Part shown: positions 1 through 64,000 of the stretch, piece by piece | Layout: every line of letters begins with the position of its first letter | Numbering within the stretch: position 1 is the first letter of the stretch | Assembly (NCBI GenBank): GCA_026016225.1 | Contig: CP061210.1 | Coordinates: forward strand, 593,131-657,130 | Origin: Candidatus Nealsonbacteria bacterium | GTDB taxonomy: Bacteria; Patescibacteriota; Minisyncoccia; Minisyncoccales; JANBVM01 | Direction of reading: 5' to 3' | Length of the DNA: 64,000 bases | Made by a program: the position numbers and the translations under genes | Notes under the pieces: generated by a model | The model's input: the letters and a program-made list of their open reading frames with translations, nothing else | What the model was told of the DNA's origin: nothing | Database searches by the model: none

Positions 1-133
1 CTCGATAGTCAGGATAACTTAATTTTTCAAAGGGAATTTTTTCTTTTTTCAAAAAATTACTCAGTAATTTAGTCTGGGTTTCCCCTCCAGCTCCATCCAA
101 TCCCTCAAAAACCAAAAAAGTATTTTTTTCCAT
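1..133 (-). CDS. tmk: thymidylate kinase, N-terminal fragment (gene runs off the window start)
   Basis: Reverse-strand ATG at 131-133. My translation is MEKNTFLVFEGLDGAGGETQTKLLSNFLKKEKIPFEKLSYPDYR, which has the FEGxDGxG..TQ P-loop start typical of Tmk. It is truncated, so it is absent from the ORF track. Confidence 0.7.
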   Translation of the reverse strand, partial: MEKNTFLVFEGLDGAGGETQTKLLSNFLKKEKIPFEKLSYPDYR

Positions 134-171
134 TGGTTAATTATAGACTAATTATATAAAATTTCAAAAGT

Positions 172-196
172 AAAAAAAAGGGGTCTTAAGAAACCC
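172..196 (-). terminator. putative intrinsic terminator after the NYN-like gene
   Basis: Minus strand reads GGGU-uucuuaag-ACCC followed by a U8 run, immediately after the stop at 199. The stem is short. Confidence 0.45.
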
Positions 197-198
197 TT

Positions 199-775
199 TT
201 ATGATGACAAACATAATTCTGGACTTTGTTGAACAAAGTCTTCAATGTAAAGAACTTTATTTGCGATTCCCTTTAACAGCCCTGCACAGCTTTCTTTTCC
301 AGATATTACCCAGACTTCTATTCCCTCCTTCTTAGCTCTCCGAAGGACTCGACTAAAATCTCTATCACCTGAAAGTAAAACTATTTTCTCAATCTTGCGT
401 TTATAATCAAACAATGTCTCATAGATACAAGAAGCCAAGACTACATCTACGCTATCTTTGGATAATGGGAATCCTTTATATGTTACTCTTATATCTTCTA
501 GCTGCTCGCTCAATATGTTGCAAATAAAATCTACTTTTCTTAAAGAATCTTCTTCCTTTTCCGTTCCTTCTTTGTTTTTGTTTTTTACCGACTTCCGCAG
601 TGCTAAAAAAGAATGAAATATTAATCTTTTTGCCTTCGAAATATTCTCTAATAATAAATTTAAAGAGCTTGATGTAGCTTAACTTACTAACACTTTCACT
701 TTTTTCTATAAACCTGAGATTATCTCCATCAACAAAAATAAAAATAATCGGTTCTTTTCTTTCAAATCTTTCCAA
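199..775 (-). pseudogene. NYN/LabA-like (DUF88) nuclease-fold gene split by a frameshift
   Basis: ORFs 476..775 (IIFIFVDGDNLRF...) and 199..513 (KIVLLSGDRDFSRVLRRAKKEGIEVWVISG) together make one NYN/LabA-type domain. The downstream frame stays open upstream to about 678. The frames must switch near the A6/T5 homopolymers at about 605-635. Confidence 0.55.
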
Positions 776-841
776 CTTTTTTTTACCTCTTAAACACTTT
801 AGTTTATTTTAAAATACCGCAATAAAATCATTTTGTCAACA

Positions 842-880
842 AAAAAAAGAGGCTTCAAAGAAATCTCTCTTAAAAAGCCT
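842..880 (-). terminator. possible terminator after thyX (long loop)
   Basis: Minus strand reads AGGCUU-20 nt-AAGCCU followed by a U8 run, directly after the thyX stop at 883. Confidence 0.35.
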
Positions 881-882
881 TA

Positions 883-1581
883 CTAAATTCTGTTTATTAT
901 TACTGCACTTTTACCATCTTCACTGACCTTAAAATCATCAAAAACTATTGGAACTCTTTTTTGAACATCTTTTAAGAGATTAATCATTACCCTTCTAATT
1001 TCCCAATGAGCTCCAGGAGCACATCTAAGTTTAAAAATATGCCGCCATTCTCTAAAATTTGCCCCCACGATAATCTGTGATTTTATTCCTATTGGAATTA
1101 CCTGTCTAGAATCTTCACATTTCCATTCTGCTTTTCTTAAACCTCGATACATTTGTTCGTTCAAATCCATCCAATCTCTAAAAGAAACTTTTATCTTTTT
1201 GTCGTTGGGCAAGATTAATTCAACAAGTTTTTCATCGGGATCTTTTGTGGGAGGAATAACTACTTCAAAGTCACTCTCGTCAACTCTTCTGGTTGATTCT
1301 TGAACATAAGAAGCTAAACGGTGACGCACAAGCTCATGGGTAAAACCCCTGGAAACATTATTGAATTGCACAATCATTGAAGAAAATTCAAGAACGCTTT
1401 CATGCCCTAATTTTCTTAGCATCTCGACAAATTTCGTTGCTGAAGTATCAGTGATTTTCCCTTGAGATTGGTAAGAAACCCTACCTGCTAACTCAATTAA
1501 TTGCAAAGGTTTCTCTCCTTTCAGTCCATAGGTTACAGCTACAATTTCGAAATTTCCTTCATTTTTCAAAATCTTTACCAA
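883..1581 (-). CDS. thyX: flavin-dependent thymidylate synthase
   Basis: The protein carries the ThyX signature RHRxxSxxxxSxR (RHRLASYVQESTRRV). Length is 232 aa. Confidence 0.85.
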   Translation of the reverse strand: MVKILKNEGNFEIVAVTYGLKGEKPLQLIELAGRVSYQSQGKITDTSATKFVEMLRKLGHESVLEFSSMIVQFNNVSRGFTHELVRHRLASYVQESTRRVDESDFEVVIPPTKDPDEKLVELILPNDKKIKVSFRDWMDLNEQMYRGLRKAEWKCEDSRQVIPIGIKSQIIVGANFREWRHIFKLRCAPGAHWEIRRVMINLLKDVQKRVPIVFDDFKVSEDGKSAVIINRI

Positions 1582-1640
1582 TTTTTTCTACCATTCCAAT
1601 TATATTAATTTTTTAACGAATATTATTTCCTAACACAAAC

Positions 1641-1665
1641 AAAAAACTCTGTCAAATTAACAGAG
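1641..1665 (-). terminator. intrinsic terminator after the dCMP deaminase gene
   Basis: Minus strand reads CUCUGU-uaauuug-ACAGAG followed by U6, about 25 nt after the stop at 1689. Confidence 0.55.
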
Positions 1666-1688
1666 ACTATAAATGGCTTTAAAAATCT

Positions 1689-2222
1689 TTAAACTTCTTT
1701 TAATTTCTTGTTTTGGTCCCGGCCGTATTGTTGTTTATCATCTAAGACATCTCCTTCCTGCCAATCTTTAACCCAATCTTGAACATTAAAAATTCTGTAT
1801 TCTCCATCGTTGGTGGAACAAACTACTCTGTTCAAACCAGCATTAATGAGCATTTTTTTACAAATAAAGCAAGGAAAAGCATCAGCCACCTTCCCCTGTA
1901 TATTTTCACAGTAAATAAACATATCTCCACCCAACACGCTTGCTCCCGAACGGGCTGCATTTATTAATGCATTTTGCTCTGCGTGCACGCTTCGGCAGAG
2001 TTCGTATTGTCTACCGTGAGGAATTTTCAATTTGTCTCTTAAACATTCACCTCTTTCAAAACAATCCCTTGTTTTTCTCGGAGCTCCATTATAACCGGTA
2101 GCCACAATCGCATCATCTTTTACAATAATTGCTCCAAATTTCATTCTAAAACAGGTTGAACGTTGGGCAATTTCTTTTGCAATATTTAAATAATATTTAT
2201 CCTTTGGAGGTCTTTTTTTCAT
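1689..2222 (-). CDS. deoxycytidylate (dCMP) deaminase, ComEB-type
   Basis: Zinc motifs HAEQNAL and PCFICKKMLINAG of the CMP/dCMP deaminase family. Confidence 0.8.
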   Translation of the reverse strand: MKKRPPKDKYYLNIAKEIAQRSTCFRMKFGAIIVKDDAIVATGYNGAPRKTRDCFERGECLRDKLKIPHGRQYELCRSVHAEQNALINAARSGASVLGGDMFIYCENIQGKVADAFPCFICKKMLINAGLNRVVCSTNDGEYRIFNVQDWVKDWQEGDVLDDKQQYGRDQNKKLKEV

Positions 2223-2239
2223 AGATTTGTAATGCTAAT

Positions 2240-2665
2240 TCATCCTTGAATCTCTATTCCCATATTTTTAGCTGTAGCTTCAATAATCTTCATTGCCTTT
2301 TCTACATCTTCAGTATTCAAATCAGCCATTTTCTGTTCGGCTATTTTTCTTAACTGTTCTTTTGTAATTTTACCTACCTTTTTTTTGTTGGGCTCTCCTG
2401 AACCTTTTTCAATACCTGCTGCTTTTTTTAATAAATCAGAAACCAAAGGTTGTTTTACCTTAAAATCATAACTTTTATCTTCATAAACACTAACTATTAC
2501 CGGAATTACAGAACCCTGTTTTTCTTTGGTTACATCATTAAACTTCTTACAAAAATCAGCAATGTTCAGACCGTGCTGAGCTAAAGCAGGCCCCACCGGA
2601 GGAGCAGGAGTAGCTTGACCTGCTGGAATTTGTAATTTTATTACAGCTGTGATTTTTTTAGCCAT
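2240..2665 (-). CDS. rplK: 50S ribosomal protein L11
   Basis: Canonical L11 N-terminus [26 protein letters not shown]. It follows nusG. Confidence 0.95.
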
Positions 2666-2683
2666 ATTGAAATTAGAAAACAG

Positions 2684-3229
2684 TTATAGTTTTTTCACCT
2701 GAAGAGAATCAAGTTCTATTGGGGTGTCCCTGCCAAACATATCCACTAAAACTTTTATCTTTCCCTTTTCTTCATCAATCTCTGAAACTCTGCCATCTGA
2801 ATCCTTAAAAGGACCATCTGTAATTTTTACTAAATCACCAATCTTAACCTCAATTTTAAATTGGGGCTCCTCTATTTCCATCCTCTTTTTCAAGTTATTA
2901 ATCTCTTCTTCAGAAACCGGAATAGGGATAGTTCCAGCTCCAATAAAACCCGTTACATTAGGAGTATTTCTTACAATATACCAAGAGTCATCTGTAACAA
3001 TCATTTCAACTAAAACATAACCTGGATAAATTTTTTCCTCAACCACTTTTCTTTTACCGCTTTTAATCTTTATTTTTCTTTCTTTAGGGACAATAACATT
3101 AAAGATTTTATCTTCCATACTTAAAGACTCAATCCTCTGCCTCAGATTTTTAGCTACAGATTCTTCATATCCCGAATAAGTGTGTAGAACATACCAGTTT
3201 CTTTTTTGGGGTAGTTTTTGTTTTGGCAT
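2684..3229 (-). CDS. nusG: transcription termination/antitermination factor NusG
   Basis: NGN start (WYVLHTYSGYE) and a C-terminal KOW (ITDGPFKDSDGRVSEID). It sits between secE and rplK. Confidence 0.9.
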   Translation of the reverse strand: MPKQKLPQKRNWYVLHTYSGYEESVAKNLRQRIESLSMEDKIFNVIVPKERKIKIKSGKRKVVEEKIYPGYVLVEMIVTDDSWYIVRNTPNVTGFIGAGTIPIPVSEEEINNLKKRMEIEEPQFKIEVKIGDLVKITDGPFKDSDGRVSEIDEEKGKIKVLVDMFGRDTPIELDSLQVKKL

Positions 3230-3233
3230 AGTT

Positions 3234-3431
3234 TTATAGGAATTTATTCAATATTCTGGTAAAAATGAAGTCTATTCCACCTAAAAATATAGCAACAACT
3301 ATTGAAACACCAATTACAATCAAGGTATCCCTTGCAGTTTCTTTTTTTCTCGGCCAGTTAACCTTCTTTATTTCTAATTTAACTTCCTTTAAAAAATTAG
3401 TGATGTCCTTTGGAATGTTTCTAAAATTCAT
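3234..3431 (-). CDS. secE: preprotein translocase subunit SecE
   Basis: Small protein with VNWPRKKET followed by one TM helix, upstream of nusG. I prefer the internal ATG at 3431 (MNFRNIP...), which removes the overlap with gyrB. Confidence 0.75.
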   Translation of the reverse strand: MNFRNIPKDITNFLKEVKLEIKKVNWPRKKETARDTLIVIGVSIVVAIFLGGIDFIFTRILNKFL

Positions 3432-3447
3432 AGTGTTATTTTTAATA

Positions 3448-5430
3448 TTAAATGTCAAGATTTTTTACTTTTTTTGCATAACTTTGGATAAACTTTTTTC
3501 TTGATAAAACTTCTTTCCCCATTAAAGTATCAAAAATTTTATCTGCCTCTCTTGCATCTTCAATATTAACTTGAAGTAATGTTCTATTTTCAGGGTTCAT
3601 TGTTGTATCCCATAATTCTCCTGCATTCATCTCTCCTAATCCTTTGTATCTCTGAATAGAGGGTTTAATATTTTTCTTTATTGCCTTTAAAATGCTGAAT
3701 TTCTGGTCTTCGGTGTAAGCGTATTTAATTTCTTTTCCAACCTGAATCTTATAAAGAGGGGGCTGGGCAATATATATGTAACCCTTTTCAATTAAAGGTT
3801 TAAAATAACGGTAAAATAAAGTCAAGAGTAAAGCCTTAATATGATTTCCGTCACTATCTGCATCGCACATTATGATTATACGATGATATCTTGCTTTCTC
3901 GATATTAAAATCTTCGGCAATAGCAGTACCTAAAGCAATAACTAAAGATTTAATTTCTTTTGAAGAAAGAATTCTATCCAGTCGAGCTCTCTCCACGTTC
4001 AAAATTTTACCGCGCAGAGGCAATATGGCTTGAAAATGCCTATCCCTGGCCTGTCTTGAACTTCCGCCTGCCGACTCGCCTTCCACTATATATAATTCTG
4101 ACTCTTCTGCTTTTTTAGAAGAACAATCAGCCAACTTTCCCGGTAGAGCCAGGCCATCTAAAACTCTCTTTCTTAAAATTATGTCTTTGGCAGCTTTGGC
4201 AGCTTTTCTTGCTTTTTGAGCCAAAATAAATTTTTGAATTATTGATTTGGCGTCAATTGGGTTTCTCTCTAAAAAATCCATTAAAGACATGCCCATCACC
4301 TGCTCCACTACTGCTTTGGCTTCAGAATTACCTAATTTTGCCTTTGTCTGACCTTCAAATTGAGGTTCTCTGATTTTAATGGAGATTATCGCCGTTAATC
4401 CTTCTCTGGTATCAAAACCTGTAAAGTTATTGCCGTTTTCTTTTATAAATTCATTTCTTCTGGCATAGTCGTTAAATGTCCTGGTTAAGGCACTTCTAAA
4501 ACCCGTCAGATGCATCCCTCCTTCATGAGTATAGATATTGTTGGCAAAACTATCTTCAATACACTCATACTCGTCTGTATAAATTAAAGCAGCTTCAACT
4601 ATAATTCCGTTTTTTTCTCCATAACAATAAAAAACGTTCTCGGTAAGAGGAGTACGGCCTCGAACCAAATATTTAACGTAAGAAACTATTCCTCCTTCAA
4701 AATAAAAACTATAACCGGTATTAGGTTTAACCGTTTTGTCTATAAAGGTAATTCTCAAACCTTTAGTTAAATAAGCTTGCTGACGGAGATAATCTAAAAT
4801 TTTCTTTTTGTTGAATTTTATCTCTTTAAAAATTGCTGAATCTGGTTCAAAAATAATTATTGTTCCGCTTGTCCTGCACCTGCCAATTTTTTCAACTTTT
4901 GTCTTTGGCTTTCCCCGCGAATATTCTTGGAAATATCTGAAACCATCCCGACAAATTTCAGCTCTCATATATGTTGAAAGAGCGCAAACCACAGAAATAC
5001 CAACACCATGTAATCCACCAGTAGAAACATAAACCTTTCCTCCAAATTTCGCCCCCGTATGTAGAGTTGTCATCACTGTCTCTAAAGCGGATTTTTTTGT
5101 TTGAGGGTGTTTGTCTACCGGAATACCTCTTCCATTATCTTCAACCTTAACTCTATTCCCCGGCAAAAACGTAATTTTAATATCGCTGCAGTAACCCATT
5201 ATGGCTTCATCAATGCTATTTCCAACACATTCTTTTATTAATTGATGCAAACCATCAGGCCCTGTCGACCCAATAAACATTCCCGGTCTTTTCCTAATAG
5301 GTTCTAAGCCATGCAATACATAAATATCTTTTGCCGTATATGTTTTTGACTTACTTTCTTCACTTTTCTTCATCCTCTTTATACTCTTTTTCTTCTTTAA
5401 CTTTTTTACTTTTTTTGTTTTTTTCACCAT
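3448..5430 (-). CDS. gyrB: type IIA topoisomerase subunit B (GyrB/ParE family) with Lys-rich N-terminal tail
   Basis: GHKL ATPase motifs (VEDNGRGIP, GGLHGVG), Toprim EGESAGGS and MCDADSDGNHI. GyrB versus ParE cannot be decided by eye. Confidence 0.8.
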   Translation of the reverse strand: MVKKTKKVKKLKKKKSIKRMKKSEESKSKTYTAKDIYVLHGLEPIRKRPGMFIGSTGPDGLHQLIKECVGNSIDEAIMGYCSDIKITFLPGNRVKVEDNGRGIPVDKHPQTKKSALETVMTTLHTGAKFGGKVYVSTGGLHGVGISVVCALSTYMRAEICRDGFRYFQEYSRGKPKTKVEKIGRCRTSGTIIIFEPDSAIFKEIKFNKKKILDYLRQQAYLTKGLRITFIDKTVKPNTGYSFYFEGGIVSYVKYLVRGRTPLTENVFYCYGEKNGIIVEAALIYTDEYECIEDSFANNIYTHEGGMHLTGFRSALTRTFNDYARRNEFIKENGNNFTGFDTREGLTAIISIKIREPQFEGQTKAKLGNSEAKAVVEQVMGMSLMDFLERNPIDAKSIIQKFILAQKARKAAKAAKDIILRKRVLDGLALPGKLADCSSKKAEESELYIVEGESAGGSSRQARDRHFQAILPLRGKILNVERARLDRILSSKEIKSLVIALGTAIAEDFNIEKARYHRIIIMCDADSDGNHIKALLLTLFYRYFKPLIEKGYIYIAQPPLYKIQVGKEIKYAYTEDQKFSILKAIKKNIKPSIQRYKGLGEMNAGELWDTTMNPENRTLLQVNIEDAREADKIFDTLMGKEVLSRKKFIQSYAKKVKNLDI

Positions 5431-5459
5431 TGCTAATTATAAGTTGAGATTATTAATAA

Positions 5460-7529
5460 TTATTTCCTTACCTCCCATTCAGGATCTTTTTCTAAGACTT
5501 TAATTATTTTCTCTTGAATATCATCTATTTCTTTTGAAGTTAGTGTTCTGTCTTCTGCTTGATAAATTATATGAAAAGCCAAATTCTTTTTTCCCTCAGC
5601 TATTTCTTCTCCTTCGTAAATGTCAAAAAGGTCAACATCTTTAATCAGATTAAGACCAGTTCCCTCAATTTTATTTAAAACCTCCTCAACTAAAACATCT
5701 CTCGGAACCAAAACCGCTATATCTCTGACAGCAGATGGATAAGGAGAAATTGGTCTAAATTCCTGTTCTTCTGAAACAAGTTCTTGTAGTTTTTCAAAAT
5801 CAAAATCAAAAATCACTACTTTAGCGTTTAATTTTAAGGCCTCTGTAATTTTAGAAGAAATCTCTCCCAGAAAACCGACTTCCTCATTACCTATCTTAAT
5901 CTCAGCACGCCTTTTGGAATTCCAGACAAAAGCTTTTGATTCTTCTGGTGTTGGTTGATATTGGTCATACCAAATATCGCTTATTCCCAAATTATTCAAA
6001 AGCAAATCTATAACACCTTTTGCCTCATAAAATACCTCACCTGTCATTAAACCTGTGAGAGCTGTTTTTTCTTTATCTTTTTCATTTTTGAAAATCTTTC
6101 CCAGCTCAAAAATTCTAATATCATTGAAACTCGCCTGCCATCGCCTTGAGCTCAAGCGATTGGCGGGCAGGAACTTTTGATTCTCCTGAAAGCTTTTTAG
6201 AACTTTTGGAATCAAACTTGGCCTTAAATACTGAAAGTCAGCACTAATCGGATTCTCTGTCTCAATCAACTGAAAATTTCTATAACCGAATAATTTAGCT
6301 TCTTCCTTATTAATAAAAGAAGAGCTATAAATCTCAGTAAATTCTGCTTCCTTTAATATATTTTTTGTCATATCTTCCCAGAAAACATTAAGATTTCTTT
6401 CAGGCGGAATCAAAGCAGCTTTAGGAAAAACAGAAGGAATTTTCTCATAACCATAAATCCTTCCAATTTCCTCAATTAAATCCTCAGGAATTGAAACATC
6501 CAGTCTAAAACTAGGAATCTCTATCATAAGTTGATTGGTTGATGATTTGAGAAATTTAAAACCAAGTCGCTTTAGAATATTTTTTATTCTGCTTGTTGAA
6601 ATTCTAACTCCCAGCAAACTCTCGACATAATCTAAATCTAATTTAATTTTCTTTATTGAAACTTTTTTAGGGTAAAAATCAACCAATCCCTTACAGATTT
6701 TGCCTCCGGCAATCTTTCCAATCAAATAAGCTGCTCCATTTATTCCAAATTCGGTTAAATTCAAATCCAAACCATGTTCAAATCTCCATGAAGCATCTGT
6801 TTTCAAATCTATTTTTTTGGAACCCTTACGAACAACTCTTGGATTAAAATTAGCAGACTCTAACACAATAACTTTTGTTTTTTTTGTTATCTCGGCCTTT
6901 TTCCCGCCTTTTATCCCGGCAATTGCCAAAGGGTCTTTTACATCCGAAATAACTAAAATATCCTTATTTAATTTATATCTTTCATTGTCTAAAGTAATAA
7001 TTTTTTCTCCTTTTTTAGCTCTCCTGATAATTATCTTTTGGTCTAAAATTTTATCCAAATCAAAAGCGTGTAATGGCTGACCTGTTTCCAACATCACGTA
7101 ATTTGCAATATCAACCACATTATTAATCGGTTTTAAACCTAAAATCTTTAATCTGTCCCGAAGCCATTTTGGAGAAGGAGCTATCTTGACATCTGTAACA
7201 ACTCTGGCTGTATACCTTAAACAGTCTTTTTTGCTTTTAACTTTTAGTTCTATAAAATCCTTTGCTCTATATTTTCCCTCTTTTAAAGAATAGTCTTCAA
7301 ATCTTAATTTAGTATCTAAAACAGCAGAAATCTCTCGAGCAATACCTAAATGAGAAAAACAATCAGGTCCCCTATTGGGCAAAATATCAATATCTAAAAC
7401 CCAATCCTTTCCTATTTTTTCTACCTCTTCAACCTCAAAGCTGTGCATTGTTAAAACCTCTGCTAATTTATTGGCTTTTGGCAGTTTTTTCTTAAAAAAT
7501 GATTGTAACCAGTTATAAGAAAAAAGCAT
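5460..7529 (-). CDS. pheT: phenylalanine--tRNA ligase beta subunit
   Basis: N-terminus MLFSYNWLQSF, B3/4 and B5 regions, and a C-terminal anticodon-binding-like domain. It is adjacent to pheS. It is short at 689 aa and seems to lack the N-terminal OB tRNA-binding domain. Confidence 0.9.
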   Translation of the reverse strand: MLFSYNWLQSFFKKKLPKANKLAEVLTMHSFEVEEVEKIGKDWVLDIDILPNRGPDCFSHLGIAREISAVLDTKLRFEDYSLKEGKYRAKDFIELKVKSKKDCLRYTARVVTDVKIAPSPKWLRDRLKILGLKPINNVVDIANYVMLETGQPLHAFDLDKILDQKIIIRRAKKGEKIITLDNERYKLNKDILVISDVKDPLAIAGIKGGKKAEITKKTKVIVLESANFNPRVVRKGSKKIDLKTDASWRFEHGLDLNLTEFGINGAAYLIGKIAGGKICKGLVDFYPKKVSIKKIKLDLDYVESLLGVRISTSRIKNILKRLGFKFLKSSTNQLMIEIPSFRLDVSIPEDLIEEIGRIYGYEKIPSVFPKAALIPPERNLNVFWEDMTKNILKEAEFTEIYSSSFINKEEAKLFGYRNFQLIETENPISADFQYLRPSLIPKVLKSFQENQKFLPANRLSSRRWQASFNDIRIFELGKIFKNEKDKEKTALTGLMTGEVFYEAKGVIDLLLNNLGISDIWYDQYQPTPEESKAFVWNSKRRAEIKIGNEEVGFLGEISSKITEALKLNAKVVIFDFDFEKLQELVSEEQEFRPISPYPSAVRDIAVLVPRDVLVEEVLNKIEGTGLNLIKDVDLFDIYEGEEIAEGKKNLAFHIIYQAEDRTLTSKEIDDIQEKIIKVLEKDPEWEVRK

Positions 7530-7543
7530 AGTGATAAGATAAA

Positions 7544-8596
7544 TTAAAATTGATTTAAAAATCTGAGGTCGCCTCCATAAAACAACCTAATATCATTGAT
7601 TTTATATTTAAGCATAGCCATTCTATCCATACCCATACCAAAAGCAAAAGCCTGCCAGTTTTTAGGGCTTAAACCAGAATTCTTGAAAACATTAGGATGA
7701 ACCATCCCTCCCGGAAAAACCTCTAACCATCCACTCTGACCACAAGTACTGCAACCTTTCCCATTACATATTGCACACTGAACATCTACTTCAAAAGAAG
7801 GTTCTGTAAAGGGAAAATAACCCGGTCGAAGGCGAACTTTTAAATCTTTCTTAAAAAATTGTTTGAAAAATTTTTTTGCTATTGCTTTAAAATTAGCAAC
7901 AGAAATTGTTTTATCAACCATTAATCCTTCAACCTGGTAAAAATTAATCTCATGTCTGGCATCAGTTGCCTCGTGCCTAAATACCCTGCCAGGAACAATA
8001 ATTCTTAAAGGAGGCTGATTCTTTTCCATGTAACGAACCTGAACAGGAGAAGTTTGGGTTCTCATTAAAAACTTATTTCGAGAAGGAAGATTTTCTCTAT
8101 TCCTTTGCTTTATAAACAAAGTATCTTGCATATCTCGAGCTGGATGGTTTTTGGGAAAATTCAAAGCATCAAAGTTATACCACTCATTTTCAAGCTCAGG
8201 ACCCTCAATAATTGAAAAGCCCATTGACTGGAATATCTTTTCGATTTCTATTTTAGTCTGGGTCAAGGGGTGTAAATGACCAACAGCCGGCTTTTTCCCG
8301 GGGATTGTAATATCAAAAAACTCCTCTTTTTCTCTCCTTACACCTGCCTTTTCTTTAATTTTCAGGCTTTTTTTAACAATCTTCTCTTCTAAAACAGCTT
8401 TAAGCTTATTTGCTTCTTTCCCAACCTTTACTCTTTTTTTCTTTGGCATCTTTTTCAGAGAACGCAAAACCAGGGAAAGTTCACCTTTCTTTCCTAAATA
8501 TTGTTTATAAACATCGTTCAACTCAGTTAAATTTTGGCTCTTTTTTATCTCTTTTTCAGCCCTTTTTTCAATGTTTTTTAAGTTAATTTTTTTCAT
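7544..8596 (-). CDS. pheS: phenylalanine--tRNA ligase alpha subunit
   Basis: Class II motifs (HPARDMQDTLF, FRHEATDARH, GMGMDRMAML). Confidence 0.92.
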   Translation of the reverse strand: MKKINLKNIEKRAEKEIKKSQNLTELNDVYKQYLGKKGELSLVLRSLKKMPKKKRVKVGKEANKLKAVLEEKIVKKSLKIKEKAGVRREKEEFFDITIPGKKPAVGHLHPLTQTKIEIEKIFQSMGFSIIEGPELENEWYNFDALNFPKNHPARDMQDTLFIKQRNRENLPSRNKFLMRTQTSPVQVRYMEKNQPPLRIIVPGRVFRHEATDARHEINFYQVEGLMVDKTISVANFKAIAKKFFKQFFKKDLKVRLRPGYFPFTEPSFEVDVQCAICNGKGCSTCGQSGWLEVFPGGMVHPNVFKNSGLSPKNWQAFAFGMGMDRMAMLKYKINDIRLFYGGDLRFLNQF

Positions 8597-8796
8597 TTCT
8601 TCGCTAAAAAATAAGTTCCTTCTACTATTAATTTTACCTTAATTTTTGCCTTAAATCAAGGTAAAACTGTGCACAAATAAACCTCCTTAAAATAAAAAAA
8701 ACAGAAGAAATAAATATAAAAAAAATTACATTATTTTTTCTTTCTGTTTTTTGATATACAATTACATCCAATTACATACAATTCTATCTAATTTTG

Positions 8797-8870
8797 CGGG
8801 GACGACGAGACTCGAACTCGCAACCTCGTGATCGACAATCACGAGCTCTAACCAATTGAGCTACGTCCCC
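8797..8870 (-). tRNA. tRNA-Asp (anticodon GTC)
   Basis: Minus strand: GGGGACG TA GCTC AATTGGTTA GAGC T CGTGA TTGTCGA TCACG AGGTT GCGAG TTCGAGT CTCGT CGTCCCC G. Cloverleaf is canonical with a TTCGAGT T-loop and a GG D-loop. No CCA is encoded. Confidence 0.85.
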
Positions 8871-8874
8871 AGGG

Positions 8875-8947
8875 TGCCGGTGACGGGACTCGAACCTGTA
8901 ACCTCTAGCTTATGATGCTATCGCTCTAACCATTGAGCTACACCGGC
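8875..8947 (-). tRNA. tRNA with CAT anticodon (elongator Met or Ile2/lysidine type)
   Basis: Minus strand: GCCGGTG TA GCTC AATGGTTA GAGC G ATAGC ATCATAA GCTAG AGGTT ACAGG TTCGAGT CCCGT CACCGGC A. G1-C72 is paired and the T-loop is canonical. There is one A/C mismatch in the T stem. Confidence 0.75.
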
Positions 8948-8948
8948 T

Positions 8949-9019
8949 TTGCGGTGCCTGGAATTGCACCAGGGCCTCCAGCTTATGGGACTGGCGAGGT
9001 ACTACTCCTCTACACCGCG
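8949..9019 (-). tRNA. tRNA with CAT anticodon and an initiator-like acceptor (C1/A72 mismatch), atypical loops
   Basis: Minus strand: CGCGGTG TA GAGG AGTAGTA CCTC G CCAGT CCCATAA GCTGG AGGC CCTGG TGCAATT CCAGG CACCGCA A. The acceptor resembles E. coli tRNA-fMet (CGCGGGG...CCCCGCA). Atypical points are C at position 33, no GGG/CCC in the anticodon stem, a D-loop without GG, and T-loop TGCAATT. Confidence 0.5.
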
Positions 9020-9031
9020 ACAATATCGCTA

Positions 9032-9060
9032 ATTTTAGCTTTTTTGAACACAAGAGTCAA
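9032..9060 (-). promoter_or_regulatory. sigma70-like promoter for the tRNA trio
   Basis: Minus strand reads TTGACT (9055-9060), a 17-nt spacer, then TAAAAT (9032-9037). The -10 ends 12 nt upstream of tRNA position 1. Confidence 0.5.
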
Positions 9061-9088
9061 TCCTTCGGCGCGGGCTCAGGACAACTTA

Positions 9089-9604
9089 TCACAACGCCTC
9101 CAAATCAACCAAAGCTTTTTCGTATACATCTAAAACCCTTTTTGACTCTTTTATATCCAAGCGATAACTTATATCATGAACAATATTCAAACATACTTTG
9201 TGAGCCTCTCTGACTTCTTCAATATTCTCAATAACGTTGGTAGTTAACTTGTTTAATCTCTCTTCTAAAGTCTGACCTAAAAAACCCTCTTTTTGTAAAA
9301 TATCGTTCAAAATAGCTTCTGCTTCAATTATGGCTAACTTTGCTTCAGGTTCACTGCCTGTATCCAATTTTTCTCTAATCTTAACCCATTTCTTATCGAT
9401 TCTTGGTAATCCATAATGTCGAAAAGTTAAGTATTCTTTAATGTCCCAAAATATTAGTCTTTTTAACCAGGTGGTTCTAAGTAAAACAAGAACAATTGTT
9501 ACAATGAAAAATAAATTTAGAGCTAAAAAGATAAATTTTACAATCAAAAGCCAGTCAGGAAGAATGGGGTTTAAAATAAATTGAATTATATTATCTAAGG
9601 TCAT
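9089..9604 (-). CDS. hypothetical membrane-anchored protein
   Basis: 171-aa ORF with an N-terminal TM segment (WLLIVKFIFLALNLFFIVTIVLVLL) and a helical C-terminus. I recognise no family. Confidence 0.45.
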   Translation of the reverse strand: MTLDNIIQFILNPILPDWLLIVKFIFLALNLFFIVTIVLVLLRTTWLKRLIFWDIKEYLTFRHYGLPRIDKKWVKIREKLDTGSEPEAKLAIIEAEAILNDILQKEGFLGQTLEERLNKLTTNVIENIEEVREAHKVCLNIVHDISYRLDIKESKRVLDVYEKALVDLEAL

Positions 9605-9615
9605 AAATGTATTCT

Positions 9616-11055
9616 TTAAATATATTCTTTTTCCAAAACCTCAGCTATATTCATTATCTTTTCCTCCTCAAAGGGCTTCCCAATAATTTGCAAGCCAACA
9701 GGTAAATTTTGAACTCTACCGCAGGAAACGGATATTGCAGGCAATCCAGCTAAATTAACAGAGGCAGTGAAAATATCAGATAAATACATTTGTAAGGGGT
9801 CTTTGGCTCTCTCTCCTAATTTAAATGCAGGGGTTGGAGAAGTAGGAGTAAAAATAACATCGACTTTTTCAAAGGCTTTATCAAAATCTTTTTTAATTAA
9901 TGTTCTAACTTTTTGGGCTCTTACATAATAAGCTTCATAATAACCCGAGGACAGAGCATATGTCCCTAACATTATTCTTCTTCTCACCTCATTTCCAAAA
10001 CCTTCTCCCCTACTTTTTAAATAAACATTCAATAAATTGTTGGATTGTTTGATTGTTGGATTGTTGGATATTGAGTATCCGTATTTAATTCCATCATAAC
10101 GAGCAAGATTGGCACTAGCTTCAGAAGGAGCAATTATATAATAACACGGTAAAGCATATTCTGTATGAGGAAGACTAACTTCTTCAATTTTAGCTCCTTC
10201 TTTTTCATATTTTTTTATTGCCTTTTTTATTAATTTTATCACTTCAGGGTCAGTCCCTTCAACAAAATACTCTTTGGGAACACCAATAACTAAATTGGAA
10301 ATTGGATATTGAATATTGGAAATTTTAGATTCGACTGAAGTAGAATCTAATGGGTCCTTTCCTTTTATAACATCAAATACAATTTTACAATCTTGAACCG
10401 TTTTTGTAATGGGTCCTATCTGGTCTAAAGAAGAAGCAAAAGCAATCAAGCCATATCTTGATACAGAACCATAAGTAGGTTTTAAGCCAACCAGGCCACA
10501 AAAAGAAGCAGGTTGTCTGATTGAACCTCCTGTATCAGAACCTAAAGCAAAAAGGCAAAAATTGGCAGCTACTGCAGCAGCTGACCCTCCTGAAGAGCCT
10601 CCAGGTACTCTGGTTAAATCAATCGGGTTTTTCGTCGGACCAAAAGCAGAATTCTCTGTAGAAGAACCCATTGCAAACTCATCCAGATTTGTTTTGGCCA
10701 AAATTACAGCTCCTTGTTCCTTTAATTCCTTTATACAAGTAGCATCATAGGGAGCTATGTAATTTTCTAAAATCTTAGAACCTGCAGTACATTTTATTCC
10801 CTCCACCAAGATATTATCTTTTATAGCTACCGGACTTCCTGCAAGGAAAGAAATTTCCTTTTCTTTAGAAATCATCTCATCTACCTTTTTTGCTTCAGAG
10901 AGAGCTGAATCTTCAGAAACAGTTAAAAAAGAATGAATTTTTTTATCTTCTTTTTTAATCTTTTCTAAATATGCTTTGGTTAATTCTACTGCCGAAAATT
11001 CTTTTTTTAATAGACCTTGGTGAACTTTTTTTATTGTAAGATTTATTAATTCCAT
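9616..11055 (-). CDS. gatA: Glu/Asp-tRNA amidotransferase subunit A
   Basis: Amidase signature [12 protein letters not shown]...[12 protein letters not shown]. It directly follows gatC. Confidence 0.92.
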
Positions 11056-11342
11056 TAAAGTATCTGTTTTACCTTCAGGTATCCGCCCTTTTCTTCGGGT
11101 GCTAATTCTAATAATTTTTTATTTTTTAGTTTTGATTTTTCATCCTCTTTGTCTTCTCTCATTACATTCTTAAGCTTTCCTGAAGAAATAAAAAAATCAA
11201 CACCTGAAATATCAACTTCTTTTAATTTCTCGATATAATCTAAGATCGCAGATAGCTCTTTTTGCATTTCCTCCATTTCTTTTTCACTCAATCCTAATCT
11301 GGCAAGATTAGCTACATGTTGAACTTCTTTTTTGGAAATCAT
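11055..11342 (-). CDS. gatC: Glu/Asp-tRNA amidotransferase subunit C
   Basis: 95 aa starting [22 protein letters not shown], which is GatC-like. Its stop overlaps the gatA start by 1 nt. Confidence 0.85.
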
Positions 11343-11352
11343 AAATGTAATA

Positions 11353-12396
11353 TTAATGTGGAGGTTCTAACTCTGCTGTCTCCACCAATACTTCCTCTAA
11401 CTCATCTAAATTCTCTAAAACCATCCCCGCTCCCCTAACAACAGCTGTCATTGGGTCTTCAATAATTCTTGTTGGTATCCTTGTCTCTTTCTGAATTAAT
11501 ACATTTAATCCTCTTAAAAGAGCTCCGCCACCTGACAAATAAATTCCTTTTGTCATTACGTCAGCTAAAAGTTCAGGCGGTGTCTCTTCAATAGCTATTT
11601 TAATTTCTGTCACAATTCTTCCTATAGATTTTTCCATCGCCCTCCTTACTTCCCTATGAGAAATCAAAACTTCTTCAGGAAGACCAGTTACTAAATTTCT
11701 TCCTCGCATTGGAATTTCTTTTTTCTCTTTTAAAAGATGGGCTGAACCTATACCAATTTTAATCATTTCAGCTGTTCTCTCCCCGATTAATAGTTTATAT
11801 TCTTCCTGGGCAAAATGAATTATGTCATCATTAAGCTTATCTCCAGCTATTCTAAGACTTTTTGATAAAACTATACCTCCTAAGGAAATTACTGCCACCT
11901 CTGTTGTACCTCCTCCGATATCGACAATAAAATTCCCGCCTGCTTCCTGAACGGGCAATCTAGCTCCAATGGCTGATGCCATTGGTTCGTCAATTAAGAA
12001 AACTTCTCTTGCTCCCCCCGATTTTGCAGCATCAATCACTGCTTTTTTTTCTACTTCAGTTACTCCGGAAGGTATACCAATGATAATTCTTGGTCTGAGC
12101 CACCTTTTTTTCCTGGTTTTCTCAATAAAATACCTCAGCATTTGTTCTGTGACTTCAAAGTCAGAAACCACTCCGGCCCTTAAAGGTCTGGTTGCCACAA
12201 TATAAGAAGGGGTTCTCCCTACCATTTTTTTAGCTTCAGAACCAATTGCTAAAACCTGACCTGTTTTTTTATTTACAGCAACTATCGAAGGCTCTTGCAT
12301 AACAATACCCCTTCCACGTACATAGACCACAGAGTTGGCAGTACCAAGATCAATAGCAATATCCTCTGATAAAGCTTTAAAGATTTTTTTCAACAT
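11353..12396 (-). CDS. mreB: rod shape-determining actin homolog MreB (copy 1)
   Basis: IAIDLGTANS, DIGGGTTEVAVISLGG and LSGGGALLRGL motifs. Confidence 0.9.
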   Translation of the reverse strand: MLKKIFKALSEDIAIDLGTANSVVYVRGRGIVMQEPSIVAVNKKTGQVLAIGSEAKKMVGRTPSYIVATRPLRAGVVSDFEVTEQMLRYFIEKTRKKRWLRPRIIIGIPSGVTEVEKKAVIDAAKSGGAREVFLIDEPMASAIGARLPVQEAGGNFIVDIGGGTTEVAVISLGGIVLSKSLRIAGDKLNDDIIHFAQEEYKLLIGERTAEMIKIGIGSAHLLKEKKEIPMRGRNLVTGLPEEVLISHREVRRAMEKSIGRIVTEIKIAIEETPPELLADVMTKGIYLSGGGALLRGLNVLIQKETRIPTRIIEDPMTAVVRGAGMVLENLDELEEVLVETAELEPPH

Positions 12397-13687
12397 TCTT
12401 TTTTAAATTAGTAATTTCTATTAATTTTACTCTACTTTCATCTCTTCTTTTTAACTCAACAGAGTTTTTCCTTAACGTCTTTTCAGAAACAACAATCCTC
12501 ATTGGAATACCTATCAAATCACAATCTGCAAACTTTTCTCCTGCTGATTTATCTTTCCTATCATCATATAATATTTCAATATTTTGTTTTTGTCCACCTA
12601 TGCCGGAGGCTACGGCGGATCTACCGCAACTCCTCTTCTGAGAAGCAGAAACGGATAAATCCCTGTATATTTCATCTGCCTTTTTTCTTACATTTTTAGT
12701 ATTATCAAGAGAAATTAAATGAATCTGAAAAGGAGCTATTTCCTTTGGCCAAATAATTCCATTTTTATCGCTATTGACTTCAACCGAGGTTGCCATTAAT
12801 CTGGGAAGGCCAATTCCATAACACCCCATTAAAATAAATTTCTCTTTACCGTCTTTATCTTTATATTTAGCGTTCATATCCTTACTATACTTTGTCCCCA
12901 GATAGAAGATATGTCCTACTTCAATTGATTTTTTAGTCTCCAATGGACTTTTACATTGGGGACATTTTTTGTTTCTACCCATCACTTCAATATTTACTCC
13001 GTAATTACATTTTTTGCAAAGTAAAATCTTATCCTCGCCAATATTAGATATGACCATGAATTCATGAGAAAGCTTGCCGCCAATTGTACCAGAACTTGCT
13101 TCAACGCAAACTGTTTTTAACCCACACCTCTTAAAGATTTTAAAATAAGATTTTTTTATTTTTTCATAAAAATTGACCAAGTCTTTCTTATTAGAATGAA
13201 AACTATATAAATCCTTCATTATAAATTCTATTGTTCTTAAGAGTCCGCCGGTAGCCCGCATTTCATTACGGAATTTATTCTGAATCTGAAAGAGAAAGAA
13301 AGGTAAATCTTGGTAAGAACTAACTCTTTTTCGGACCATATCCACCATTTCCTCTTCATGGGTAGAACCCAAAGCTAATTCTTTATTGTGGCGGTCTTTC
13401 AATTTAAAAAGAGGTGGATCCATAGCATTCCAGCGTTTAGTTTCCTGCCAAAGATTCTTATTTTGAAAAGTTGACAAATATACTTCTTGAGCACCCAGCT
13501 CAAGCATTTCTTCCCGGATAATTTTTTCAATTTTTTTCAAAACTAAAAATCCTAAGGGTAAAAATCTATAAACTCCGCTAATTGATTGCTCAATAAAATC
13601 CCCTTTAATTAAATATTTATGACTAATAGCTATTGCAGTTCTTGCTATTTTCTTTTTAGTTTTTGTGAAAAGTTGGGATTGAAGCAT
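12377..13687 (-). CDS. proS: proline--tRNA ligase, bacterial-type but without the INS editing domain
   Basis: Start MLQSQLF... (ATG at 13687 is preferred over the track start at 13729, which overlaps rseP). Class II motifs and the MGCYGIG motif are present. A CKKC...CPQC knuckle sits where INS normally lies. A GC-rich insert of about 20 aa lies in the anticodon-binding domain. Confidence 0.88.
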   Translation of the reverse strand: MLQSQLFTKTKKKIARTAIAISHKYLIKGDFIEQSISGVYRFLPLGFLVLKKIEKIIREEMLELGAQEVYLSTFQNKNLWQETKRWNAMDPPLFKLKDRHNKELALGSTHEEEMVDMVRKRVSSYQDLPFFLFQIQNKFRNEMRATGGLLRTIEFIMKDLYSFHSNKKDLVNFYEKIKKSYFKIFKRCGLKTVCVEASSGTIGGKLSHEFMVISNIGEDKILLCKKCNYGVNIEVMGRNKKCPQCKSPLETKKSIEVGHIFYLGTKYSKDMNAKYKDKDGKEKFILMGCYGIGLPRLMATSVEVNSDKNGIIWPKEIAPFQIHLISLDNTKNVRKKADEIYRDLSVSASQKRSCGRSAVASGIGGQKQNIEILYDDRKDKSAGEKFADCDLIGIPMRIVVSEKTLRKNSVELKRRDESRVKLIEITNLKKNVEKNL

Positions 13688-13692
13688 ATGTT

Positions 13693-14772
13693 TTAGAAAA
13701 TTCTTGCTATATCTTTTATTGTTACCCAAACCATTAGCAAGAGCAAAGCCATAAAAGAAAAAGCAATCATTTTTTGTTGAATTTTTTCAGAAACTGGTTT
13801 TTTTCTTACGGCCTCAATTGCTAAAAATAAAATTCTACCTCCGTCTACTGCCGGAATAGGTAAAAGATTAAATATGGCTAATTGAATAGAAATTAAAGAT
13901 AGAAAGTTCAAAAAATAAATTAATCCTAATCGTTGAGTCTGAGTTAACATTTGAAAGATTCCAACAGGTCCTACTATCTCTATTCCTGTCCGCTGGCCTA
14001 AAAATAAGTTTTCAAGAGCTTGAATATAAACTTGAATTACAGCCAAAGTAATCTTCCCCGTAGTCACAATTCCTTTAAAAGGAGCTAAATACCAGGGATG
14101 TTTTTGAATTGCCGTCCTAATTAAAGCTACTCCCATTGGTCCCTCACCTTCGGGCGGCAAAATTCTTGGTATTAAAGAAGCTTCGAAAACCTCTTTTTCT
14201 CTCTCAATTATCAAAATAATATTCTGACCTTTATTCTGGTTAATAATCTCTTTTATTTCTTTAATCTTCGTTACATCAAACCTCAAACCTCCAATCTTAA
14301 AACCTTTTATTATATCTCCTACTTTTAAACCCGCAATATCAGCCGGCGAATCTGAAGCTATATCTATAATATTGACTTTAGGATTTAAAAAATTAGAAAT
14401 TTCTTCATCTTCAATCATAACAGGAGCGCCGAGACCAAAGACAATACTAAAAAGAATTGCTGCTATTACCCAAAAAGAAAGCACCCCTCCCAAAGCAATC
14501 AAAAATCTTTTTCCAACCGATTGTCGAGAAAAACTATGAGGATCACGGCTTTTTTCAATCTCTCCCGGCATCCTGACAAAAGCACCGAAGGGCAAAAGAT
14601 TAAGAGAATAAATAGTTTCTCCAATTTTTTTTGCAATTATTCTTGGAGGATAACCTATCCCAAACTCTTCAACTTTTACTCTAAATTTTTTAGCCAATAT
14701 AAAATGACCCAGCTCATGAAGAGTTATTAAACTAATAAGACTGATAAGACCTATTATAAATGTTAAAATCAT
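13693..14772 (-). CDS. rseP: RIP site-2 metalloprotease (RseP/M50 family) with PDZ domain
   Basis: HELGHF zinc motif, a PDZ-like segment (ADIAGLKVGDII) and LLPIPAVDGG. Confidence 0.8.
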   Translation of the reverse strand: MILTFIIGLISLISLITLHELGHFILAKKFRVKVEEFGIGYPPRIIAKKIGETIYSLNLLPFGAFVRMPGEIEKSRDPHSFSRQSVGKRFLIALGGVLSFWVIAAILFSIVFGLGAPVMIEDEEISNFLNPKVNIIDIASDSPADIAGLKVGDIIKGFKIGGLRFDVTKIKEIKEIINQNKGQNIILIIEREKEVFEASLIPRILPPEGEGPMGVALIRTAIQKHPWYLAPFKGIVTTGKITLAVIQVYIQALENLFLGQRTGIEIVGPVGIFQMLTQTQRLGLIYFLNFLSLISIQLAIFNLLPIPAVDGGRILFLAIEAVRKKPVSEKIQQKMIAFSFMALLLLMVWVTIKDIARIF

Positions 14773-14781
14773 CTAACCATT

Positions 14782-15354
14782 TTAACCTTCTATTTCTTTT
14801 TTCTTTTTTTGTACTATTTCTTCAATTTTCTCTTGAAACTCCTTTATCAAATCCTCTAGTTCATCTTTTCCTTTATACTTATCATCTTCACTAAGCTTGC
14901 TTTCTCTAAATGCTTCCTGTATCTCTTTCCAAGCCTCATCTCTCCACTTCCTGATTGTTTTTTTAATCTGTTCTTGTTTCTCAATAACTAAACGAATCAA
15001 ATCATTTCTAAACTCTTCGCTTAAAGGCGGCAGGGTGATTCTAATTAGGGCTTTGTCAACTATTGGTGAAGCCCCTATACTGCTTTTTTCCAAAGACTTT
15101 ACAATTTCCTCGATATAGGATTTGTCCCAGGGTTGAATCAAAATCTCTCTTGGCTGGGGAATTGATATTGCAGCTAACTGCTTCAAAGAATATATCTTGC
15201 CAAAATATCCGACGCTAATATTCTCAACTAAAGAAGGAGAAGCTCTCTCGGCTCTAATTTTTTGCAATTCTCTATTTAAAAAATTGACAACCTTTTCTAA
15301 TTCAGGTTTTATTTTTTCAATAATGTCTTTGTAAGAAATTCTTTCTTCTGACAT
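14782..15354 (-). CDS. frr: ribosome recycling factor
   Basis: 190 aa with typical RRF segments (RASPSLVENISV.YFG, IPQPREILIQPWD). Confidence 0.9.
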   Translation of the reverse strand: MSEERISYKDIIEKIKPELEKVVNFLNRELQKIRAERASPSLVENISVGYFGKIYSLKQLAAISIPQPREILIQPWDKSYIEEIVKSLEKSSIGASPIVDKALIRITLPPLSEEFRNDLIRLVIEKQEQIKKTIRKWRDEAWKEIQEAFRESKLSEDDKYKGKDELEDLIKEFQEKIEEIVQKKKKEIEG

Positions 15355-15362
15355 AAAATGGC

Positions 15363-16280
15363 TTAAAGCTTCATCATTAATATTTCTAAAGCTAATCTTG
15401 GGTTAATGTTCGTGGTTGAAATTACATAAATTGTTTCTTGAATAGCGTCGAGAATGTTTTTTATTTTTAATAAATTTGGTCTGTTTTTAGCAAAAAGTAA
15501 ATTCTTTCTGAAATAAAACAACCAAGCATCCAATGTTTCTTTCAGGTCTTCTTTTTGGGATAATTCTTTAACATATTGAAAACGTAAAGAAAGCGGAGAA
15601 TTTGAAATTTTTTCCAATTTTTTTATCTTTTTCTTTCTCTGTTCTAATTTCTCGGAGTTTTGCAAAAAATTAATAGCTTTTCCGGGTCTCCCTAATGAAA
15701 GTTCAACAATTTGTTTAATATCTTCCTTCGGAACTTTTTTTTGTTTCAAGTAAAGACTTATTTCTTCATTTTTCACGGAGTAAAACTTAACATTTTCACA
15801 CCTTGAAAGGATAGTAGGTAAAAGATAACCTGGATGCTCTGTAATTAAAATTAAAAGACTTTTAGTTTTTGGTTCTTCTAAGCTCTTTAAAAAACAGTTT
15901 TGGGCCTCCCGGGTCATTAAATGAGCTTTATCAACTATTACGCCTAAAAGAGGTGCTTTTATAGGTTTTAAGGATAATTTCCAATTAAGCTCTCTAATCT
16001 GAGCAATTTGAATCTGCTCACGCACCAGAGCAGACCTCGGAGCGGGGGTGTTGCGCCCAACCGAACTTTGTTCTGGTCTGGGATGTTTTGTTCTTGGGAC
16101 AATCAAAATAAAATCTGGATGACGAGACAGTTCTTCTTTAAAAAGAGAAGAAATTAGCTCTAAAGCTATTGTTCTTTTACCTAACTCTTCGGGTCCGGTA
16201 AACAGTAAAGCATGAGGAATTTTTCCTGAGCTAACTATTTTTTTTAAAAACTCTTGTTGTTTTTTATGGCCAATAATCAC
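15363..16280 (-). CDS. holB: DNA polymerase III delta-prime subunit
   Basis: HALLFTGPEELGKRT P-loop-like start, HPDF, and the SLEEP...ILSRC sensor region. It contains a GC-rich insert of about 20 aa. Confidence 0.7.
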   Translation of the reverse strand: MIIGHKKQQEFLKKIVSSGKIPHALLFTGPEELGKRTIALELISSLFKEELSRHPDFILIVPRTKHPRPEQSSVGRNTPAPRSALVREQIQIAQIRELNWKLSLKPIKAPLLGVIVDKAHLMTREAQNCFLKSLEEPKTKSLLILITEHPGYLLPTILSRCENVKFYSVKNEEISLYLKQKKVPKEDIKQIVELSLGRPGKAINFLQNSEKLEQRKKKIKKLEKISNSPLSLRFQYVKELSQKEDLKETLDAWLFYFRKNLLFAKNRPNLLKIKNILDAIQETIYVISTTNINPRLALEILMMKL

Positions 16281-17278
16281 TGTTTCTTCCTCATTATTGT
16301 TTTTTTATAGAGGTCTAAATTTTCTAACATTACTCCTGTTCCCTTTGCTACGCATAAAGACGGGTCCTCAACTAAAATAGCTGGAACACCTATGGATTTG
16401 GCAATTAATTCTGGAAGATTATCTAATAGAGAACCTCCTCCTGTCATTACCATCCCTTTATTCATGATATCAGCCGACAGTTCAGGTGGAGTATCTCTAA
16501 GTACTAATTTAATTACGTGAATAATCTCGGAAAGAATATCAGAGAGGGCTTCGCACATATCATTTGACGAAATTTTAATATTTTTAGGTAATCCTAAAGA
16601 CATATCTCTTCCTCGAATCTCCATCTTTTTTTCTTCCTTCTCGGGAAGAGCGGTACCGATTCTCTTCTTTATCTCCTCTGATGTTTGTTCTCCGATAGCT
16701 AAATTGTATTTCTTCCTAATATAATCAGAAATAGCAATATCCATTTTATCTCCTGCTATTCTTATAGAATGAAAATTAACAATTCCACCCAAAGAAATCA
16801 CTGCAGCTTCAGTTGTCCCTCCCCCAATATCAACAATCATATTACCGGAACAACTATCAATTGGAACCCCCGCTCCAATAGCTGCTAAGATGGGCTCTTT
16901 CGCTAAATAAACTGTTTTCGCTCCGACATTCATGCCGGCTTCAATTACCGCCCTTTTTTCAGTAGAAGTAATACCGGCTGGAACACCAATCATCAAATCT
17001 GGCTTGAAAAGGCGAAAATGACCCATCGTTTTATCAATAAAATGTTTAAGCATTGCCTGGGTTACTCTAAAATCAGCAATCACTCCGTCCTTAAGAGGTC
17101 GATAAATACGGATTGTATCGGGAGTACGTCCCATCATTTCTTTAGCTTCTCTTCCCACAGCTAAAATCTCATTCTCTGCTATGGCTACTGCCACTACTGA
17201 TGGTTCTTGTAAAACCACTCCTTTTTTAGGAATAAAAACAACTGAATTGCAGGTTCCTAAATCAATACCAATTCTCAT
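16277..17278 (-). CDS. MreB-like actin homolog (copy 2)
   Basis: MRIGIDLGTCNS, DIGGGTTEAAVISLGG and MTGGGSLLDNL motifs. It lacks the N-terminal extension of copy 1. Confidence 0.85.
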   Translation of the reverse strand: MRIGIDLGTCNSVVFIPKKGVVLQEPSVVAVAIAENEILAVGREAKEMMGRTPDTIRIYRPLKDGVIADFRVTQAMLKHFIDKTMGHFRLFKPDLMIGVPAGITSTEKRAVIEAGMNVGAKTVYLAKEPILAAIGAGVPIDSCSGNMIVDIGGGTTEAAVISLGGIVNFHSIRIAGDKMDIAISDYIRKKYNLAIGEQTSEEIKKRIGTALPEKEEKKMEIRGRDMSLGLPKNIKISSNDMCEALSDILSEIIHVIKLVLRDTPPELSADIMNKGMVMTGGGSLLDNLPELIAKSIGVPAILVEDPSLCVAKGTGVMLENLDLYKKTIMRKKQ

Positions 17279-17295
17279 AGTAGTGCTAATACATA

Positions 17296-17392
17296 ATCAG
17301 GTCGCTCGCCTTCGGCGAAAGCCTGTTTTCCTACATGGGGGAAACCTGAGAGTGGTGGACACTCACTCTCGCCCCCCCCCTCCGATATAGGA
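17296..17392 (-). promoter_or_regulatory. GC-rich structured leader upstream of mreB copy 2
   Basis: Minus strand reads ...UAUAUCGGAGGGGGGGGGCGAGAGUGAGUGUCCACCACUCUCAGGUUUCCCCC...CAGGCUUUCGCCGAAGGCGAGCGACCUG. Hairpins are GAGAGUG/CACUCUC and UCGCC-GAA-GGCGA. It shares a motif of about 35 nt with the rpsQ leader. Confidence 0.4.
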
Positions 17393-17505
17393 AAGTCTGT
17401 TTAAAAGATTATCTTTTTCCTCTTTAAAGATAACTTATCTTTTCAAATTTTGCAACTTTCAAAAAAAAAGAAGTCAAAAAATAGTCCTCTATAAGTTAAT
17501 GGCTC

Positions 17506-18870
17506 TTGAAGTTAATATTTAAAACAAATATAATGTTTAAAATGAGAGGAAAAACTCGCAAAATTCTATTGTTTCTATTTTTCCTTATATTTATTATCTC
17601 AGCACCCTTATTGGTGTTTTATTTTCAGGGATATAGATTTGATTTTAAAAACAAAAAATTGATCCAAACGGGCGGTCTTTTCTTTAAAATAAAACCGAAA
17701 CAAACAAAAATTTATTTAGACGAAAAATTATCAAAAGAAACTGATTTTCTTTTTGGTTCAGCTCTAATTGAAAATCTTTTACCAAAAAAATATAATGTTA
17801 AAGTAAAAAAAGAGGGGTATTTTGATTGGGAAAAAAACTTAGAAATAAGAGAAAAGGAGGTTACAGAAGCTAGAAATATTGTTCTTTTTCCAAATGATAT
17901 TAATTTTAGTTTTTTATCAAAAGGAATTAAAGATGTTTGGCTTTCTCCCGACGAAAGAAAAATGATTTTTAAAGAAAAGAAAGAAGATATCTGGGAATTG
18001 AAAATTTATGATTTAGAGAAAAACTTAAAGAGCCACCTTCTTAAAGAAAGTGATATCTCAAGTAAAGGAGCTGATTTATTTGACCTGGAATTTTCCAGAG
18101 ACGGAAAGAAAATATATTTTGATACTTTAATTGAAGAACAATTAAGAAAAAAGAAGAGTTTTGTTTTAGAAATCGATAAGAGCCCCCCTTTCTTAAAAGA
18201 AACTGAAAAAACTTTACCACCTCTGGAAAATATTATAACCTCTCAACAAATCAATGAAGAAGTTTATTATCTGGATAATTTTGGTTATCTTTACAAATCG
18301 GATAGTTCTTTCTCTAAAGCAGAAGAAATCACAAGAGTGCCTTTTCCTTTAAAACAGGAAACCGACTATCAATTATATGTTTTTTCTGACTTTGTCTTTC
18401 TAATAGAAGGAGGGAAATCTCTGCATTTATTAAATCAAGAAACAAAATTATTCGAAAATTTCTTCGAAGGAATAAAGTCTCTAAAAATCTCTCCTGATTT
18501 TGAAAAGATAGTCTATTTCTCTAATTACGAAATTCAAATTTTTTTCCTGAAAGAAAGTCCAAAGCAGCCAAAAAGGGAAAAAGGAGAAAATATGTTTTTA
18601 CTCCGCCTTTCAGAAAAAATCAAAGATGTTTTCTGGATAACACCAAATCATTTGATTTTCAGCACCGAGAATAATATAAAAATTACTGAAATTGACAATA
18701 GAGATATAATAAATATTATTCAATTAGCTGAGTTTTCATCTTTTATTAAGAACCACGGAGAATCTACTAAAGACCGGGGAAATCTAAAAATATTCTGGAA
18801 CTCTATTAATGAAAGACTCTATGTCTTAGCTAAAGAAAGTCTATGGGTTTCAAATAAACTGACTCCCTAA
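17506..18870 (+). CDS. membrane-anchored protein with PEGA-like domain and beta-propeller-like repeats
   Basis: N-terminal TM (ILLFLFFLIFIISAPLLVF), a PEGA-like stretch (KYNVKVKKEGYFDWEKNLEI), and repeated WLSPDERKMIF / FSRDGKKIYF / ISPDFEKIVYF motifs resembling TolB/PD40 blades. The true start may be the internal MRGKTRK. Confidence 0.4.
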   Translation: MKLIFKTNIMFKMRGKTRKILLFLFFLIFIISAPLLVFYFQGYRFDFKNKKLIQTGGLFFKIKPKQTKIYLDEKLSKETDFLFGSALIENLLPKKYNVKVKKEGYFDWEKNLEIREKEVTEARNIVLFPNDINFSFLSKGIKDVWLSPDERKMIFKEKKEDIWELKIYDLEKNLKSHLLKESDISSKGADLFDLEFSRDGKKIYFDTLIEEQLRKKKSFVLEIDKSPPFLKETEKTLPPLENIITSQQINEEVYYLDNFGYLYKSDSSFSKAEEITRVPFPLKQETDYQLYVFSDFVFLIEGGKSLHLLNQETKLFENFFEGIKSLKISPDFEKIVYFSNYEIQIFFLKESPKQPKREKGENMFLLRLSEKIKDVFWITPNHLIFSTENNIKITEIDNRDIINIIQLAEFSSFIKNHGESTKDRGNLKIFWNSINERLYVLAKESLWVSNKLTP

Positions 18871-18904
18871 AAACTCTTGAAACTTAAAGGGTGAAACTTG
18901 AACC

Positions 18905-19600
18905 TTAAGCGGTTTTGTTTTGCGCCTGAATTCTTTTCTTAAATTCTTCCCAGTTTACATTTCCCCCTCCTGTCATCTGACAGACTTCTTTAAACGGACA
19001 ATAACGACATTGCCAACTTAGGGGATAATCAGCGAGCTGGGAAGGAATAATATTTGAATCTATCTTTCTTTTTAGCTCGGTTAATTTTTTCAAAAGTCCC
19101 CGGGCTCTATTTTTATCATAATCTACTAAAAATTCTTTTAATTCCTGGCTATCTTTATTAACGTAAAGCAAAATTCCTTTTGATACTTTGAAAAAATGTA
19201 AATAAAGCTGAAGCTGGTCAACGTTTTCTACTTTAGGTTCTTTTAGATTTCTAAAAATCATACTGTTCATACTTTTGATGTCAACAATATATAAATCTTT
19301 TCCGTCACTAATGATTGCATCAGCCCTTCCAGCGATTAATTCTTTGGGAGGGATATTAACCTCTGACGCTACCACATGAATCTTTCTCAAACTCAACAAA
19401 GGCTTCATAATAAGCTGATGTATATAATCTCCGTGCTCAAACAATCTTAAGATTCTCGCTTCCATATCTTCTTTGGGAGCTTTTTTGAATTTATAAAATA
19501 TTGCCCTTGGACATTTTCCAGCGTCGGTAATATAAAAACGGGTCCTTTCTCTATCTTTTTGGCGGTCTAAGTAAAATTGGTTGATAAGTTTTTTGAGCAT
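18905..19600 (-). CDS. PD-(D/E)XK nuclease with Cas4/AddB-type 4-Cys cluster
   Basis: N-terminal Cys (DAGKCPRAIFY), core GRADAI...LYIVDIKS, and C-terminal CRYCPFKEVC. No cas genes or CRISPR array are nearby. Confidence 0.5.
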   Translation of the reverse strand: MLKKLINQFYLDRQKDRERTRFYITDAGKCPRAIFYKFKKAPKEDMEARILRLFEHGDYIHQLIMKPLLSLRKIHVVASEVNIPPKELIAGRADAIISDGKDLYIVDIKSMNSMIFRNLKEPKVENVDQLQLYLHFFKVSKGILLYVNKDSQELKEFLVDYDKNRARGLLKKLTELKRKIDSNIIPSQLADYPLSWQCRYCPFKEVCQMTGGGNVNWEEFKKRIQAQNKTA

Positions 19601-19744
19601 AATAAATTAGGGTCTAGTATGTTTTTGTGTATGGTAATTTTAACAAATCCGGGGTTAATTGTCGAGGAATTTTACTCGATATATAAACTATTTTCCGCTT
19701 GAAAAATTATTTTGTTGTTATAATATAAAGAAGGTGTTTTAAAA

Positions 19745-20032
19745 ATGTCATCAGGTAAGCCATCAGATGAAATTCTAAAGGCCTTAGAAAAGATTAATCA
19801 AGATTTATCAGGAGAACTTTTGATAAGTGCATTGGATAATTTGAAAAATATCGTAGAAAAAAGTGTCTTAGAAGACCATCATAAAGAATTACTCAGGAAA
19901 ATATTTTTTTGGAAAAATATAAGGGAAAATCGAGAAGCTCGTGAAATTTTAAAGCAAATATTAACGAAATTCATTAGAGAAGCTATCCTTGACCTGTTTA
20001 AAGTCTTATCATATACCTTCAATAATCTTTAA
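19745..20032 (+). CDS. hypothetical small helical protein
   Basis: 95-aa ORF preceded by AAGGTG and by a TGtTATAAT extended -10. It is followed by a strong hairpin terminator. Confidence 0.4.
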   Translation: MSSGKPSDEILKALEKINQDLSGELLISALDNLKNIVEKSVLEDHHKELLRKIFFWKNIRENREAREILKQILTKFIREAILDLFKVLSYTFNNL

Positions 20033-20051
20033 ACTATATCCTTTTTTAAAA

Positions 20052-20080
20052 AATCTCTTTTTAAAAGAGATTATTTTTTT
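20052..20080. terminator. bidirectional intrinsic terminator
   Basis: AATCTCTTT-tta-AAAGAGATT, a 9-bp stem flanked by an A-run and a T-run, between convergent ORF 19745..20032 and rpsI. Confidence 0.65.
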
Positions 20081-20119
20081 ATATAAGATTATCACAAGAC
20101 TCAGGGTTACGAAAACGCT

Positions 20120-20695
20120 TTAGCGTTTCCTCCACTGCTTTGCTCTTCTGGCTCTTCTTAAACCAAACTTTTTTCTTTCTCTCATTCTTGAATCCCTTCT
20201 TAAAAAGCCAGCTTTTTTTAATCTTTTTCTAAAGTCGGGGTTAAAAAGAACAAGTACTCTGGCTATTCCATGACGAATAGCTTCTGCTTGACCGGAAATA
20301 CCTCCCCCTTTCACGATTACTGAAATCCTAAACTTATCTATGCACTTCATTTTTTCTAAAGAAGCTAAAGCAGTTTTTTGAAGCTCAAGAATAGGAAAAT
20401 ATTTTTCCAATGGCTTTTTGTTAACTAAAAATTCTTTCTCTCCTTTAGTCCAAATTCTCACCCTGGCTACCGATGTCTTTCTTCTCCCTTGAGATTCATA
20501 ATATTTATCAGGTTTACTAACCTTTTTTTCCGCCAGCTGGCGGATTTCTTTTCTTCTCTTGTCCTCCACATCCTTGACTACGGAGGGTTTCTCTACTTTC
20601 TTCTTTTTCTTTTCTTTCTTAGGAGCTTTAGGTTTTTTCTTGGTTTTTGTTTTAGTTTTTGTTTTAGTTTTTGTTTCTGTTTTAGCTTTTACCAT
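20120..20695 (-). CDS. rpsI: 30S ribosomal protein S9 with Lys-rich N-terminal extension of about 65 aa
   Basis: S9 core GRRKTSVARVRI...GGGISGQAEAIRHGIARVL...RRAKQWRKR. The N-terminus contains (KT)6 encoded by a hexanucleotide tandem repeat. Confidence 0.92.
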   Translation of the reverse strand: MVKAKTETKTKTKTKTKTKKKPKAPKKEKKKKKVEKPSVVKDVEDKRRKEIRQLAEKKVSKPDKYYESQGRRKTSVARVRIWTKGEKEFLVNKKPLEKYFPILELQKTALASLEKMKCIDKFRISVIVKGGGISGQAEAIRHGIARVLVLFNPDFRKRLKKAGFLRRDSRMRERKKFGLRRARRAKQWRKR

Positions 20696-20713
20696 ATAAT
20701 ATTAATTTAAAAC

Positions 20714-21070
20714 CTATTTAGATTTTTCAAATCTTAATCTTTTTATCTGTTTTGACCTTAATTTATTTTTTGGCAACATCCCATAAACTGCTTTTTTTAA
20801 AACTTCTTCAGGTTTTGTCTTAAAAAGTCGTTTTAAAGGAATTTCTTTCAATCCACCGGGATATCCTGAATATCGATAATATTTTTTCTGCTCCATTTTC
20901 CTTCCCGTAATTTTTAACTTCTCAACATTTTTAACAATTACAATATCACCCATATCTTTATAGGGTACAAAGTCAGGTTTTTGTTTGCCACGCAAAAGAA
21001 TGGCGACTTTGCTAGCTAGCCTACCCAAAACTTTATCTTCAGCATCAATAGTATGAGTTTTCCGTTGCAT
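20714..21070 (-). CDS. rplM: 50S ribosomal protein L13
   Basis: MQRKTHTIDAEDKVLGRLASKVAILLRGKQKP is the L13 N-terminus. The ATG at 21070 is preferred over the track start. Confidence 0.92.
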   Translation of the reverse strand: MQRKTHTIDAEDKVLGRLASKVAILLRGKQKPDFVPYKDMGDIVIVKNVEKLKITGRKMEQKKYYRYSGYPGGLKEIPLKRLFKTKPEEVLKKAVYGMLPKNKLRSKQIKRLRFEKSK

Positions 21071-21087
21071 AGCTAAATGGTTGCCAT

Positions 21088-21438
21088 TCATTCTACTAAT
21101 TCTATTATTGCCATTTTTGCCCCGTTGCTCTTTCTTGGTCCCAATTTAATAATTCTTGTGTATCCTCCTTTCCTCTCTTTATACCTCGGAGCTATTTCCT
21201 CGACTATTTTTTTTACCATTTGTGAAGAAAAATTCTTAGCTAATAGTCTTCTTGCTGACAGATCAGCCTTCTTGGCTTTAGTAATTTGTTTTTCGGCAAA
21301 AATAGAAAGCTCTTTAGCTTTAGCTTTCGTAGTTTTAATCTTTTCTTTTAAGAAAAATTCTCTGGCCAAAGACCTCAAAAGTGCTCTTCTTTGGTTTCTT
21401 TTCCTGCTAAGCTTTCTTCCTTTTTTTCTTTTTTTCAT
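21088..21438 (-). CDS. rplQ: 50S ribosomal protein L17
   Basis: The start KKGRKLSRKRNQRRALLRSLA is L17-like. It follows rpoA and overlaps it by 32 nt. Confidence 0.9.
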   Translation of the reverse strand: MKKRKKGRKLSRKRNQRRALLRSLAREFFLKEKIKTTKAKAKELSIFAEKQITKAKKADLSARRLLAKNFSSQMVKKIVEEIAPRYKERKGGYTRIIKLGPRKSNGAKMAIIELVE

Positions 21439-22204
21439 GTTTTTTGCTTTTAACTGTTTTATCGTGTTCTTTTTTCAACTCTCTCTTTCTCTTATCTTCA
21501 GCTTTAACTAAGGAGGATTCCTTTTTGAAGGTCTGAGAAAATAAATCAAAGTGATTTAATAAAATCTTTGAAGCTCTGAAAAATGCCTCTTGGGGAGATA
21601 TAATACCATCAGTCTCAATCTCTAAAAATAACCTATCAAAATCTGTTCTCTTCCCCACCCTCATATTCTCTACCTTAAAAGCCACTCTTTTTACCGGAGT
21701 AAAGATAGAGTCCAAAAGAATTACTCCAACTTCTAATTTTTCTTTCTTCCTTGCTTCTTTTGGTACATATCCTGTTCCTTTTTCAACCTGAATTTCTATC
21801 TCTAATTCTGCTTTTTTTTCGGTCAAAGTGGCAATATGGGCTTCTTTATCCACTAACTCTAATTGGGCTGGAAGTTTAAAATCAGAACCTGTCACTTTCT
21901 TTTCACCTTTTACCTTTAAAACAGCTTTTTGAGGCTCTTTTGTGAAAATCTTAAATCTTAACTTTTTTAAATTAAGTAGAATATCAATTACATCCTCGAG
22001 CACGCCGGGAATAGTTGAAAATTCATGGGAAACATTTTTTATCCTAACATGGGTGAGCGCAGCACCCTCTAAAGAAGAAAGTAAAACTCTTCTTAAAGAA
22101 TTTCCAATTGTGACTCCATAACCCGGATAAAGAGCTTCTATTTCAAAAATGGCTTTATTTTTTTCTTTTTTAATAGCTTTTGGCTTAAGGGGTAAAGGAA
22201 TCAT
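21407..22204 (-). CDS. rpoA: DNA-directed RNA polymerase alpha subunit, N-terminal domain only plus Lys-rich tail
   Basis: Alpha-NTD motifs (GYGVTIGNSLRRVLLSSLEGAA). The protein ends at 265 aa in KKEHDKTVKSKKHEKKKKRKKA, with no recognisable alpha-CTD. Confidence 0.88.
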   Translation of the reverse strand: MIPLPLKPKAIKKEKNKAIFEIEALYPGYGVTIGNSLRRVLLSSLEGAALTHVRIKNVSHEFSTIPGVLEDVIDILLNLKKLRFKIFTKEPQKAVLKVKGEKKVTGSDFKLPAQLELVDKEAHIATLTEKKAELEIEIQVEKGTGYVPKEARKKEKLEVGVILLDSIFTPVKRVAFKVENMRVGKRTDFDRLFLEIETDGIISPQEAFFRASKILLNHFDLFSQTFKKESSLVKAEDKRKRELKKEHDKTVKSKKHEKKKKRKKA

Positions 22205-22275
22205 GATTTAAAAAACAAGCAACAAGAGAAGGGGAATAAAGATTTTTCTTATTTTCCATTTCCTGCTCCTTGAAA

Positions 22276-22908
22276 TTATCTTGAATAAAACTCGAAAATA
22301 GTTGGTATTTCCACCGGTGGAGATACTTCTTCTAAAGTAGGAATTCCAACTATTTTCCCTTCTAATTTTTCGGTATTTAATTCAAGCCAACTCGGAACTT
22401 TTTGTTTTTTCATTAAAGCTCTAATTTCTTTCACAACCTTCCTTCCAGATTTTTTAGGTTTTAGGGAAATAACATCTCCTTTTTTTAATTGGTGAGAGGG
22501 AATATTCATGGCTTTTTTATTAACCATAAAAAACCTATGCGACACTAATTGTCTTGCTTTAGCTCTTGAAAGAGTGAAACCTAATCTAAAAACTACATTA
22601 TCTAAACGAAACTCTAACATTTGAATCAGTAAAGCTGAGGTATCTTTTACTTTGCCTCTTTTTCCCAGTATCTTCTTTATATAATTTTTAAACTGTTTTT
22701 CTCTTAAATTATACCAGTTTCTTAATTTTTGTTTTTCTCTCAACTCCTTTGCATATTCTGAAGGACGACTTCTTCTTCTTCTCTTTGCTTTTTGACCGGG
22801 AGGATAAGCCCTTTTTACCATAGCGCACTTTGGCGAAAAACAACGTTCGCCTTTTAAAAAAAGTTTTTCACCTACTCTCCGACAAATTTTGCACTTCGCA
22901 TTTATCAT
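22276..22908 (-). CDS. rpsD: 30S ribosomal protein S4
   Basis: N-terminal Zn-knuckle CKICRRVGEKLFLKGERC and an S4 domain (RLDNVVFRLGF). Confidence 0.93.
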   Translation of the reverse strand: MINAKCKICRRVGEKLFLKGERCFSPKCAMVKRAYPPGQKAKRRRRSRPSEYAKELREKQKLRNWYNLREKQFKNYIKKILGKRGKVKDTSALLIQMLEFRLDNVVFRLGFTLSRAKARQLVSHRFFMVNKKAMNIPSHQLKKGDVISLKPKKSGRKVVKEIRALMKKQKVPSWLELNTEKLEGKIVGIPTLEEVSPPVEIPTIFEFYSR

Positions 22909-22913
22909 CTTAT

Positions 22914-23033
22914 TTCTTAATTCGTAGAATCAAGGTTCTGAGGAGCGGAGCGACGAATGGTTCTTAATTCAAAGAATCAAGGTTCTGAGGAGCGGAGCGA
23001 CGAATGGTTCTTAATTCAAAGAATCAAGGTTCT
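22914..23033. repeat. 47-bp tandem repeat, about 2.5 copies, in the rpsK-rpsD spacer
   Basis: The unit ttcttaattcRWagaatcaaggttctgaggagcggagcgacgaatgg occurs at 22914-22960 and 22961-23007 with 2 mismatches, plus a 26-nt partial copy at 23008-23033. This is followed by the hairpin CTCACC-gaa-GGTGAG. Confidence 0.85.
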
Positions 23034-23050
23034 CACCGAAGGTGAGGTTC

Positions 23051-23503
23051 TTACACTCTCCTTGGTTTTTTAGGCCGACAACCGTTATGGGGAACAGGAG
23101 TTACATCTTTAATTGAGATTATATCCAAACGCCGAGCCGCCAGACTTCTTATTGCCGAGTCCCTTCCGGAACCTATTCCCTTAACTAAAACCTTAATTTT
23201 TTTGATCTTCAATTTATCTACCACTTGACTCATTGCTTCAGCTACCTTTGAAGCAGCAAAAGGAGTGCCTTTCTTTGTACCTTTAAAACCAATTCTACCC
23301 GCCGAAGTCCAGTATAAAACATTTCCTTCAAGGTCAGTTAAGCTTAAGAGTGTATTATTATACGAAGAATAAATATAAATTCTCCCCTCTTTTACTTTCT
23401 GAGGAGCTTTTATTTTAACTTCTTTCCTTACAGCTGCTTCTACTTTTTCTCTCTCTTTTAATAATTCTTCTTTAGTTTTAACAACAACACGTTTCTTACC
23501 CAT
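23051..23503 (-). CDS. rpsK: 30S ribosomal protein S11
   Basis: The S11 core GFKGTKKGTPFAASKVAE...HNGCRPKKPRRV. Confidence 0.93.
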   Translation of the reverse strand: MGKKRVVVKTKEELLKEREKVEAAVRKEVKIKAPQKVKEGRIYIYSSYNNTLLSLTDLEGNVLYWTSAGRIGFKGTKKGTPFAASKVAEAMSQVVDKLKIKKIKVLVKGIGSGRDSAIRSLAARRLDIISIKDVTPVPHNGCRPKKPRRV

Positions 23504-23528
23504 AGTGGTAATATTTTTTGATATTATT

Positions 23529-23918
23529 CTATTTTGAGGTTGGAGGCGGTTTTCTGCCTGAACCTACAGTTTTCCTTACATTTCCTCTTACTGTCCTGGT
23601 GTTTGTCTTGGTTCTCTGACCTCTAACAGGCAATCCTTTAGCATGACGAAGACCCCTCCATGTCCCGATATCTCTTAATCTTTTAATTGCCATCATTTTC
23701 CCTCTTTTCACTTCTCCTTCTACTTTATAATTTCTTTCAATTATTTCTTTTAAACGGTTAATTTCATCGGGTGTAAGATCTTTTGCTTTTTTAAAAGGAT
23801 TTATGCTGGTTTGTATAAGAATTTTACTACTTAAAGAAAGACCTATTCCGTAAATGTAGGTCAAAGCTATTTCTATTTGTTTGTTTTCTGGTATATTAAC
23901 TCCGGCAATTCTTGGCAT
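23529..23918 (-). CDS. rpsM: 30S ribosomal protein S13
   Basis: Starts MPRIAGVNIPENKQIEIALTYIYGIG. Confidence 0.94.
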   Translation of the reverse strand: MPRIAGVNIPENKQIEIALTYIYGIGLSLSSKILIQTSINPFKKAKDLTPDEINRLKEIIERNYKVEGEVKRGKMMAIKRLRDIGTWRGLRHAKGLPVRGQRTKTNTRTVRGNVRKTVGSGRKPPPTSK

Positions 23919-23932
23919 TGTATTTACTTTTT

Positions 23933-24046
23933 TTATCCTTGTCTTTGTTTATGTTTAGGGTTCTTACATATTATATAAACCCGTCCTTTTCTCCGAACAA
24001 CCTTACAATGTCGACACCTTTTTTTTACAGATGATTTTACTTTCAT
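23933..24046 (-). CDS. rpmJ: 50S ribosomal protein L36
   Basis: Below the ORF-track size cutoff. My translation is [37 protein letters not shown] (37 aa), between infA and rpsM as expected. Confidence 0.9.
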
Positions 24047-24056
24047 AAAAAGCTAA

Positions 24057-24275
24057 TTATTTATTTCGATAAACTATTCTTCCCCTCTTTTCATCATAGG
24101 GGCTTAGCTCTACCGTTACTTTGTCACCTGGTAAAACTTTAATCCTATATATCCTCAACTTTCCGGCAAGATGACATAATGCCTCTTTCCCATCCTCTAA
24201 TCTTATACGAAAATTACCAGCTGGTAGAGCCTCTAAAACTACTCCATATTTTTTAATTTTTTTGTTTTTCACCAA
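24057..24275 (-). CDS. infA: translation initiation factor IF-1
   Basis: 72-aa S1-like OB protein (GVVLEALPAGNFRIRLEDGKEALCHLAGKLR). Confidence 0.93.
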   Translation of the reverse strand: MVKNKKIKKYGVVLEALPAGNFRIRLEDGKEALCHLAGKLRIYRIKVLPGDKVTVELSPYDEKRGRIVYRNK

Positions 24276-24361
24276 TGATTGATAATTGATTAATTTACCA
24301 AAAATTTAAATTTTAGTCAACACTTTGGCTTTACTTAATACAAGCCCTTTTAGAATAGACT

Positions 24362-25597
24362 TTAATCTATAATAGGATATTTAATCTCAATTTTATTTAA
24401 ATCCTCTGGTACACTTTTCACCCAAAATGGCCAAAATCTAATTTCTATATTGATAAATTCTGATTGTTTTTCCAGAAAAATTTTTGTTTCAATTAAGGAT
24501 TTTCCGACTAACGACTCCTTTAAAAGTTGTAAATTAATATCGGGATACATCTTAATTGAAAAACTCAAAGAGAGAACAACCTTCCCAGATTCAAAATCAA
24601 CAATTTGAGGAGTATAATCTATTTTTAAGCTCTCCTCGTAGAGTAATTTTTCTTCATGAGTTTCAGAAAAGATAAATTCTTTTACAAAATTTTGGACTTC
24701 TTCTTTTTTAAAAATAATCGTAGTAGCTTCTACCGTTGCTCCGGAATTAAATCTTTCTACCTCATTTCCTTCCTTTGCTAAAGAAAATATGTCTTTAATC
24801 TCTGTCTCTAAAATGTCGTCCAAAAATACGAATTCATCTGTAACCTTGTTTTCTAAACTTACCGCAGCTTTTGTTTTTGCTTTCTTTGAGACACTCTCTT
24901 TTGCATTTTCTATATCTTCTGTAGTAATTTGAGGTGAATCTCCTCCTCCTTTTATTTCTTCAAAAGACTCTCCGTAAAATTTAGTATACCTTGGAGTTCC
25001 TCTGAAAACAAAAATAGAAAAATGGGAAGGTCCAATATTATAATCTTCACCTGCTTCAGCAGCTATTACCGGAACGTCAACATATTTTGGGATAATTTTT
25101 CCATTTTCGATTTCAGCTCCAGGCACAGCAATTTTATCTTTTGATTTATATAGTTTTCCTTCAGAGGATACAAATCTTGTTTCTGCTAACCAATTTTCGG
25201 ATTTTGTACTATAAGCATTATAAAGTCTAATAATACCTTCTGCTTTCTTTAAAGTTCTGCCAGAAGATAAAAAACTGTCAGAGATACTTTCTTCAATCTT
25301 AAGAAATTGACCGGGAATAGTTTTGTTTTCAAAATCAGGTTTTTCAACTTCTGTATCTATGGTTAAGTTTGTCTTAGAAAAATCTGTCTTTGTCTCCGGC
25401 CAAATTTTAATCTCAACTTTTGAGAGCTGAAAACCAACGATAACAGCTATTATTAAGGATAAAGGAATTAAAAACCAAACCCAGTTTATCTTGATTTTTT
25501 TAGGTAATTCTTCTTTCTCTTCTACTAATGGTTTTTCCATTTTTAAAGAGGAAGAAGGTTCTTCAGGCGGTAAAATGTCCCAGATTTTCCTTGTCAT
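24362..25597 (-). CDS. membrane-anchored hypothetical protein (possibly baseplate J/gp47-like; tentative)
   Basis: 411 aa with one N-terminal TM (WVWFLIPLSLIIAVIVGF). The central segment IRLYNAYS...ETRFVSSEGKLYKS...VPVIAAEAGEDYNIG...GTPRYTKFYGES recalls proteins often annotated as baseplate J-like in CPR genomes. This is from memory only. Confidence 0.3.
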   Translation of the reverse strand: MTRKIWDILPPEEPSSSLKMEKPLVEEKEELPKKIKINWVWFLIPLSLIIAVIVGFQLSKVEIKIWPETKTDFSKTNLTIDTEVEKPDFENKTIPGQFLKIEESISDSFLSSGRTLKKAEGIIRLYNAYSTKSENWLAETRFVSSEGKLYKSKDKIAVPGAEIENGKIIPKYVDVPVIAAEAGEDYNIGPSHFSIFVFRGTPRYTKFYGESFEEIKGGGDSPQITTEDIENAKESVSKKAKTKAAVSLENKVTDEFVFLDDILETEIKDIFSLAKEGNEVERFNSGATVEATTIIFKKEEVQNFVKEFIFSETHEEKLLYEESLKIDYTPQIVDFESGKVVLSLSFSIKMYPDINLQLLKESLVGKSLIETKIFLEKQSEFINIEIRFWPFWVKSVPEDLNKIEIKYPIID

Positions 25598-25613
25598 ACT
25601 TTATATATTATAT

Positions 25614-25644
25614 CAAAAAATCCTTTACTTTAAAATGAAGGATT
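25614..25644 (-). terminator. intrinsic terminator after alaS
   Basis: Minus strand reads AAUCCUU-12 nt-AAGGAUU followed by a U-run, about 25 nt after the stop at 25669. Confidence 0.5.
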
Positions 25645-25668
25645 AAAAAAGGATTAATGAGGTGGAAT

Positions 25669-27483
25669 TTATTCAAGAATTGCTCGAATTCTTCTTATCC
25701 CGGCTCCTGCTGACTCTTCTTTTACAATTTTAAAATGCCCTAATTCCCCTGTACTATTTTCATGGGGCCCGGCACAAATCTCTTTTGAAAAAATTTTTCC
25801 TCCAGACTCCCTAATAGAATATACCGTCACCCTATCAGGGTATTTATCTTTGAAAAAAGCCAGGGCTCCTGATTTTACGGCTGTTTGATAGGGCAATTCC
25901 TCTTTTATAACCTCTAAATCTTCTTTTATTTTCTGGTTAACCAAGTCTTGAACTCTTTTAAGTTCTTTATCTGTTAATTTTTGAGGGTGAGAAAAATCAA
26001 ACCTTAAACGTTGAGGGGTAATATCAGAACCCATCTGCTTTACATGAAAGCCTAAAACATTCCTTAAGGCTTGATGAAGTAAATGAGTAGCAGTGTGAAG
26101 TTTTGTAGCTGTATAAGTAGCTTCCTTGCCAATTCCACCAAATTTCTTTTCAACCCCTGCCCTTGAAATCTCCTGATGTTTCTTAAATTCCTCTTTAAAT
26201 CCTTTTTTATCAACCTTTATCCCCTTTTCTTTAGCTAACTCCTCGCTTAATTCCAGAGGGAATCCATAAGTATCGTAAAGATGGAAAGCATCACTGCCTG
26301 AAATATTTCCTTTTGATGAGATTTTTTTAAACTGTTTCAAACCCTTTTTTAAGGTCTTCTCAAATCTTTCTTCTTCTCTTTGAATTACGGTTAAACTATC
26401 TGTTTGTTTAGATTTTACTTCAGGATATACATCTTTGTAAATTTCAATCACTTTTTTGGCTAAAGGAACCAAGAAATTATTTGGCAAATTGAGCACTTTT
26501 CCAAATCTTATTGCTCTTCTTAAAATGCGTCTCAAGATATATCCTTGCTCCACGTTTGATGGAAGAACTCCATCAGCTGTTAGAAAAACAATTGACCTGA
26601 TGTGGTCAGCCAAAATTCTAAAAATTCTCTTTTCTTCCTTTAATTCCTTTAATTCCTCATATTTTTTAGAAGAGATTCTTTCAAGTTCCTGAATCACTGG
26701 CAAAAATAAATCTGTTTCATAAGCTGAACTTTTGTGCTGTAAAAGAGCTGCCAACCTTTCAAAACCTACTCCTGTGTCTACATTTTTTTGAGAAAGAAGT
26801 TTATAACTTCCATCCTCATCTTTAAAATATTCCATAAAAACTAAATTCCATAATTCTACAAAACGCTTGCAATTGCCGCAATTAGGACCGCATTCAACTG
26901 CCCCACAACCAAATGACTCACCTCTATCATAAAAGATTTCTGAACAAGGTCCGCAGGGACCCCTTTTCCCAACCGGTCCCCAAAAATTATCTTTTATTCC
27001 AAATTCTCTTATTCTTTCTTCTGGAATTCGGTTTTCTTGCCAGATTCTCTTTAACTCTTCATCTTTAGGTATGTTCTTCTCGCCTTTAAAAACAGTTGTC
27101 CAAAGTCTATTTTTATCTAAACCTAAAACATCCACGAAAAATTCTAAAGCATATTTAACAGCCCCTTCTTTGAAATAACCTTTCTCTGCATCTTGCCCAA
27201 TCGACCAATTCCCTAACATTTCAAAAAAAGTATGATGAGTATCATCTCCCACCTTATCAATATCGTCCGTTCTAAAACATTTCTGGCAAGAAGCCAAATG
27301 TCTCCGACCAAAATCTACGATAGGGTCTTTTTCTCCTTGTAAATATAAAGTAAATTGCTGCATTCCAGCTGTAGTAAATAAAACTGTTGTATCTTCTGGC
27401 AATAATGAAGAAGAAGGCACAATTTTATGCCCCTTTTTCCTAAAGAAGTTTAAGAATTTTTTTCTTATCTCTTTTGAAATCAT
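25669..27483 (-). CDS. alaS: alanine--tRNA ligase, short form without the C-Ala domain
   Basis: The catalytic core (FFRKKGHKIVPSSSL, WGPVGKRGPCGPCSEIFYD) and the editing-domain motifs HTATHLLHQALR and CAGPH are present. Length is 604 aa versus roughly 870 aa for typical AlaRS. Confidence 0.9.
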   Translation of the reverse strand: MISKEIRKKFLNFFRKKGHKIVPSSSLLPEDTTVLFTTAGMQQFTLYLQGEKDPIVDFGRRHLASCQKCFRTDDIDKVGDDTHHTFFEMLGNWSIGQDAEKGYFKEGAVKYALEFFVDVLGLDKNRLWTTVFKGEKNIPKDEELKRIWQENRIPEERIREFGIKDNFWGPVGKRGPCGPCSEIFYDRGESFGCGAVECGPNCGNCKRFVELWNLVFMEYFKDEDGSYKLLSQKNVDTGVGFERLAALLQHKSSAYETDLFLPVIQELERISSKKYEELKELKEEKRIFRILADHIRSIVFLTADGVLPSNVEQGYILRRILRRAIRFGKVLNLPNNFLVPLAKKVIEIYKDVYPEVKSKQTDSLTVIQREEERFEKTLKKGLKQFKKISSKGNISGSDAFHLYDTYGFPLELSEELAKEKGIKVDKKGFKEEFKKHQEISRAGVEKKFGGIGKEATYTATKLHTATHLLHQALRNVLGFHVKQMGSDITPQRLRFDFSHPQKLTDKELKRVQDLVNQKIKEDLEVIKEELPYQTAVKSGALAFFKDKYPDRVTVYSIRESGGKIFSKEICAGPHENSTGELGHFKIVKEESAGAGIRRIRAILE

Positions 27484-27507
27484 TACCTAAATTTCAAAGT
27501 TAAAAGT

Positions 27508-28056
27508 TTAAGCGTATCTATCTGCTACCGACGAAGCGACATATGCTTCGGGTTTTATTTTTGGCTCAAAACCATTTCCTCTAATCAATCCAACTACTTC
27601 TTTTATCATATCTTTCGTGCCTCCATTTTCTCCTATATCAGCGTGAATATAGCAAAATCTATAATTATAATTTTTATCTTTAGTCTCAATTCTTTTTTCA
27701 AGTTTTTCTTTAAAAAGAAGGGCCAATTTACAAGATAACAAAACCTCTTCTAATATTCTCTCCTTCCATGAGTAAAATTTTCGATTTTTATAGCTAATTT
27801 TTTTAAGAAAAAATCTTCCTCCTTCTCCCATTTTCAAAACAACAATTGCCACCGGGAAATTAGGAACTTTCTCAGAAGAAGAATCACAACCAATAATGAT
27901 ATCATAAAAATTATCAGTTTCAGATTCTATGTAAGCTAAAATCTCATCAATGACTTGATCTAATTTTAAGCTCCCTTTAGTGGGGTTATAAAAATAACCT
28001 CCAAAAACAGGATTTTTTTTCTCAGAAGATAAACGAGATTGCATGATATCTTTCAT
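27508..28056 (-). CDS. DUF458/YkuK-like RNase H-fold protein
   Basis: IIIGCDSS...VAIVVL...IHADIGENGGTKDMIKEVVGLIRGNGFEPKIKPEAYVASSVADRYA closely parallels my recollection of B. subtilis YkuK. Confidence 0.55.
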   Translation of the reverse strand: MKDIMQSRLSSEKKNPVFGGYFYNPTKGSLKLDQVIDEILAYIESETDNFYDIIIGCDSSSEKVPNFPVAIVVLKMGEGGRFFLKKISYKNRKFYSWKERILEEVLLSCKLALLFKEKLEKRIETKDKNYNYRFCYIHADIGENGGTKDMIKEVVGLIRGNGFEPKIKPEAYVASSVADRYA

Positions 28057-28125
28057 ATACTTAATATAACAAAAAAATATAAAAAATCAACCCTTCGGCA
28101 AGCTCAGGGCAAGACTCTTCGGGAT

Positions 28126-28148
28126 AAAAAAAAAGGGTTAAACCCTTT
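28126..28148 (-). terminator. intrinsic terminator after the small membrane-protein gene
   Basis: Minus strand reads AAAGGGUU-u-AACCCUUU followed by U9, about 17 nt after the stop at 28165. Confidence 0.65.
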
Positions 28149-28164
28149 AAAACTTTTTTGATTA

Positions 28165-28377
28165 TTAAAAATAGTTATCATAAAGTACGATAACAAACGC
28201 CGTAAGCAATACCATCCCTAATAAACCTCCCCAGTAAAATATATATTGTAGAATATATCCTTCGAACATAAAAGCACCAAGAATCCCAAGTCCTACCCAT
28301 AGCAATATGAAGGGAAATATTATCAAAAGGTAAATGCCCAAAAACTCTAATACAGTTCTTTCTTTCATTTTAATCAT
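28165..28377 (-). CDS. small hypothetical membrane protein (two TM helices)
   Basis: 70-aa hydrophobic ORF followed by a strong terminator. Confidence 0.4.
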   Translation of the reverse strand: MIKMKERTVLEFLGIYLLIIFPFILLWVGLGILGAFMFEGYILQYIFYWGGLLGMVLLTAFVIVLYDNYF

Positions 28378-28433
28378 CTGTAATTATTTAATTTAGAATT
28401 ACTAATTATTTAATAGCAAAATTAAAATATTTG

Positions 28434-29156
28434 TCAATAGTTACTTTTAGATAATAGTTTAACTATCTTAATAAATTCTTTTGGTTTTAAAGAAGCTCCT
28501 CCAATTAAAAGACCTTGAAATTTGGATTCTTTAATATAACCTAAGGCATTTTGAGAATTAACACTGCCACCGTATAAAACAGGATGTTTCTTTCCTAAAA
28601 CCTTTTTAATTGAAAGATTGAATCTTTTGGCCTGGGAAAAACTACAGGCTTTTCCAGTTCCAATCGCCCATATTGGTTCGTAAGCCACAATTATCTTTTT
28701 AATTTGGCTTTTTAAAATTCCCTTAATACCTCTTTTAATTTGAGAAATCTCATCAATGCATAAAATAGGTCTTAAATTTTGTTTAAGGACTGCTTTTAGC
28801 TTCTTATTAATTTCTGCGTCTTTTTCTAAGAAATGACTTCGTCTTTCAGAATGACCAATAATTACGTATTTACAACCCAAATCCGTAAGCATCAAAGGAG
28901 ATATCTCTCCTGTAAAAGCGCCTCTTTCTTCCCGGAAACAATTCTGTGAGCCGAAGGCGAGTCCTCCGTAGCTCGCCCTGCGGCGAGCGGAGGAGGGAGC
29001 TCCCAATAAAGATAGATAAACAAAAGGTGGACAAATTACTACTTCTGCATTTTTGACATCTTCAATCCCTCTTCTTATTGAATTGAAAAGATTACTTGCT
29101 TTTTTTAAGCTTGTTGGATTACATTTCCAATTACCTATAATGAAAATTTTATCCAT
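28434..29156 (-). CDS. tpiA: triosephosphate isomerase
   Basis: GNWKCN, GHSERR, AYEPIWAIGTG and GGASLK motifs. It contains a GC-rich palindromic patch at 28947-29003. Confidence 0.88.
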   Translation of the reverse strand: MDKIFIIGNWKCNPTSLKKASNLFNSIRRGIEDVKNAEVVICPPFVYLSLLGAPSSARRRASYGGLAFGSQNCFREERGAFTGEISPLMLTDLGCKYVIIGHSERRSHFLEKDAEINKKLKAVLKQNLRPILCIDEISQIKRGIKGILKSQIKKIIVAYEPIWAIGTGKACSFSQAKRFNLSIKKVLGKKHPVLYGGSVNSQNALGYIKESKFQGLLIGGASLKPKEFIKIVKLLSKSNY

Positions 29157-29160
29157 GGTT

Positions 29161-30228
29161 TCATTTTAATTTTATTTGTTTCTTCAAATATTTTGCTGCT
29201 TTTTCCGGCTCAATAGTAGAAATTTCCATCCTCGTCCCTATTTCAAAACCTGCAAAAATAGCTGTTTTTGGCAAAATTGTCCAGTGCCAGTGATAGTGAG
29301 GATGGCTTTTGCCGTCACAGGGAGCTGTATGTAAATAAAAATTATAAGCCGGGTCTGATAACCCTTTATACAAAGCCCGCATGGATGCTCTAAAGGCTTC
29401 TGCTAAATACCATTTTTCTTCTTCATTAGTTCTTTCAAAATATACTGAGTGCTGTTTTGGAGAAACAATAACTTGAAAAGCTGCTTTTGAAGCAAAGGGA
29501 CAGATTGCTAAGAAATATTTATTTTCAAAAATAACCCTCTTTCTAACTTTTCTCTCCCAATTATTCATTTCACAATAAATACATTTTTTATTCTTTTTAA
29601 AATACCTTTCAGAGTTTAAAAGGGCATTCTTTAAATCAATATCAATTAAAGGAGTGGTTATGATTTGGGAATGGGGATGAGGTTGAGAAGCCCCAGCTTC
29701 AACTCCATGATTGTGAAAAATTGAAACATAATTGACAAATCTTTTGTTCATTAAACTCAAATATCTTTCTTGATAAACATCAAATACTTCTTTTACCCGC
29801 CCTGTATTAAAATGAGGAAAGTGTTTCTGATGGTCTTTTGTTATGACCAATTCACAAAAACCAACAGCATTCATTGTTTGATAAAATTTCCCTTCTCTCT
29901 TTTTCTTCAGTTTTGAATAAGGGAGTAAAGCGGGATATTTGTTGGGAATAACAAGGGTAGACCATTCTTCTGGAAACTCACCTTTTTTGAAAAAAACTTT
30001 TTTACCTTTAAAATAAACTAAAACCGGAGGCTCTTGAGTTTCAGTATTGCAAAAAGGACAATCTTTTCTGAGCATCTTAATTTCTGTCCTTTTCTTTTTT
30101 TTGAAAGCTTCGGGTCTCTTTCCCCTGCCAGTCGCTATCACTACCCAATCTTTTGAAACTAAATCAAACCTTAGCTCTGATGGAAATTTTATCCCGGACC
30201 TTAAATGTTTTTTCTTATCTTTTTTCAT
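29161..30228 (-). CDS. galT: galactose-1-phosphate uridylyltransferase (HIT superfamily)
   Basis: CPFC zinc site and the active-site motif HPHSQI. Confidence 0.7.
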   Translation of the reverse strand: MKKDKKKHLRSGIKFPSELRFDLVSKDWVVIATGRGKRPEAFKKKKRTEIKMLRKDCPFCNTETQEPPVLVYFKGKKVFFKKGEFPEEWSTLVIPNKYPALLPYSKLKKKREGKFYQTMNAVGFCELVITKDHQKHFPHFNTGRVKEVFDVYQERYLSLMNKRFVNYVSIFHNHGVEAGASQPHPHSQIITTPLIDIDLKNALLNSERYFKKNKKCIYCEMNNWERKVRKRVIFENKYFLAICPFASKAAFQVIVSPKQHSVYFERTNEEEKWYLAEAFRASMRALYKGLSDPAYNFYLHTAPCDGKSHPHYHWHWTILPKTAIFAGFEIGTRMEISTIEPEKAAKYLKKQIKLK

Positions 30229-30952
30229 ATAAACTCTTGAACATATTTAATCTTATTTTAAATAAATCTTTTCCCATTCTGAACATACTTTTTATTTTCA
30301 CTTTGCTTTCTGGATCATTTATCCAGGTAACAGGAATTTCTTTTATTTTATATCCCATTTTTTTAGCGATGACCAATATCTCGGGGTCAAAAGCAAAACG
30401 GTCAATTATGCACTTAGGAAAAATATCTTCTGCAGCTTTTTTTGTAAATCCTTTAAATCCACACTGTGTATCCCAGATTCCCCAAAGACCACAAACAACC
30501 TGAACCATTAAATTAAAAACATCTCCTATTCTTCTTCTTAGCCAAGTTTGAGGAACAGAAAGCACAGCACCTTTTATGTCTCTGGAACCTATGACAACAT
30601 CATATCCTTTCTTAAATTCTGGCCACATTTTTTCTACCTGGTCAATGGAGGTTGAATTATCAGCATCTGTAAAAACCCTGTATTTTCCCCTGGCTGTTAA
30701 CATTCCCTGTCTTACAACATAACCCTTACCGTGATTTTCTTTGTTATCAACCAGTCTTAAATTCTCAATTTCATAAGATAGTTCTTTGACAACTTGAGCT
30801 GTGTTATCTTTTGAACCATCATTAACTAGCAAAATTTCCCAATTATAAGATTGGGTTCTCAAATACTTTGCAATCTCTCGTAAAGTTTTATGTAACCGCT
30901 TTTCCTCATTATAAGCAGGAATAATAACTGAAAGATGAATTTCTAGAAACAT
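30215..30952 (-). CDS. family 2 glycosyltransferase (dolichyl-phosphate hexosyltransferase-like)
   Basis: SVIIPAYNEE...LVNDGSKDNT...FTDADNS, the GT-A DxD pattern. Confidence 0.75.
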   Translation of the reverse strand: MFLEIHLSVIIPAYNEEKRLHKTLREIAKYLRTQSYNWEILLVNDGSKDNTAQVVKELSYEIENLRLVDNKENHGKGYVVRQGMLTARGKYRVFTDADNSTSIDQVEKMWPEFKKGYDVVIGSRDIKGAVLSVPQTWLRRRIGDVFNLMVQVVCGLWGIWDTQCGFKGFTKKAAEDIFPKCIIDRFAFDPEILVIAKKMGYKIKEIPVTWINDPESKVKIKSMFRMGKDLFKIRLNMFKSLYEKR

Positions 30953-31054
30953 TTTTTCATTTTATCACAATTTCAAAATAAATAAAAAAGAGGCCTCAGC
31001 CTCAGAAAAGATTGAAAAGAACTTTTAGAAAAGACACTTCACTCGAGATATGTC

Positions 31055-31378
31055 TCATATTATGAATATAAAACCGCACTTACAAGCTTTAACAAAAGGA
31101 ACTAAAGTCTTTTTTTCTTCACCAGATAAAAGTCTAAGAGCTACAATATGTATTTTTTTGCTTCTGTTCCTGCAAAAATTGTGATGAATCTCCATCCACG
31201 TCATCTCCCCCACTCTCTGTTTTTCTTCTGGTTTTAACTGTTGAAGAAAATTTTTAAAATATTTCTTCTTAGTCTCAGCAATTTCAGAATCTAAGTCTTT
31301 AAAAGAACTCTCGAACTTCTTCATTAGCTGATCTATTTCCAAATCTTTTTCCTCCATTACTTCTGTAATTTCTGGCAT
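31055..31378 (-). CDS. hypothetical protein
   Basis: 107-aa ORF followed by the hairpin GAGGC-cuca-GCCUC plus a U-run at about 30995-31015. I recognise no family. Confidence 0.35.
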   Translation of the reverse strand: MPEITEVMEEKDLEIDQLMKKFESSFKDLDSEIAETKKKYFKNFLQQLKPEEKQRVGEMTWMEIHHNFCRNRSKKIHIVALRLLSGEEKKTLVPFVKACKCGFIFII

Positions 31379-31407
31379 TTCATTCCACCAACTTTCATTA
31401 TATCTTA

Positions 31408-32157
31408 TTACTCAAATTTTGTTAATATCTGACAACCCTTTTTGGTTACAATTAATGTATGTTCAAAATGTGCTGATAAAGAACCGTCTTTTGTTTCAAG
31501 GCCGAATCCATCTTTTGATTTTTTAATCTCATATCCTCTCATTGTTAACATTGGCTCTAAACAAAAACACATACCTTCTTTAATCTTAGGCCCAGTCCTT
31601 CTTTTACCATAATTTAATATCTGAGGTTCTTCATGTAATTTTCTCCCAATTCCATGACCGCAAAGCTCTTTTACAACATTAAAACCCTGGTTTTCTGCGT
31701 ATCTCTGAATTGTATTTGAAATATCACCAAAAGTATTTCCAATACGTGCCTTTTTAATTCCTCTCTTTAAGGCTTTTTTTGTAGCTCTTAAAAGCCTCCT
31801 CACTTCGGGTTTAATATCTCCTACAGGTAAGGTAATTGCCATATCACTATGAAAACCATTATAAAAAATACCTAAATCTAAAGATATTATATCTCCTTCT
31901 TTCAAAACCCTTTTAGAAGGTAAAGCATGAACAATCTCTTCGTTTATTGAAGTACATAAAGCAGCCGGATATCCTTCATATCCCTTAAAGGAAGGTTTTA
32001 CTTTGTATTTAAAAATTAGACTCTCTGTGAGTCTATCTAATTCTTTGGTGGTAATTCCGGGCGTTATTCTTTTCTCTAATTCTTTCATTATCTGAGCTAA
32101 AATCTTACCACCTTCTGACATTATTTTGATTTCTTCCTCTGTTTTTATAGGAATCAT
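31408..32157 (-). CDS. map: type I methionine aminopeptidase
   Basis: Metal ligand pattern (DIISLDLG, HSDMA, CGHGIG, LEPM, HFEHT). Confidence 0.92.
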   Translation of the reverse strand: MIPIKTEEEIKIMSEGGKILAQIMKELEKRITPGITTKELDRLTESLIFKYKVKPSFKGYEGYPAALCTSINEEIVHALPSKRVLKEGDIISLDLGIFYNGFHSDMAITLPVGDIKPEVRRLLRATKKALKRGIKKARIGNTFGDISNTIQRYAENQGFNVVKELCGHGIGRKLHEEPQILNYGKRRTGPKIKEGMCFCLEPMLTMRGYEIKKSKDGFGLETKDGSLSAHFEHTLIVTKKGCQILTKFE

Positions 32158-32834
32158 TTCACAACTTTTAAGACATCTTTAAAAACATCTTCAATACTCT
32201 GTTCACCATTGATTTTTATTAATTCTCCTCTCTTTTGGTAATATCTGACTGCAGGTTTTACATCTGTCTTGTACCATGCAAGTCTTTTTTTAACCCCCTC
32301 TATTGAGTCATCCCTTCTAGTAAATAAATCTCCTCCACATTTGTCACATTTTTTAAGTTTTTTAAACTCACCAATAAAAGGGATAATCCTCCCACATTCT
32401 CTGCACATTCTTCTCTTGGTTAATCTCTTAATAACTTCTCTTTGAGAAATTTCTATAAGGAGAACTCTTTTGTTTTTTGTCCATCCATACCATCCCAGAG
32501 CCTGTTCTACCATTTCCGCTTCCAAATCAGTTCTAGGGCTTCCATCTATAATTATCCCTTTGAATCCCTCCTTTTTCTTAAACTTTTCAAATTCATCCAT
32601 CCATATTTTAAAGATAACTGGCGTTGGAACTCTTTTCCCCTGGTCAATTTCTTTACTAATTTTAATCCCGGTAAAATCTTTTTTCTTTTTCCTAGCTCTT
32701 AATAAATCTCCACTTCCAACATATTCCAGACCAAATTTCTTTTTCAAAAGTTTTGCTTGAGTTCCCTTTCCTGAACCCGGAGGTCCTAAAATAATAATGA
32801 CTTTTTTATTTTTTATTTTTCTAAAATGTATCAT
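32154..32834 (-). CDS. adk: adenylate kinase with zinc-lid
   Basis: GPPGSGKGTQA P-loop, DGSPRT, and lid CRECGRI...CDKCGGDL. Confidence 0.92.
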   Translation of the reverse strand: MIHFRKIKNKKVIIILGPPGSGKGTQAKLLKKKFGLEYVGSGDLLRARKKKKDFTGIKISKEIDQGKRVPTPVIFKIWMDEFEKFKKKEGFKGIIIDGSPRTDLEAEMVEQALGWYGWTKNKRVLLIEISQREVIKRLTKRRMCRECGRIIPFIGEFKKLKKCDKCGGDLFTRRDDSIEGVKKRLAWYKTDVKPAVRYYQKRGELIKINGEQSIEDVFKDVLKVVK

Positions 32835-34104
32835 ACTCTCTCATTTCTAATTGAGCTTGTATTTGCTTTATTGTTTCCAAAACTACCGAAACAATAATTA
32901 TGATTGAGGTTCCCCCAATCAAGAAACTAAAAGCAGTAATTTTCGTCATGCCTTGAATAATTGAAGGCATTAAGGCGATTAAAGCTAAAAACAAAGCTCC
33001 AATAGGTAAAATTCGATTTAATATAAAGTTTAAGTATTTAGCAGTGGATTTGCCGGGTCGAATACCGGGAACAAAACCGCCCATTTTTTTCAAGTTTTCT
33101 GCCACTGAATCTGGTTCAAAAGTAATAAGAGTATAAAAATAAGTAAAAAGGAAAATTAAAATAAAATATAAAATCCCGTAAAGCCAGGGGTTGTTAAAAA
33201 AATCTATAATCCCTTGAGCTGCTATACCCCAAAAACCTTCAGAACCTAATAAGAAATTAGCAATCATTGAAGGGAAAGTCAAAATCGATAAAGCAAAAAT
33301 AATTGGAATTACTCCAGCCGGATTAACACTTAAAGGCAGGTAAGTGGAAGCTCCTCCATAAACCATTCTTCCTCTCACCCTTTTTGCATAAGAAACTGGA
33401 ATATTTCTCCTTGCTTCGTTAATAATAGTAACTCCTGCAATAATAAGCAAAGAAGCAGCAAAGAAAACCAAAATTAAATAAAAAGGGATTTTTCCTTCCT
33501 GAAAAATAGCGATTAGCTGACCTAAGTTTCTAGGAAAATCAGCAATAATCCCTGCAAAAATTAAAAGGGATACACCGTTTCCAATCCCTTTTTCTGAAAT
33601 TAATTCTCCCAACCACATTAAAAAGATACTTCCAGCTGTAACGGTAACAATAGAACTTATTTTAGCTAAAGGACTAATTTCTCCAATCAATCCCTGACGA
33701 GAAAATAAAGTAAGCATTCCAAAAGATTGAAGAATGGCTAAAGGCATTGTTAAAATTCTTCCGTATTGTTCAAACTTCCTTCTACCTTCTTCTCCTTCTT
33801 CTTTATACATTTCTTCAAGTTTAGGAAATATCATTGTTAGCAACTGAAGAATAATTGTGGCTGTAATATAAGGACCTAGTCCCAGCATAATAATAGAAAA
33901 TCTTTCAAGTGCACCACCCGTAAAGATATTCATAAGACCCAGTAGTTGAAATTGTCCAAAAAACTCCTTTATTTTCGCAGGATCAATCCCTGGAATAGGA
34001 ATATTAGCCATTACTCGAAAAATAACAAAGATACCCAAAACAAAAAGAATTTTATTCCTTAAATCTTTCGCTTTAAATATTTGGATAATTGCGTTATACC
34101 ACAT
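32821..34104 (-). CDS. secY: preprotein translocase subunit SecY
   Basis: A 10-TM protein with typical SecY segments (GIDPAKI, GELISEKGIGNGVSLLIFAGI). The ATG at 34104 (MWYNAII) is preferred because the track start overlaps rplO. Confidence 0.92.
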   Translation of the reverse strand: MWYNAIIQIFKAKDLRNKILFVLGIFVIFRVMANIPIPGIDPAKIKEFFGQFQLLGLMNIFTGGALERFSIIMLGLGPYITATIILQLLTMIFPKLEEMYKEEGEEGRRKFEQYGRILTMPLAILQSFGMLTLFSRQGLIGEISPLAKISSIVTVTAGSIFLMWLGELISEKGIGNGVSLLIFAGIIADFPRNLGQLIAIFQEGKIPFYLILVFFAASLLIIAGVTIINEARRNIPVSYAKRVRGRMVYGGASTYLPLSVNPAGVIPIIFALSILTFPSMIANFLLGSEGFWGIAAQGIIDFFNNPWLYGILYFILIFLFTYFYTLITFEPDSVAENLKKMGGFVPGIRPGKSTAKYLNFILNRILPIGALFLALIALMPSIIQGMTKITAFSFLIGGTSIIIIVSVVLETIKQIQAQLEMREYDTF

Positions 34105-34115
34105 TTCAATTGCTT

Positions 34116-34550
34116 TTATGATTTTATTTCTCCTCCTGCTTTCTTTATTTTCTCTTTGGCTTTTTCTGAAAGCTGACATCCTTTAACTATCAACTTTTTA
34201 GTCAAATTACCTTGTGCCAAAATTTTTACTTCTGGCAACATTCCTTTTATTTTACGGATTAATCTCTTTTCAATCAATACCTGAGGTGAAATTAAATCTC
34301 CCTTTTTAAAAACTTTATCTAAATCTTTGATGTTAATAATGGCTGGTTTTTTCTTTCTTGATTTAAACCTATACCCTCTAAGTTTAGGATATTTTTTAAT
34401 CAACTGCCGAATCGGAGGCACCATTTTTCGGCCTGCCCTTGTTTTTTGTCCTTTTATTCCCCGGCCAGAATAAGTACCTCTTTTACCGCCACGTCCGATT
34501 CGCTTCTGCTTTTTCCTTTTATGAATTGATTTTAATTGGTGTAATTGCAT
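34116..34550 (-). CDS. rplO: 50S ribosomal protein L15
   Basis: MQLHQLKS...KRIGRGGKRGTYSGRGIKGQK. The ATG at 34550 is preferred. Confidence 0.92.
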   Translation of the reverse strand: MQLHQLKSIHKRKKQKRIGRGGKRGTYSGRGIKGQKTRAGRKMVPPIRQLIKKYPKLRGYRFKSRKKKPAIINIKDLDKVFKKGDLISPQVLIEKRLIRKIKGMLPEVKILAQGNLTKKLIVKGCQLSEKAKEKIKKAGGEIKS

Positions 34551-34576
34551 AGTGGTAACACTTATTTTCATTTTCC

Positions 34577-35059
34577 TTATTGCCTGTCTTTTCTTACTTT
34601 CAATCTCTTCAATGCCTCAATCATTGCCTTAGCATTATTTAACTTATTGCTTGTTGCTCCCAAAATCTTAGAAGATATATTTTTTATTCCAGCTAAAGTA
34701 CAGATAATTCTTACTGTTCCCCCGGCTACCAATCCTCTTCCTTTTCTCTGGGGTTTTAAAAGTATTTTAGCTGCCCCAAATTTAGCTTCAACCTGATGAG
34801 GAATGGTGTCTTCGACAATCGGTATTTCAATTAAATTCTTCTTAGACAATCTAGTTGCTTTCTCAATAGCTTTGGCAACGTCTGAACCTGAAGCTACTCC
34901 TACTCCTACTTTCCCTTGCTTATCTCCCACCACCATCACTGCTCTAAATCTTAGTTTTCTACCTCCTTCCCGGGTATGAGAAACGCGGGCTAAATCTAAA
35001 AGCTTTGATTCAAACTCATCTTTATCTCTCTGGAATCTATCTATTCTTTTATTTCTCAT
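34577..35059 (-). CDS. rpsE: 30S ribosomal protein S5
   Basis: RVSHTREGGRKLRFRAVMVVGD...GRGLVAGGTVR. Confidence 0.93.
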   Translation of the reverse strand: MRNKRIDRFQRDKDEFESKLLDLARVSHTREGGRKLRFRAVMVVGDKQGKVGVGVASGSDVAKAIEKATRLSKKNLIEIPIVEDTIPHQVEAKFGAAKILLKPQRKGRGLVAGGTVRIICTLAGIKNISSKILGATSNKLNNAKAMIEALKRLKVRKDRQ

Positions 35060-35088
35060 TTTATTAAATCTTAACTATTTTTTTAATA

Positions 35089-35490
35089 TTAAAATTTTAG
35101 TTCTCCTGCTCGAGCTCCCTCTGCTAATGATTTTACTCTTCCATGATATTTATATCCTCCCCTATCAAAAACAATCTCCTTAATCTTTAACTCTTTGGCT
35201 TTTTGGGCGATTAATTTACCAACTTCAAATGCTGGGGCTAATTTACCTGAAAATTCTTCCTTGCCCGCCGTAGCTTTCTTTATCGACTTCTTACTCTTCT
35301 TTACTACATTCAACTCCAAATCATTAGCTGAAGCAATAATCCTATTTCTTTCATCATCAATTAATTGAGCGTATATATGTTTGTTTGAACGAAAAACACA
35401 AAGACGGGGTCTCTTTGCTGTACCAGAAATTTTACCTCTTACTCTCTTATGTCGTCTATATTTTTTTCTTCTTTTCCCCTTTACATTCAT
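35089..35490 (-). CDS. rplR: 50S ribosomal protein L18
   Basis: [20 protein letters not shown]...[25 protein letters not shown]. Confidence 0.93.
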
Positions 35491-35536
35491 AGATTAATTA
35501 TTGTCTTTTAACATTTATTTTTGCGAATAATATTTT

Positions 35537-36088
35537 CTATCCAGCTACGCCTCCTGTTACTACTTTCTTTCCTGCTTTTCTTCTTACCTCTTCACCTACA
35601 TATCTAATTCCCTTTCCTTTATAGGGTTCGGGAGGTTTCACTTTCCTTGTCTTTGCTGCAATTAAACCTACAAGTTCTTTATCTATACCTGAAATAGTAA
35701 TTATATTCTTTTCTACCGAAATTTTAATTTCTTTTGGGATTTTTATCTTAACGGAATGGGTAAAACCAACCATTAAAACTAAATTATCTCCTTCGACATT
35801 AGCTTTATATCCTAAACCTCGAATTTCTAACTTCTTTTCATATCCTTCGGTTACTCCCTTTACCATATTGTTCAGGAGAGCTCTAGTTAAACCCCAAAAA
35901 GCTTTAGTATTTTTTGTTTTAGATTTTGGCAAAACAAAGATTTTTCCTTCTTTCAATTCAACCTTAATCTCAGGTCTAACTTCTCGGGATAATTCCCCTC
36001 TCGGACCTTTTATTGTTACTCTTTTATAGTCTATTTTTACTTCAACGCCTTCCGGTATTTCAATTGGTTTTTTACCTATTCGGGACAT
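35537..36088 (-). CDS. rplF: 50S ribosomal protein L6
   Basis: MSRIGKKPIEIPEGVEV...PEPYKGKGIRYVGE. Confidence 0.94.
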   Translation of the reverse strand: MSRIGKKPIEIPEGVEVKIDYKRVTIKGPRGELSREVRPEIKVELKEGKIFVLPKSKTKNTKAFWGLTRALLNNMVKGVTEGYEKKLEIRGLGYKANVEGDNLVLMVGFTHSVKIKIPKEIKISVEKNIITISGIDKELVGLIAAKTRKVKPPEPYKGKGIRYVGEEVRRKAGKKVVTGGVAG

Positions 36089-36109
36089 ATAAAGTGAATG
36101 TGTTATCTA

Positions 36110-36496
36110 TTACCATACCTCGCATATTACTTCTCCTCCTATGTTTTGTTTTCTAACTTCTTCATCTGTTAGCAAACCTTTTGAGGTTGAAATGATACTA
36201 ATACCATAACCGCTTCTTACAGGTTTTATTTTTTTTGCTCTGAGATAAATCCTCTGACCAGGCTTGGAAATTCTTTTTAAACCAGATATTACTGGTTTTT
36301 TATCTTCATACTTTAGTTTGATTTCTATAATTCTTTTGATTCCCCTACCTTTTTTCTCAACTTTTTCAACAAAAGCGTTTTTTTCTAAAATTTTAGCAAT
36401 TTCAAACTTTAATTTAGAAAAAGGAATCTTAACTGTTTCTTTTAAAACAGCCTGGGCGTTTCTAATTGATGTTAACATGTCAGCTATTGGATCCAT
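36110..36496 (-). CDS. rpsH: 30S ribosomal protein S8
   Basis: MDPIADMLTSIRNAQ...GGEVICEVW. Confidence 0.94.
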   Translation of the reverse strand: MDPIADMLTSIRNAQAVLKETVKIPFSKLKFEIAKILEKNAFVEKVEKKGRGIKRIIEIKLKYEDKKPVISGLKRISKPGQRIYLRAKKIKPVRSGYGISIISTSKGLLTDEEVRKQNIGGEVICEVW

Positions 36497-36500
36497 ACTT

Positions 36501-36701
36501 TTACCAGCTGCTTTTTTTTACCCCCGGGATTAGACCTTTATTTGCCATTTCCCTAAAGCAAATTCTGCATAGACCAAACTTTCTCATATATCCCCTTTTT
36601 CTTCCACATCTAAAGCACCTTCGCACAATTCGAGTTTTGAATTTTGGTTTTTTCTTTGCTTTAGCAATTAGGGATTTTTTTGGCATAGTGATAATACCCA
36701 A
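36501..36701 (-). CDS. rpsN: 30S ribosomal protein S14, zinc-binding type Z
   Basis: 66 aa with [23 protein letters not shown]. Confidence 0.92.
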
Positions 36702-36725
36702 TTGGGAAGGTATGTTTTACTTATA

Positions 36726-37283
36726 CTACTTTTTTATGGGGAATCCCATTAATCTTAATAACTCTAATCCTTCCTCGCGTTTTTGGGTTGTCGTAACTAT
36801 TGTTATCTCTAAACTAAAAATTATTTTAGCTTTCTCAGGTAAAATTTCAGCAAAAGATATGTGCTCTTTAATAGCTATGGTCAAATTCCCTTTTTTATCA
36901 ACAGAATCAGGTTTTATACCTGAAAAATCTCGGGAACGGGGTAATGTTATGTGAATCAATCTTTCCAAAAGGTCAAACATTTTCTTCTTCCTTAAGGTAA
37001 CCATAATTCCAACTGGAGAACCCTTACGAATTTTAAAACCAGAAATTGACTTCCTTGCTTTAGTTAGAATGGGGTGTTGACCGGTAATTAGGGTTAAACC
37101 ATTTGAAATACTATTTAAAATCTTTTTTTGCTCATCTGAAGTTTTTCCAGAAATCAATTTCCCAAACCCAACATTCACTACCACTTTTTCAATATTTGGA
37201 ACAGCCATCTTACTCTTATAGCCAAATTTTTCCATCATAGCCGAAATCACTTCTTTCTTGTACTTTTCAGTTATACCAATCAT
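36726..37283 (-). CDS. rplE: 50S ribosomal protein L5
   Basis: KYKKEVISAMMEKFGYKSKMAVPNIEKVVVNVG. The ATG at 37283 gives the usual 4-nt overlap with rplX. Confidence 0.93.
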   Translation of the reverse strand: MIGITEKYKKEVISAMMEKFGYKSKMAVPNIEKVVVNVGFGKLISGKTSDEQKKILNSISNGLTLITGQHPILTKARKSISGFKIRKGSPVGIMVTLRKKKMFDLLERLIHITLPRSRDFSGIKPDSVDKKGNLTIAIKEHISFAEILPEKAKIIFSLEITIVTTTQKREEGLELLRLMGFPIKK

Positions 37284-37585
37284 ACTTCTTTGCCGCATTT
37301 TTTACAGATGCGATATTTTTTGTTATCTATAATTTTATAACCTATCCTTGTGGACTTTCCACATTTAGGACAAATTAATTTCACATTTGAAACATCTATT
37401 GGAGAAGGCATTTCGATAATTTGACCTTTTTCTCCTGTTCTTTTAGCTCTTTGATGTTTTTTTATCAAATTTACTCCTTCAACTACAACTTTTCTCTCTT
37501 TCGGGAGAGCCCTTAAAACCCTACCTTTTTTAGTCCGATATTTGCCAGAAATAACCAGAACCTGATCACCTTTGCGTATTTTCAT
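37280..37585 (-). CDS. rplX: 50S ribosomal protein L24 with C-terminal Zn-ribbon
   Basis: KOW motif [21 protein letters not shown] and C-terminal CPKCGK...CKKCG. Confidence 0.92.
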   Translation of the reverse strand: MKIRKGDQVLVISGKYRTKKGRVLRALPKERKVVVEGVNLIKKHQRAKRTGEKGQIIEMPSPIDVSNVKLICPKCGKSTRIGYKIIDNKKYRICKKCGKEV

Positions 37586-37953
37586 ACAATTTCTCTTGCT
37601 AAAGTTATTACTTTTTCAAAACCTTTTTCTTTTATTTCTCTTGCTATAGGACCGAAAATTCTTCCTCCTCTTGGGTTTTTTGTTTTTCCTTCTAAGATAA
37701 TACAGGCATTATCATCAAATCTAATGTAAGAACCATCACGCCTCCGATATTCTTTTTTCTGTCTTACAATCAAAGCTCTAACTACATCATGTTTTTTCAC
37801 CTCCCTTCTCGGTTCTGCTACTTTTACTGTTCCGACGACAACATCACCAATTCGAGCATAACGTTTTTTGCTACCACCTAAAACATGAATGCATTGAAGA
37901 ATCTTTGCTCCGCTATTATCTATTACTTTTATTATTGTTCTTATTTGAATCAT
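37582..37953 (-). CDS. rplN: 50S ribosomal protein L14
   Basis: [17 protein letters not shown]... Confidence 0.95.
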
Positions 37954-38194
37954 AGAAACTGTTTATTTTCTTAATAACTCTCCACCTCTTCCCTTTGCTT
38001 AAGGGTCTGCACTCTTTAATTATAACCCTATCTCCAATCTTATATTCTTCTTTTTCATCATGGGCTTTATACTTTTTATGAATCTTATATCTCCTTTTAT
38101 ACTTTGGGCTTTCCTTTATTCTTTCAACCTCAACCACAACTGTTTTTTGCATTTTGTTTGAAATAATTATACCTTTTAATTGTTTTTTAGGCAT
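37916..38194 (-). CDS. rpsQ: 30S ribosomal protein S17
   Basis: [25 protein letters not shown]. The ATG at 38194 is preferred over the GTG track start at 38206. The 3' end overlaps rplN. Confidence 0.9.
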
Positions 38195-38233
38195 AGTGGT
38201 ACTCACTCTTGACCCCCCTCCGATATGGGGAGG
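38192..38233 (-). promoter_or_regulatory. G-run/hairpin leader motif abutting the rpsQ start codon
   Basis: Minus strand reads CCUCCCCAUAUCGGAGGGGGGUCAAGAGUGAGUACCACU-AUG. CCUCCCC can pair with the G-run. About 33 nt are shared with the mreB-2 leader at 17348-17388. Confidence 0.45.
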
Positions 38234-38255
38234 ATTATTTTATATTTTTCATGTT

Positions 38256-38438
38256 TCACGCTTCACGAAGAATGGTTAATATTCTTGCAATGTCTTTTTT
38301 AGTTTGTCGAACTTCTCTAACATTTTTTAGCTTTCCACCTGCTAAATGAAAACGTAAAACCCTTAATTTTTCTCTCTTATTTGCTATAAGTTTTTTTAAT
38401 TCTGATTTAGATTTATTCTGTAATTTATCTATCTTCAT
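38256..38438 (-). CDS. rpmC: 50S ribosomal protein L29
   Basis: A 60-aa helical protein between rplP and rpsQ (SELKKLIANKREKLRVLRF). Confidence 0.9.
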   Translation of the reverse strand: MKIDKLQNKSKSELKKLIANKREKLRVLRFHLAGGKLKNVREVRQTKKDIARILTILREA

Positions 38439-38440
38439 TT

Positions 38441-38854
38441 TTATCTTCGAGTAATAAATTTAGTTTTAATTGGTAATTTATCTGAGGCTCTTCTCAAAGC
38501 TTCCTTTGCTACTTCCTCTTTTACCCCTTCTAATTCAAAGATAACTCTTCCTGGTTTTATTGGAAAGACATAATGAGAAAAAGAGCCTTTTCCGCCGCCC
38601 ATCGTAAATTCTGTCCCTTTCGATGTCACAGGTTTATCCGGGAAAACTCTAATCCATAACTTCCCGCCTTTTTTTAAATATCTCATAATTGTTCTTCTGG
38701 CAGCTTCAATTTGTCTAACAGTAAGCCAATGAGTTCCTAAAGATTTCAACCCATAAGAACCAAAACTAAGTTCGGTTCCCCGTGTTGAAATGCCTTTTGA
38801 TCTTCCTTTAAACCGCTTTTTATATTTAAGTTTTTTTGGTCCTAATATAGCCAT
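38441..38854 (-). CDS. rplP: 50S ribosomal protein L16
   Basis: PKKLKYKKRFKGR...ARRTIMRYLKKGGKLWIRVFPD. Confidence 0.94.
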   Translation of the reverse strand: MAILGPKKLKYKKRFKGRSKGISTRGTELSFGSYGLKSLGTHWLTVRQIEAARRTIMRYLKKGGKLWIRVFPDKPVTSKGTEFTMGGGKGSFSHYVFPIKPGRVIFELEGVKEEVAKEALRRASDKLPIKTKFITRR

Positions 38855-38866
38855 GATATTAAAATC

Positions 38867-38943
38867 CTAAATTCAAATATCTTTTAATTGCTCCGCAATT
38901 ACAGGAAGCAAAGCGACTGGTTTGTAACTCTAAATTCAAATAT
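38867..38943. repeat. perfect 14-bp direct repeat flanking a 49-bp GC-richer segment in the rplP-rpsC spacer
   Basis: ctaaattcaaatat occurs at 38867-38880 and again at 38930-38943. The segment between them is cttttaattgctccgcaattacaggaagcaaagcgactggtttgtaact. Confidence 0.8.
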
Positions 38944-38961
38944 TATAAACATGTTTTGGAT

Positions 38962-39627
38962 TTAGAATTTTTCTCCTTTATATATCCAAACTTTTATCCC
39001 TACGGCTCCGTAACTACAAAAAGCTGTATCTCGAGCATAGTCAATATCAGCTCTCAAGGTTTGTCTCGGAAGCAAACCTTTTTGCAGCCATTCTCTTCTT
39101 GCAATAGAGATTCCATTTAATCTACCTGCAACTTCAAGTCTTGCTCCTTTCGCTCCTTTTTGACTCATAATCTTACTTAAGGTCTTTTTCAAAACTCTTC
39201 GATAGGGCATTCTTTTTTCAATTTGAGCAGCCATCAACTGAGCAACTAAAAGAGCAGAAAGCCATATGTTTTTAATTTCTCTAATTTCAATCTTTGAATC
39301 TAACTTTATGCCTCCTCTTTTGTTATAGGGAGCTTTTGTTTTTAAAATCTTTTGCCTTAATTCTTTTATTAATCTTTCAACACCTTCTCCTGCCCGACCT
39401 ATTACTAATCCCGGCCTAGCAGTAAAAATTATAATATTTATCTTACCGGGAGACCTCTCAATTTCAATCTTACCCAACCCAAACTTTTTAATCTTCTTTT
39501 TGATAAATTCTCTAATCTCAAAATCTTCCTTTAAATAGGAAGCGAAATTTTTTTCGTAAAATCCGCGAGAATCCCAATCTTTTATTTCCCTTATTCTGAA
39601 TGCTTTTGGGTGAACCTTGTGTGACAT
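38962..39627 (-). CDS. rpsC: 30S ribosomal protein S3
   Basis: MSHKVHPKAFRI..., a KH domain, and the C-terminal GAKGARLEVAGRLNG. Confidence 0.94.
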   Translation of the reverse strand: MSHKVHPKAFRIREIKDWDSRGFYEKNFASYLKEDFEIREFIKKKIKKFGLGKIEIERSPGKINIIIFTARPGLVIGRAGEGVERLIKELRQKILKTKAPYNKRGGIKLDSKIEIREIKNIWLSALLVAQLMAAQIEKRMPYRRVLKKTLSKIMSQKGAKGARLEVAGRLNGISIARREWLQKGLLPRQTLRADIDYARDTAFCSYGAVGIKVWIYKGEKF

Positions 39628-39666
39628 AATAATTTAAATTCTAAATTCTTTTTACGAAGTGAAAGG

Positions 39667-40251
39667 CTATATGGCTTTTCGCCTAAAAAATCTTTTTATC
39701 CCTCTTTCTCTTTTTGGTCTAATTCTTTTTGTTCTAATTTTTTCTGTTTTTAATCTTTTTTTCATTTTTTCTTTTATCTCTCTTGATTCCTCTGCCTTTA
39801 ATGTTTCTTTCTTTCTATCTTTTTCAATCTTAACGGTTTTTTTCTCTTCCTTCGTAGTTTTGATAAAGGAGGGTTTTTCCCCTGCCAATTTTAATTTTTT
39901 CTTGACAACTTTTTTCTCAACCTCCTCTAAAACAATTGTTATATGAGATGTTCTCTTAAGGATTATATCTGCCTTTCCTCTCGCCCGAGGAAAAGTTCTT
40001 TTATAACTTGGACCTCCGTCAACAAAAATTTTGGAAACATAAATATTTTTTTTATCCAGTTTCAAGTTTCTATCTTTAGCATTGGCTAAGGCTTGATTAA
40101 GAAGTTTCAATATTGGCAAGGCAGCTCTTTTCTGAGTGAAATTCAAAATAGTTTGAGCTTCCTCAACCTTTTCTCCCCGAATCAAATCAGCTACTAATCT
40201 TACTTTTCGAGGAGCAATCCTTAAATAACGTAGTTTAGCACTTGAAATCAT
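39667..40251 (-). CDS. rplV: 50S ribosomal protein L22 with Lys-rich C-terminal extension of about 80 aa
   Basis: LRIAPRKVRLVADLIRG...KRTFPRARGKADIILKRTSHITIVL, followed by a KKK/EKK-rich tail. Confidence 0.92.
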   Translation of the reverse strand: MISSAKLRYLRIAPRKVRLVADLIRGEKVEEAQTILNFTQKRAALPILKLLNQALANAKDRNLKLDKKNIYVSKIFVDGGPSYKRTFPRARGKADIILKRTSHITIVLEEVEKKVVKKKLKLAGEKPSFIKTTKEEKKTVKIEKDRKKETLKAEESREIKEKMKKRLKTEKIRTKRIRPKRERGIKRFFRRKAI

Positions 40252-40287
40252 AATTTGCCTTATTTAATGCCTGTATGTTCTTATGTT

Positions 40288-40596
40288 TTACTTCTTTCCT
40301 GTTTCTTTTCGAACTCCCTTCTTTTCTAAGTCTCTTTGCATTTTTCCACCATGCCTTAAAAACTTAGTGGTTGGAGAAAATTCACCAAGTTTATGTCCAA
40401 CCATAGCTTCTTCAACCTTCACAGAAATAAATTCTTTTCCGTTATGGACAAGAAAAGTAAAACCAACCATTTCCGGACTAATAACACAATTTCTTCTCCA
40501 TGTTCTGATGGGTTCTTTTTTATTACCTTTTAATCTCTCTATTTTCTTCATTAACTTTGGGTCAATATATGGACCTTTTTTAAGACTTCTAGCCAT
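40288..40596 (-). CDS. rpsS: 30S ribosomal protein S19
   Basis: [12 protein letters not shown]...[17 protein letters not shown]. Confidence 0.94.
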
Positions 40597-40597
40597 A

Positions 40598-41404
40598 TTA
40601 TTTTCTCTTTCTTCTTCTTTTAATTATTAATTTATCTGTCCATTTTTTTCTTCTGGTTCTAACTCCGAGAGCCGGTTTTCCCCAGGGTGTTTTTGGATGC
40701 TTCATTCCAATCGGACTCTTTCCAGACCCTCCTCCATGCGGATGGTCTACCGGGTTCATAGCCGTTCCTCTGACAGCTGGCCGCCAACCCCTCAATCTTC
40801 TCCTACCTGCTTTTCCTATTTTTTCAAAACGCTTTTTGGGATTTGAAACCTGACCTATTGAAGCAAAACAATCTTTAAAAACCTTTCTGATTTCTCCTGA
40901 AGGCATCTTCAAATGAGTATAACGTCCTTCGTGAACCAAAATCTTAGCAGATGTTCCAGCTGACCTTACTATTTTTCCTCCTCTACCCACCTCTAATTCA
41001 ATATTATAAACACCGCTTCCTGAAGGAATATTCTTTAATCTCATTCTATTGCCGATTTTTACCTTAGCTTTCTCAGAACAAATTATCTCATCTGATTCCT
41101 TAAGACCAACAGGAGCTAAAACATATCTTTTATCGCCATCTTCATAAGTAATTAAAGCTATAAAAGCAGTCCGGTTTGGGTCATATTCTAAAGCTAAAAC
41201 CTTTCCTTTAATGTCTAACTTTTCTTGACCAAAATCCAAAATCCTGTAAAGTCTTTTAACGCCTCCTCCTCTATGGCGAACACTTATCCTGCCTGAACTA
41301 CTCCTGCCCCCTTTTTTCTTTAAAGGCGAAAGTAGTTTTTTTTCCGGCTTTTTCTTACTTAATAACTTTCTTAATGATACTGTTTTTTTCATAATAAATT
41401 TCAA
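40598..41404 (-). CDS. rplB: 50S ribosomal protein L2
   Basis: [23 protein letters not shown]...[11 protein letters not shown]. Confidence 0.95.
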
Positions 41405-41420
41405 AAAGATATATAAATAA

Positions 41421-41840
41421 TTAGGGGGTTAGTTCTCCAATCTTTTGTCCTTCTTTTATTTTTACAATTGCTTTTTTGTAAGCTTTTGTCCATCCTGAAG
41501 TCTTACCTAATCTTCTTCTTTTTTTAGGAATTTTTATAATCTTAACACTTAAAACATCAACACCGTATAATTGTTTAACTGCTTTTTTAATTTCAGTTTT
41601 ATTAGAATCTAAAAAGACCTTAAAAGTATATTGGTTTTTTTTCGTCAAATCTGTTGCTTTTTCTGTAATATGAGGGGCTTTTAGAATAGTAACTGCTAAT
41701 TTAGTATCAGTCTTTTTCTTTTTTCTTTTTAAAATTTTCTCTGTCTTTTTTTTAATTTCCTTTGGCTCCTCAATGGTCTCTTTTACTTCTTTTTTTTCAG
41801 ATAAGGGTTTTTTCTTTTTGAATAAATCTCGTAAATCCAT
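41421..41840 (-). CDS. rplW: 50S ribosomal protein L23 with Lys-rich N-terminal extension
   Basis: L23 core ILKAPHITEKATDL...YTFKV...KAVKQLYGV, preceded by about 45 aa of K/E-rich sequence. Confidence 0.9.
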   Translation of the reverse strand: MDLRDLFKKKKPLSEKKEVKETIEEPKEIKKKTEKILKRKKKKTDTKLAVTILKAPHITEKATDLTKKNQYTFKVFLDSNKTEIKKAVKQLYGVDVLSVKIIKIPKKRRRLGKTSGWTKAYKKAIVKIKEGQKIGELTP

Positions 41841-41853
41841 AGAATGTAATTAA

Positions 41854-42486
41854 TTATTTTTTTAAAAATGTTTCTTTTATTATTTTTACACTTTCGACTG
41901 GCATAATTAAATATTTAAAAGAGGCTAAATCTAAACAATTCAAATTCTTTGCCTCTATAGTTTCTACGCGGGGAATGTTCCTTACAGCCAAAATTATTTT
42001 TTTGTCGACTGCAGGTAGAGCAACCAGAGCACTTTCTTTTTTAGAAGGAAGCCTTTCTAAAATTTGAGCTGCTTGTTTTGTTTTTGGTTGTTCTATTTTT
42101 AGCTCATCAATCAATACTATCAATTTCCTTTTTGCCTTTTCAGATAACAGCATAAAAAGAGCTGACCTTTTCATTTTTTTTGGAATTTTTTTCTTAAACT
42201 TTTTTTCTTTTGTTGGACCGAAAGTCACTCCTCCTCCTGTCCAGATAGGAGACCTGATTGAACCATGTCTTGCTCTCCCCAATCCCTTTTGGCGCCAGGG
42301 CTTCCTCCCTCCTCCTCTTACTTCACCTCTACCTTTTGTATGTGCTATCACTCTTCTTCTATTTGCCATTTGAGATGTAACAACCTGGTAAATTAAATCA
42401 GTATTAATTTTTACGCCAAAAAATTCTTCTGGTAATAATTCTTCTCCAACTTTCTTACCTCTTTGGTCTAAAACTTCATATTTCAT
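41854..42486 (-). CDS. rplD: 50S ribosomal protein L4
   Basis: GRGEVRGGGRKPWRQKGLGRARHGSIRSPIWTGGG. Confidence 0.94.
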   Translation of the reverse strand: MKYEVLDQRGKKVGEELLPEEFFGVKINTDLIYQVVTSQMANRRRVIAHTKGRGEVRGGGRKPWRQKGLGRARHGSIRSPIWTGGGVTFGPTKEKKFKKKIPKKMKRSALFMLLSEKAKRKLIVLIDELKIEQPKTKQAAQILERLPSKKESALVALPAVDKKIILAVRNIPRVETIEAKNLNCLDLASFKYLIMPVESVKIIKETFLKK

Positions 42487-42491
42487 AATAA

Positions 42492-43085
42492 TTAATCTTT
42501 AACTAATTCCAAAAGGGTTCCCTTTCTTCCAGGAACCGCTCCTTTTATCATTAATAAATTATTTTCCGGGTCAACTTTAAGTATCTTTAGATTTTTAATT
42601 GTGACTCTTTCACTTCCCATTCTTCCAGGCATTTTTTTTCCTTTCAGCACTCTTGGAGGCATTGAAGCACCTACAGAACCTATAGTCCTGTGCTCATGTT
42701 TTGTTCCCCGGGTTCTTGGTCTTCCATGGAACCCCCATTTTTTCACCACTCCTGCAAAACCTTTTCCTTTTGAAATCCCGGAAACCTTAACAATATCCCC
42801 TTCTTTAAAAATCGAGACATCAAATTCTTGTCCTGTCTCATACTCTGAAATATCTCCTCTAAATTCTCTTAAGTATTTAAAGGGTTTTTGCTTTTGTGTT
42901 TTTTTAAGCTTTTTATCTTTTAATTTTTTAAACCCAATTTGAATAGCTGTGTATCCGTCTCGTTCTTTTGTTTTAATCTGCAATACCTTACATATGCCCG
43001 ACTCAATCACTGTTAAAGGAACTTGATTACCTTGTTCATCAAAAATCTGGGACATTCCTACTTTTAAACCTAATATAAATTTCAT
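42492..43085 (-). CDS. rplC: 50S ribosomal protein L3
   Basis: MKFILGLKVGMSQIF...KGKGFAGVVKKWGFHG. Confidence 0.94.
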   Translation of the reverse strand: MKFILGLKVGMSQIFDEQGNQVPLTVIESGICKVLQIKTKERDGYTAIQIGFKKLKDKKLKKTQKQKPFKYLREFRGDISEYETGQEFDVSIFKEGDIVKVSGISKGKGFAGVVKKWGFHGRPRTRGTKHEHRTIGSVGASMPPRVLKGKKMPGRMGSERVTIKNLKILKVDPENNLLMIKGAVPGRKGTLLELVKD

Positions 43086-43131
43086 AATGGTGAATTAACT
43101 GCGAATTTTATTTTAACTTGTCTGTTAATTT

Positions 43132-43154
43132 AAAGCCGGGCATAGCCCGGCTTT
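43132..43154 (-). promoter_or_regulatory. perfect 10-bp GC-rich hairpin inside the rpsJ-rplC spacer
   Basis: AAAGCCGGGC-aua-GCCCGGCUUU reads the same on both strands. On the minus strand it is followed by AAAUUAA. The spacer is 146 nt, which is unusually long. Confidence 0.5.
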
Positions 43155-43231
43155 AAACCTTTAGCTATTTGAATTTAATTTATAAATTTATAAGATTTAC
43201 TTTTAACATTAATTTTAATTAAAAAATATTA

Positions 43232-43576
43232 CTATCGCATCTTTATCTCGATATTCACTCCTGTGGGTAGATTCAAGTCCCTCAAAGCGTCAATCACTTT
43301 AGCATTAGGTTCTAAAACATCAATCAATCTCTTATGAACTCTAATTTCAAACTGTTCCCTGCTATCTTTATGGATAAAAGTAGACCTATTGACAGTATAT
43401 TTATGAATTTCAGTAGGTAAAGGAACGGGTCCTGAAACTTTTGTTCCAAAACGGATTACTACTTCAACAATTTGTTTGGCAGAACTATCAATTACTTTAT
43501 GGTCATAAGCCCATAATTTAATACGGAGTTTTGGTTTAGCTTCTTGTTCGGTTGCTACTGTTTTTTTCTTTGGCAT
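43232..43576 (-). CDS. rpsJ: 30S ribosomal protein S10
   Basis: [22 protein letters not shown]...GPVPLPT. Confidence 0.94.
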
Positions 43577-43647
43577 CTTTAAAAATTTACTGTTGGAATG
43601 TTCGCTCGCAAAGAGTGGTCTTACAATCTAATCACTCTATCATTTAT

Positions 43648-44847
43648 TTACTTCGCTATTTTCGTTACCACTCCTGCTCCCACTGTTTTCCCACCTTCTC
43701 TAATAGCAAATCTTTGTTTCTCTTCCATTGCAATAGGAGCCATTAATTTAATTTTTAGATTTACAGTATCACCCGGCATAACCATCTCCGTTCCTTCAGA
43801 TAATGAAACCTCTCCAGTAACATCGGTAGTTCTGAAGTAAAACTGAGGTTTATAACCTGTAAAGAAAGGGGTATGTCTTCCTCCTTCTTCTTTAGTCAAA
43901 ATGTAAACCTGACCATCAAATTCACTGTGAGGAGTAATACTTCCTGGTTTAGCTAATACCTGGCCTCTCTCAACCTCTTCCTTTTTTATTCCCCTTAATA
44001 AAACTCCAACATTATCTCCTGCCCTACCTTCATCTAAAATTTTATTAAACATTTCAATTGAAACTGCTGTTGTTTTCACGGTGGGTTTTATACCAATTAA
44101 TTCCACTTCTTCGTTGGGTTTTACAATTCCTCTCTCAATTCTACCTGTAGTTACTGTTCCACGACCAGCAATTGAGAAAACATCTTCAATTGCCATTAAA
44201 AATGGTTTATCTGTTTCTCTGGAAGGTTCTGGAATATAATCATCAACAGCCTTAATCAGCTCTAAAATTGGTTTTACAGCCTCATCTTCTAAGGATTTTA
44301 CATCTAAAGCCTTTAAAGCGGAACCTCTAATTATTGGAATTTCATCTCCTGGAAACTCATATTTTTTCAAAAGCTCCCTTAATTCTGACTCAACCAAATC
44401 AATAATCTCAGGGTCATCAACAACATCGCATTTATTAATAAAAACCACTATAGAGGGAAGACCAACCTGCCTGGCTAAGAGTATATGTTCTCTTGTCTGA
44501 GGCATTGCACCATCAACGGCTGAAACAACCAAAATTGCCCCATCCATTTGAGCAGCCCCCGTAATCATGTTCTTAATATAGTCAGCGTGTCCAGGGCAAT
44601 CAATTAAAGCATAGTGACGTTTTTCTGACTCATACTCAACATGAGAAACAGAAATAGTCAAGCCCCTGGCTTTTTCCTCTGGAGCGGCGTTTAGTTCGTC
44701 TACTCCCCAGTTTGTTGCACTCAGACCCTTAAGTCTGCTGATGTGAAGAATGGCTGCGGTAGTAGTAGTCTTTCCATGAGCAACATGGCCAATGGTACCT
44801 ATATTGACGTGAGGTTTTGTTCTTACAAATTTTTCTTTTTCTGCCAT
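43648..44847 (-). CDS. tuf: elongation factor Tu
   Basis: [21 protein letters not shown] and SALKAL motifs. Confidence 0.97.
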
Positions 44848-44854
44848 AATAAAT

Positions 44855-44930
44855 CATGAAACATGGAACATGGAACATGGAACATAATTATAGAATTCAG
44901 GTCTCAGGTTTCAGGCTTCAAGCTTCAAGA
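44855..44930. repeat. two heptamer tandem arrays in the tuf 5' leader
   Basis: catgRaa occurs 4-5 times at 44855-44889. YtcaRgN occurs 5 times (ttcaggt ctcaggt ttcaggc ttcaagc ttcaaga) at 44896-44930. Confidence 0.85.
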
Positions 44931-44949
44931 AATTTTATTTATATTTGTT

Positions 44950-44978
44950 ATTTTATTTAATTTTAAAAAATAAGTCAA
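44950..44978 (-). promoter_or_regulatory. sigma70-like promoter for tuf
   Basis: Minus strand reads TTGACT (44973-44978), a 17-nt spacer, then TAAAAT (44950-44955). This gives a leader of about 95 nt containing the heptamer arrays. Confidence 0.55.
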
Positions 44979-45000
44979 CCCCGCACCACTTTATTATAAA

Positions 45001-47103
45001 CTATTTCTTCTTTCCTTCAATAATATCCTGAGCAATGTTCTGTGGCACTTCGTTATAACAATCAAATTCCATTGTAAATGTTCCCCTTCCTTCCGTCAAG
45101 CTTCTTAAGGTAGTGGCATAACCAAACATTTCAGTTAAGGGAACCTCTGCATCAATAATCTTGAGATTTAACCTATCTTTTGTTTCTTTAATTTTTCCTC
45201 TTCGAGCCGATAAATCTCCGATAACATCGCCAAAAAATTCAGAAGGAATCACTACTTCCAACTTCATTATTGGTTCTAATAAAACAAGTTCTGCTTTCTT
45301 TGCAGCTGCTTGAAGCGCCATGGAAGCTGCAATCTTAAAGGCAAATTCGGAAGAATCAACTTCATGGAAAGAACCATCATAAAGAGTAGCAGAAAAGTCA
45401 ACCAGAGGATAACCAGCCAATATTCCTTTTTCCATGGCTTCTTTCACTCCCTTCCCAACAGCAGGAATATATTCTTTCGGTATAATTCCTCCTTTAATCT
45501 TATCAATAAACTCAAAACCTTCTCCTCTTTTTTTAGGCTCTAACTTCAGCCAAACATGTCCATACTGACCTCTACCTCCAGACTGCCTAATGTATTTACC
45601 TTCAGCTTCAGCTATCTTTTTTATTGTTTCTTTAAAAGCGACCTGGGGTTTACCAATATTTCCTTCAATCTTAAATTCTCTTTTCATTCTATCAACAATA
45701 ACCTCTAAATGTAGCTCACCCATACCAGAGATAATTGTTTCACCTGTTTCTACATCTCCCTTTATTGTAAAAGTAGGGTCTTCTCCAGATAACTTTTTTA
45801 AAGCTAAATTCATTTTTTCTTCATCAATCTTATTCTTAGGTTCAATTCTAATAGAAATTACAGGTTCAGGAAAAATAATTTTTTCTAAAACAATGGGATG
45901 CTCTTGGTCACAAAGTGTATGACCTGTAGAACTATTTTTTAAACCAACCGTAGAAGCAATGTCTCCGGCTGACACTTCGTCAATATCTTCTCTTTTATCA
46001 GCGAGCATCCTCAAAATTCTACCTATCCTTTCTTTCTCTCCGGTAGTAGTATTGAAAACATAAGAACCTTTTTTTAATTGTCCTGAATAAACCCTGAAAT
46101 AGCTTAAAGTACCAACATAAGGATCTGTAGCAACCTTGAAAACTAAAGCAGAAAATGGCTCTGAATCATCACTTTTTCTTTCAATAACTTTACCAGACTT
46201 TGGGTCAGTGCCCTTAACTAACGGAATGTCAAGGGGACTGGGTAAATAATAAATTACTCCATCTAAAAGAGGTTGAACTCCTTTATTTTTCAAAGCCGAA
46301 CCGCAGAATACCGGAATTAATTTATATTCTATGGTGGCTTTTCTCAAAGCTTCTCTTAACTCATCAATAGAAATTTCTTCTTTGTTTAAATACTTTTCTA
46401 AAAGTTTTTCATCTTCAGCAACAATTTTCTCTATCAATTTTTTTCTCCACTCTTTGGCTTTTTTTAATAAATTAGAAGGGATATCAATTTCTCTTATGTT
46501 CTCCCCAGACTCACCTTCAAATTTGACAGCTTTCATTTTTAACAAATCAATAACCCCCTCATATTTTTCTTCCAAACCAATCGGTAATTGAAGAGCGACT
46601 GCCTTGGGAGATAGTTTTTTCCAGATTGATTCTAAACTTTTTTCAAAATCAGCTCCCATTCGGTCTAATTTATTTATAAAGCAGATTCTTGGAACATTAA
46701 ATTTATCTGCCTGACGCCAAACAGTTTCTGATTGAGGCTCCACTCCCGCCACTCCATCAAAAACAACAACTCCCCCATCAAGAACGCGTAAAGACCTTTG
46801 AACTTCAGCCGTAAAGTCAATATGTCCGGGCGTATCAATAATATTTATTTTATACTCTTTATCTTCTTTTTCTTTTAAATCGTCAGGTAGCCAAAAACAG
46901 GTAATGGCAGCCGAAGTAATTGTAATTCCTCTTTCCCTTTCTTGAGCCATCCAGTCAGTAATAGTGGTGCCCTTATCAACGCTTCCAATTTTATGAGTCA
47001 TGCCGGTATAAAACAAAATCCGCTCGGTAGTTGTTGTTTTACCGGCATCGATGTGAGCAATAATACCTATGTTTCTATATTTTTCAAGCGGATATTGTCT
47101 CAT
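45001..47103 (-). CDS. fusA: elongation factor G
   Basis: [23 protein letters not shown] and NKLDR motifs. Length is 700 aa. Confidence 0.97.
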
Positions 47104-47112
47104 ATCACTTCC

Positions 47113-47583
47113 TCACCATGAAAAATGAGCAAAAGCTCTATTAGCTTCTGCCATTCTATGTGTATCTTCTTTCTTTTTTACTGCCCAACCTGTATTATTG
47201 GCAGCTGCAAGCAATTCTTCGGCCAATTTCTCCTTCATTGGTTTCCCCTTCTTTGATTTTGCTGCCTGAATTATCCAGCGCATAGCCAAAACTAATTTTC
47301 TATCTCCTCTCACTTCTCTTGGAATCTGATAAGTAGCACCACCAATCCGCCTTGGCTTCACCTCTAAGAATGGACTTGTATTCTTAATAGCTACCTCAAA
47401 AACATCTATTGGGTCTTTTTTTGTTTTTTCTTTTAAAATATCAAAGGCGCCATAAACAATCTTTCTGGCAACAGTTTTTTTACCTTTCCTCATTATATAA
47501 TTAATTAATTTAGCAACAGTAACATTATTATAAACGAAGTCAGGTTCAATTATTCTTTTTTTTGCTTTCTTTTGTCGAGCCAT
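47113..47583 (-). CDS. rpsG: 30S ribosomal protein S7
   Basis: [16 protein letters not shown]...NRAFAHFSW. Confidence 0.95.
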
Positions 47584-47595
47584 GGTATTAAATGG

Positions 47596-48006
47596 TTATT
47601 TCTCTTTCTTCGTGCCGTACTTGGAGCGTTCCTGTTTTCTTCCCTCAACACCTCCTGCATCTAACACTCCTCTAACCACCTTGTAGTTTACTCCCGGTAA
47701 ATCCTTTATTTTTGCCCCCCTAATTAAGACTACCGAATGCTCTTGTAAATCGTGACCTTCTCCGGGAATATAAGCAGTCAGTTCCTGTCCATTGCTTAAA
47801 CGAACCCTGGCTACTTTTCTTAAAGCTGAGTGAGGCTTCTTTGGAGTCATAGTAAAAACCTTAATACAAACTCCTCTTTTAAAAGGAGATGGATGTCTTG
47901 ATCTTCTATTTTTCAAAACATTAAAGGTAAATTTAAAAACAGACGCTTTTTTGCGTTTTTTAATCTTTTTTCTTCCCTTTTTAATTAATTGATGAATAGT
48001 TGGCAT
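47596..48006 (-). CDS. rpsL: 30S ribosomal protein S12
   Basis: [12 protein letters not shown]...[19 protein letters not shown]...GVNYKVVRG. The ATG at 48006 is preferred. Confidence 0.94.
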
Positions 48007-48060
48007 AGTAATAATTGAAAAGATTAACACAAACTAAAAAGGAAGTCAACACTTTTCTGT

Positions 48061-48696
48061 TTAAAAAAGTGGAGCACCAACAATTATAGTAAAAATCCAA
48101 TTAACAATATAAATTAAAAATTGAAAGAACCATGGGAAAAAGAAAATAAGAAAAATCAAAATGAAAAAACCAAATTGAGTTAGAAATATTTTTATTTTCT
48201 GCATTGAATAAGGCAAGAAAGTAAAAAGAACATGTGAACCATCCAAAGGCGGAATGGGTAATAAGTTAAATACACCTAAAATTATATTTAAATAAATAAT
48301 AGAAGAAAAAATTGAAGCAAGACTACTAGGAATGAAGCCTAAAGAAAAGCGAAGAATTAAACCAAAAACTAAAGCCACAGCTAAATTTACTCCTGGTCCA
48401 GCTAAAGCTACTTTAAGGGAACCATATTTTTGGTCTCGAAAATTATAAGGATTAATTGGTACAGGTTTTGCCCAACCAAAACCTCTGCCTGTGGTAAGAA
48501 TTAAAAAAAGCGGTACAATAACTGAACCAATTAGATCTAAATGTTTTGAAGGATTCAAAGTAAGACGACCGGCGTATTTTGCTGTTGGATCGCCTAAGTA
48601 ATCTGCCATAGCTCCATGAGAAACCTCATGAATAACAATAGAAAAAATCAAAATAATAATTTGTAATATAAGAGATACCAGAAATAAAAATTCCAT
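48061..48696 (-). CDS. site-2 protease family (M50) membrane metalloprotease
   Basis: HEVSHG zinc motif in TM1, and LLPIPPLDGSH. Confidence 0.7.
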   Translation of the reverse strand: MEFLFLVSLILQIIILIFSIVIHEVSHGAMADYLGDPTAKYAGRLTLNPSKHLDLIGSVIVPLFLILTTGRGFGWAKPVPINPYNFRDQKYGSLKVALAGPGVNLAVALVFGLILRFSLGFIPSSLASIFSSIIYLNIILGVFNLLPIPPLDGSHVLFTFLPYSMQKIKIFLTQFGFFILIFLIFFFPWFFQFLIYIVNWIFTIIVGAPLF

Positions 48697-48756
48697 ATTA
48701 GATAACTATACCAGATAATTTACAAAAATAAAAATTTTTGGTAAAATGTGACTACT

Positions 48757-48978
48757 ATGGCAAAGCAATGTCAAATCTGCGGAAAAACCTCGCAAAAGTT
48801 TAGAAAACTAATTAAACTTCGAGGAAAGTATAATCCAAGCACTAAAAAAAGAAGGTACCCTAATTTGCAATGGGTCCGGGTTCCTGGTGGAACAAAAAGG
48901 AAAAAATTTAAAAGCTTTGCAGGAAAAAGGATTTTAGCCTGCACAAAATGTATCAAAACCCTGGGAAAGATAAAATAA
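48757..48978 (+). CDS. rpmB: 50S ribosomal protein L28
   Basis: MAKQCQICGKT...KKRRYPNLQWVRV matches the L28 pattern C.ICGK...R.F.PNLQ. It is preceded by a TGgTAAAAT extended -10. Confidence 0.8.
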   Translation: MAKQCQICGKTSQKFRKLIKLRGKYNPSTKKRRYPNLQWVRVPGGTKRKKFKSFAGKRILACTKCIKTLGKIK

Positions 48979-48982
48979 TTTT

Positions 48983-49057
48983 CGGGCTGTAGCGCAGTTT
49001 AGTTAGCGCGCTCGCATGGGGCGCGAGAGGCCGCCGGGGCAGAGCCGGCCAGCCCGA
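48983..49057 (+). tRNA. tRNA-Pro (anticodon GGG) with non-canonical T- and D-loops
   Basis: CGGGCTG TA GCGC AGTTTAGTTA GCGC G CTCGC ATGGGGC GCGAG AGGCC GCCGG GGCAGAG CCGGC CAGCCCG A. All four stems are perfect and G37 is present. The T-loop is GGCAGAG rather than TTCRANY, and the D-loop lacks GG. Confidence 0.6.
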
Positions 49058-49088
49058 CACTTTTATTTAGAGACGCTAAAAAATGAAC

Positions 49089-49171
49089 TACCCCGCCCTA
49101 AAGGGACGGGGTATCCCTTCCGCCAACTGGCGGAGGGGCAAGTTCTTTTGCCCCGCCTGGGCGGGGCAAAA
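49089..49171. repeat. cluster of three GC-rich hairpins between tRNA-Pro and the nuclease-like gene
   Basis: TACCCCGCCC-taaa-GGGaCGGGGTA at 49089-49113. CCTTCCGCC-aact-GGCGGAGGG at 49115-49138. TTTTGCCCCGC-ctgg-GCGGGGCAAAA at 49146-49171. None is followed by a T-run. Confidence 0.8.
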
Positions 49172-49179
49172 TAAAATCT

Positions 49180-50037
49180 ATGAGTAAAGTTATTGTTAAG
49201 TGCTCTTATTGTAAAACGGAATTCCAGCGAGAATTGGGAAGATACAACGAAGCAATAAAGAAAAGTTGGAATCAGTATTGCTCTCAAGAATGTCAAAATA
49301 AGTCTAAGATTAAAAGAGTAGAAAAAATTTGCGGTAATCCAAAATGTAACAAGAGGGTGTCTCGTAAATTCCACGAATTTAAAAAATCAAAATCAGGCAG
49401 CATCTTTTGTTCTCTTTCTTGTGCCGTGTCGGTCAACAATTCTAAATTTCCAAAAAGACAGGCAATAAAAAGAAAATGTCTCTATTGTGAAAAAGATTTT
49501 GTCGGCGGAAAGAAATATTGCTCGATAAAATGCAAAAATAAAGCCCAAATTATAAGCAAAGAAGAAATCTGTGATAAAATTAAAGGGTTCTATAAAAAAT
49601 ATAGAAGGATTCCTGTCAAAAAAGAGTTCTCTCATTATAATGCTGCTCGAGATCGGTTCGGTTCTTGGAATAAAGCAATAGAATCAGCAGGCTTCGTACC
49701 TAATCCAGTAGTATTTGCAAGAAAGCACAAAGCAGAAGATGGACATGTGTGCGATTCTCTATCGGAAAAAATTGTTGATGATTGGCTTTCTAAAAACAAC
49801 TTAAAGCACAAAATTAATGTTGCCTATCCAGGGAATCCCCGTCTAACATGTGATTTTTTAGTAGGTAACTATTTTATAGAATTTTTCGGAATTGGAAAAG
49901 AACACGTACGATACACAGAACTAATGAAAGAAAAAAGGCGATTGGCTCAACAGTATAACCTTAATATGGTAGAACTAAAGCCTGAACACATTTTTCCTAA
50001 AAATAAGTTAGACGCTGTATTAAATTTTCTTCTATAA
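49180..50037 (+). CDS. multi-Zn-ribbon protein with homing-endonuclease-associated repeat and C-terminal PD-(D/E)XK/Vsr-like nuclease-like domain
   Basis: Three CxxC...(F/Y)CSxxC modules are followed by FYKKYRRIPVKKEFSHYNAARDRFGSWNKAIESAGF, an HNH-associated-repeat-like pattern. The C-terminus is CDSLSEKIVDDWL...TCDFLVGNYFIEFFG, like small DUF559/Vsr-type nuclease folds. The family assignment is pattern-based only. Confidence 0.45.
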   Translation: MSKVIVKCSYCKTEFQRELGRYNEAIKKSWNQYCSQECQNKSKIKRVEKICGNPKCNKRVSRKFHEFKKSKSGSIFCSLSCAVSVNNSKFPKRQAIKRKCLYCEKDFVGGKKYCSIKCKNKAQIISKEEICDKIKGFYKKYRRIPVKKEFSHYNAARDRFGSWNKAIESAGFVPNPVVFARKHKAEDGHVCDSLSEKIVDDWLSKNNLKHKINVAYPGNPRLTCDFLVGNYFIEFFGIGKEHVRYTELMKEKRRLAQQYNLNMVELKPEHIFPKNKLDAVLNFLL

Positions 50038-50105
50038 AAACAACTAAGATTAATTACAGAGATAGAAATTCTCGGGTATTCTAAACTTAGCGCGAACCTA
50101 TTTTC

Positions 50106-50155
50106 AGCGAAACGCCTAACCGCCGTTTCGCTTTGCCCGCGCGAAGCGCGGGCAA
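50106..50155. repeat. two adjacent perfect GC-rich hairpins downstream of the nuclease-like gene
   Basis: AGCGAAACG-cctaaccgc-CGTTTCGCT at 50106-50132. TTGCCCGCGC-gaa-GCGCGGGCAA at 50133-50155. Confidence 0.8.
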
Positions 50156-50187
50156 GGAAAAGAAAGTTTTTCAAAAATCTTTATTGG

Positions 50188-50212
50188 ACGCCGTAAAAAT
50201 CGGTGTTTTTTT
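50188..50212 (+). terminator. intrinsic terminator
   Basis: ACGCCG-taaaaat-CGGTGT (one G-T pair) followed by T7. Confidence 0.5.
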
Positions 50213-50260
50213 GTTGTTTTTGTAAAAGGAGCATTTTTACGAAAAACCGGTCTTTTGCTC

Positions 50261-50289
50261 TTGACAAAATTAAAGTATGGGTGTATAGT
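50261..50289 (+). promoter_or_regulatory. sigma70-like promoter
   Basis: TTGACA (50261-50266), a 17-nt spacer, then TATAGT (50284-50289). Confidence 0.6.
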
Positions 50290-50341
50290 AGAGGTGTAAG
50301 AATAAGATAGTTCTTTGAAAAAATATGGGGAAGGGAATTTG

Positions 50342-50388
50342 CATCACCCGAATTGTTCATCAAATTCTGGTGGCCAGCTCGGGTGATG
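50342..50388 (+). promoter_or_regulatory. leader hairpin that can sequester the Shine-Dalgarno of the downstream ORF
   Basis: CATCACCCGA (50342-50351) and TCGGGTGATG (50379-50388) form a perfect 10-bp stem, with a nested CTGG-tgg-CCAG hairpin inside. The 3' arm contains GGTGA 7 nt before the ATG at 50394. Confidence 0.45.
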
Positions 50389-50393
50389 TAAAA

Positions 50394-50903
50394 ATGAAAA
50401 TAATAGATAATAGCAAAGCAATAATATTGGGGGAGAAGGTAAGGTTTAAGAAAAACGCAACATTAATTGATGAAAAAATAAAGGTTAACCGGGATTATAT
50501 AGTAAAACAAGTGGAAACACAAACACTTAACTTTAGAAAACGAGGAATTAGAAAGATTAATCAAATTATAGAACTACAAGAGCTACCAGGGCGCTGGTTT
50601 TCAGTAGATTGGCTTGATTTAGTCGAGTCAGAGGAAATCCCAATTCGTGGAATAAACCTAGTTTCATTCGAAGAATATAAGAAGCTTGGAGGAAAGTTGG
50701 CTAGGGAGGAACACAAACGGCTTAAGCGAATAAGCTCTCCACAAGAGGAATATCGAGAAGCATTCAGAGTGGCTGGTGATGTAGGGTGTGGATATCCTCC
50801 TCATCCAGAAATGGAGTTACTTGCAAGAGTATGCATGTTGAAGTCTAACCTTTCATCGTTAGATAAAATGTGCGAAATGCTCCTTCTGCAAGGTAAAAAA
50901 TAA
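50394..50903 (+). CDS. hypothetical protein (ORFan)
   Basis: The track ORF 50325..50903 has an alternative ATG at 50394 (MKIIDNSK...) with a GGTGA SD, whereas the ATG at 50325 has none. I recognise no family. Confidence 0.4.
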   Translation: MKIIDNSKAIILGEKVRFKKNATLIDEKIKVNRDYIVKQVETQTLNFRKRGIRKINQIIELQELPGRWFSVDWLDLVESEEIPIRGINLVSFEEYKKLGGKLAREEHKRLKRISSPQEEYREAFRVAGDVGCGYPPHPEMELLARVCMLKSNLSSLDKMCEMLLLQGKK

Positions 50904-51046
50904 TCCTCTCCCTTTCCCCCTCTCTTTTCGAGCCCATAAAGAATTGTGGGTTGGAAAAAGAAGTTAATTATCTAACAAAATTTATTATAGAAAGAGAGAA
51001 AATCAATGCTCGCTTTTTTTTATTTATTGAAAACACACCCTAAAAC

Positions 51047-51207
51047 CAAAAAACACCGCAATGCGGCGTTTTTTAGAGCCCTGCTTTACTCTGGAAAAGC
51101 TAATCTGGAAAAATCCAAGTGGGTGTCTAAGATGTGTCCCACGGGACACATTCATTTCGAACTCCCTCTAAAAGCTTATACCAGATTTAACCAGAAAAAG
51201 CAGGGCT
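51047..51207 (-). ncRNA. candidate structured sRNA of about 160 nt (closing stem / large internal bubble / apical hairpin; 6S-like architecture), class unknown
   Basis: It has its own promoter (51213-51241). Helices are 51197-51207/51077-51087 (11 bp perfect), 51191-51194/51091-51094, and 51181-51187/51102-51108. The apical hairpin is GUGUCCC..GGGACAC at 51134-51149. The terminator ACGCCGC-auu-GCGGUGU plus U6 lies at 51047-51069. Confidence 0.45.
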
Positions 51208-51212
51208 ATTTT

Positions 51213-51241
51213 ATTTTATGCTTCCTGCACCCCTTTGTCAA
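51213..51241 (-). promoter_or_regulatory. sigma70-like promoter driving the sRNA candidate
   Basis: Minus strand reads TTGACA (51236-51241), a 17-nt spacer, then TAAAAT (51213-51218). Confidence 0.55.
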
Positions 51242-51267
51242 CTTTCCTAACTTTTTAGCTTCTTAAC

Positions 51268-52332
51268 TTAAATATTGAAAACATCAACCAATTGTTTTAT
51301 CAAAGAAACAACTACCGGTGGAGGTAATAAACTATAAGAAGAGACACCTTCATCATCTGTCACTACCCATGGTTTCTCTTTTATTTTTACTTTTTTTATC
51401 TTTTTATCCCATTCAAAAATATATTCTGGGGTTATTTCATAATCATCAACAAAATTTGCAGCTTCCTTAACAGGTACCGAATTTCTCAATAAAACCTTTG
51501 GAATTCCATAGAGAGAAAAAGATTGTCTAATTAATTTATCATCCATAATTAATCTTTTTTTTATAGGTGCAATCCCCAACTCGTCTCCTTCTTTTAAAAT
51601 CATTTTAGCTTTTTTACACCTGGGATTGTCGCAAATTAAATAAAATTCATTGCTTTTTTCATCAAATCCAGCTTCTGAGGTTGGAAGTAGCTTTAAGTTT
51701 CTCGAAGTCTGGCAAACCGGACAAATCCTTCTCCATCTAATTCTTTCATCAATTACTTTTTCAGGAACATCAATTAAAATAAAAACGTCCGGGTCATCTC
51801 GATGACCAACCAAGTCTCTGAAAAACAAAGAAAAATCTATCTGGTCTAAATCCCTTGGAAAACCATCCACAAAAAGAGTTTTCTTTTCCATTCTTTCCAT
51901 CTCTCTTTTAACCAAAGTTAAAATCAATTCTGTAGGTAAAAGAACTTTTGTGCTCCTGTTTTCTAAAAGGGATATTATTTCTTTAATTGAAATCCTGCCC
52001 CGATAATTTCTTTTTAAAAAATCAAAGAATCCTTCTCTCTTTTTTTTATCTGTTAATTCTCCGTCTATTTTTCTAATCATATCTCCAATGGAAAAGTGCT
52101 CTATCTTTTCAGGCCCAATAATTTCTGCAAACATCTTTGAATAAGTTCCCTTACCTGAGTTTTTCTTACCTAACAAATAAGCAACAAAAGTATTTTCTTT
52201 CAAATACTCTTTTAATTTTTCTATCTCTTTTCCTGCTTTGGCTTTAAAATATTTTTTTCTCTCCCTGAGGTTTATTAAATTAAATTTTTTTTCAAAGCCT
52301 TTAATTTTTGTTTTAAAAAGAGGAAATTCCAT
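51268..52332 (-). CDS. divergent adenylate-kinase-family protein with extended Zn-lid and an extra C-terminal domain of about 100 aa
   Basis: P-loop GKKNSGKGT, DGFPRD, and lid RWRRICPVCQ...CDNPRCKK. It is a second AK-like gene besides adk at 32154. Confidence 0.5.
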   Translation of the reverse strand: MEFPLFKTKIKGFEKKFNLINLRERKKYFKAKAGKEIEKLKEYLKENTFVAYLLGKKNSGKGTYSKMFAEIIGPEKIEHFSIGDMIRKIDGELTDKKKREGFFDFLKRNYRGRISIKEIISLLENRSTKVLLPTELILTLVKREMERMEKKTLFVDGFPRDLDQIDFSLFFRDLVGHRDDPDVFILIDVPEKVIDERIRWRRICPVCQTSRNLKLLPTSEAGFDEKSNEFYLICDNPRCKKAKMILKEGDELGIAPIKKRLIMDDKLIRQSFSLYGIPKVLLRNSVPVKEAANFVDDYEITPEYIFEWDKKIKKVKIKEKPWVVTDDEGVSSYSLLPPPVVVSLIKQLVDVFNI

Positions 52333-53203
52333 AGTATTTAGGGTTTAGGATTTTTAAATTTTCTCCATCAGAGAAAATCTTTATATCTCCGTCTCTGTCG
52401 GTTCTTAAAACTTTTATATCATATTTATCTAAAATATCCAAAACTTCTGGATGGGGGTGCCCATAACTGTTTTCTTTACCAACAGAAATTACAGCTATTT
52501 CAGGATTCACTTCTTCCAAAAATTTTTCCGAAGTAGAAGTCTTACTTCCATGATGACCAACCTTTAAAATATCAGAATTAAGATATAATCCCCTATCCAC
52601 AAGTTTTTTCTCTATTGATTTGTAAAGGTCTCCGGTAAAGATAAAAGAATTATTATTAAAGACCAATCGAAGTGCAATTGAAGTATTGTTAGTATTCTTA
52701 ACTTCTTTACCTTCTAAATCCTCAAAAGGATGTAAGACATCAAAAAAGATTTTTGGAGTTAGTATCTTCTGACCTATTTTAGCTATCTTTGTTTTAACAT
52801 CTTCGTCCTCAATTAATTTTTTCCATTCTTTATACTCTCCAGTATCCTTTAACACACCACTCCATAAAATAAAATCTACTTTATATCTCTTTAAAACCTC
52901 AAGCAAACCTGCGATATGGTCATGCTCAGGATGAGTCAAAACAATCAAATCAATAGTTCTATCCCAAAAAGGCATTTCTTTACCTAATTTTTCCAAAACA
53001 GCGGAGGTCGGACCTCCGTCAATTAAAATTTGATAATTATTTGGGGTTTCAATAAAAATAGCATCACCTTGTCCTACATCAAAGAAACTAACCTCAAGAA
53101 ATTGAGGTTTGTTTAAATCATAAACTACAGACCAGGCAAAAATATTAACACAGAATAAAGTAACCAGAATCCAGAAAATAAGTTTTTTGTCTTTCTCTAT
53201 CAT
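52313..53203 (-). CDS. membrane-anchored MBL-fold hydrolase, ComEC/Rec2 C-terminal-domain-like
   Basis: N-terminal TM, DVGQGDAIFIE, THPEHDHIAGL (HxHxDH), and KVGHHGSKTS. Confidence 0.7.
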   Translation of the reverse strand: MIEKDKKLIFWILVTLFCVNIFAWSVVYDLNKPQFLEVSFFDVGQGDAIFIETPNNYQILIDGGPTSAVLEKLGKEMPFWDRTIDLIVLTHPEHDHIAGLLEVLKRYKVDFILWSGVLKDTGEYKEWKKLIEDEDVKTKIAKIGQKILTPKIFFDVLHPFEDLEGKEVKNTNNTSIALRLVFNNNSFIFTGDLYKSIEKKLVDRGLYLNSDILKVGHHGSKTSTSEKFLEEVNPEIAVISVGKENSYGHPHPEVLDILDKYDIKVLRTDRDGDIKIFSDGENLKILNPKYYGISSF

Positions 53204-53315
53204 TTTTTACACTATAAACAATTTGATTATTTACTTCAACAATAATCTTTGACAAAAATATAAAGATATGTTAGAAATAGGTAGTTACATTATATATTAT
53301 TTTAAATAAGACAGA

Positions 53316-53672
53316 ATGGGTGAGGAAAGATTGGAATCGTTTAAAATAAAAGCAGAAGAGGATAAGGAAAATCCTCCAGAAATACCACCGTTGCCTAATA
53401 AGAAAGGAGATTTAATAAAGTTATCAAGGAAAAGATTTGAAGTTGTAGCAAGAGGTTTACCAGACCTAAACCTGACCTTTAAACCAGGAGCAATAAGCAC
53501 ATTCTTTGAAGGCGTAAGATGTCCTTTCTGTGCTACGAGGTTCATTAGAAAAGTAACATGTGGTCATTTAAACATTACGCGTGAACCTTTCTTGTGTCCT
53601 AATTGTGACTTTCCAACAAATGTTTATAAAGTTAGAGATGCTCTTTTAAAGAAAAGTAATCTGAATTTATAA
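53316..53672 (+). CDS. hypothetical Cys-rich protein (CPFC...CPNC)
   Basis: 118-aa ORF. I prefer it over the antisense ORF 53297..53545 because of its composition and Zn-ribbon-like Cys pairs. Confidence 0.4.
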   Translation: MGEERLESFKIKAEEDKENPPEIPPLPNKKGDLIKLSRKRFEVVARGLPDLNLTFKPGAISTFFEGVRCPFCATRFIRKVTCGHLNITREPFLCPNCDFPTNVYKVRDALLKKSNLNL

Positions 53673-53704
53673 ACAATGAGGGTAATAACTTACTCTCTTT
53701 TTTT

Positions 53705-53750
53705 ACACCCTCACTGCTATCCTGAAAGGAGCATAGTTGTCTAAACTTTG
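53705..53750 (+). repeat. left copy of an imperfect 45-bp direct repeat
   Basis: acaccctcactgctatcctgaaaggagcatagttgtctaaacttt matches 54974-55019 at about 33 of 45 positions with no gaps. Confidence 0.6.
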
Positions 53751-53758
53751 AATTAACT

Positions 53759-54106
53759 GTGCTCTGGCTGACCGAAAATTTTAGTTGTGTTTCCTTTGAC
53801 AGAAGTCTAATGATAGTCTATAAACAAGATAGAAAATTAAAAAAGGTGAAATATTCTTTGATAAGGGAAGAAAGAAATTATCTGGGGATATTGATATATA
53901 TATTTGGATTAATGTCATTGTGTTATGGGCTTGAAATCTACTCTGCGAACCTTTTCCTTACAATTGTACTAGGGATTTTAGGAATAGGTTTAATATTAAC
54001 CGGTTGTGCACTTAACAAAGAAAGGGACTTTATACTGGGATTTTTTTTAGTATGTGGCTTGATTATATCTGCCATGTATTCTTTACTCTTATTTAAGTTA
54101 CTATAA
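53759..54106 (+). CDS. hypothetical small membrane protein (start uncertain)
   Basis: Hydrophobic C-terminal two thirds (ILIYIFGLMSLCYGL..., LTIVLGILGIGLILTGC, FFLVCGLIISAMYSLLLF). A good promoter at 53796-53824 lies inside the track ORF, so the real start is probably downstream of about 53830. Confidence 0.35.
   Translation: MLWLTENFSCVSFDRSLMIVYKQDRKLKKVKYSLIREERNYLGILIYIFGLMSLCYGLEIYSANLFLTIVLGILGIGLILTGCALNKERDFILGFFLVCGLIISAMYSLLLFKLL
53796..53824 (+). promoter_or_regulatory. sigma70-like promoter
   Basis: TTGACA, a 17-nt spacer, then TATAAA. The architecture is identical to the promoter at 55039. Confidence 0.5.
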
Positions 54107-54234
54107 TGTGAAGTATTGCCGTAAAAAGTAGAATAAAGTCTTGCAGGCAAAGTATAAGCCTGCCTTTTTTATTCCTAAAGCCAAAAAACCAAAGCTTTTA
54201 AACTTTGGTTTCAATTTTAAAGGGAGCTTTATTT

Positions 54235-54465
54235 TTACTTTAAAACATTTAATATTTTTTCTTCGTCAAAATCTTTTGAAAGGAGAAACTTGCAGATACT
54301 ATCCGTTATTTCTCTTTTAATATCATTTTTTCTTGGAATAGTAGTTTTTTTGCCATTTTCTTTACATTCGGCTTTAGTGTGCTTACCTCCTTCTTGAATA
54401 TCAAGCCCTAATTGTCTTAAACCACTGAGCATTACCTTTCTCTTACAAGGAAAATAAAAATTCAT
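54235..54465 (-). CDS. hicA: HicA/YcfA-like toxin (putative mRNA interferase)
   Basis: From the ATG at 54465: MNFYFPCKRKVMLSGLRQLGLDIQEGGKHTKAECKENGKKTTIPRKNDIKREITDSICKFL. This fits the HicA pattern, with GKH in place of GSH and with TIPRxxxIKxxTxxSIxK. Confidence 0.55.
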   Translation of the reverse strand: MNFYFPCKRKVMLSGLRQLGLDIQEGGKHTKAECKENGKKTTIPRKNDIKREITDSICKFLLSKDFDEEKILNVLK

Positions 54466-54473
54466 AAAATTGG

Positions 54474-54821
54474 CTAAGGGACACAAACGACTCCTCGAAA
54501 AAATGGAATTGGTCTTCGGAGAAATTCGGCTGGTATAGCCTTTTTCCAAGCTTGGACTAACTTTTTTCTTATTTCCTCAGAAGGAAAATATCGAGGCAAA
54601 TAAGGAATATATTTTTCAGGAATACCGAAATAAGTATAAATAGCGTCATTGACCATCACAAATAACTCTTCGGAGTTTTCCGCTTGCGTAAAACACCCCT
54701 CAAGATTTAATATTTTTACCCAATATCCTCCATCTTTAGATTCTTCAACCTGAACCCGAACAGAATCAGGAAGTTGTGCCTGATAGTTAATTAATTTATT
54801 AAATTCAACTTTTTCAAACAT
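54474..54821 (-). CDS. hicB: HicB-like antitoxin (N-terminal RNase H-like fold domain)
   Basis: DGGYWVKILNLEGCFTQAENSEELFVMVNDAIYTYF is the typical HicB/UPF0150 core. The ATG at 54821 is preferred over the TTG track start at 54860. The gene ends 8 nt before hicA. Confidence 0.6.
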   Translation of the reverse strand: MFEKVEFNKLINYQAQLPDSVRVQVEESKDGGYWVKILNLEGCFTQAENSEELFVMVNDAIYTYFGIPEKYIPYLPRYFPSEEIRKKLVQAWKKAIPAEFLRRPIPFFRGVVCVP

Positions 54822-54938
54822 AGGAGAGATATTAATGATTAAAAATAGTAATAAAAACAAAAGCGACTTCTCTTACAAAAGATTTAATAGTCGCATAGTG
54901 TTTTGGCTACTACTCGCATAGTCGACTTCTACATCCTC

Positions 54939-54964
54939 ATTATAGCATAAAAAATATTTGTCAA
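54939..54964 (-). promoter_or_regulatory. extended -10 promoter for hicBA with downstream direct-repeat operator candidates
   Basis: Minus strand reads TTGACA, a 14-nt spacer, then TGcTATAAT. The leader carries ACTATGCGA twice (plus-strand tcgcatagt at about 54891 and 54914). Confidence 0.45.
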
Positions 54965-54973
54965 GAAGTATTT

Positions 54974-55019
54974 AAACCCTCACCTCTATCTCAAACGGAA
55001 TATAGCTGTTTAAACCTTT
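54974..55019 (+). repeat. right copy of the imperfect 45-bp direct repeat
   Basis: aaaccctcacctctatctcaaacggaatatagctgtttaaacctt. See the left copy at 53705. Confidence 0.6.
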
Positions 55020-55038
55020 TTTTTTATTATTGCCGCTT

Positions 55039-55067
55039 TTGACAAAGGCCTAACAATAATTTATAAA
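55039..55067 (+). promoter_or_regulatory. sigma70-like promoter
   Basis: TTGACA (55039-55044), a 17-nt spacer, then TATAAA (55062-55067). Confidence 0.5.
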
Positions 55068-55116
55068 TAAAATGGTATATTAAATTATAAATAAAAAAAT
55101 AAAGGAGGTGAGAAAG

Positions 55117-55410
55117 ATGGAGAAGCTTGAATCTGTAGTTTCAACGATTATCGAACTTTTCATAAGATATTGTCCTTCGGTTAAGAAAATTGCAGGGGAT
55201 TTAATAACAGAAGAATTTAAAGTAATAGAGTTAGAAAACAAGGATGACACTCAGAAATTAGTAAAATATCTTTCCAAAAAGGGATGGAAGGGAGATTTCA
55301 CTTCAGTGGTAAATTGGAAAGAAATAAAAATAGTATGGAGGGTATATTTTAAAAGAAAAGTAGGAGTAACTAATGTACTATGTAATTATCTGAATTATAT
55401 AAAAAAATAA
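55117..55410 (+). CDS. hypothetical protein (ORFan)
   Basis: A strong SD (AAAGGAGGTG) lies 6-7 nt before the ATG at 55117. It is followed by the GGTGC-acaa-GCACC hairpin. Confidence 0.45.
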   Translation: MEKLESVVSTIIELFIRYCPSVKKIAGDLITEEFKVIELENKDDTQKLVKYLSKKGWKGDFTSVVNWKEIKIVWRVYFKRKVGVTNVLCNYLNYIKK

Positions 55411-55494
55411 TAATGATGTAGTTTTTAAGAAAAAGGGTGCACAAGCACCTCTTCTCTTTTTCTAAACTTATATTTTTTTATTTTTTATAAGAAG

Positions 55495-55527
55495 AAAAAC
55501 GCCAGTTTTCAAAAGCTGGCGTTTTTA
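55495..55527. terminator. bidirectional intrinsic terminator
   Basis: AACGCCAG-ttttcaaaag-CTGGCGTT, an 8-bp stem flanked by A5 and T5, between convergent genes. Confidence 0.6.
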
Positions 55528-55551
55528 GAAAACTTCCGGAAATTCTCTAAT

Positions 55552-55713
55552 CTATGCTTTTCCTAATATTCTAAACATTGTAGTTCCACATTTCGGACAT
55601 TTTCCTTTTGCAGCCCTTCTCTTAGTTCCACCCTTTCCCTTCATTGTCACTTCCTTCATATCTTCCATCGTCTGCTTTTTTTTACATTTTACGCAATATG
55701 CTATTGTTGCCAT
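55552..55713 (-). CDS. small zinc-ribbon protein (DUF5679-like pattern)
   Basis: Below the ORF-track cutoff. My translation is MATIAYCVKCKKKQTMEDMKEVTMKGKGGTKRRAAKGKCPKCGTTMFRILGKA (53 aa), with CxxC...CxxC. Confidence 0.55.
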   Translation of the reverse strand: MATIAYCVKCKKKQTMEDMKEVTMKGKGGTKRRAAKGKCPKCGTTMFRILGKA

Positions 55714-55775
55714 AATAATTTTAATTTAGTTTCCAAACGCGACCTTTAATATTAGACTATTTTAATTAGTTTACC

Positions 55776-56324
55776 TTATTTTAAGGAAAAATGATAGTCA
55801 AGTACTTCTAATTTTACAGCAAGGATAGTTTTGACGTCAATTATTCTTTTATCTCTTATCATCTTTAAAACCTCTTTTAAATCAAAAATCTTTACATTAT
55901 TTATAATTTCATCATTATCAAGAGCTTGATTTCCTTTTTTTAATAAATCAGCTCTAAAAAGATACATATATTCTGTGGTATAACCTGGAGATACATAAAA
56001 TTCTCCAATCTTTTCTAATTTGCCTGTTTTAAATCCTGTTTCTTCTTCTAATTCTCTTTTAGCTCCCTCTTCAGGTTTCTCATCTTTATCTAACTTACCT
56101 GCTGGAACTTCCCACAGTTCTTTTTTAGCTGGAAATCGATATTGTTTAACTAAAATTACTTTATCTTTTTTAATTAAAGGTAAAACAGCAACAGTATTTG
56201 GGAAAATAACTACTTCTTTTCTCATTTCTTTTCCCTTGAATTTCCAGTCAATCCTATTCAAAGAAATTTCATTTCCTTTGTATAGTGATTTAGTCTTTGT
56301 AATTTTAATTTTTGATTTTTTCAT
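55776..56324 (-). CDS. NUDIX hydrolase (ADP-ribose pyrophosphatase-like)
   Basis: Nudix box GKLDKDEKPEEGAKRELEEETGF. Confidence 0.8.
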   Translation of the reverse strand: MKKSKIKITKTKSLYKGNEISLNRIDWKFKGKEMRKEVVIFPNTVAVLPLIKKDKVILVKQYRFPAKKELWEVPAGKLDKDEKPEEGAKRELEEETGFKTGKLEKIGEFYVSPGYTTEYMYLFRADLLKKGNQALDNDEIINNVKIFDLKEVLKMIRDKRIIDVKTILAVKLEVLDYHFSLK

Positions 56325-56433
56325 AAATCAAGTTTTTCTGATAATAACGAAAACAAAAATTTGTCAAAAAAAACTGCCCTTAATGGCTTTTAATTTTGGT
56401 TTCAGGGAAACTCAAAAACATACTAAAATTGAA

Positions 56434-58419
56434 TTACAGAAAAAGAGGAAGAGAAATCAAGGCTACTTTTCCAATTAATTTTATCAAAATATCTATTGCC
56501 GGACCTGAAGTATCTTTAAAAGGATCTCCTACCGTATCGCCAATTATTGCTGCCCGGTGAGCAGCAGACCCCTTACCTCCTAAGTTTCCAGCTTCAATAT
56601 ATTTTTTGGCATTATCCCAGGCTCCTCCGGCATTTGCCATAGTGAGGGCAAGTGGAAAGCCAGCGATTAAACTTCCAGCTAAAATTCCAGCTAAACCTTC
56701 TACTCCTAAGAAAAGTCCGGCTAAAATTGGAACTAAAATGATTAAAATTCCAGGAAGAATCATCTCCTTTAGGGATATTTTAGTAACAAGGTCAATACAT
56801 CTTCCATAATCAGGTTTTACCTTTCCCTCCCTCAAACCAGGAATCTCTTTAAATTGTCTTCTTACTTCTTTAACAACTTTTAAGCCTCCCCTACTCACCC
56901 CCCTCATTAATAAAGAAGAAAACAAAAAAGAAAGCATAGCTCCAATGAAAAGTCCAGCCATTACTTTAGGATTTGAAAGGTTAACTGTTTCCAGGCGAGC
57001 AGCCTGAAAAAAAGCAGCTAACCAAGCCAGGGCAACTAAACCAGCCGAGCCAATAGCAAATCCTTTTCCAGCAGCAGCAGTAGTATTACCAACAGCATCT
57101 AAGGCTTCTGTTTTTTGACGCACTTCTTCTGGTAAACCAGCCATCTCAGAAATTCCAGCCGCATTATCAGCAATTGGACCATAACAATCAGCAGAAAGAT
57201 TAATTCCCAAAACTCCCAAAATTCCAATTGAGGCAATAGCAATTCCATAAAGACCCCCTAAATAATATGTCAAAACCGTAGCCACTGCCACTCCTAAAAT
57301 CGGTAAAAAGATACTTTCAATTCCAACTGAGAGTCCTTCAATAATCAAGATTGAGGCTCCGGTCTGAGAAGCTTTAGCAATGCTTAAAACTGGTGGTTTA
57401 TCTCCTGCGGTATAATATTCAGTAACCTTGCCAATCAAGAAACCAACTCCCAAGCCCAGTAAGAAACTATAAAAAAGATTAATTTGATTAAAAAGTTTAG
57501 AAATTATTAAATAAGCAGCAATAACCATTAAGACATTAGCTATTAAAATTCCTTTTCCCATAGCTTTTTGGATTTCTTCTATCTGTTTATTAAATTCAGC
57601 TTTTTCTATCCTTTTGGAAACCCTGATAAAAAAGCTGCCTACAAGTGAGCTTAAGATTCCTGCTGAGGCCAAAATTATTGGTAAGGAAACACCCTTTACT
57701 CCATAGATGTTCCAACCAATAACCATAGAAGCTATAATTGCTGAAACATAGGTTTCAAAGAGGTCCGAACCCATACCAGCAATATCCCCAACATTATCAC
57801 CAACCTGGTCAGCAATTACAGCCGGGTTTCTAATATCATCTTCTGGAATTCCTATCTCAATCTTTCCAACTAAATCTGCTCCTATATCAGCACTCTTAGT
57901 AAAAATCCCACCTCCTACTCTTAAAAAAAGAGCTGTCAGAGAAGAACCAAAAGCAAAACTTATTAAAAGCTCAACATCTTTAAAGAAAAACCAAAGTGTG
58001 CTAATACCTAACAACCCTAAGCCAACTACTAAAAATCCCATCACCATTCCAGCCGAAAAAGCAATCTTGAAACCCTTGGAAAAACTAATCCTGGTAGCTT
58101 CAGTTGTTCTAACATTGGCTTGAGTTGAAACCATCATTCCTATATATCCTGCCAGATAAGAAACTCCTGCCCCACCCAAAAAAACCAAAACCTTTAAAGG
58201 ACTCTTGGTCATCAATCCCAATCCTAAAGCAATCAAGGCCAAAACTATAACCATTACCTTAAATTCCCTTTTCAAAAAAGCCTTAGCTCCTTCCCGAATG
58301 GCCTGAGATATCTCTATCATTTTACCTGAACCAGAAGAGGCTTGTTTTATCTTTTGAATTAAAAAAACTGCAAAAGCTATGGCGGAAAGAGAACTAATAA
58401 TTGAAATTAAGTTTTCCAT
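56434..58419 (-). CDS. hppA: membrane-integral ion-translocating pyrophosphatase
   Basis: 661 aa and multi-TM, with ADLVGKIE, DNVGDIAGMGSDLFE and GDTVGDPFKDTSGPAIDILIKL motifs. Confidence 0.92.
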   Translation of the reverse strand: MENLISIISSLSAIAFAVFLIQKIKQASSGSGKMIEISQAIREGAKAFLKREFKVMVIVLALIALGLGLMTKSPLKVLVFLGGAGVSYLAGYIGMMVSTQANVRTTEATRISFSKGFKIAFSAGMVMGFLVVGLGLLGISTLWFFFKDVELLISFAFGSSLTALFLRVGGGIFTKSADIGADLVGKIEIGIPEDDIRNPAVIADQVGDNVGDIAGMGSDLFETYVSAIIASMVIGWNIYGVKGVSLPIILASAGILSSLVGSFFIRVSKRIEKAEFNKQIEEIQKAMGKGILIANVLMVIAAYLIISKLFNQINLFYSFLLGLGVGFLIGKVTEYYTAGDKPPVLSIAKASQTGASILIIEGLSVGIESIFLPILGVAVATVLTYYLGGLYGIAIASIGILGVLGINLSADCYGPIADNAAGISEMAGLPEEVRQKTEALDAVGNTTAAAGKGFAIGSAGLVALAWLAAFFQAARLETVNLSNPKVMAGLFIGAMLSFLFSSLLMRGVSRGGLKVVKEVRRQFKEIPGLREGKVKPDYGRCIDLVTKISLKEMILPGILIILVPILAGLFLGVEGLAGILAGSLIAGFPLALTMANAGGAWDNAKKYIEAGNLGGKGSAAHRAAIIGDTVGDPFKDTSGPAIDILIKLIGKVALISLPLFL

Positions 58420-58520
58420 ATTATTAAAAAATCTGTTTTTAACAGATTCATCTCCTATTTTATTTAATTAATGATATTGATTTTGAAACTATTGTCAAGA
58501 GGAAATATTTTTAAAAAATA

Positions 58521-58553
58521 AAAAAATACAGAGGACAACCCTCTGTATTTTTG
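58521..58553. terminator. bidirectional intrinsic terminator
   Basis: TACAGAGG-acaac-CCTCTGTA flanked by an A-run and a T-run. Confidence 0.6.
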
Positions 58554-58571
58554 TTTAATTATCAAGTAAGT

Positions 58572-58898
58572 TTATTCTTCTTCGTATAAATTATACGCTT
58601 TTCCCTTTTTTCTGGAAAGAGACCACCGAATTAAAAAAGTGCTGAATCCCAAAACAAGGAAAATCCATATAGTCAAACAAGCACAAATTTTAAGATAGAA
58701 AAAAATTGTCAAAATTATAAGTATTAAAGTCCAGACAAGCCAAGTTCTTGTTTCCTTGTTCCTCTTCTTCCATACCTTAATAGTTTTTACTAATGAATAT
58801 AAGACTAAGATTAAAATTATCCACCAGGGGAAACAAGAAGAAGCTTCTATACTAAATATTTGAGATATAAAGGAAAATACAAAATCATCTAAAAACAA
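58572..58898 (-). CDS. hypothetical small membrane protein
   Basis: 108-aa ORF with 3-4 hydrophobic helices. The start is uncertain because the first codon overlaps a terminator hairpin. Confidence 0.35.
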   Translation of the reverse strand: MFLDDFVFSFISQIFSIEASSCFPWWIILILVLYSLVKTIKVWKKRNKETRTWLVWTLILIILTIFFYLKICACLTIWIFLVLGFSTFLIRWSLSRKKGKAYNLYEEE

Positions 58899-58928
58899 AA
58901 ACCGATATTTTTCAAATCGGTTTTTTTT
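58898..58928 (-). terminator. intrinsic terminator after the ZIP transporter gene
   Basis: AAAACCGAT-9 nt-ATCGGTTTT with T-runs on both strands. Confidence 0.5.
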
Positions 58929-59017
58929 AATCTTTCAAAACTTTCAAATCTTTATTTTTAACAGTTCTCTTCTTTATTATATTAGTTATCTTTTTTCTGA
59001 TTTAGTCTCTGCTCTCA

Positions 59018-59770
59018 TTATAACACAATTTTTATTAACAACATTAGTGATATCCCAAATAAAAAGACAGTAAAATAGATTATTGATTTTTTAACATTTT
59101 CCTGCTGTTTAATCTCAGGGATTAAATCTGATGAAGCAATATAAATGAAATTCCCAGCAGCAAAGGGTAATAAAAAAACAATTGATTCTCCTATTCTTTC
59201 TGAAAGTAAAAACCCAATAATTCCACCAAAAATTACACTAATAGCTGATAAAAAGTTTAAAAACAAAGCCCTTGTTTTTTTAAACCCTCCATAGATTAAA
59301 ATTCCAAAGTCTCCGATTTCTTGAGGAATTTCATGAAGAGCTACTGCTAAAGAAGTAACTACTCCCAGCTGAAATGAAGCGACAAAAGAAGCTGCAATGA
59401 CTAAGCCATCAATAAAGTTATGTATGGCATCTGAAAATAAAATTAAATAAGAAAATGGCATTATCTTAGGGTGCTCTCTGGCGTGATGGTGATGCCACTT
59501 AATAAAGTTTTCCAAAACAAAAAAGGTACAAAATCCAAAAATCAAATATAAAAATAAATTCAAAATTTGGTCTGGTTCAAAGAGCTCAATTGCTTCTGGA
59601 AGTAAATGAAGAAAAGCTCCTCCGATTAAGGCGCCGGCAGAAAAAGCCACTAAAACCAATAGGAGTTGGTCTAATAATCTTTCTTTTAAAAATAAGGTTA
59701 AAGCTCCGATAAAGGCGATAAGACTGATTAAAGAAGTACAGAGAATGATATAAAAAAAGACAGCTGCCAT
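59018..59770 (-). CDS. zupT: ZIP-family divalent metal (zinc) transporter
   Basis: HNFIDGL and HEIPQEIGDF motifs, and a His-rich loop (WHHHHAREH). Confidence 0.8.
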   Translation of the reverse strand: MAAVFFYIILCTSLISLIAFIGALTLFLKERLLDQLLLVLVAFSAGALIGGAFLHLLPEAIELFEPDQILNLFLYLIFGFCTFFVLENFIKWHHHHAREHPKIMPFSYLILFSDAIHNFIDGLVIAASFVASFQLGVVTSLAVALHEIPQEIGDFGILIYGGFKKTRALFLNFLSAISVIFGGIIGFLLSERIGESIVFLLPFAAGNFIYIASSDLIPEIKQQENVKKSIIYFTVFLFGISLMLLIKIVL

Positions 59771-59818
59771 TTTATCATCTTAATTATATCACAACTTCTT
59801 AAAATTCAACTTTTGAGT

Positions 59819-60106
59819 TCAATTTCTTATCTTCTTTTGAATCCTAATTGCTTTCCCTTTAATAAGAGCTTGGGCTATTTTTCTGTGGGCTGAGATTAAG
59901 ATTCGTCCAAGAGTGCTTTGAGAAATTCTCATTTTTTTGGCAGCCTCGGTTTGACTTAATCCTCTTAAATCACAAAGTCTAATTGCTTCCAACTCATCTA
60001 CTTTTAAATCCACTTCTTCTAACACAGAAAGAGGTATAGCTCTTGGTTTAAAATAAGTGACATTGGGGTCAAATGAAATTCTTCTTGGTTTTATTGGTCT
60101 TGACAT
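59819..60106 (-). CDS. DUF134 (UPF0251) small DNA-binding protein
   Basis: MSRPIKPRRISFDPNVTYFKPRAIPL... followed by a sigma-70 region-4-like HTH (LSQTEAAKKMRISQSTLGRIL). Confidence 0.7.
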   Translation of the reverse strand: MSRPIKPRRISFDPNVTYFKPRAIPLSVLEEVDLKVDELEAIRLCDLRGLSQTEAAKKMRISQSTLGRILISAHRKIAQALIKGKAIRIQKKIRN

Positions 60107-60984
60107 ATTACATTATTTAATTTTTTAAATATTTTTTTAATTTCGGTTTTGGCTTTAAGGTTAGTTTCTACAATTGGCTTTAAGTTAGAAACTGCTTTAA
60201 ATATCTTTTTATCGTAAGAAATTTTACCTAAAATTCTTTTACCTATCTGTCCTGAGCCATGTCGAAGGGTCCATTTCTCAATTTTATTACTCAATCCAGG
60301 ATCAATATTCCACTTATTAATTACCAAACCCCAAGGAATATTAAAATGATTTACTACTTTCAAAACCCTTTTTAAATCGGAAAAAGCTGAAGGAGTAGGC
60401 TCTGTAATCAAAATAGCAAAATTTGAATCCTGTAAGGCAGCTATAACCGGACAACCTGTTCCCGGAGAAGAATCTAAGATTTGAAGCTTACAGCCAGATT
60501 TGTCTGCCTGTTTTTTAAGTTCTGTTATTATTTTTCCCGAACCTGTTTCTCCAGGTAAAAGATTTCCAATGATTAAAGGAAAACCGTATTTTGTATTCTT
60601 TATTATAATCTCCCCATTTTGAACAGGTTTTAATTTAATGGCTTTTTGAGGACAGACAATTTCACAAACACCGCACCCCTCACATAAAAATGGATTTAGT
60701 TTTGGTTTTCCATCTACCATTTTTATTGCTCCAAAACGACATTTCTCAACACATAAACCACAACCATTACACTTTTTATAATCAATTATTGGTTTAGCTG
60801 AAGTAACCACTGGAATCTTCTCCCTCGAGTCTTTAATTTCATTCAACCAAATAGCTAAATTAGGAGCATCAACATCACAATCTACAGCTACTATTTTTTT
60901 AGATTCAGTAAAAAGTATTGCTAAACTTGAAGCCAACATTGATTTTCCTACACCTCCCTTTCCGCTCGCAATTACCAATTTCAT
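60091..60984 (-). CDS. MinD/ParA-superfamily P-loop ATPase with inserted 2x[4Fe-4S] ferredoxin domain (COG1149-like), copy 1
   Basis: Deviant Walker A SGKGGVGKS and two CxxCxxCxxxC motifs (CNGCGLCVEKC, CEGCGVCEIVC). Confidence 0.72.
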   Translation of the reverse strand: MKLVIASGKGGVGKSMLASSLAILFTESKKIVAVDCDVDAPNLAIWLNEIKDSREKIPVVTSAKPIIDYKKCNGCGLCVEKCRFGAIKMVDGKPKLNPFLCEGCGVCEIVCPQKAIKLKPVQNGEIIIKNTKYGFPLIIGNLLPGETGSGKIITELKKQADKSGCKLQILDSSPGTGCPVIAALQDSNFAILITEPTPSAFSDLKRVLKVVNHFNIPWGLVINKWNIDPGLSNKIEKWTLRHGSGQIGKRILGKISYDKKIFKAVSNLKPIVETNLKAKTEIKKIFKKLNNVICQDQ

Positions 60985-61574
60985 ATTTTTGGTATTAATT
61001 TTTCTAAAATCTTAAAATCCTTTTTAAGAATTCCTTTCATATTGATGTTATAAGTAGCTACGGCCGGATGATAAAGAGGAATAATTTTAATGCTCTGAAA
61101 AAGACTTTTAACCTCAAAAACTTTTCCGTGGATTTTGCTTATTCCCTGAATTTGATCTTTTAGTCCGTATTCTTCAAAAATATATTTTGTAGAATGATTC
61201 CCTAAGGTGCAAATTACCTTGGGTTTTATGATTTTTATCTGTCTATCTAAATATGGAGAACAAGCTTCAATCTCGTTTAAATTTGGAGCTCTATTCTTCA
61301 AATCAGAAGTTACAGGCCGGCATTTAAGTAAATTGCAAATATAGACTTCTTCTCTCTTCAGGTTAATGGATTTTAAAAGCTCATCCAAAATCTTCCCCGC
61401 AGCCCCAACAAACGGTTTGCCTTTTGCGTCTTCCCAATATCCCGGGGCCTCAGCGCAAAACATTATTTTCGCCCGAGGGTTCCCTTCTCCGGGGACATAA
61501 TGGGCAATATTTTTGTACAAAGGGCATTTCTTACAGCTCAAGATTTCATTTTTTATTTTTTCTAACTCTTCCAT
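60981..61574 (-). CDS. family 4 uracil-DNA glycosylase (Fe-S type)
   Basis: CKKCPLY...GEGNPRAKIMFCAEAPG...C...HP pattern. Confidence 0.8.
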   Translation of the reverse strand: MEELEKIKNEILSCKKCPLYKNIAHYVPGEGNPRAKIMFCAEAPGYWEDAKGKPFVGAAGKILDELLKSINLKREEVYICNLLKCRPVTSDLKNRAPNLNEIEACSPYLDRQIKIIKPKVICTLGNHSTKYIFEEYGLKDQIQGISKIHGKVFEVKSLFQSIKIIPLYHPAVATYNINMKGILKKDFKILEKLIPKI

Positions 61575-61606
61575 TTAAAAAACTAAATTTTAATTATTTT
61601 TGACAT

Positions 61607-62776
61607 TTAGCCAAACATTAAAACTTCAGGACGAAACATTATAACTAAGCCCAAAAGCAAAAGTAAAATTCCACTAATCAGTTTTATTGCTTTAAGATAT
61701 TTTTGAGAGGCTTGAGTAATTCTTAGAGTCAAAACTGCAATTATAAAAATGATAAAATCATCTATCATATAAAATAAGATATAAATCAAAAGATAAAAGT
61801 AATAGGAAAGAGTAGGTAAATTGAAGCCCGTTAAAATTTTAGTAAAAACTAAAGGAAAACCAAAAGAGCAACAGAGTTCCACCATATTTACTCCAGCTGC
61901 TACTATTGCTGTCCCCAATATAGTTATAGACAAGGAAGTTTCTCTTTTGGAAATGGTTTCCATTTTTTCAAATAGTTTCCTCTCAAATCTCACAAAAACA
62001 CCTTCTTTTACAGAGCCAACCTCGCACAATTTACAAATTATGCCGTGGAAATAATCTTTTAATAAAAAGAGAGCGAAGATCGCAATAATCCCCCCAACTA
62101 AATTAGTTATGAACTTTATGTGAGATAGAACTAAGAATAAATTCAGCCAAGCAGAAATGAATAAAAAGTAAACTATTCCTGAAACCAAAATAAAAGTTCC
62201 TCCAATCAAAAACACTCTTTCTCTAATTCCGGTTGAAATCAAAACAGTAAGTAAAAATCCCAAAGCTACCATAGCACAAGCATTAAAGCCATCCAAAGCT
62301 CCTAAAACTATGGATAGAGCTAAGGGAGAAAATTTTGAAAGAGAAATTTCGCCGAAAATTGGAAGAGAAATTTTATGTTCGTCTGATGGAGGCTCATGTG
62401 GAGGCTGAGAAATTTCTTCTATTAATCCCAAAACATAATTTTCAATATCATTACCTATTTCTTGAGAAAAACCCAAAAAATAACGCTCTCCAATAAAGGT
62501 TATTGGTACATATCCTTGAACCTCTCGAGCCACTTCATAAACCTGATACATTTCTTTTAACAAATCCACATTTTCTTTTTCAAAAATGCCATATTCTTTA
62601 AGTTCAATCTCTGAATATTTATTTGCTAATTCCTCCAGAAATATCTTTTTTGAGGCACAATTAAGGCAGGTATAACTAAAGAAAAAATTAATTTCTATTT
62701 TTTCTTGTGCCTGAGTGAAATTAAACGCAGTTAACAGCAAACAAGAAAGCAAAATAACTAAGACTTTTTCTTTCAT
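61607..62776 (-). CDS. secreted thioredoxin-like (CxxC) domain fused to a multi-pass membrane domain (CcdA/DsbD-like; tentative)
   Basis: Signal peptide, FFFSYTCLNCASKK in a Trx-like N-domain, then 6 or more TM helices with the LGALDGFNACAM and CCSFGFP motifs. Confidence 0.4.
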   Translation of the reverse strand: MKEKVLVILLSCLLLTAFNFTQAQEKIEINFFFSYTCLNCASKKIFLEELANKYSEIELKEYGIFEKENVDLLKEMYQVYEVAREVQGYVPITFIGERYFLGFSQEIGNDIENYVLGLIEEISQPPHEPPSDEHKISLPIFGEISLSKFSPLALSIVLGALDGFNACAMVALGFLLTVLISTGIRERVFLIGGTFILVSGIVYFLFISAWLNLFLVLSHIKFITNLVGGIIAIFALFLLKDYFHGIICKLCEVGSVKEGVFVRFERKLFEKMETISKRETSLSITILGTAIVAAGVNMVELCCSFGFPLVFTKILTGFNLPTLSYYFYLLIYILFYMIDDFIIFIIAVLTLRITQASQKYLKAIKLISGILLLLLGLVIMFRPEVLMFG

Positions 62777-62842
62777 ATTTTGATAAATTATTAATTATTT
62801 TTATTGAGGAAGAATACAAAAAGAAGAAATAATAGCCACAAT

Positions 62843-63685
62843 TTATATACATTTATTATAATCAAAGTCTAATAAACGACCTTTTGAATAAAGTTCAACT
62901 AATTTTCTTGAATAAGGAATTTCTTTTTCAACGCTCACACCAAATTTCTTGGTGATGGGGTAAATTTTTTTCTTATCACCCAAGTTTGCTTGATTTAAAA
63001 TTACCTTAGCTGGCACTTTGAGTTTTTGGCACAAATCCAGAATTAAATTCAAGTCGTGGGCTCCCATTGGGGTAGGTTCCGTAACAGCATAAGCTAAATC
63101 ACAATCCAATAAAGCTGAAATTACCGGACAATGGGTACCGGGAGCTGTATCAAATAAAATGAAATCTGCTTTTTGTTTTTTAGCAAAATCTAAAGCAAAT
63201 TTTTTAGTCTTAGCAACAATGGGTCCTGTTTCCTCTACTCCAGGATTAGATAGTCCTGAAATTAACCAAAAATTATTTTTTATTCGATTTACAAAAATCT
63301 GACCTACTTTTTCTTTTCTTGACATTATAGCTCCGTAAGGACAAACTATCCAGCATGCTCCGCAAGAAGAACACAATTCTTTAATAAATATTGGAAATTT
63401 CTTTGGTGGCTGAAACACAGCGTTACTCCTGCAGGTCTTTACACATAATCCACATTTTTTGCATTTTTGTTTAATTAATCTGGGATATTCAGCATAAACA
63501 TTTTTTCTGACTTTTTTCAGTTTCTGTCCCAATAACAAATAATCATTGGGACACTCCACGTCGCAATCACAAAGAATAACTCTCTGTTTCTTTCTTATTA
63601 GCTGACTTGCCATCAAAATAGAGAAGGTGCTTTTTCCCGTACCTCCCTTCCCTCCTGTGATAGCGAATTTCTTAATTTTTCCCAT
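62843..63685 (-). CDS. MinD/ParA-superfamily P-loop ATPase with inserted ferredoxin domain (COG1149-like), copy 2
   Basis: TGGKGGTGKST with CKKCGLCVKTC and CSSCGACWIVC. Confidence 0.72.
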   Translation of the reverse strand: MGKIKKFAITGGKGGTGKSTFSILMASQLIRKKQRVILCDCDVECPNDYLLLGQKLKKVRKNVYAEYPRLIKQKCKKCGLCVKTCRSNAVFQPPKKFPIFIKELCSSCGACWIVCPYGAIMSRKEKVGQIFVNRIKNNFWLISGLSNPGVEETGPIVAKTKKFALDFAKKQKADFILFDTAPGTHCPVISALLDCDLAYAVTEPTPMGAHDLNLILDLCQKLKVPAKVILNQANLGDKKKIYPITKKFGVSVEKEIPYSRKLVELYSKGRLLDFDYNKCI

Positions 63686-63790
63686 ACCCTACTAACAAAT
63701 ATTTTGTTCCCCTAATTCACAAAGGTTACCTTTTTGGAATTCTTCTATATTCTTGGCAATATTTTTATCAAACGCCTTATATATTTTTAA

Positions 63791-64000
63791 TTACTCTTTT
63801 TCTTTTGTCGGCTTTTCCAACTTAACCAATTGGTTCTCTGAAAAATCTTTTATTATTTGTCTTATTGTGCCCTGTTCCGCTTTATAAACCTCTATTAAAT
63901 TATCCCTTAATGTATGAAAAGATATGGGACCGATTTGTCTTACAATTAAAACATCTGGTTTTTGTTCTAATAAATATTTAGCTACCGCAAGACCTGCCCT
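63791..64000 (-). CDS. NifX/NifB-C-terminal-like (dinitrogenase Fe-Mo cofactor family, PF02579-type) protein, C-terminal fragment
   Basis: My translation from the window edge is RAGLAVAKYLLEQKPDVLIVRQIGPISFHTLRDNLIEVYKAEQGTIRQIIKDF...KEKE*. It fits the G.G..A...L...gvdvvI...iGp.a...L...gI.vy pattern. The gene continues beyond 64000. Confidence 0.55.
   Translation of the reverse strand, partial: RAGLAVAKYLLEQKPDVLIVRQIGPISFHTLRDNLIEVYKAEQGTIRQIIKDFSENQLVKLEKPTKEKE

Follow-up and report, generated by a model that had tools for sequence, protein, structure and literature searches.

The tRNA gene at 8949-9019 raises the question of whether a tRNA with so many unusual nucleotides can still be a working initiator. 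The original prediction had left two readings side by side, a functional initiator that has diverged strongly or a tRNA gene in decay (a pseudo tRNA). Our results suggested that it is very probably the functional initiator of a Parcubacteria-type (CPR/Patescibacteria) bacterium, which heads a three-tRNA unit upstream of pheS-pheT, and that its A18/G55 elbow represents a second state of the elbow, kept by selection.

The tRNA cluster upstream of pheS

ARAGORN found only three tRNAs in the window, which is the whole 64-kb stretch of DNA that was analysed. They lie together with pheS and a promoter-like site on the minus strand; the original prediction had not stated a strand for the initiator gene.

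9032..9060, minus strand: promoter-like site, TTGACT - 17 nt - TAAAAT (consensus scan, 10/12 matches)
8949..9019, minus strand: initiator tRNA (tRNA-fMet type, anticodon CAU), from ARAGORN, Rfam, sequence and orthologue alignment
8875..8947, minus strand: second tRNA(CAU), elongator Met or Ile2 (ARAGORN; Rfam 66 bits)
8797..8870, minus strand: tRNA-Asp(GUC) with a canonical elbow, third and last of the tRNAs, upstream of pheS (ARAGORN; Rfam 70.8 bits)
8596..7544, minus strand: pheS (Pfam on the product)

ARAGORN, proposed as a check together with the original prediction, called the initiator gene as tRNA-Met(cat) at 8948-9020. Rfam RF00005 matched it at 9019..8949 over the full model length (1-71) with 53.0 bits (E = 1.5e-8), which is above the gathering score of 29 bits and places it among the tRNAs. 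The RNA read from the sequence is CGCGGUG UA GAGG AGUAGUA CCUC G CCAGU CCCAUAA GCUGG AGGC CCUGG UGCAAUU CCAGG CACCGCA A. It has a length of 71 nt to the discriminator, its variable loop is 4 nt, and CCA is not encoded. The second tRNA(CAU) has a G1-C72 pair and a canonical elbow (GG in the D-loop, T-loop UUCGAGU). Its G1 (8947) is separated from the initiator discriminator by 1 nt (8948), and a gap of 4 nt (8871-8874) separates it from the tRNA-Asp. The lengths, the two spacers and the lack of CCA had been described in the same way originally.

The promoter-like site, recognised from its consensus match, is located upstream and ends 12 nt from the tRNA 5' end. The three-tRNA transcript probably begins at this putative TTGACT/TAAAAT promoter. 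RNase P would cut at the next tRNA, after which the 1-nt trailer would be trimmed and CCA added. The genes around the cluster are housekeeping genes (Pfam), and PheS is 60-65% identical to those of Nealsonbacteria and Parcubacteria MAGs.

Initiator identity and conservation of the gene

The acceptor end and the anticodon of the tRNA were read against the features of bacterial initiators. The anticodon is CAU (C34 A35 U36 at 8987-8985). C1 (9019) stands opposite A72 (8950) and is unpaired, the discriminator A73 is at 8949, and G2-C71, C3-G70 and G4-C69 are all present. In bacterial initiators, the lack of a Watson-Crick 1:72 pair is a formylation determinant and an anti-determinant for EF-Tu and Pth, and the three following pairs are formyltransferase determinants in E. 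coli. We aligned 18 distinct orthologous sequences. The 1:72 position is unpaired in 15/18 of them (U-A or U.G in the remainder), 2:71 is GC in 17/18, 3:70 is CG in 18/18 and 4:69 is GC in 18/18. The bacterial-initiator pair A11-U24, absent from the features listed originally, is also present in the window tRNA; it is found in 14/18 orthologues and is replaced by U11-A24 in the 4 relatives with a canonical elbow. Judged from these identity elements, MetRS would charge the tRNA through the CAU anticodon and A73, and C1xA72 with the three acceptor pairs would make it a formyltransferase substrate and a poor EF-Tu ligand. A Pfam scan of about 50 ORFs within the 64-kb window, a small part of the genome, gave no match for Formyl_trans or Pep_deformylase and found neither truB nor infC. 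No infC was found by tblastn with the E. coli IF3 query in the window or in 80 related loci.

The anticodon stem consists of A29-U41, G30-C40 and U31.G39, so it has one of the three usual G-C pairs and is the weakest of its family. The original prediction was right on this point, as well as on C1-A72 and C33. Across the orthologues, G30-C40 is invariant (18/18) and the flanking pairs are variable. In E. coli, G30-C40 alone suffices as the essential anticodon-stem pair, and initiators without the full three G-C pairs (au/GC/GC, GC/GC/gu, au/GC/gu) exist naturally in mycoplasmas and alpha-proteobacteria (PMC5389676). These variants share with the window tRNA a first A-U pair, the middle G30-C40 and a wobble third pair. 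U31.G39 (C31-G39 in relatives) breaks their pattern of three consecutive purine:pyrimidine pairs, and unlike the window tRNA they keep a canonical elbow and U33. In the window tRNA the strict three-G-C feature is absent, but its functional core, G30-C40, is present. This pair would support P-site licensing and IF3 release, with the flanks relaxed to A29-U41 and U31.G39.

Bacteria have three kinds of CAU tRNA, and the 64-kb window is part of the genome. With only one of the three G-C pairs, the gene could also be read as an elongator tRNA-Met or a lysidine-modified tRNA-Ile2(CAU), the real initiator being elsewhere in the genome. We consider this very unlikely. C1xA72 with the widely unpaired 1:72 position, A11-U24, A73 and G2-C71/C3-G70 are hallmarks of bacterial initiators, and G30-C40 does not vary. 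The adjacent CAU tRNA, with its G1-C72 and canonical elbow, fills the elongator or Ile2 role, and textbook initiators occupy the same position in relatives (e.g. L011 and L036).

The anticodon loop is the second unusual element (8983..8989, minus strand: C32 C33 C34 A35 U36 A37 A38, from sequence, with C33 at 8988). C33 was found in 12/21 distinct CPR initiators versus 0/83 other CPR tRNAs. Initiators of multicellular eukaryotes are known to have C33 (PMC8887486). C33 is thus a second initiator-only trait of the clade, convergent with these eukaryotic initiators. E. coli TsaBCDE leaves a substrate carrying U33C unmodified (PMC8887486).

The order initiator, tRNA-Met, tRNA-Asp, pheS is common to about 25 of 80 related loci (Parcubacteria/Nealsonbacteria). 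Alignment with related CPR tRNAs, another check proposed originally, showed the same features recurring with compensated stems. Across the 18 orthologues pairing is kept in 93% of the cells and is complete (100%) in the D, anticodon and T stems. Double-sided changes, which preserve all four stems, occur in 14/23 pairs, and the observed values were reached by 0/500 shuffles. RNAalifold on the orthologues returned the cloverleaf independently. On these alignments, the recurrence of the feature set with compensatory stem changes is beyond chance.

These data were weighed against the alternative of decay, in which the elbow, C33 and the weak anticodon stem would be damage accumulated in a pseudo tRNA. 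Several near-universal nucleotides are altered together, the Rfam score of 53 bits is below the 66 and 71 of the neighbours, and the single-sequence MFE fold of the initiator is not a cloverleaf (-32.2 vs -27.2 kcal/mol). However, both canonical neighbour tRNAs likewise lack the cloverleaf as their MFE fold, so single-sequence folding was dropped as evidence. The features are conserved with compensated stems in the orthologues of many species, which are distinct sequences rather than assembly copies; positions 18 and 55 change only jointly, and a strong promoter-like consensus match lies immediately upstream. The features called atypical are characteristic of the lineage and of many initiators encoded by phages, rather than defects peculiar to this copy. 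Decay is thus effectively refuted, and the synteny, the compensatory changes and the RNAalifold cloverleaf argue for the functional but divergent initiator.

Two covarying states of the tRNA elbow

Compared with E. coli tRNA-fMet (metZWV/metY), the window tRNA shares CAU, C1xA72, A73, G2-C71, C3-G70, G4-C69, A11-U24, G30-C40, G19-C56, U54-A58 and G53-C61. The E. coli tRNA and the window tRNA differ, respectively, in the elbow (G18/pseudouridine 55 and A18/G55), at position 33 (U33 and C33), in the pairs 29-31:39-41 (three G-C pairs and A29-U41/G30-C40/U31.G39) and in the lengths of the D-loop (9 and 7 nt) and the variable loop (5 and 4 nt); the window gene also encodes no CCA. The two parts of the elbow are as follows.

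9002..9003, minus strand: A18 (9003) and G19 (9002) of the D-loop, from sequence and covariation with 55
8966..8968, minus strand: U54 (8968), G55 (8967) and C56 (8966) of the T-loop, from sequence and covariation with 18

The 7-nt D-loop AGUAGUA corresponds to A14 G15 U17 A18 G19 U20 A21. This numbering is fixed by the covarying Levitt pair (G15-C48 in 14 orthologues, A15-U48 in 4) and by the invariant G19-C56. The original prediction had the D-loop without G18-G19. Only half of this holds: the near-universal G18 is replaced by A18, whereas G19 is retained and is invariant in all relatives. The T-loop UGCAAUU, also noted originally, reads U54 G55 C56 A57 A58 U59 U60, with G55 in place of the near-universal U55 (pseudouridine 55). 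The canonical G18/U55 tertiary contact is absent from the window tRNA. The other elbow elements are intact, i.e. G19-C56 (GC in 18/18 orthologues), U54-A58, G53-C61 (18/18), purine 57 and R15-Y48. The elbow is thus unbroken, with a single precise covarying replacement of G18/U55 by A18/G55. G18, G19, pseudouridine 55 and C56 are, to our knowledge, presented as universal in teaching, and our literature search found no paper describing the A18/G55 swap.

The tRNAs examined showed two elbow states, A18-G19/G55-C56 or G18-G19/U55-C56. Among the 18 aligned orthologues, A18 is always accompanied by G55 (14 sequences) and G18 by U55 (4 sequences). The CPR initiators whose D-loop is 7 nt long comprised 15 distinct A18G19/G55C56 and 9 distinct G18G19/U55C56 sequences, and no A18/U55 or G18/G55 combination was found among them. 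The one CPR exception is a G18 CAU tRNA with C55.

The same was observed in phages. A phage sample unselected on positions 18, 33 and 55 gave 24 versus 63 distinct sequences in the two states and none mixed, and the 388 distinct phage tRNAs fetched with 7-nt D-loops comprised 125 A18/G55, 263 G18/U55 and again no mixed ones. In a targeted scan of all IMG/VR, A18 with G55 gave at least 120 matches, A18 with U55 gave 2 and G18 with G55 gave 1; the 2 + 1 mixed matches were rejected as tRNAs, being chance matches to non-tRNA sequence. The apparent mixed-state exceptions L105, L110, L156, L162 and L193 were also rejected, as shifts in D-loop parsing. The whole metagenome collection contained only 7 initiator-like tRNAs with A18/U55. 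In at least 5 subfamilies, the elbow state differs between pairs that are 90-91% identical elsewhere, which points to repeated switching.

The variant elbow is concentrated in initiators. In related bacteria it was found in 15/24 distinct initiators versus 0 of about 80 other tRNAs, an enrichment which, like those below, is indicative and uncalibrated as the locus sets were chosen by different criteria. No G55 was found in the non-initiator tRNAs of the CPR loci. At 120 phage loci with a G55 initiator, the other tRNAs were 366 with U55C56 versus 5 with G55. In a phage sample blind to acceptor and anticodon, 61/69 variant-elbow tRNAs were CAU. A few phage elongators also use A18/G55 (L206 Leu, L296 Thr, L312 Gly and others), so this state is not exclusive to initiators.

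Cultured phages were searched by BLAST, which is blind to the elbow type. The first two queries returned canonical-elbow tRNAs only, with matches in Aeromonas AP1 and CC2, Agrobacterium Atu_ph07, Caulobacter CcrSC, Yersinia fHe-Yen9-04, Rhizobium RHph_TM3_3_3 and Vibrio nt-1. The third query found that the cultured Brevundimonas phage vB_BpoS-Kikimora (ON529857.1) encodes an A18/G55 initiator-like tRNA-Met. The variant elbow is therefore not tied to CPR ribosomes. A link to the loss of L1 (rplA is missing after rplK) was rejected: elongator tRNAs in the same genomes have retained the canonical elbow, and the variant also occurs in a phage whose host is an ordinary alpha-proteobacterium.

The phage initiator-like tRNA-Met (IMG/VR, Kikimora) share with the window tRNA the two-state elbow, a mismatched or weak 1:72, the invariant G30-C40 with variable flanks and an occasional C33. 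They differ in that the variable loop is mostly 5 nt, the T-loop UGCGA is commoner than UGCAA, and the genes are accessory ones beside the host's own initiator. Both types can thus share a cell, since phages add variant-elbow initiators to the host's canonical one, and the 64-kb window leaves room for another copy in this genome. The window gene might then be a second, specialised initiator beside a canonical one (for stress, leaderless mRNAs or non-AUG starts), with the elbow and C33 marking the specialisation. This is improbable. Canonical-elbow initiators lie at the same genomic position in the relatives L011, L036, L043, L044, L050, L058 and L076, and in each of them the syntenic locus has a single type of initiator, variant or canonical, which fits replacement rather than addition. 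CPR genomes are also small, with tRNAs usually in single copy.

Possible roles of the A18/G55 elbow

In canonical tRNAs, G18 is inserted between 57 and 58 and forms one hydrogen bond with pseudouridine 55 (PMC4810234), which has been described as the most conserved modified tRNA nucleotide (PMC7912444). In the variant, A18-G55 would replace this contact, with purine 18 still intercalating between 57 and 58. The L-shape would be kept, since purine 18, the G19-C56 platform, the U54-A58 reverse-Hoogsteen pair, G53-C61 and R15-Y48 are all retained. Position 55 could no longer be pseudouridylated and would present a different surface. How the A18/G55 variant performs is assumed here from its conservation.

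The UGCAA loop also fits the generalised T-loop motif of RNase P, the rRNA L1 stalk and T-box stem I. T-loops outside tRNA often have a G at position 2; in tRNA T-loops this position (nucleotide 55) is, as far as we know, described as universally pseudouridine. In the generalised motif, the pentaloop is closed by a U-A reverse-Hoogsteen pair, and a purine is inserted between its positions 4 and 5 (PMC4810234).

An initiator-specific T-loop change is also found in the cytoplasmic initiator of multicellular eukaryotes, which shares the initiator-only C33 as well (PMC8887486). It differs by A54 (PMC7912444) and A60 with G18/pseudouridine 55 retained, and by A1-U72 without formylation. The window tRNA has C1xA72, U54 and U60, so that C33 is the only eukaryote-type element in common, and the likeness is convergent rather than due to common descent.

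Why initiators should carry the variant may be related to their path on the ribosome. The initiator alone skips the EF-Tu A/T state and the A site, and would be exempt from the constraints that fix 18/55 in elongators. It would also be unique among tRNAs in that the IF3 N-terminal domain holds its elbow at G19, pseudouridine 55, C56 and A57; residues R25, Q33 and R66 of this domain contact these four nucleotides (PMC9723500). We prefer the reading that A18/G55 is tolerated or even favoured in initiators through the A-site exemption and the IF3 hold. Pan et al. 2006, as cited in PMC4810234, reported that a mutated 18-55 pair of the P-site tRNA slows translocation in E. coli. A further, rather doubtful possibility is that A18.G55 is an elbow state specific to initiators, favoured by selection and so far unrecognised. 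Through the loss of pseudouridine 55 and a changed surface where the IF3-NTD and uL5 hold the tRNA, it would retune the first translocation or the fidelity of start-site choice. If true, such retuning would account for the repeated fixation of A18.G55 in CPR bacteria. It would also explain the phage copies, as initiators that are handled unlike the host's or that escape host factors targeting the host initiator.

In conclusion, our results point to a natural, strictly covarying 18-55 replacement that one functional class of tRNA commonly carries, in many uncultured bacteria and phages. E. coli work ties the 18-55 contact to translocation speed and the IF3 N-terminal domain to position 55, and a natural compensating pair would be a tool to study this contact in the P site. 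The A-site exemption of the initiator may relax the elbow constraints, which gives a hint at the origin of the 18/55 constraint. For annotation, the variant elbow accounts for lower tRNA-finder scores, and recognising it helps to avoid labelling CPR and phage initiators as pseudogenes. C33 and the single G-C pair of the anticodon stem widen the natural range of initiator identity, with G30-C40 as the shared core.

The initiator tRNA gene of the window and its orthologues

ARAGORN found three tRNA genes in the whole 64-kb window, adjacent and all on the minus strand. Each matched the Rfam tRNA model (gathering score 29 bits) over its full length.

tRNA genes of the window
8796-8870, minus: tRNA-Asp(GUC), ARAGORN; Rfam tRNA model 70.8 bits
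8873-8947, minus: tRNA-Met(CAU), the second CAU tRNA, ARAGORN; Rfam tRNA model 66.1 bits
8948-9020 by ARAGORN, 9019..8949 as the tRNA, minus: tRNA-Met(CAU), the initiator; Rfam tRNA model 53.0 bits

The initiator RNA reads CGCGGUG UA GAGG AGUAGUA CCUC G CCAGU CCCAUAA in its 5' half and, after the anticodon loop CCCAUAA, GCUGG AGGC CCUGG UGCAAUU CCAGG CACCGCA A. C1 opposite A72, C33, G55, the 4-nt variable loop, the 71-nt length, the spacers of 1 nt and 4 nt between the three tRNAs and the lack of an encoded CCA are all as first described, and the anticodon stem (A29-U41/G30-C40/U31.G39) does lack the three G-C pairs. The claimed absence of G18-G19 was half right: in the D-loop (A14 G15 U17 A18 G19 U20 A21), G18 is replaced but G19 is retained. 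The gene qualifies as a tRNA; it has the features of bacterial initiators, including the typical D-stem pair A11-U24, except for the full three G-C pairs, and it departs from the canonical elbow at exactly two positions, 18 and 55, which co-vary. A promoter-like TTGACT, 17 nt, TAAAAT (consensus match) ends 12 nt upstream.

The upstream side of the cluster carries gatC-gatA and a 171-aa ORF (9089-9604, minus, between gatA and the tRNA promoter) with no Pfam match; pheS-pheT-gyrB lie on the other side, all on the minus strand. The window has a G+C content of about 33% and also contains a ribosomal-protein and EF-Tu/EF-G region. PheS shares 60-65% identity with proteins encoded in metagenome-assembled genomes of Nealsonbacteria, Parcubacteria and Paceibacterota, and no closer genome was found among species representatives. 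This places the bacterium in the CPR/Patescibacteria, in line with the original prediction.

The order short tRNA(CAU), second tRNA(CAU), tRNA-Asp, pheS was found by tRNA scan in about 25 of 80 related loci, and the first tRNA of each such cluster is the orthologue of the window initiator. The 18 distinct orthologues align without gaps and conserve the cloverleaf. Pairing was present in 93% of cells (100% in the D, anticodon and T stems), and 14 of 23 pairs were changed on both sides. None of 500 shuffles reached any observed pairing measure, all slid registers collapsed, and RNAalifold, unaided, gave the identical cloverleaf. Among the initiator marks, position 1:72 is unpaired in 15/18 (C, A or U facing A), the pairs G2-C71, C3-G70 and G4-C69 hardly vary, and A11-U24 is shared by 14/18 and G30-C40 by 18/18. 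The flanks of G30-C40 vary with compensation (29:41 is A-U or G-C; 31:39 is G-C, U.G or C-G). The anticodon stem of the window copy is the weakest of its family; its exact set A29-U41, G30-C40, U31.G39 and C33 recurs in one other species (L064), and the three pairs are also found among phage tRNA sets.

The original prediction left the choice between a divergent functional initiator and a pseudo tRNA. Conservation in relatives, with compensated stems, supports the initiator, and the gene is therefore not a pseudogene. At the sequence level, this is a conserved tRNA in which the bacterial initiator determinants are present and the tertiary framework is intact except at 18/55.

Several other features of the window were observed. 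nusG (2684-3229) and rplK (2240-2665), both minus, are followed by genes for dCMP deaminase (1689-2222) and thyX (883-1581), and within 883-3229 (minus) the usual rplA-rplJ-rplL do not come next after rplK. A Parcubacteria subgroup has been reported without ribosomal protein L1. The L1 stalk grips the elbow of the E-site tRNA. Two full-length MreB/Mbl paralogues (11353-12396 and 16277-17278, both minus) lie less than 5 kb apart in this small-genome bacterium. The alanyl-tRNA synthetase (25669-27483, minus) has only 604 aa and stops after the second additional domain, without the C-Ala domain. The GC skew, negative across the remaining window, rises to zero or close to it at about 48000-54500, with positive values confined to 48-50 kb; several plus-strand ORFs lie there, among them one for an HNH-repeat (homing-endonuclease-associated) protein (49180-50037) and others without a family match. 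This stretch may be an inserted element.

Two states of the elbow

The D-loop AGUAGUA and T-loop UGCAAUU are common to most orthologues. At this genomic position, seven related loci (L011, L036, L043, L044, L050, L058 and L076) instead have xxxGGUA paired with a T-loop UUCGAAU or UUCAAUU. Relatives carry one type or the other at the single syntenic locus, a pattern that speaks for replacement rather than addition. An unvarying G19-C56 and covariation of the Levitt pair (G15-C48 in 14 and A15-U48 in 4 of the 18 orthologues) make the D-loop numbering secure.

Elbow states in distinct tRNA sequences
CPR CAU tRNAs with a 7-nt D-loop: A18-G19/G55-C56, 15; G18-G19/U55-C56, 9; A18/U55 or G18/G55, 0
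Phage initiator-like tRNAs: A18-G19/G55-C56, 24; G18-G19/U55-C56, 63; mixed, 0
All 7-nt-D-loop phage tRNAs fetched: A18-G19/G55-C56, 125; G18-G19/U55-C56, 263; mixed, 0

One G18 tRNA among the CPR CAU tRNAs carries C55. The phage initiator-like sample was drawn from IMG/VR with a pattern fixing the acceptor stem, the 7-nt D-loop and CAUAA and leaving 18, 33 and 55 free; its seeming mixed-state exceptions were D-loop parsing shifts. Pattern searches of all IMG/VR gave 2 matches for A18 with U55 and 1 for G18 with G55, none a tRNA, and at least 120 for A18 with G55. In the metagenome collection, A18, CAUAA and U55 were combined in only 7 tRNA-like sequences among 241 million records.

At least five sequence subfamilies hold members that are 90-91% identical outside 18 and 55 and differ in elbow state. 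Judged from these comparisons, the elbow switch has happened repeatedly. Among cultured Dolichocephalovirinae, Caulobacter phage CcrSC has AGUCCGGUA/UUCAAAU and Brevundimonas phage Kikimora has AGUCCAGUA/UGCGAAU.

Other elbows were also seen. The seven initiator-like A18/U55 tRNAs on metagenome contigs (L304-L310), the sole mixed elbow seen anywhere, could be rare evolutionary intermediates or decaying copies. The tRNA-Met of Kikimora (vB_BpoS-Kikimora, L418, ON529857.1 154048-154124) combines A18-G19/G55 with a 9-nt D-loop. C55 for U55 (T-loop UCCGA) with normal G18-G19 occurs in related CPR elongators (L012 3055-3127, Met; L018 3672-3744, Met; L059 2521-2593, Thr) and in a few phage tRNAs, a second, different departure from the 'universal' pseudouridine 55. 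G19-C56 is swapped to A19-U56 (T-loop UUUGA, GA in the D-loop) in phage tRNAs of five IMG/VR contigs (L084, L085, L139, L174 and L180).

Enrichment in initiators and independence of C33

G55 was absent from the other tRNAs of the CPR loci (second CAU tRNA, Asp, His, Arg, Thr and others). Beside the G55 initiators of 120 phage loci among the matches listed, 366 other distinct tRNAs had U55-C56 versus 5 with G55, two of the latter clearly with A18-G19 (L206 Leu-UAA and L296 Thr-UGU). When the search pattern specified nothing but an AGUAGUA D-loop and a GGUGCRANNCC T-arm, regardless of anticodon, 61 of 69 tRNA-like sequences had CAU, and 2 of the 8 others had an initiator-like body (L390, CUU; L317, CCU). 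The A18.G55 elbow thus appears workable in any tRNA yet strongly enriched in initiators, although the samples compared were selected in different ways, so that the ratios give an indication only. Both L390 and L317, IMG/VR contigs, have the A18/G55 elbow, L390 with a C1xA72-type acceptor; their tRNAs could be initiator-derived elongators, or initiators whose target has shifted to a non-AUG codon.

C33 was found in 12/21 distinct CPR initiators versus 0/83 other CPR tRNAs, and in phages in 12/131 initiators versus 18/689 others. It accompanies both elbow states and is therefore a trait independent of the elbow. The tRNA-Met of Pseudomonas phage D3 (L421, AF165214.2 53398-53473) carries C33 together with three G-C pairs. 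In multicellular eukaryotes C33 is a known feature of initiators, whereas the examples cited for bacteria have U33; a U33C substrate receives no t6A from E. coli TsaBCDE (PMC8887486). Like eukaryotic initiators, the window tRNA combines C33 with an initiator-specific T-loop change; this likeness is convergent. It also resembles the au/GC/gu initiators of mycoplasmas and alpha-proteobacteria, with its third pair reversed.

Proposed function of the variant elbow

By analogy with established E. coli initiation, the tRNA would be charged by MetRS via CAU and A73, formylated by Fmt via the 1:72 mismatch and pairs 2:71, 3:70 and 4:69, and kept off EF-Tu. P-site licensing would run through G30-C40, the essential one of the three anticodon-stem pairs, of which natural au/GC/gu variants exist (PMC5389676).

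In the canonical elbow, G18 is intercalated between 57 and 58, one hydrogen bond links it to pseudouridine 55, and G19-C56 forms the exposed platform (PMC4810234). The variant retains purine 18, R57, U54-A58, G53-C61 and G19-C56, so the same L-shape is expected; an A.G contact would take the place of G.pseudouridine, and pseudouridine 55 would be gone.

We infer two non-exclusive reasons for the preference for initiators. The initiator would skip the EF-Tu A/T state and the A site, and 18/55 would thereby be freed from elongator constraint. The initiator alone would also be gripped at the elbow by the IF3 N-terminal domain, and it would occupy the P site at the first translocation. R25, Q33 and R66 of this domain touch G19, pseudouridine 55, C56 and A57 (PMC9723500), and the 18-55 pair is one on which translocation reportedly depends (Pan et al. 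2006, as cited in PMC4810234 and PMC11363252). infC was absent from the 64-kb window and from the related loci.

Standard reviews term U55/pseudouridine 55 universal (PMC7912444, PMC4810234). No description of the A18/G55 elbow was found in a full-text literature search covering few subscription journals, and an earlier description may exist. Phage Kikimora, whose host is an ordinary alpha-proteobacterium, carries the variant, which argues against a need for CPR-specific ribosomes. Phages Kikimora and D3 are cultured and offer experimentally tractable systems for the variant elbow and C33.

Follow-up and report, generated by a model that had tools for sequence, protein, structure and literature searches.

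A 63-nt in-frame insert of stem-loop DNA modules in the prolyl-tRNA synthetase gene of a Candidatus Nealsonbacteria genome

The prolyl-tRNA synthetase gene (proS) of a Candidatus Nealsonbacteria genome, within the 64-kb stretch of DNA analysed here (the window), contains a genuine in-frame insertion of 63 nt that is built of short stem-loop DNA modules. The insert is probably a mosaic of REP-like hairpin modules, low in copy number and translated passively. Because the same module recurs in other genes and genomes, its closest likeness is to the palindromic 'selfish DNA' of Rickettsia and less to the usual kind of protein loop. Rickettsia and a few REP-rich bacteria are known to have palindromes inserted in-frame in housekeeping genes; we found no report of such insertions in the literature for the Candidate Phyla Radiation (CPR), and a literature search on peptide strings typical of translated repeats returned nothing relevant.

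The insert in proS and its modules

The gene, its insert, and the two modules that compose it have the following coordinates in the window.

12377–13687, minus strand: proS (prolyl-tRNA synthetase, ProRS), 436 aa from the annotated start MLQSQ
12593–12655, minus strand: proS insert, 63 nt or 21 codons, in-frame, encoding SVSASQKRSCGRSAVASGIGG, GC 57%
12593–12619, minus strand: hairpin module F1, 27 nt, TCCGCC-GTAGCCTCCGGCATA-GGTGGA, its 3′ end coinciding exactly with that of the insert
12620–12655, minus strand: 5′ hairpin module Y, TCCGTTTCTGCTTCTCAGAAGAGGAGTTGCGGTAGA, from the RNA fold

The open reading frame extends beyond the annotated start to 13729 (12377–13729, minus strand), and its product is a ProRS, with Pfam domains tRNA-synt_2b and HGTP_anticodon and matches to ProRS structures in the PDB at E = 1e-99. 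The proS protein is 100% identical to P0001, annotated as 'proline--tRNA ligase [Candidatus Nealsonbacteria bacterium]'. The boundaries of the insert were defined by a DNA alignment with the empty-site ortholog of genome L001, which leaves an exact gap (L001/P0003); one A is ambiguous, giving 12594–12656 as an alternative placement. The original prediction of a GC-rich in-frame insert of about 60 nt in the anticodon-binding domain of proS is thereby borne out at exactly 63 nt. Its location, given as 12595–12657, was right, with ends that are off by 1–2 nt, and the plus-strand sequence quoted for it is found at window positions 12594–12654.

The insert lies at a codon boundary in the anticodon-binding domain, between helix 1 and strand 2, where the protein reads ...EIYRDL-SVSASQKRSCGRSAVASGIGG-QKQNIEILYDDR. 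In an alignment with the sequence of the P. aeruginosa ProRS structure, a 21-residue gap stands opposite the insert, in line with the earlier claim of extra residues relative to other bacterial ProRS. The AlphaFold model assigns a pLDDT < 50 and no secondary structure to residues 348–367, flanked by a helix (res. 331–346) and a strand (res. 372–375). The insert is thus predicted to be a disordered loop in ProRS, consistent with an in-frame insert being tolerated by the enzyme.

The base composition of the insert is foreign to its surroundings, synonymous sites included. Its GC content is 57.1% versus 32% in the whole gene, which places it in the top 0.42% among all in-frame 63-nt windows of coding sequence in the 64-kb stretch. 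At third codon positions, GC is 47.6% versus 25.3% (binomial p = 0.022), and the synonymous codon usage falls in the lowest 0.7%, with rare codons. The short nested inverted repeats that had been noticed in the insert are present and resolve into two hairpins. F1 has a 6-bp stem, in which one pair is G·U when read as mRNA, and its 15-nt loop opens with GTAG. Module Y has an inner stem, CTTCTC/GAGGAG, and an outer stem in which the native flank GGAUUUA pairs with UAGAUCC. The RNA fold of the insert with its flanks reaches −27.2 kcal/mol (z = −2.27) and the DNA fold gives z = −1.85, both a modest gain over shuffled sequences; the RNA fold of the related insert in genome L002 has z = −0.64. Taken together, the 63 nt combine two hairpins in a mosaic and do not form a single strong one.

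Neither a target-site duplication nor terminal inverted repeats are present at the proS junctions (GATTT/ATCCG...AGGTGG/ACAAA, slashes marking the insert edges). The same is true of a second insert in the window, in pheT (AAGTT/CCTGCC...GCGAG/TTTCA), and a MITE identity was ruled out for want of both features. An intein or self-splicing intron was likewise rejected, the insert having just 21 codons and no Rfam match. A Pfam scan of 19 poorly characterised ORFs of the window identified no transposase or RAYT.

Occurrence of the insert and of its hairpin

Filled sites are rare among ProRS. Only P0001, P0002, and P0034 carry an insert at the proS site among the 120 closest ProRS sequences, and the empty sites are all equal in length. 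Conservation of the insert as a protein across the lineage had been named as the observation that would speak against an element; instead, 117 of these 120 sequences are empty, that of the sister genome included. This sister, L001, is 86% identical to the window genome at the nucleotide level, and the pairing is backed by 38 informative sites versus 15 and 20 for the alternative groupings. L002, which branches outside the pair, has a filled site with a 66-nt insert. Homologous but rearranged inserts thus occupy the identical codon boundary in two other lineages, L002 and L083. The window and L002 inserts have common termini (ATCCG...AGGTGG) and a 17/19-nt core in shifted positions, and each contains a private palindromic module of 30–35 nt. 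The F1-type hairpin is gone from the L002 and L083 versions.

Two further housekeeping genes in the window contain in-frame inserts.

6130–6171, minus strand: pheT insert, a 42-nt near-palindrome, GC 67%, in-frame, LPANRLSSRRWQAS
16017–16085, minus strand: holB insert, 69 nt, GC-rich, in-frame, HPRPEQSSVGRNTPAPRSALVRE

The pheT palindrome occurs in this genome only. It is missing from two complete genomes with 98% nucleotide identity (L215 and L216), as well as from L083, L016, and L009, which are more distantly related, and its ends show neither a direct repeat nor a target duplication. This distribution indicates a recent gain and implies that such modules are still being acquired; in the 21 kb over which the strains were compared, 2 such GC-rich palindromes came to light. 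L003 and some 20 further holB orthologs have no insert at the holB site, and L001 holds a 129-nt version whose ends are homologous to the window's insert. Neither the pheT nor the holB insert has sequence in common with the proS insert, and both lack the GTAG tag; a 22/23-nt match between the pheT insert and proS of L021/L066 falls on native AIGGQE coding sequence and was discarded as chance. The inserts measure 63, 66, 51, 69, 129, and 42 nt; all six are multiples of three and stop-free, which is what translation would require.

Elsewhere in the 64-kb window there is neither another copy of the proS insert nor any 12-mer of it. The 7-mer previously noted as common to the proS insert and tpiA is real and extends to TCCKCCGTAGC, part of a sister hairpin.

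28962–28994, plus strand (tpiA, 28434–29156, is on the minus strand): hairpin F2, TCCTCC-GTAGCTCGCCCTGCGGCGAGC-GGAGGA

F2 is 33 nt long, its outer stem having 6 bp and its inner stem 7 bp, and encodes ..SSARRRASYGG.. on the coding strand of tpiA. The surrounding patch adds ~12–14 residues relative to minimal CPR triosephosphate isomerases (TIMs); a pure 20-aa insertion was rejected, as only 3–6 residues are extra versus TIMs in the PDB. The claim that proS shows the same phenomenon as tpiA and holB is supported: tpiA is linked at the sequence level, and holB underwent an event of the same kind, with no sequence in common.

The proS-type variant, F1, occupies the same tpiA position in the CPR relative L214. 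In L098, an unrelated metagenome contig, F1 is found nearly unchanged in a non-coding leader (BLAST 33/35 nt, E = 8e-9), and L170/L144, with a GC content of 70%, contain a near-identical F1 in an intergenic palindrome cluster, where F1- and F2-type variants lie 50 nt apart in L170. The family pattern comprises an outer stem TCCKCC/GGMGGA, whose 5′ arm is directly followed by GTAG, and a small inner hairpin of GC pairs. All F1/F2 copies contain GTAG between the 5′ outer arm, which it adjoins, and the inner hairpin, a position that tags the inner stem-loop, yet is itself enclosed by an additional outer stem. The settings of this REP-like family are intergenic DNA, 5′ leaders, and gene interiors.

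L098 and L170/L144 were kept from a metagenome scan with the shared 19-mer that gave at least 120 matches. Most of the matches listed are chance occurrences in GC-rich contigs or native coding sequence and were rejected, among them L134/L157 (cytochrome c gene) and L104 (Gly-rich proteins), so family membership rests on few instances. Within the window, one-mismatch occurrences of TCCKCCGTAGC at 35264, 50700, and 58376 lie outside hairpins and were set aside as chance or native coding. Two hairpin copies are present in the 64-kb window of this 661-kb genome, and a search of 1.31 Mb of DNA from related CPR found the full motif nowhere beyond proS of this species and the tpiA orthologs. A scan of genome contigs covered 80 loci, none of them from the source genome, the nearest relative being 73% identical. 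Two scans of viral contigs gave four random matches and zero matches, respectively, and plasmid BLAST with the L098 module and the tpiA patch gave no significant match, and thus no counterpart from cultured bacteria. Rfam searches of the window, L098, and L002, in gathering and E-value modes, returned three tRNAs and nothing else.

Origin of the insert

In the explanation that we favor, two GC-rich stem-loop modules would have been inserted at a codon boundary of proS without a frameshift or stop. The 3′ module (27–37 nt) would belong to a low-copy REP-like hairpin family present in several genomes, and passive translation of the inserted DNA would give a disordered loop, rich in Ser/Ala/Gly/Arg, without harm to the enzyme. 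The interior of the insert would evolve quickly, with modules gained and lost and GC decaying to AT. We infer that the element is an actively mobile unit whose modules are mobilised in trans. The most plausible mechanism would be of the REP/RAYT or IS200/IS605 type, acting on single strands and recognising hairpins; mechanisms of this type excise with precision and create no target duplication. A site already filled may draw in further modules, which would explain why the same codon boundary was reused in three lineages.

An old lineage-specific protein loop would account for part of these observations by one ancient insertion followed by vertical descent, fast divergence, and losses, with no mobile element today. 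The window, L002, and L083 inserts occupy the identical codon boundary and are similar in register: module Y matches the AT-rich insert in L083, a distant ortholog, at 24/51 nt (codon-shuffle p = 0.0012), and the L083 copy has the low GC content, 29%, that old neutral sequence would have. Within the species, the proS insert is fixed, being common to its three strains, although the tryptic peptide SAVASGIGGQK of this genome reads SAVASGVGGQK in the sister strains. The holB insert tracks phylogeny, being found in the window genome and L001 only. However, this history needs many independent codon-exact deletions without flanking repeats, including in L001 and in 81%-identical relatives of P0034. 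It also leaves unexplained how copies of equal age can differ in GC content, at 57–61% in two of the lineages but 29% in the other, as well as the 33/35-nt match in the non-coding leader of the unrelated L098 and the hairpin in tpiA and L170, and it is at odds with pheT, where a comparable insert was gained at the strain level. We consider an old loop unlikely.

The hairpin could also be a functional nucleic-acid element under selection in the coding region, acting in mRNA stability, processing, translation pausing, or as a protein-binding site, with the peptide as a by-product. Its stem sequesters a GGAGG/CCUCC pair resembling Shine-Dalgarno and anti-Shine-Dalgarno sequences. At the fourth position of the outer stem, one variant has G-C where the other has T-A (F1/F2), and the G·U pair of the proS copy in the mRNA sense would be an A·C mismatch on the opposite strand. 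The loop GTAGCCTCCGGCG hardly varies between genomes of 33%, 44%, and 70% GC, and the fold of the L098 leader reaches z = −3.7. Lineages with 67–74% protein identity have conserved the tpiA hairpin together with its rare GC-rich codons, with a synonymous-codon identity of 0.7–0.9 in the patch versus 0.5–0.6 elsewhere in the gene, a comparison that covers six sequences. Against selection on the hairpin, inner-stem changes in these six tpiA orthologs, which include register shifts, are one-sided, producing wobbles or mismatches and no compensatory pairs; the L002 and L083 versions of the proS insert have lost the hairpin, and no Rfam family matches it. The proS copy is missing in the sister genome and in 117 of 120 homologs and is thus dispensable there. 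On this evidence, a selected function is a doubtful explanation of the insert, with slightly less to recommend it than the old loop.

An assembly or binning artefact, in which a chimeric read or some GC-rich fragment of foreign origin had become joined into proS, would fit the abrupt base-composition change and nothing further, and it is refuted by an identical ProRS protein in the independent Logan assembly L085 and by two complete genomes and another contig that encode this 436-aa form at 98% identity; with a related insert at the same site in another sample (L002) and an intact reading frame, it has practically no standing.

Beyond passive translation of REP-like modules, the near-identical hairpin in genomes of 33–70% GC and the conserved rare codons of tpiA suggest a nucleic-acid function or a novel mobilisation system. 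In the boldest version, to which we give little credence, CPR and some unrelated bacteria would share an ancient, conserved GTAG hairpin (TCCKCC-GTAG...GGMGGA) selected at the nucleotide level within tpiA, proS, and 5′ leaders. It would serve as a recognition site of a conserved protein or as an RNA-level control element and spread by a precise, duplication-free, possibly site-reusing mechanism undescribed for the phylum. The source genome, which encodes UZE93155.1, forms with CP179891.1 and CP179892.1 a set of three near-identical genome sequences that differ by the pheT insert and offer a directly testable comparison. Because the modules are conspicuous by composition in these tiny, AT-rich genomes and drift toward AT as they grow older, insertions and losses could be dated with them as markers. 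They may account for part of the odd loop variation in CPR proteins, and awareness of them may aid the curation of CPR alignments and structure models.

Comparison with known systems

Among the closest parallels is the GTAG-tagged REP superfamily, whose intragenic members were described by Di Nocera, De Gregorio & Rocco in 2013 (PMC3733652). Some of these REPs lie in-frame within known genes, where they encode ~20–30 residues thought to fall in loops or linkers (PMC3733652). Like the proS and tpiA modules, they are short GC-rich imperfect palindromes with GTAG beside the stem, occur as singles, dimers, and mosaics without target duplication, and contain G·T pairs in the stem that suggest a hairpin at the RNA level (PMC3733652). 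F1 (27 nt) and F2 (33 nt) both fall within the size range of a REP, a 20–40-bp imperfect palindrome that forms a stem-loop. They differ from REPs in copy number, with two copies in 64 kb compared with tens to thousands, and in the position of GTAG, which is at the free end in REPs but between the outer stem and the inner hairpin here. No RAYT is encoded among the 19 window ORFs scanned, and near-identical hairpins occur here in genomes of widely differing GC. The host is a CPR bacterium with a 33% GC genome, so the modules, unlike REPs, are conspicuous by their composition.

Rickettsia palindromic elements (RPEs), which Ogata et al. reportedly described in 2000 as lying in-frame in genes, are another close parallel and are discussed in PMC3733652. 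They too are in-frame palindromic repeats in essential genes of a small, AT-rich genome, and their presence or absence varies between relatives; the inserts described here are likewise in-frame in genes of known function and polymorphic between relatives. Compared by description, RPEs are translated and located on the protein surface. They end in CGTC (PMC3733652). RPEs measure 100–150 bp and form multi-copy families in one genus, as opposed to modules of 27–42 nt and a mosaic of 63 nt here. They are also not GC-rich islands, and their consensus family belongs to Rickettsia, whereas the host here is a CPR bacterium.

Mobile GC clusters of yeast mitochondria are GC-rich palindromic modules of 30–60 bp in an extremely AT-rich genome, polymorphic between strains and sometimes in-frame, as in var1. 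The inserts resemble them in each of these respects, by analogy only, the hosts being unrelated. Yeast GC clusters are organellar and multi-copy, and their main class has a specific target and a 2-nt duplication; the inserts show no duplication and are low in copy number. PMC8811140 is a review of these clusters.

REPIN/RAYT and IS200/IS605-derived palindrome-associated elements move by 'peel and paste' single-strand transposition, with hairpin recognition, no target-site duplication, precise excision, and clustering or nesting. The inserts depart from them in having no HUH/Y1 transposase among the 19 window ORFs and no conserved target tetranucleotide, and the link that we infer is a mechanistic one: the properties of these elements would explain both the clean empty sites and the reuse of sites seen here.

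The proS insert and its place in the protein

The minus-strand ORF 12377-13729 encodes a bacterial-type prolyl-tRNA synthetase (ProRS); Pfam finds a class II core plus the HGTP anticodon-binding domain, and ProRS structures are the top PDB matches (E = 1e-99). From the annotated start, the product is 100% identical to the 436-residue Candidatus Nealsonbacteria protein P0001. The GC-rich stretch and the translation SVSASQKRSCGRSAVASGIGG quoted in the original prediction were both found in this gene. DNA alignment with the ortholog of sister genome L001 (P0003, 415 aa) shows a single clean 63-nt gap of 21 codons, with junctions ...GGGATTT[ATCCG...AGGTGG]ACAAAAAC..., placing the insert at 12593-12655 with one A ambiguous. 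GC content is 57.1% versus 32% for the gene and 33.4% for the window, ranking the insert within the highest 0.42% of all in-frame 63-nt coding windows; GC3 is 47.6% versus 25.3% (p = 0.022). Synonymous codon usage lies in the lowest 0.7%, so amino-acid content alone does not account for the anomaly.

In the mRNA sense, RNA folding predicts two adjacent hairpins (-27.2 kcal/mol, z = -2.27). The 5' hairpin pairs the native flank GGAUUUA with UAGAUCC and has an inner CUUCUC/GAGGAG stem, while the 27-nt 3' hairpin, UCCGCC-GUAGCCUCCGGCAUA-GGUGGA, ends exactly at the insert boundary. Alignment with the empty site revealed neither terminal inverted repeats nor a target duplication.

In an AlphaFold model of ProRS (68 homologs, mean pLDDT 81, pTM 0.83), the insert follows helix 331-346 and precedes strand 372-375 in the anticodon-binding domain. 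Residues 348-367 have pLDDT < 50 and no secondary structure, and the insert is accordingly predicted to be a disordered surface loop; Pseudomonas aeruginosa ProRS has a 21-residue gap opposite it in the PDB alignment. Separately, the window ProRS (12377-13687) lacks the editing (INS) domain, with a gap at P. aeruginosa residues 244-400. Residues ~224-245 instead carry two CxxC pairs (CKKC...CPQC) that probably form a small zinc ribbon.

Distribution among ProRS relatives

The site is filled in 3 of the 120 closest ProRS sequences (61-100% identity), and all others share an identical short loop, DL-QKxx-hEVLYDDR.

Inserts at the proS site
P0001 (window): SVSASQKRSCGRSAVASGIGG, 21 aa
P0002 (locus L002): SGSALSSGRGCSKALAMERAGG, 22 aa
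P0034 (locus L083): FSFISQKKSSGKLTLSR, 17 aa

The window and L002 inserts have the ends ATCCG...AGGTGG in common, together with a 17/19-nt core, GATCCGCC(G/C)TA(G/T)CCTCCGG, whose offset differs because each insert has a private 30-35-nt palindromic module. The L083 insert is AT-rich (29% GC) and matches the window insert in register at 24 of 51 nt (codon-shuffle p = 0.0012); the site is also empty in the closest relatives of P0034 (81% identity). Pairwise and quartet analyses give the gene tree ((window, L001), L002), L003, L083, with nucleotide identities of 86.2% for window/L001 and 81.2% for window/L002. Informative sites grouping the window with L001 number 38, versus 15 and 20 for the alternatives, making the empty L001 sister to the window genome and leaving the filled L002 outside the pair. 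Homologous inserts scattered at one codon boundary imply several gains or several codon-precise losses, which is not the behavior of an ordinary vertically inherited loop. This supports the proposal of an element rather than a lineage-conserved loop.

ProRS orthologs of other lineages (L014, L030, L082) contain unrelated GC-rich hairpin inserts. Seven homologs with 61-65% identity (P0009, P0044, P0055, P0067, P0072, P0079, and P0120) hold a different insert, IPSPAESRAKVKKRTSFSSPEN, in the preceding loop of the same domain, which links strand 1 to helix 1; the P0120 copy is divergent. Additional inserts are nested in P0044 and P0072, and P0040 has a tandemly duplicated 15-aa unit adjoining the proS site. 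Loops of the anticodon-binding domain look like insertion hot spots.

Related hairpins in other genes and genomes

In a metagenome search with a 19-mer, most of the matches listed (at least 120) were due to chance; three types of occurrence were notable. Contig L098 (44% GC) matches the proS hairpin at 33 of 35 nt (E = 8e-9 in a 2-Mb local database), or about 35 of 38 nt by eye, as TTGCGGTGGA-TCCGCC-GTAGCCTCCGGCGTA-GGCGGA. This match is embedded in GC-rich, structured DNA (z = -3.7), downstream of a promoter-like TATAAT and ahead of the start codon of a membrane-protein gene. Antisense translation of the proS insert (plus strand, 12502-12699) gives TYAGGYGGSTATP and that of the L098 copy SAYAGGYGGSTATL; two of the three nucleotide differences are synonymous in that frame, probably a coincidence, the alternative being a coding origin of the module. 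Contigs L170/L144 (70% GC) carry TCCGCC-GTAGCCTCCGGCGAA-GGCGGA within an intergenic palindrome cluster and, 50 nt away, a second hairpin, TCCTCC-GTAGCTCG...GGAGGA, of the type found in the window tpiA gene (28434-29156).

Related features in other window genes
28962-28994: tpiA hairpin, TCCTCC-GTAGCTCGCCCTGCGGCGAGC-GGAGGA, same type as the second L170/L144 hairpin
6130-6171: pheT insert, 42-nt near-palindrome, 67% GC, in frame, no duplication

The tpiA patch is common to a clade, as judged from ortholog DNA, and in locus L214 a proS-type variant, TCCGCC-GTAGCCTTTGGCGGA-GGCGGA, takes the same position; the outer stem distinguishes the two types, one having a G-C pair where the other has T-A. 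The 7-mer CCGTAGC reported as common to the proS insert and tpiA is real and belongs to a longer TCCKCCGTAGC, which has five matches at <=1 mismatch against 0.37 expected, the two exact matches alone being hairpins. The family is low copy: apart from proS of the window species and tpiA orthologs, nothing in the 1.31 Mb of CPR loci scanned has the complete motif. The tpiA patch adds 3-6 residues relative to solved TIM structures and 12-14 relative to the minimal TIMs of CPR relatives.

That the proS insert is an old loop inherited purely vertically is unlikely, since this requires many codon-exact losses and leaves unexplained both the difference in GC between equally old copies and the L098, L170, and L214 matches. 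Selection for a nucleic-acid function, which we consider improbable, draws on two observations: the hairpin loop hardly varies among genomes ranging from 33 to 70% GC, and rare GC-rich codons of the tpiA patch are kept between lineages at 67-74% protein identity, suggesting nucleotide-level constraint. Against it, the sister genome does without the proS copy, and the versions in L002 and L083 have degenerated. An assembly artefact is excluded, as an independent Logan assembly yields the same insert-bearing protein, and two complete genomes plus another contig encode the 436-aa form at 98% identity.

holB fits the class of event originally proposed, with a 69-nt GC-rich in-frame insert missing from L003 and ~20 other orthologs; the L001 counterpart is 129 nt long, and its ends are homologous. 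Two complete genomes that match the window at 98% identity across 21 kb lack the pheT insert, as do more distant relatives, indicating recent gain in the window strain. The in-gene inserts measured (63, 66, 51, 69, 129, and 42 nt) are all multiples of three and stop-free, which argues for their translation. In locus L009, pheT (translated ORF L009_+_5412, residues ~85-105) contains HPELVSGSIRFRNEFGMT, which may resemble translated copies of a palindromic repeat widespread in metagenomes.

An intergenic 100-nt GC-rich structured patch at 17300-17400 (between 16277-17278 and 17506-18870) had no Rfam match and could represent a small RNA missing from the annotation or a further hairpin module; 46 nt (~17310-17355) are absent from sister strain L215, a GC-rich strain-level indel, and 32 nt match L003 20977-21008 (non-syntenic, 91% identity). 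ORF 49180-50037, with a 'homing endonuclease associated repeat' (PF18780), is flanked by an intergenic cluster of up to 85% GC (48981-49175 and 50102-50169). Its upstream part holds a tRNA-like cloverleaf candidate, uncalled by ARAGORN and Rfam, and after it three hairpins with almost perfect pairing (DNA fold z = -6.8); the downstream part forms another two strong hairpins (z = -5.5). Sister strain L216 (CP179891.1, 14823-15503) has a LAGLIDADG_3 homing-endonuclease ORF and an extra tRNA-like segment in a tRNA cluster, both absent from L215 and the window counterpart (8796-9020; tRNA-Asp, tRNA-Met, tRNA-Met). An intergenic 47-nt direct tandem duplication near rpsK/rpsD (~22990-23035) is present in the window and L215, not L216.

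Origin and comparison with known systems

The best-supported reading of the proS insert is a composite of REP-like hairpin modules that entered in frame and that the enzyme tolerates as a disordered loop. A hairpin-recognizing, duplication-free mechanism with precise excision would account for the clean empty sites, and nesting of new modules into an occupied site would account for repeated use of that site. No RAYT or other transposase was present among 19 poorly characterized ORFs scanned in the window, 10% of the genome.

Yeast mitochondrial GC clusters are a known example of the same kind, beside RPEs and intragenic REPs. Similar intragenic REPs have been described, namely GTAG- and CGTC-tagged REPs and Rickettsia RPEs; they are often dimers, encode 20-30 residues, and leave no duplication (PMC3733652). 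The evidence does not firmly place the proS hairpin among REPs proper: its copy number is low, its GTAG lies inside an outer stem, and the window ORFs scanned include no RAYT. The literature searched contained no report of in-frame GC-rich hairpin modules in CPR genomes. Relative to these systems, the host group (CPR), the low-copy cross-genome hairpin, and the strain-level polymorphism are new.

Follow-up and report, generated by a model that had tools for sequence, protein, structure and literature searches.

In the Candidatus Nealsonbacteria genome studied here, the GC-rich segment within holB, the gene for the DNA polymerase III delta' subunit, is, with a probability that we put at about 0.7, a translated and partly decayed copy of a small non-autonomous element made up of two hairpins. 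This unit, or a single hairpin of it, sits at unrelated loci in Paceibacteria/Nealsonbacteria-like genomes and is present or absent as a precise block. Its intact copies differ very little even where their host genes have diverged, and older copies, the one described here included, lose GC content and pairing. All positions refer to the window, that is, the whole stretch of 64 kb of DNA that was analysed. The host gene, the insert and its two hairpins are located as follows:

15363 to 16280, minus strand: host gene holB (DNA polymerase III delta' subunit, 305 aa), intact, reading frame kept
16017 to 16085, minus strand: holB insert, probable degenerate copy of the 'family A' two-hairpin element, 69 nt, 23 codons, HPRPEQSSVGRNTPAPRSALVRE
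16056 to 16082, minus strand: hairpin H1 of the window copy, intact, CCCA(G)ACC-A-GAAC-AAA-GTTC-GGTTGGG, from the DNA fold
16017 to 16048, minus strand: hairpin H2, eroded in the window, CCCCCGCTCCGAGGTCTGCTCTGGTGCGTGAG, 27/29 identity to the canonical form, two stem mismatches

The holB ORF (15363-16280) matches the Pfam model DNA_pol3_delta2 with E = 7e-32, and 1369 HolB homologues were retrieved, some of which carry the JGI name delta'. In an alignment with 120 homologues the baseline length of HolB is 282 aa, which leaves the window protein with 23 additional residues; the insert HPRPEQSSVGRNTPAPRSALVRE corresponds to residues 66-88 and is flanked by HPDFILIVPRTK and QIQIAQIREL. The initial annotation had described a GC-rich in-frame insert of about 20 extra residues at this place. 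The insert is real and the plus-strand string given for it is found at 16017-16082, with the extent now revised to 69 nt and 23 residues at 16017-16085. Both of the inverted repeats described there are present as well, namely CAGACC/GGTCTG, whose arms occupy 16031-16036 and 16075-16080, and a pair of 17-nt arms with 76% complementarity. The GC content of the insert is 0.58-0.70 versus 0.33 for the gene, its 50-nt maximum reaches 0.70 versus 0.33 for the whole window, and it ranks among the window's GC-richest stretches outside RNA genes. AlphaFold2 modelled the window HolB with a mean pLDDT of 87.6 and values below 50 for residues 67-86; the insert is therefore predicted to be a disordered loop between two beta strands.

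The insert is carried by 36 of 121 HolB proteins. It is missing from the nearest relatives (P0002-P0016, 71-74% identity), and a homologous peptide occurs at the same codon boundary in the more distant proteins P0017, P0024, P0028, P0029, P0032-61, P0068 and P0107. In-frame remnants were found in P0023, P0027 and L003, and expanded versions in P0010 and P0018. On a neighbour-joining HolB tree, from which the insert columns were left out, presence and absence imply at least 12 state changes, with absence as the root state. The linker at the insert site measures 3 residues in 50 of 80 species representatives, and 15 of the 80 have inserts of 8-35 residues that are of several unrelated kinds; these include GC-rich hairpins in L047 and L069, a family-B-like insert in L016 and some AT-rich ones. 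The HolB loop is thus a tolerant site or hotspot. Every holB copy occupies exactly the same codon boundary, which suits a single origin with spread by homologous recombination equally well as repeated site-specific insertion. All insert variants, including remnants of 12 and 33 nt, are stop-free in the host frame and multiples of 3 nt, and the conserved peptide follows the pattern KHPxxExSSxRGxPAPSSALVRG, of which P0001, a protein 99% identical to the window's, retains the ...VRG end. The family-A copies have a GC content of 0.55-0.62 inside genes of 0.33-0.35.

We next compare the insert with its host gene. Because the compared holB loci were fetched by protein identity, and not by DNA pattern, this comparison is free of ascertainment bias. 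Nucleotide identities for pairs of loci were:

L083 and L089: insert 65/66 (98%), rest of gene 72%
L083 and L085: insert 91%, rest of gene 69%
L085 and L090: insert 91%, rest of gene 66-69%
L085 and L086: insert 86%, rest of gene 65%
L083 and L090: insert 100%, rest of gene 88%

Third codon positions were 86-100% identical in the insert versus 48-59% elsewhere in the gene (82% in the close pair L083-L090), and for L083-L089 these values were 100% versus 59%. When judged against the entire gene, the excess identity of the insert has binomial P values of 1e-4 to 8e-9. The N-terminal flanks are also conserved (0.82-0.94 for L083-L089), and because these adjoining flanks are so well conserved the excess is smaller against the local flank background, with P around 1e-4. 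For L083-L089 the tract of identity reaches about 9 nt upstream and about 29 nt downstream of the insert. Between the inserts of L083 and L085, about 5/6 of the nucleotide changes are non-synonymous, and since most changes thus alter the amino acid, the constraint is not on the peptide. The inserts of L081 and L087 have no excess identity; their GC content is down to 0.46-0.51 and their pairing is lost. The window copy is intermediate between these conserved and decayed inserts, with an identity of 0.76-0.80 versus 0.60-0.73 for the host gene, a modest excess.

Precise presence and absence was observed in otherwise identical sequences. The proteins P0047 and P0111 are identical but for 22 residues, and holB of L090 is 100% identical at the DNA level to that of L091/L092 except for one 66-nt block, GCAAAA[CACCCCGAAGCAGAACGAAGTTCGCTACGGGGTAGCCCCGCACCGAGCTCTGCTCTGGTGCGTGGG]CAAATCC, whose sole boundary ambiguity is 2 nt (CA). 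Filled and empty holB forms were each found in several independent assemblies. In the tree, filled alleles surround the empty P0111 and P0112, which points to seamless loss in that clade. The flanks of L090, L091 and L092 are mosaic. A second clean pair comes from contig L118, which has two tRNA-Pro(GGG) loci of which only one has a 64-nt H1+H2 block, located inside the GAA loop of an older solo H1 and with a 2-nt (GC) boundary repeat. The chance that both clean filled/empty pairs show 2-nt boundary repeats (CA, GC) is about 1/256; these repeats fit a 2-bp target duplication or, equally, a microhomology-mediated deletion. The ends of the element, as defined by L090 and L118, share only CC...GG as terminal symmetry. 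A third case involves the window itself:

60697 to 60708, minus strand: empty site in a CbiA/ParA-2xFer4 gene (60091-60984), the L001 orthologue of which is filled by an in-frame solo H1 (+11 aa)

The covariance model described below finds this solo H1 in L001 (Nealsonbacteria genome CP179887) at 6574-6635 with 30 bits. The CbiA/ParA-2xFer4 proteins of the window and L001 are 85% identical and differ by exactly the 11 residues RTRTSSVRGRP, missing from the window protein; the L001 hairpin encodes ...SSVRG..., in the same frame as in holB. At holB the situation is reversed, with the window filled and L001 empty, and thus two related genomes hold modules at different places. In independent contexts (L090 holB, L118 and L001) the block edges coincide with the hairpin feet.

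A 26-nt degenerate pattern, taken from the 3' half of the insert, was then searched in metagenomes. It matched 34 metagenome contigs, of which 19 were holB and 15 non-holB, the latter representing 12 distinct contexts. Copies were found directly 3' of the ruvC stop codon (L094), 36 nt 3' of tRNA-Asp (L095), 52 nt 3' of tRNA-Pro(GGG) (L099, L108 and L118), adjoining pheS (L097), preceding a T-run (L104), and 5' of leuS, cdaA and tRNA-Leu (L117, L119 and L122, respectively). Others are in frame within coding regions: L123 and L113 have copies in a PMT-family mannosyltransferase, and L039 has two tandem hairpins, with the same stem and different tops, in the central loop of an MFS transporter. 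The copies occur in both orientations relative to the neighbouring genes. Diverged duplicates of a gene 3' end flank the hairpin in L094 and L099, and these duplicates, together with the mosaic flanks of L090-L092, indicate that recombination also moves these segments. The initial annotation had suggested that a recurrent family might exist, and the holB insert does belong to a dispersed one, with at least 12 non-holB contexts; the opposite outcome that was named there, with no recurrent family and inserts that are ancient, conserved protein loops, did not materialise.

A covariance model built from 11 copies scores the window insert at 60.3 bits (E = 1.8e-13), and local alignment of this insert to a canonical copy gives a score of 54, versus a shuffle maximum of 24. 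Among 80 related species loci (1.17 Mb) the model had two matches, L039 and L001. Neither the covariance model nor blastn-short found a second clear family-A copy in the window, and with the insert as query, blastn-short, run on the window plus 1.2 Mb of related loci, returned the holB site only. The second-best model match in the window is weak evidence for a further element, which is situated in the same context as the family-A copies of L099/L118:

49091 to 49138, plus strand: possible two-hairpin element, divergent, on the 3' side of a tRNA-Pro(GGG)-like gene, 16.7 bits, rough E of about 0.02

No match to the element was present in IMG/VR viral contigs, which lends no support to a phage vehicle. 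Rfam, searched with gathering and E-value thresholds in the window and 13 copy-bearing loci, reported tRNAs only and no family over any copy.

The structure of the element was derived from an alignment of 11 distinct related copies. The family A unit spans about 64-66 nt and consists of the two GC-rich hairpins H1 and H2, either of which also occurs alone as a module of about 30 nt. H1 has a GC-rich outer stem that encloses an inner stem and triloop, GA(A/G)C-NNN-G(T/C)TC, as exemplified by CCCCG..GAAC-GAA-GTTC..CGGGG in holB and CCAGAA..GAGC-GAA-GCTC..TTCTGG 3' of tRNA-Pro; hairpins equivalent to the window H1, with different stem sequences, are found in L083, L099 and L001. Canonical H2 is CCCGCACC-GAGC-TCT-GCTC-T-GGTGCG(T)GGG, also written with the 3' end GGTGCGGG. 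A compensatory C-G to T-A variant of H2 is common to the holB copy L085 and the non-holB copies L115/L116. The covariation test used 11 related sequences, the same set that gave the structure, and within that set 86.9% of cells were paired versus 81.3% in shuffles (reached by 0/500), eight pairs changed on both sides (2/500 shuffles), and the covariation score was 0.189 versus 0.101 (0/500 shuffles). Slid-control alignments were 25-42% paired. The canonical unit has 4/6 open frames and the H2 core 6/6, so that translation is easily tolerated.

As single-stranded DNA, intact copies fold with -17 to -23 kcal/mol (z = -4.8 to -6.6). Fold energies follow a series of decay, from -23.1 kcal/mol in L083 to -12.1 in the window copy, -8.5 in L081 and -4.0 in L087. 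On its own, the fold of the window copy is not significant against shuffles, with z = -1.3 as RNA and -1.5 as DNA, and it was dropped as evidence for that reason; the hairpin structure is convincing only through the related copies. The window's own copy is an eroding relic, not an active element.

Three further genes in the window carry GC-rich in-frame inserts:

12593 to 12655, minus strand: proS insert, 'family B' hairpin element, 21 codons, SVSASQKRSCGRSAVASGIGG
28944 to 29003, minus strand: tpiA GC-rich island, homologous to the proS-type element, GAPSSARRRASYGGLAFGSQ, insert of about 12-15 aa
6129 to 6170, minus strand: pheT insert, GC-rich palindrome, 14 codons, LPANRLSSRRWQAS

The insert in proS (12377-13729) is missing from about 50 syntenic proS genes; the distant L044 has a homologous insert at this very position, and L010 retains a decayed version. 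The tpiA island is patchy among 120 TIM homologues and has a perfect 7-bp hairpin at 28971-28988. It aligns to the L044 proS insert over 28/36 ungapped positions with a score of 37, versus a shuffle maximum of 22. The stems of these two are compensatory, GCTCGCC-GCAG-GGCGAGC versus GCTCCTC-GAAA-GAGGAGC, inside an outer TCCTCC/GGAGGA stem. The tpiA and proS inserts form a second family (B). A comparison with solved TIM structures had suggested that tpiA is without a real insertion (+6 or about 0 residues); this was overturned by close homologues and was misleading because those homologues show the insert of about 12-15 aa. We also observed that an NCBI Nealsonbacteria MAG encodes a tpiA product 98% identical to the window's. 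The pheT insert is missing from 9 pheT homologues and has no significant similarity to family A or B. A single family for the holB, proS, tpiA and pheT inserts was rejected, with p > 0.03 before correction for holB versus the others. The possibility raised in the initial annotation, that the holB, tpiA and proS inserts are one family, thus held for tpiA and proS, which are homologous, and failed for holB, which is of a separate family without significant similarity to them. What the holB and family B inserts have in common is a design only, in which a GC-rich stem surrounds a short inner stem and loop. Perfect GC-rich hairpins are strongly over-represented in the window, numbering 9 versus 0-1 in local shuffles.

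Given a mobile two-hairpin element, insertion and sometimes precise excision would proceed via its hairpin form. The survivors in essential genes would be those insertions that keep the frame, are free of stops and lie in tolerant surface loops, the delta' loop among them, and after insertion a copy would evolve as ordinary coding sequence under AT-biased mutation. Movement could depend on an enzyme that acts in trans, recognises the hairpin and leaves terminal repeats of 2 nt, or alternatively on gene conversion induced by breaks, the route proposed for the GC clusters of yeast mitochondria. The mechanism of movement is the weakest step of this explanation. A Pfam scan of about 55 ORFs, drawn from the window and from loci L094, L097, L099, L110 and L118, detected no transposase or recombinase. 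A tblastn search of 1.5 Mb with an approximate IS200 TnpA query yielded no hit with E < 5; sampling was limited to genome fragments, which makes this a weak test. A bolder proposal, which we hold tentatively and would at present rather doubt than believe, is that the hairpins represent a new and active class of mobile elements in Patescibacteria, modular and very small, that home repeatedly to the same codon boundary of essential genes such as holB, proS and tpiA, and that insert and excise seamlessly or with a 2-nt duplication via a folded single strand, by means of a repair route or an enzyme not recognisable as an IS transposase.

We considered whether the data could be explained differently. 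An insert that is always in frame, open and at one site, with a recognisably conserved peptide and in-frame partial deletions (P0023, P0027), is what one would expect of an ancient, lineage-specific surface loop of delta' that is selected as protein, inherited vertically and lost many times. We nevertheless regard such a loop as very improbable, and the non-holB copies already largely refute it: the same nucleotide element is present in intergenic and unrelated coding contexts, and in holB its nucleotide identity exceeds that of the host gene, with third positions as conserved as first and second ones. Furthermore, the largely non-synonymous changes between L083 and L085 (about 5/6), the predicted disorder of the insert region, and the 3-residue linker in the closest relatives and 50/80 species representatives all argue against it. 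Next to no credence is given to an intervening sequence that would be taken out ahead of translation or skipped in its course, be it a mini-intron or a ribosomal bypass of the byp type known from Magnusiomyces mitochondria. GC-rich inserts in the genes of an AT-rich genome do resemble byps (PMC8811140), but every variant is a multiple of three and stop-free, with remnants and expanded versions included, decayed copies evolve like coding sequence, and Rfam gives no intron or ribozyme match. An intein was discarded, the insert being far too short. Peptides such as SSLRGSPAPSSALVR would be the mark of insert translation.

Selection for the hairpins as nucleic-acid structures that benefit the host, for instance by stabilising the mRNA, acting like a terminator, pausing translation or binding a protein, would be in line with the covariation and the strong folds of intact copies, with H2 right after the ruvC stop codon and a copy before the T-run in L104, and with the several copies that adjoin tRNA genes. 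This is unlikely in our view, since most relatives are without the element, the window, L081 and L087 copies decayed without gene loss, copies have both orientations relative to neighbouring genes, and alleles with and without the element coexist in otherwise identical genes. Another possibility is that the hairpins have no mobility of their own, and are occasionally formed or captured, spread between related lineages only by natural transformation and homologous recombination of flanking gene sequence, and lost by hairpin-stimulated slippage. All holB copies are at one site, the L083-L089 identity tract runs beyond the insert (about 9 nt upstream and 29 nt downstream), the flanks of L090, L091 and L092 are mosaics typical of a recombining population, the hairpins of L094 and L099 lie between diverged duplicates of a gene 3' end, and the nesting of the empty P0111 and P0112 among filled alleles suggests precise loss. 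We still think it improbable that recombination is the whole explanation, as it cannot put the same 26-66-nt sequence into at least 12 unrelated loci, with block boundaries that are hairpin feet in independent contexts.

Patescibacteria (CPR) have tiny, streamlined, AT-rich genomes that are usually described as poor in mobile DNA. In this genome, a stretch of 64 kb contains four housekeeping genes with GC-rich hairpin inserts that are translated, and at least one insert family is dispersed and polymorphic in populations, and exceeds its host gene in conservation. Such inserts would account for 'disordered loops' and unusual differences in length among CPR core proteins, with the warning that these loops are not to be read as adaptive, and they supply strain-level markers. 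They also offer a tractable case for the movement of very small palindromic elements into essential genes, a question that is open for RPEs and mitochondrial GC clusters. If the tentative proposal of an active class were true, surface loops of core proteins would be remodelled in genomes thought to be streamlined, and the elements would be a bacterial counterpart of the mitochondrial GC clusters. No description of such elements in CPR bacteria was found in the literature searched.

Known systems share part of these properties. REPs are extragenic, number hundreds per genome and are mobilised by RAYT transposases. Like REP/REPIN and BIME sequences, the element described here is composed of GC-rich, imperfect palindromes, 20-40 nt long and conserved at the stem foot, often at gene 3' ends, in both orientations and in mosaic clusters; comparable to the BIME mosaics are the tandem same-stem hairpins of L039 and the nested insertion into the H1 loop of L118. 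Unlike REPs, copies are present in coding regions, have a low density in the sampled relatives and are without the conserved 5' GTAG, and no RAYT/IS200-like gene was found in the sampled fragments, which was a weak test with an approximate query. MITEs measure about 100-200 bp, have clear terminal inverted repeats and duplicate a target of TA or longer. Bacterial MITEs such as Correia, ERIC, RUP and YPAL are small non-autonomous repeats whose open frames can fuse to host ORFs (PMC2229807). The present element is likewise small, non-autonomous, dispersed (34 metagenome contigs, 12 non-holB contexts) and fusible to host ORFs, but it has only CC...GG as terminal symmetry and a variable boundary repeat of 2 nt, and no parent IS was seen in the scanned loci.

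The similarity is greater for two other systems. RPEs are Rickettsia-specific dispersed palindromic repeats of 105-146 bp with stable stem-loops, which are intergenic, next to or inside RNA genes, or joined in frame to conserved protein genes, which tolerate their translation (PMC2229807). The holB element is similarly palindromic with stable stem-loops, in this case supported by covariation, and it is in frame in holB, PMT, MFS and CbiA/Fer4 and intergenic near tRNA-Asp, tRNA-Pro, tRNA-Leu, ruvC, leuS and cdaA. By description it is set apart from RPEs as an element of 30-66 nt that is modular, GC-rich in a 33% GC genome and found in Nealsonbacteria-like Patescibacteria, and that furthermore shows precise presence/absence at the population level and recurrent use of one codon boundary. 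Yeast mitochondrial GC clusters are short GC-rich palindromes in a very AT-rich genome; most are intergenic, some are polymorphic in-frame insertions in var1, they spread by unidirectional gene conversion, and their 2-3-nt terminal repeats (AG/TAG) are read as target duplications (PMC8811140). The element resembles them as a short GC palindrome, a polymorphic in-frame insertion and in its 2-nt boundary repeats. Because the host is a bacterium, and not an organelle or eukaryote, this likeness is an analogy only and no sequence relationship is expected. Altogether, by analogy, the element behaves like RPEs and yeast GC clusters, yet it is a member of neither.

In the holB genes that encode the HolB homologues P0010 and P0018 (L082 10001-10978), the in-frame insert is enlarged to 43-55 residues (...VQGQGRGNLVVSSRGTSGQNSSGRSAQPKALRRRPVRG), which suggests that secondary insertions or duplications took place within the first insert. 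The holB-frr-rseP-proS block is bracketed in the window by two mreB paralogues (11353-12396 and 16277-17278), and the same layout is kept in the related contigs L083 and L090. In the locus L094 (2830-2960, minus strand), two diverged copies of the ruvC 3' end, ~80% identical, are separated by H2, one of the two hairpins of the family-A element, in the order ...AADALAIAICYTISHQG (stop), H2 hairpin, AADALAIAICYTLSVKRA (stop). The arrangement gives the impression that one-sided homologous recombination added a ruvC end of foreign origin together with its hairpin.

The window holds several further hairpins and GC-rich stretches, some of them next to a tRNA-like gene:

11966-11985: perfect GC-rich hairpin within the ORF of the second mreB paralogue (11353-12396)
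17297-17401: GC-rich (0.66) intergenic stretch of 105 nt, upstream of mreB (16277-17278)
48984-49057, plus strand: tRNA-Pro(GGG)-like gene, in which the acceptor stem is a perfect 7 bp and the D and anticodon arms are present
49086-49171, plus strand: three GC-rich hairpins in tandem, GC up to 0.84
49180-50037: ORF with an HNH_repeat domain, homing-endonuclease-associated (Pfam, E = 3e-12)
50090-50170: two neighbouring intergenic hairpins
53002-53018: perfect GC-rich hairpin within the ORF of a metallo-beta-lactamase-fold gene (52313-53203)

The 105-nt stretch contains nine consecutive C as well as UUCG-type hairpins, and an Rfam search returned no match for it; it may represent a small RNA or leader that has escaped annotation. 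In one of the two hairpins at 50090-50170 a GAA triloop caps a perfect stem of 10 bp (TTGCCCGCGC-GAA-GCGCGGGCAA); this hairpin shares a GCGAAGC-type mini-hairpin core with H1, the other family-A hairpin. The tandem hairpins, which include a perfect 11-bp stem (TTTTGCCCCGCC-TGGG-CGGGGCAAAA), were found between the tRNA-Pro-like gene and the HNH_repeat ORF.

The T-loop of this tRNA-Pro-like gene is aberrant (GCCGG-GGCAGAG-CCGGC) and very GC-rich, and neither ARAGORN nor Rfam called the gene. At the orthologous position, L099 and L118, two loci with family-A copies, carry a normal tRNA-Pro(GGG), adjoined by the same M50 peptidase gene as the window locus. In L118, two tRNA-Pro(GGG) genes (161-236 and 8191-8262) with similar flanks enclose an 8-kb segment, and in L099 (6986-7240) the element is followed by a partial copy of the tRNA-Pro 3' end. 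The genes between the two tRNA-Pro(GGG) copies encode a radical SAM enzyme, a methyltransferase, a GNAT protein and unknowns, and no integrase was seen among them. The arrangements in L118 and L099 recall those of islands that have integrated at tRNA genes.
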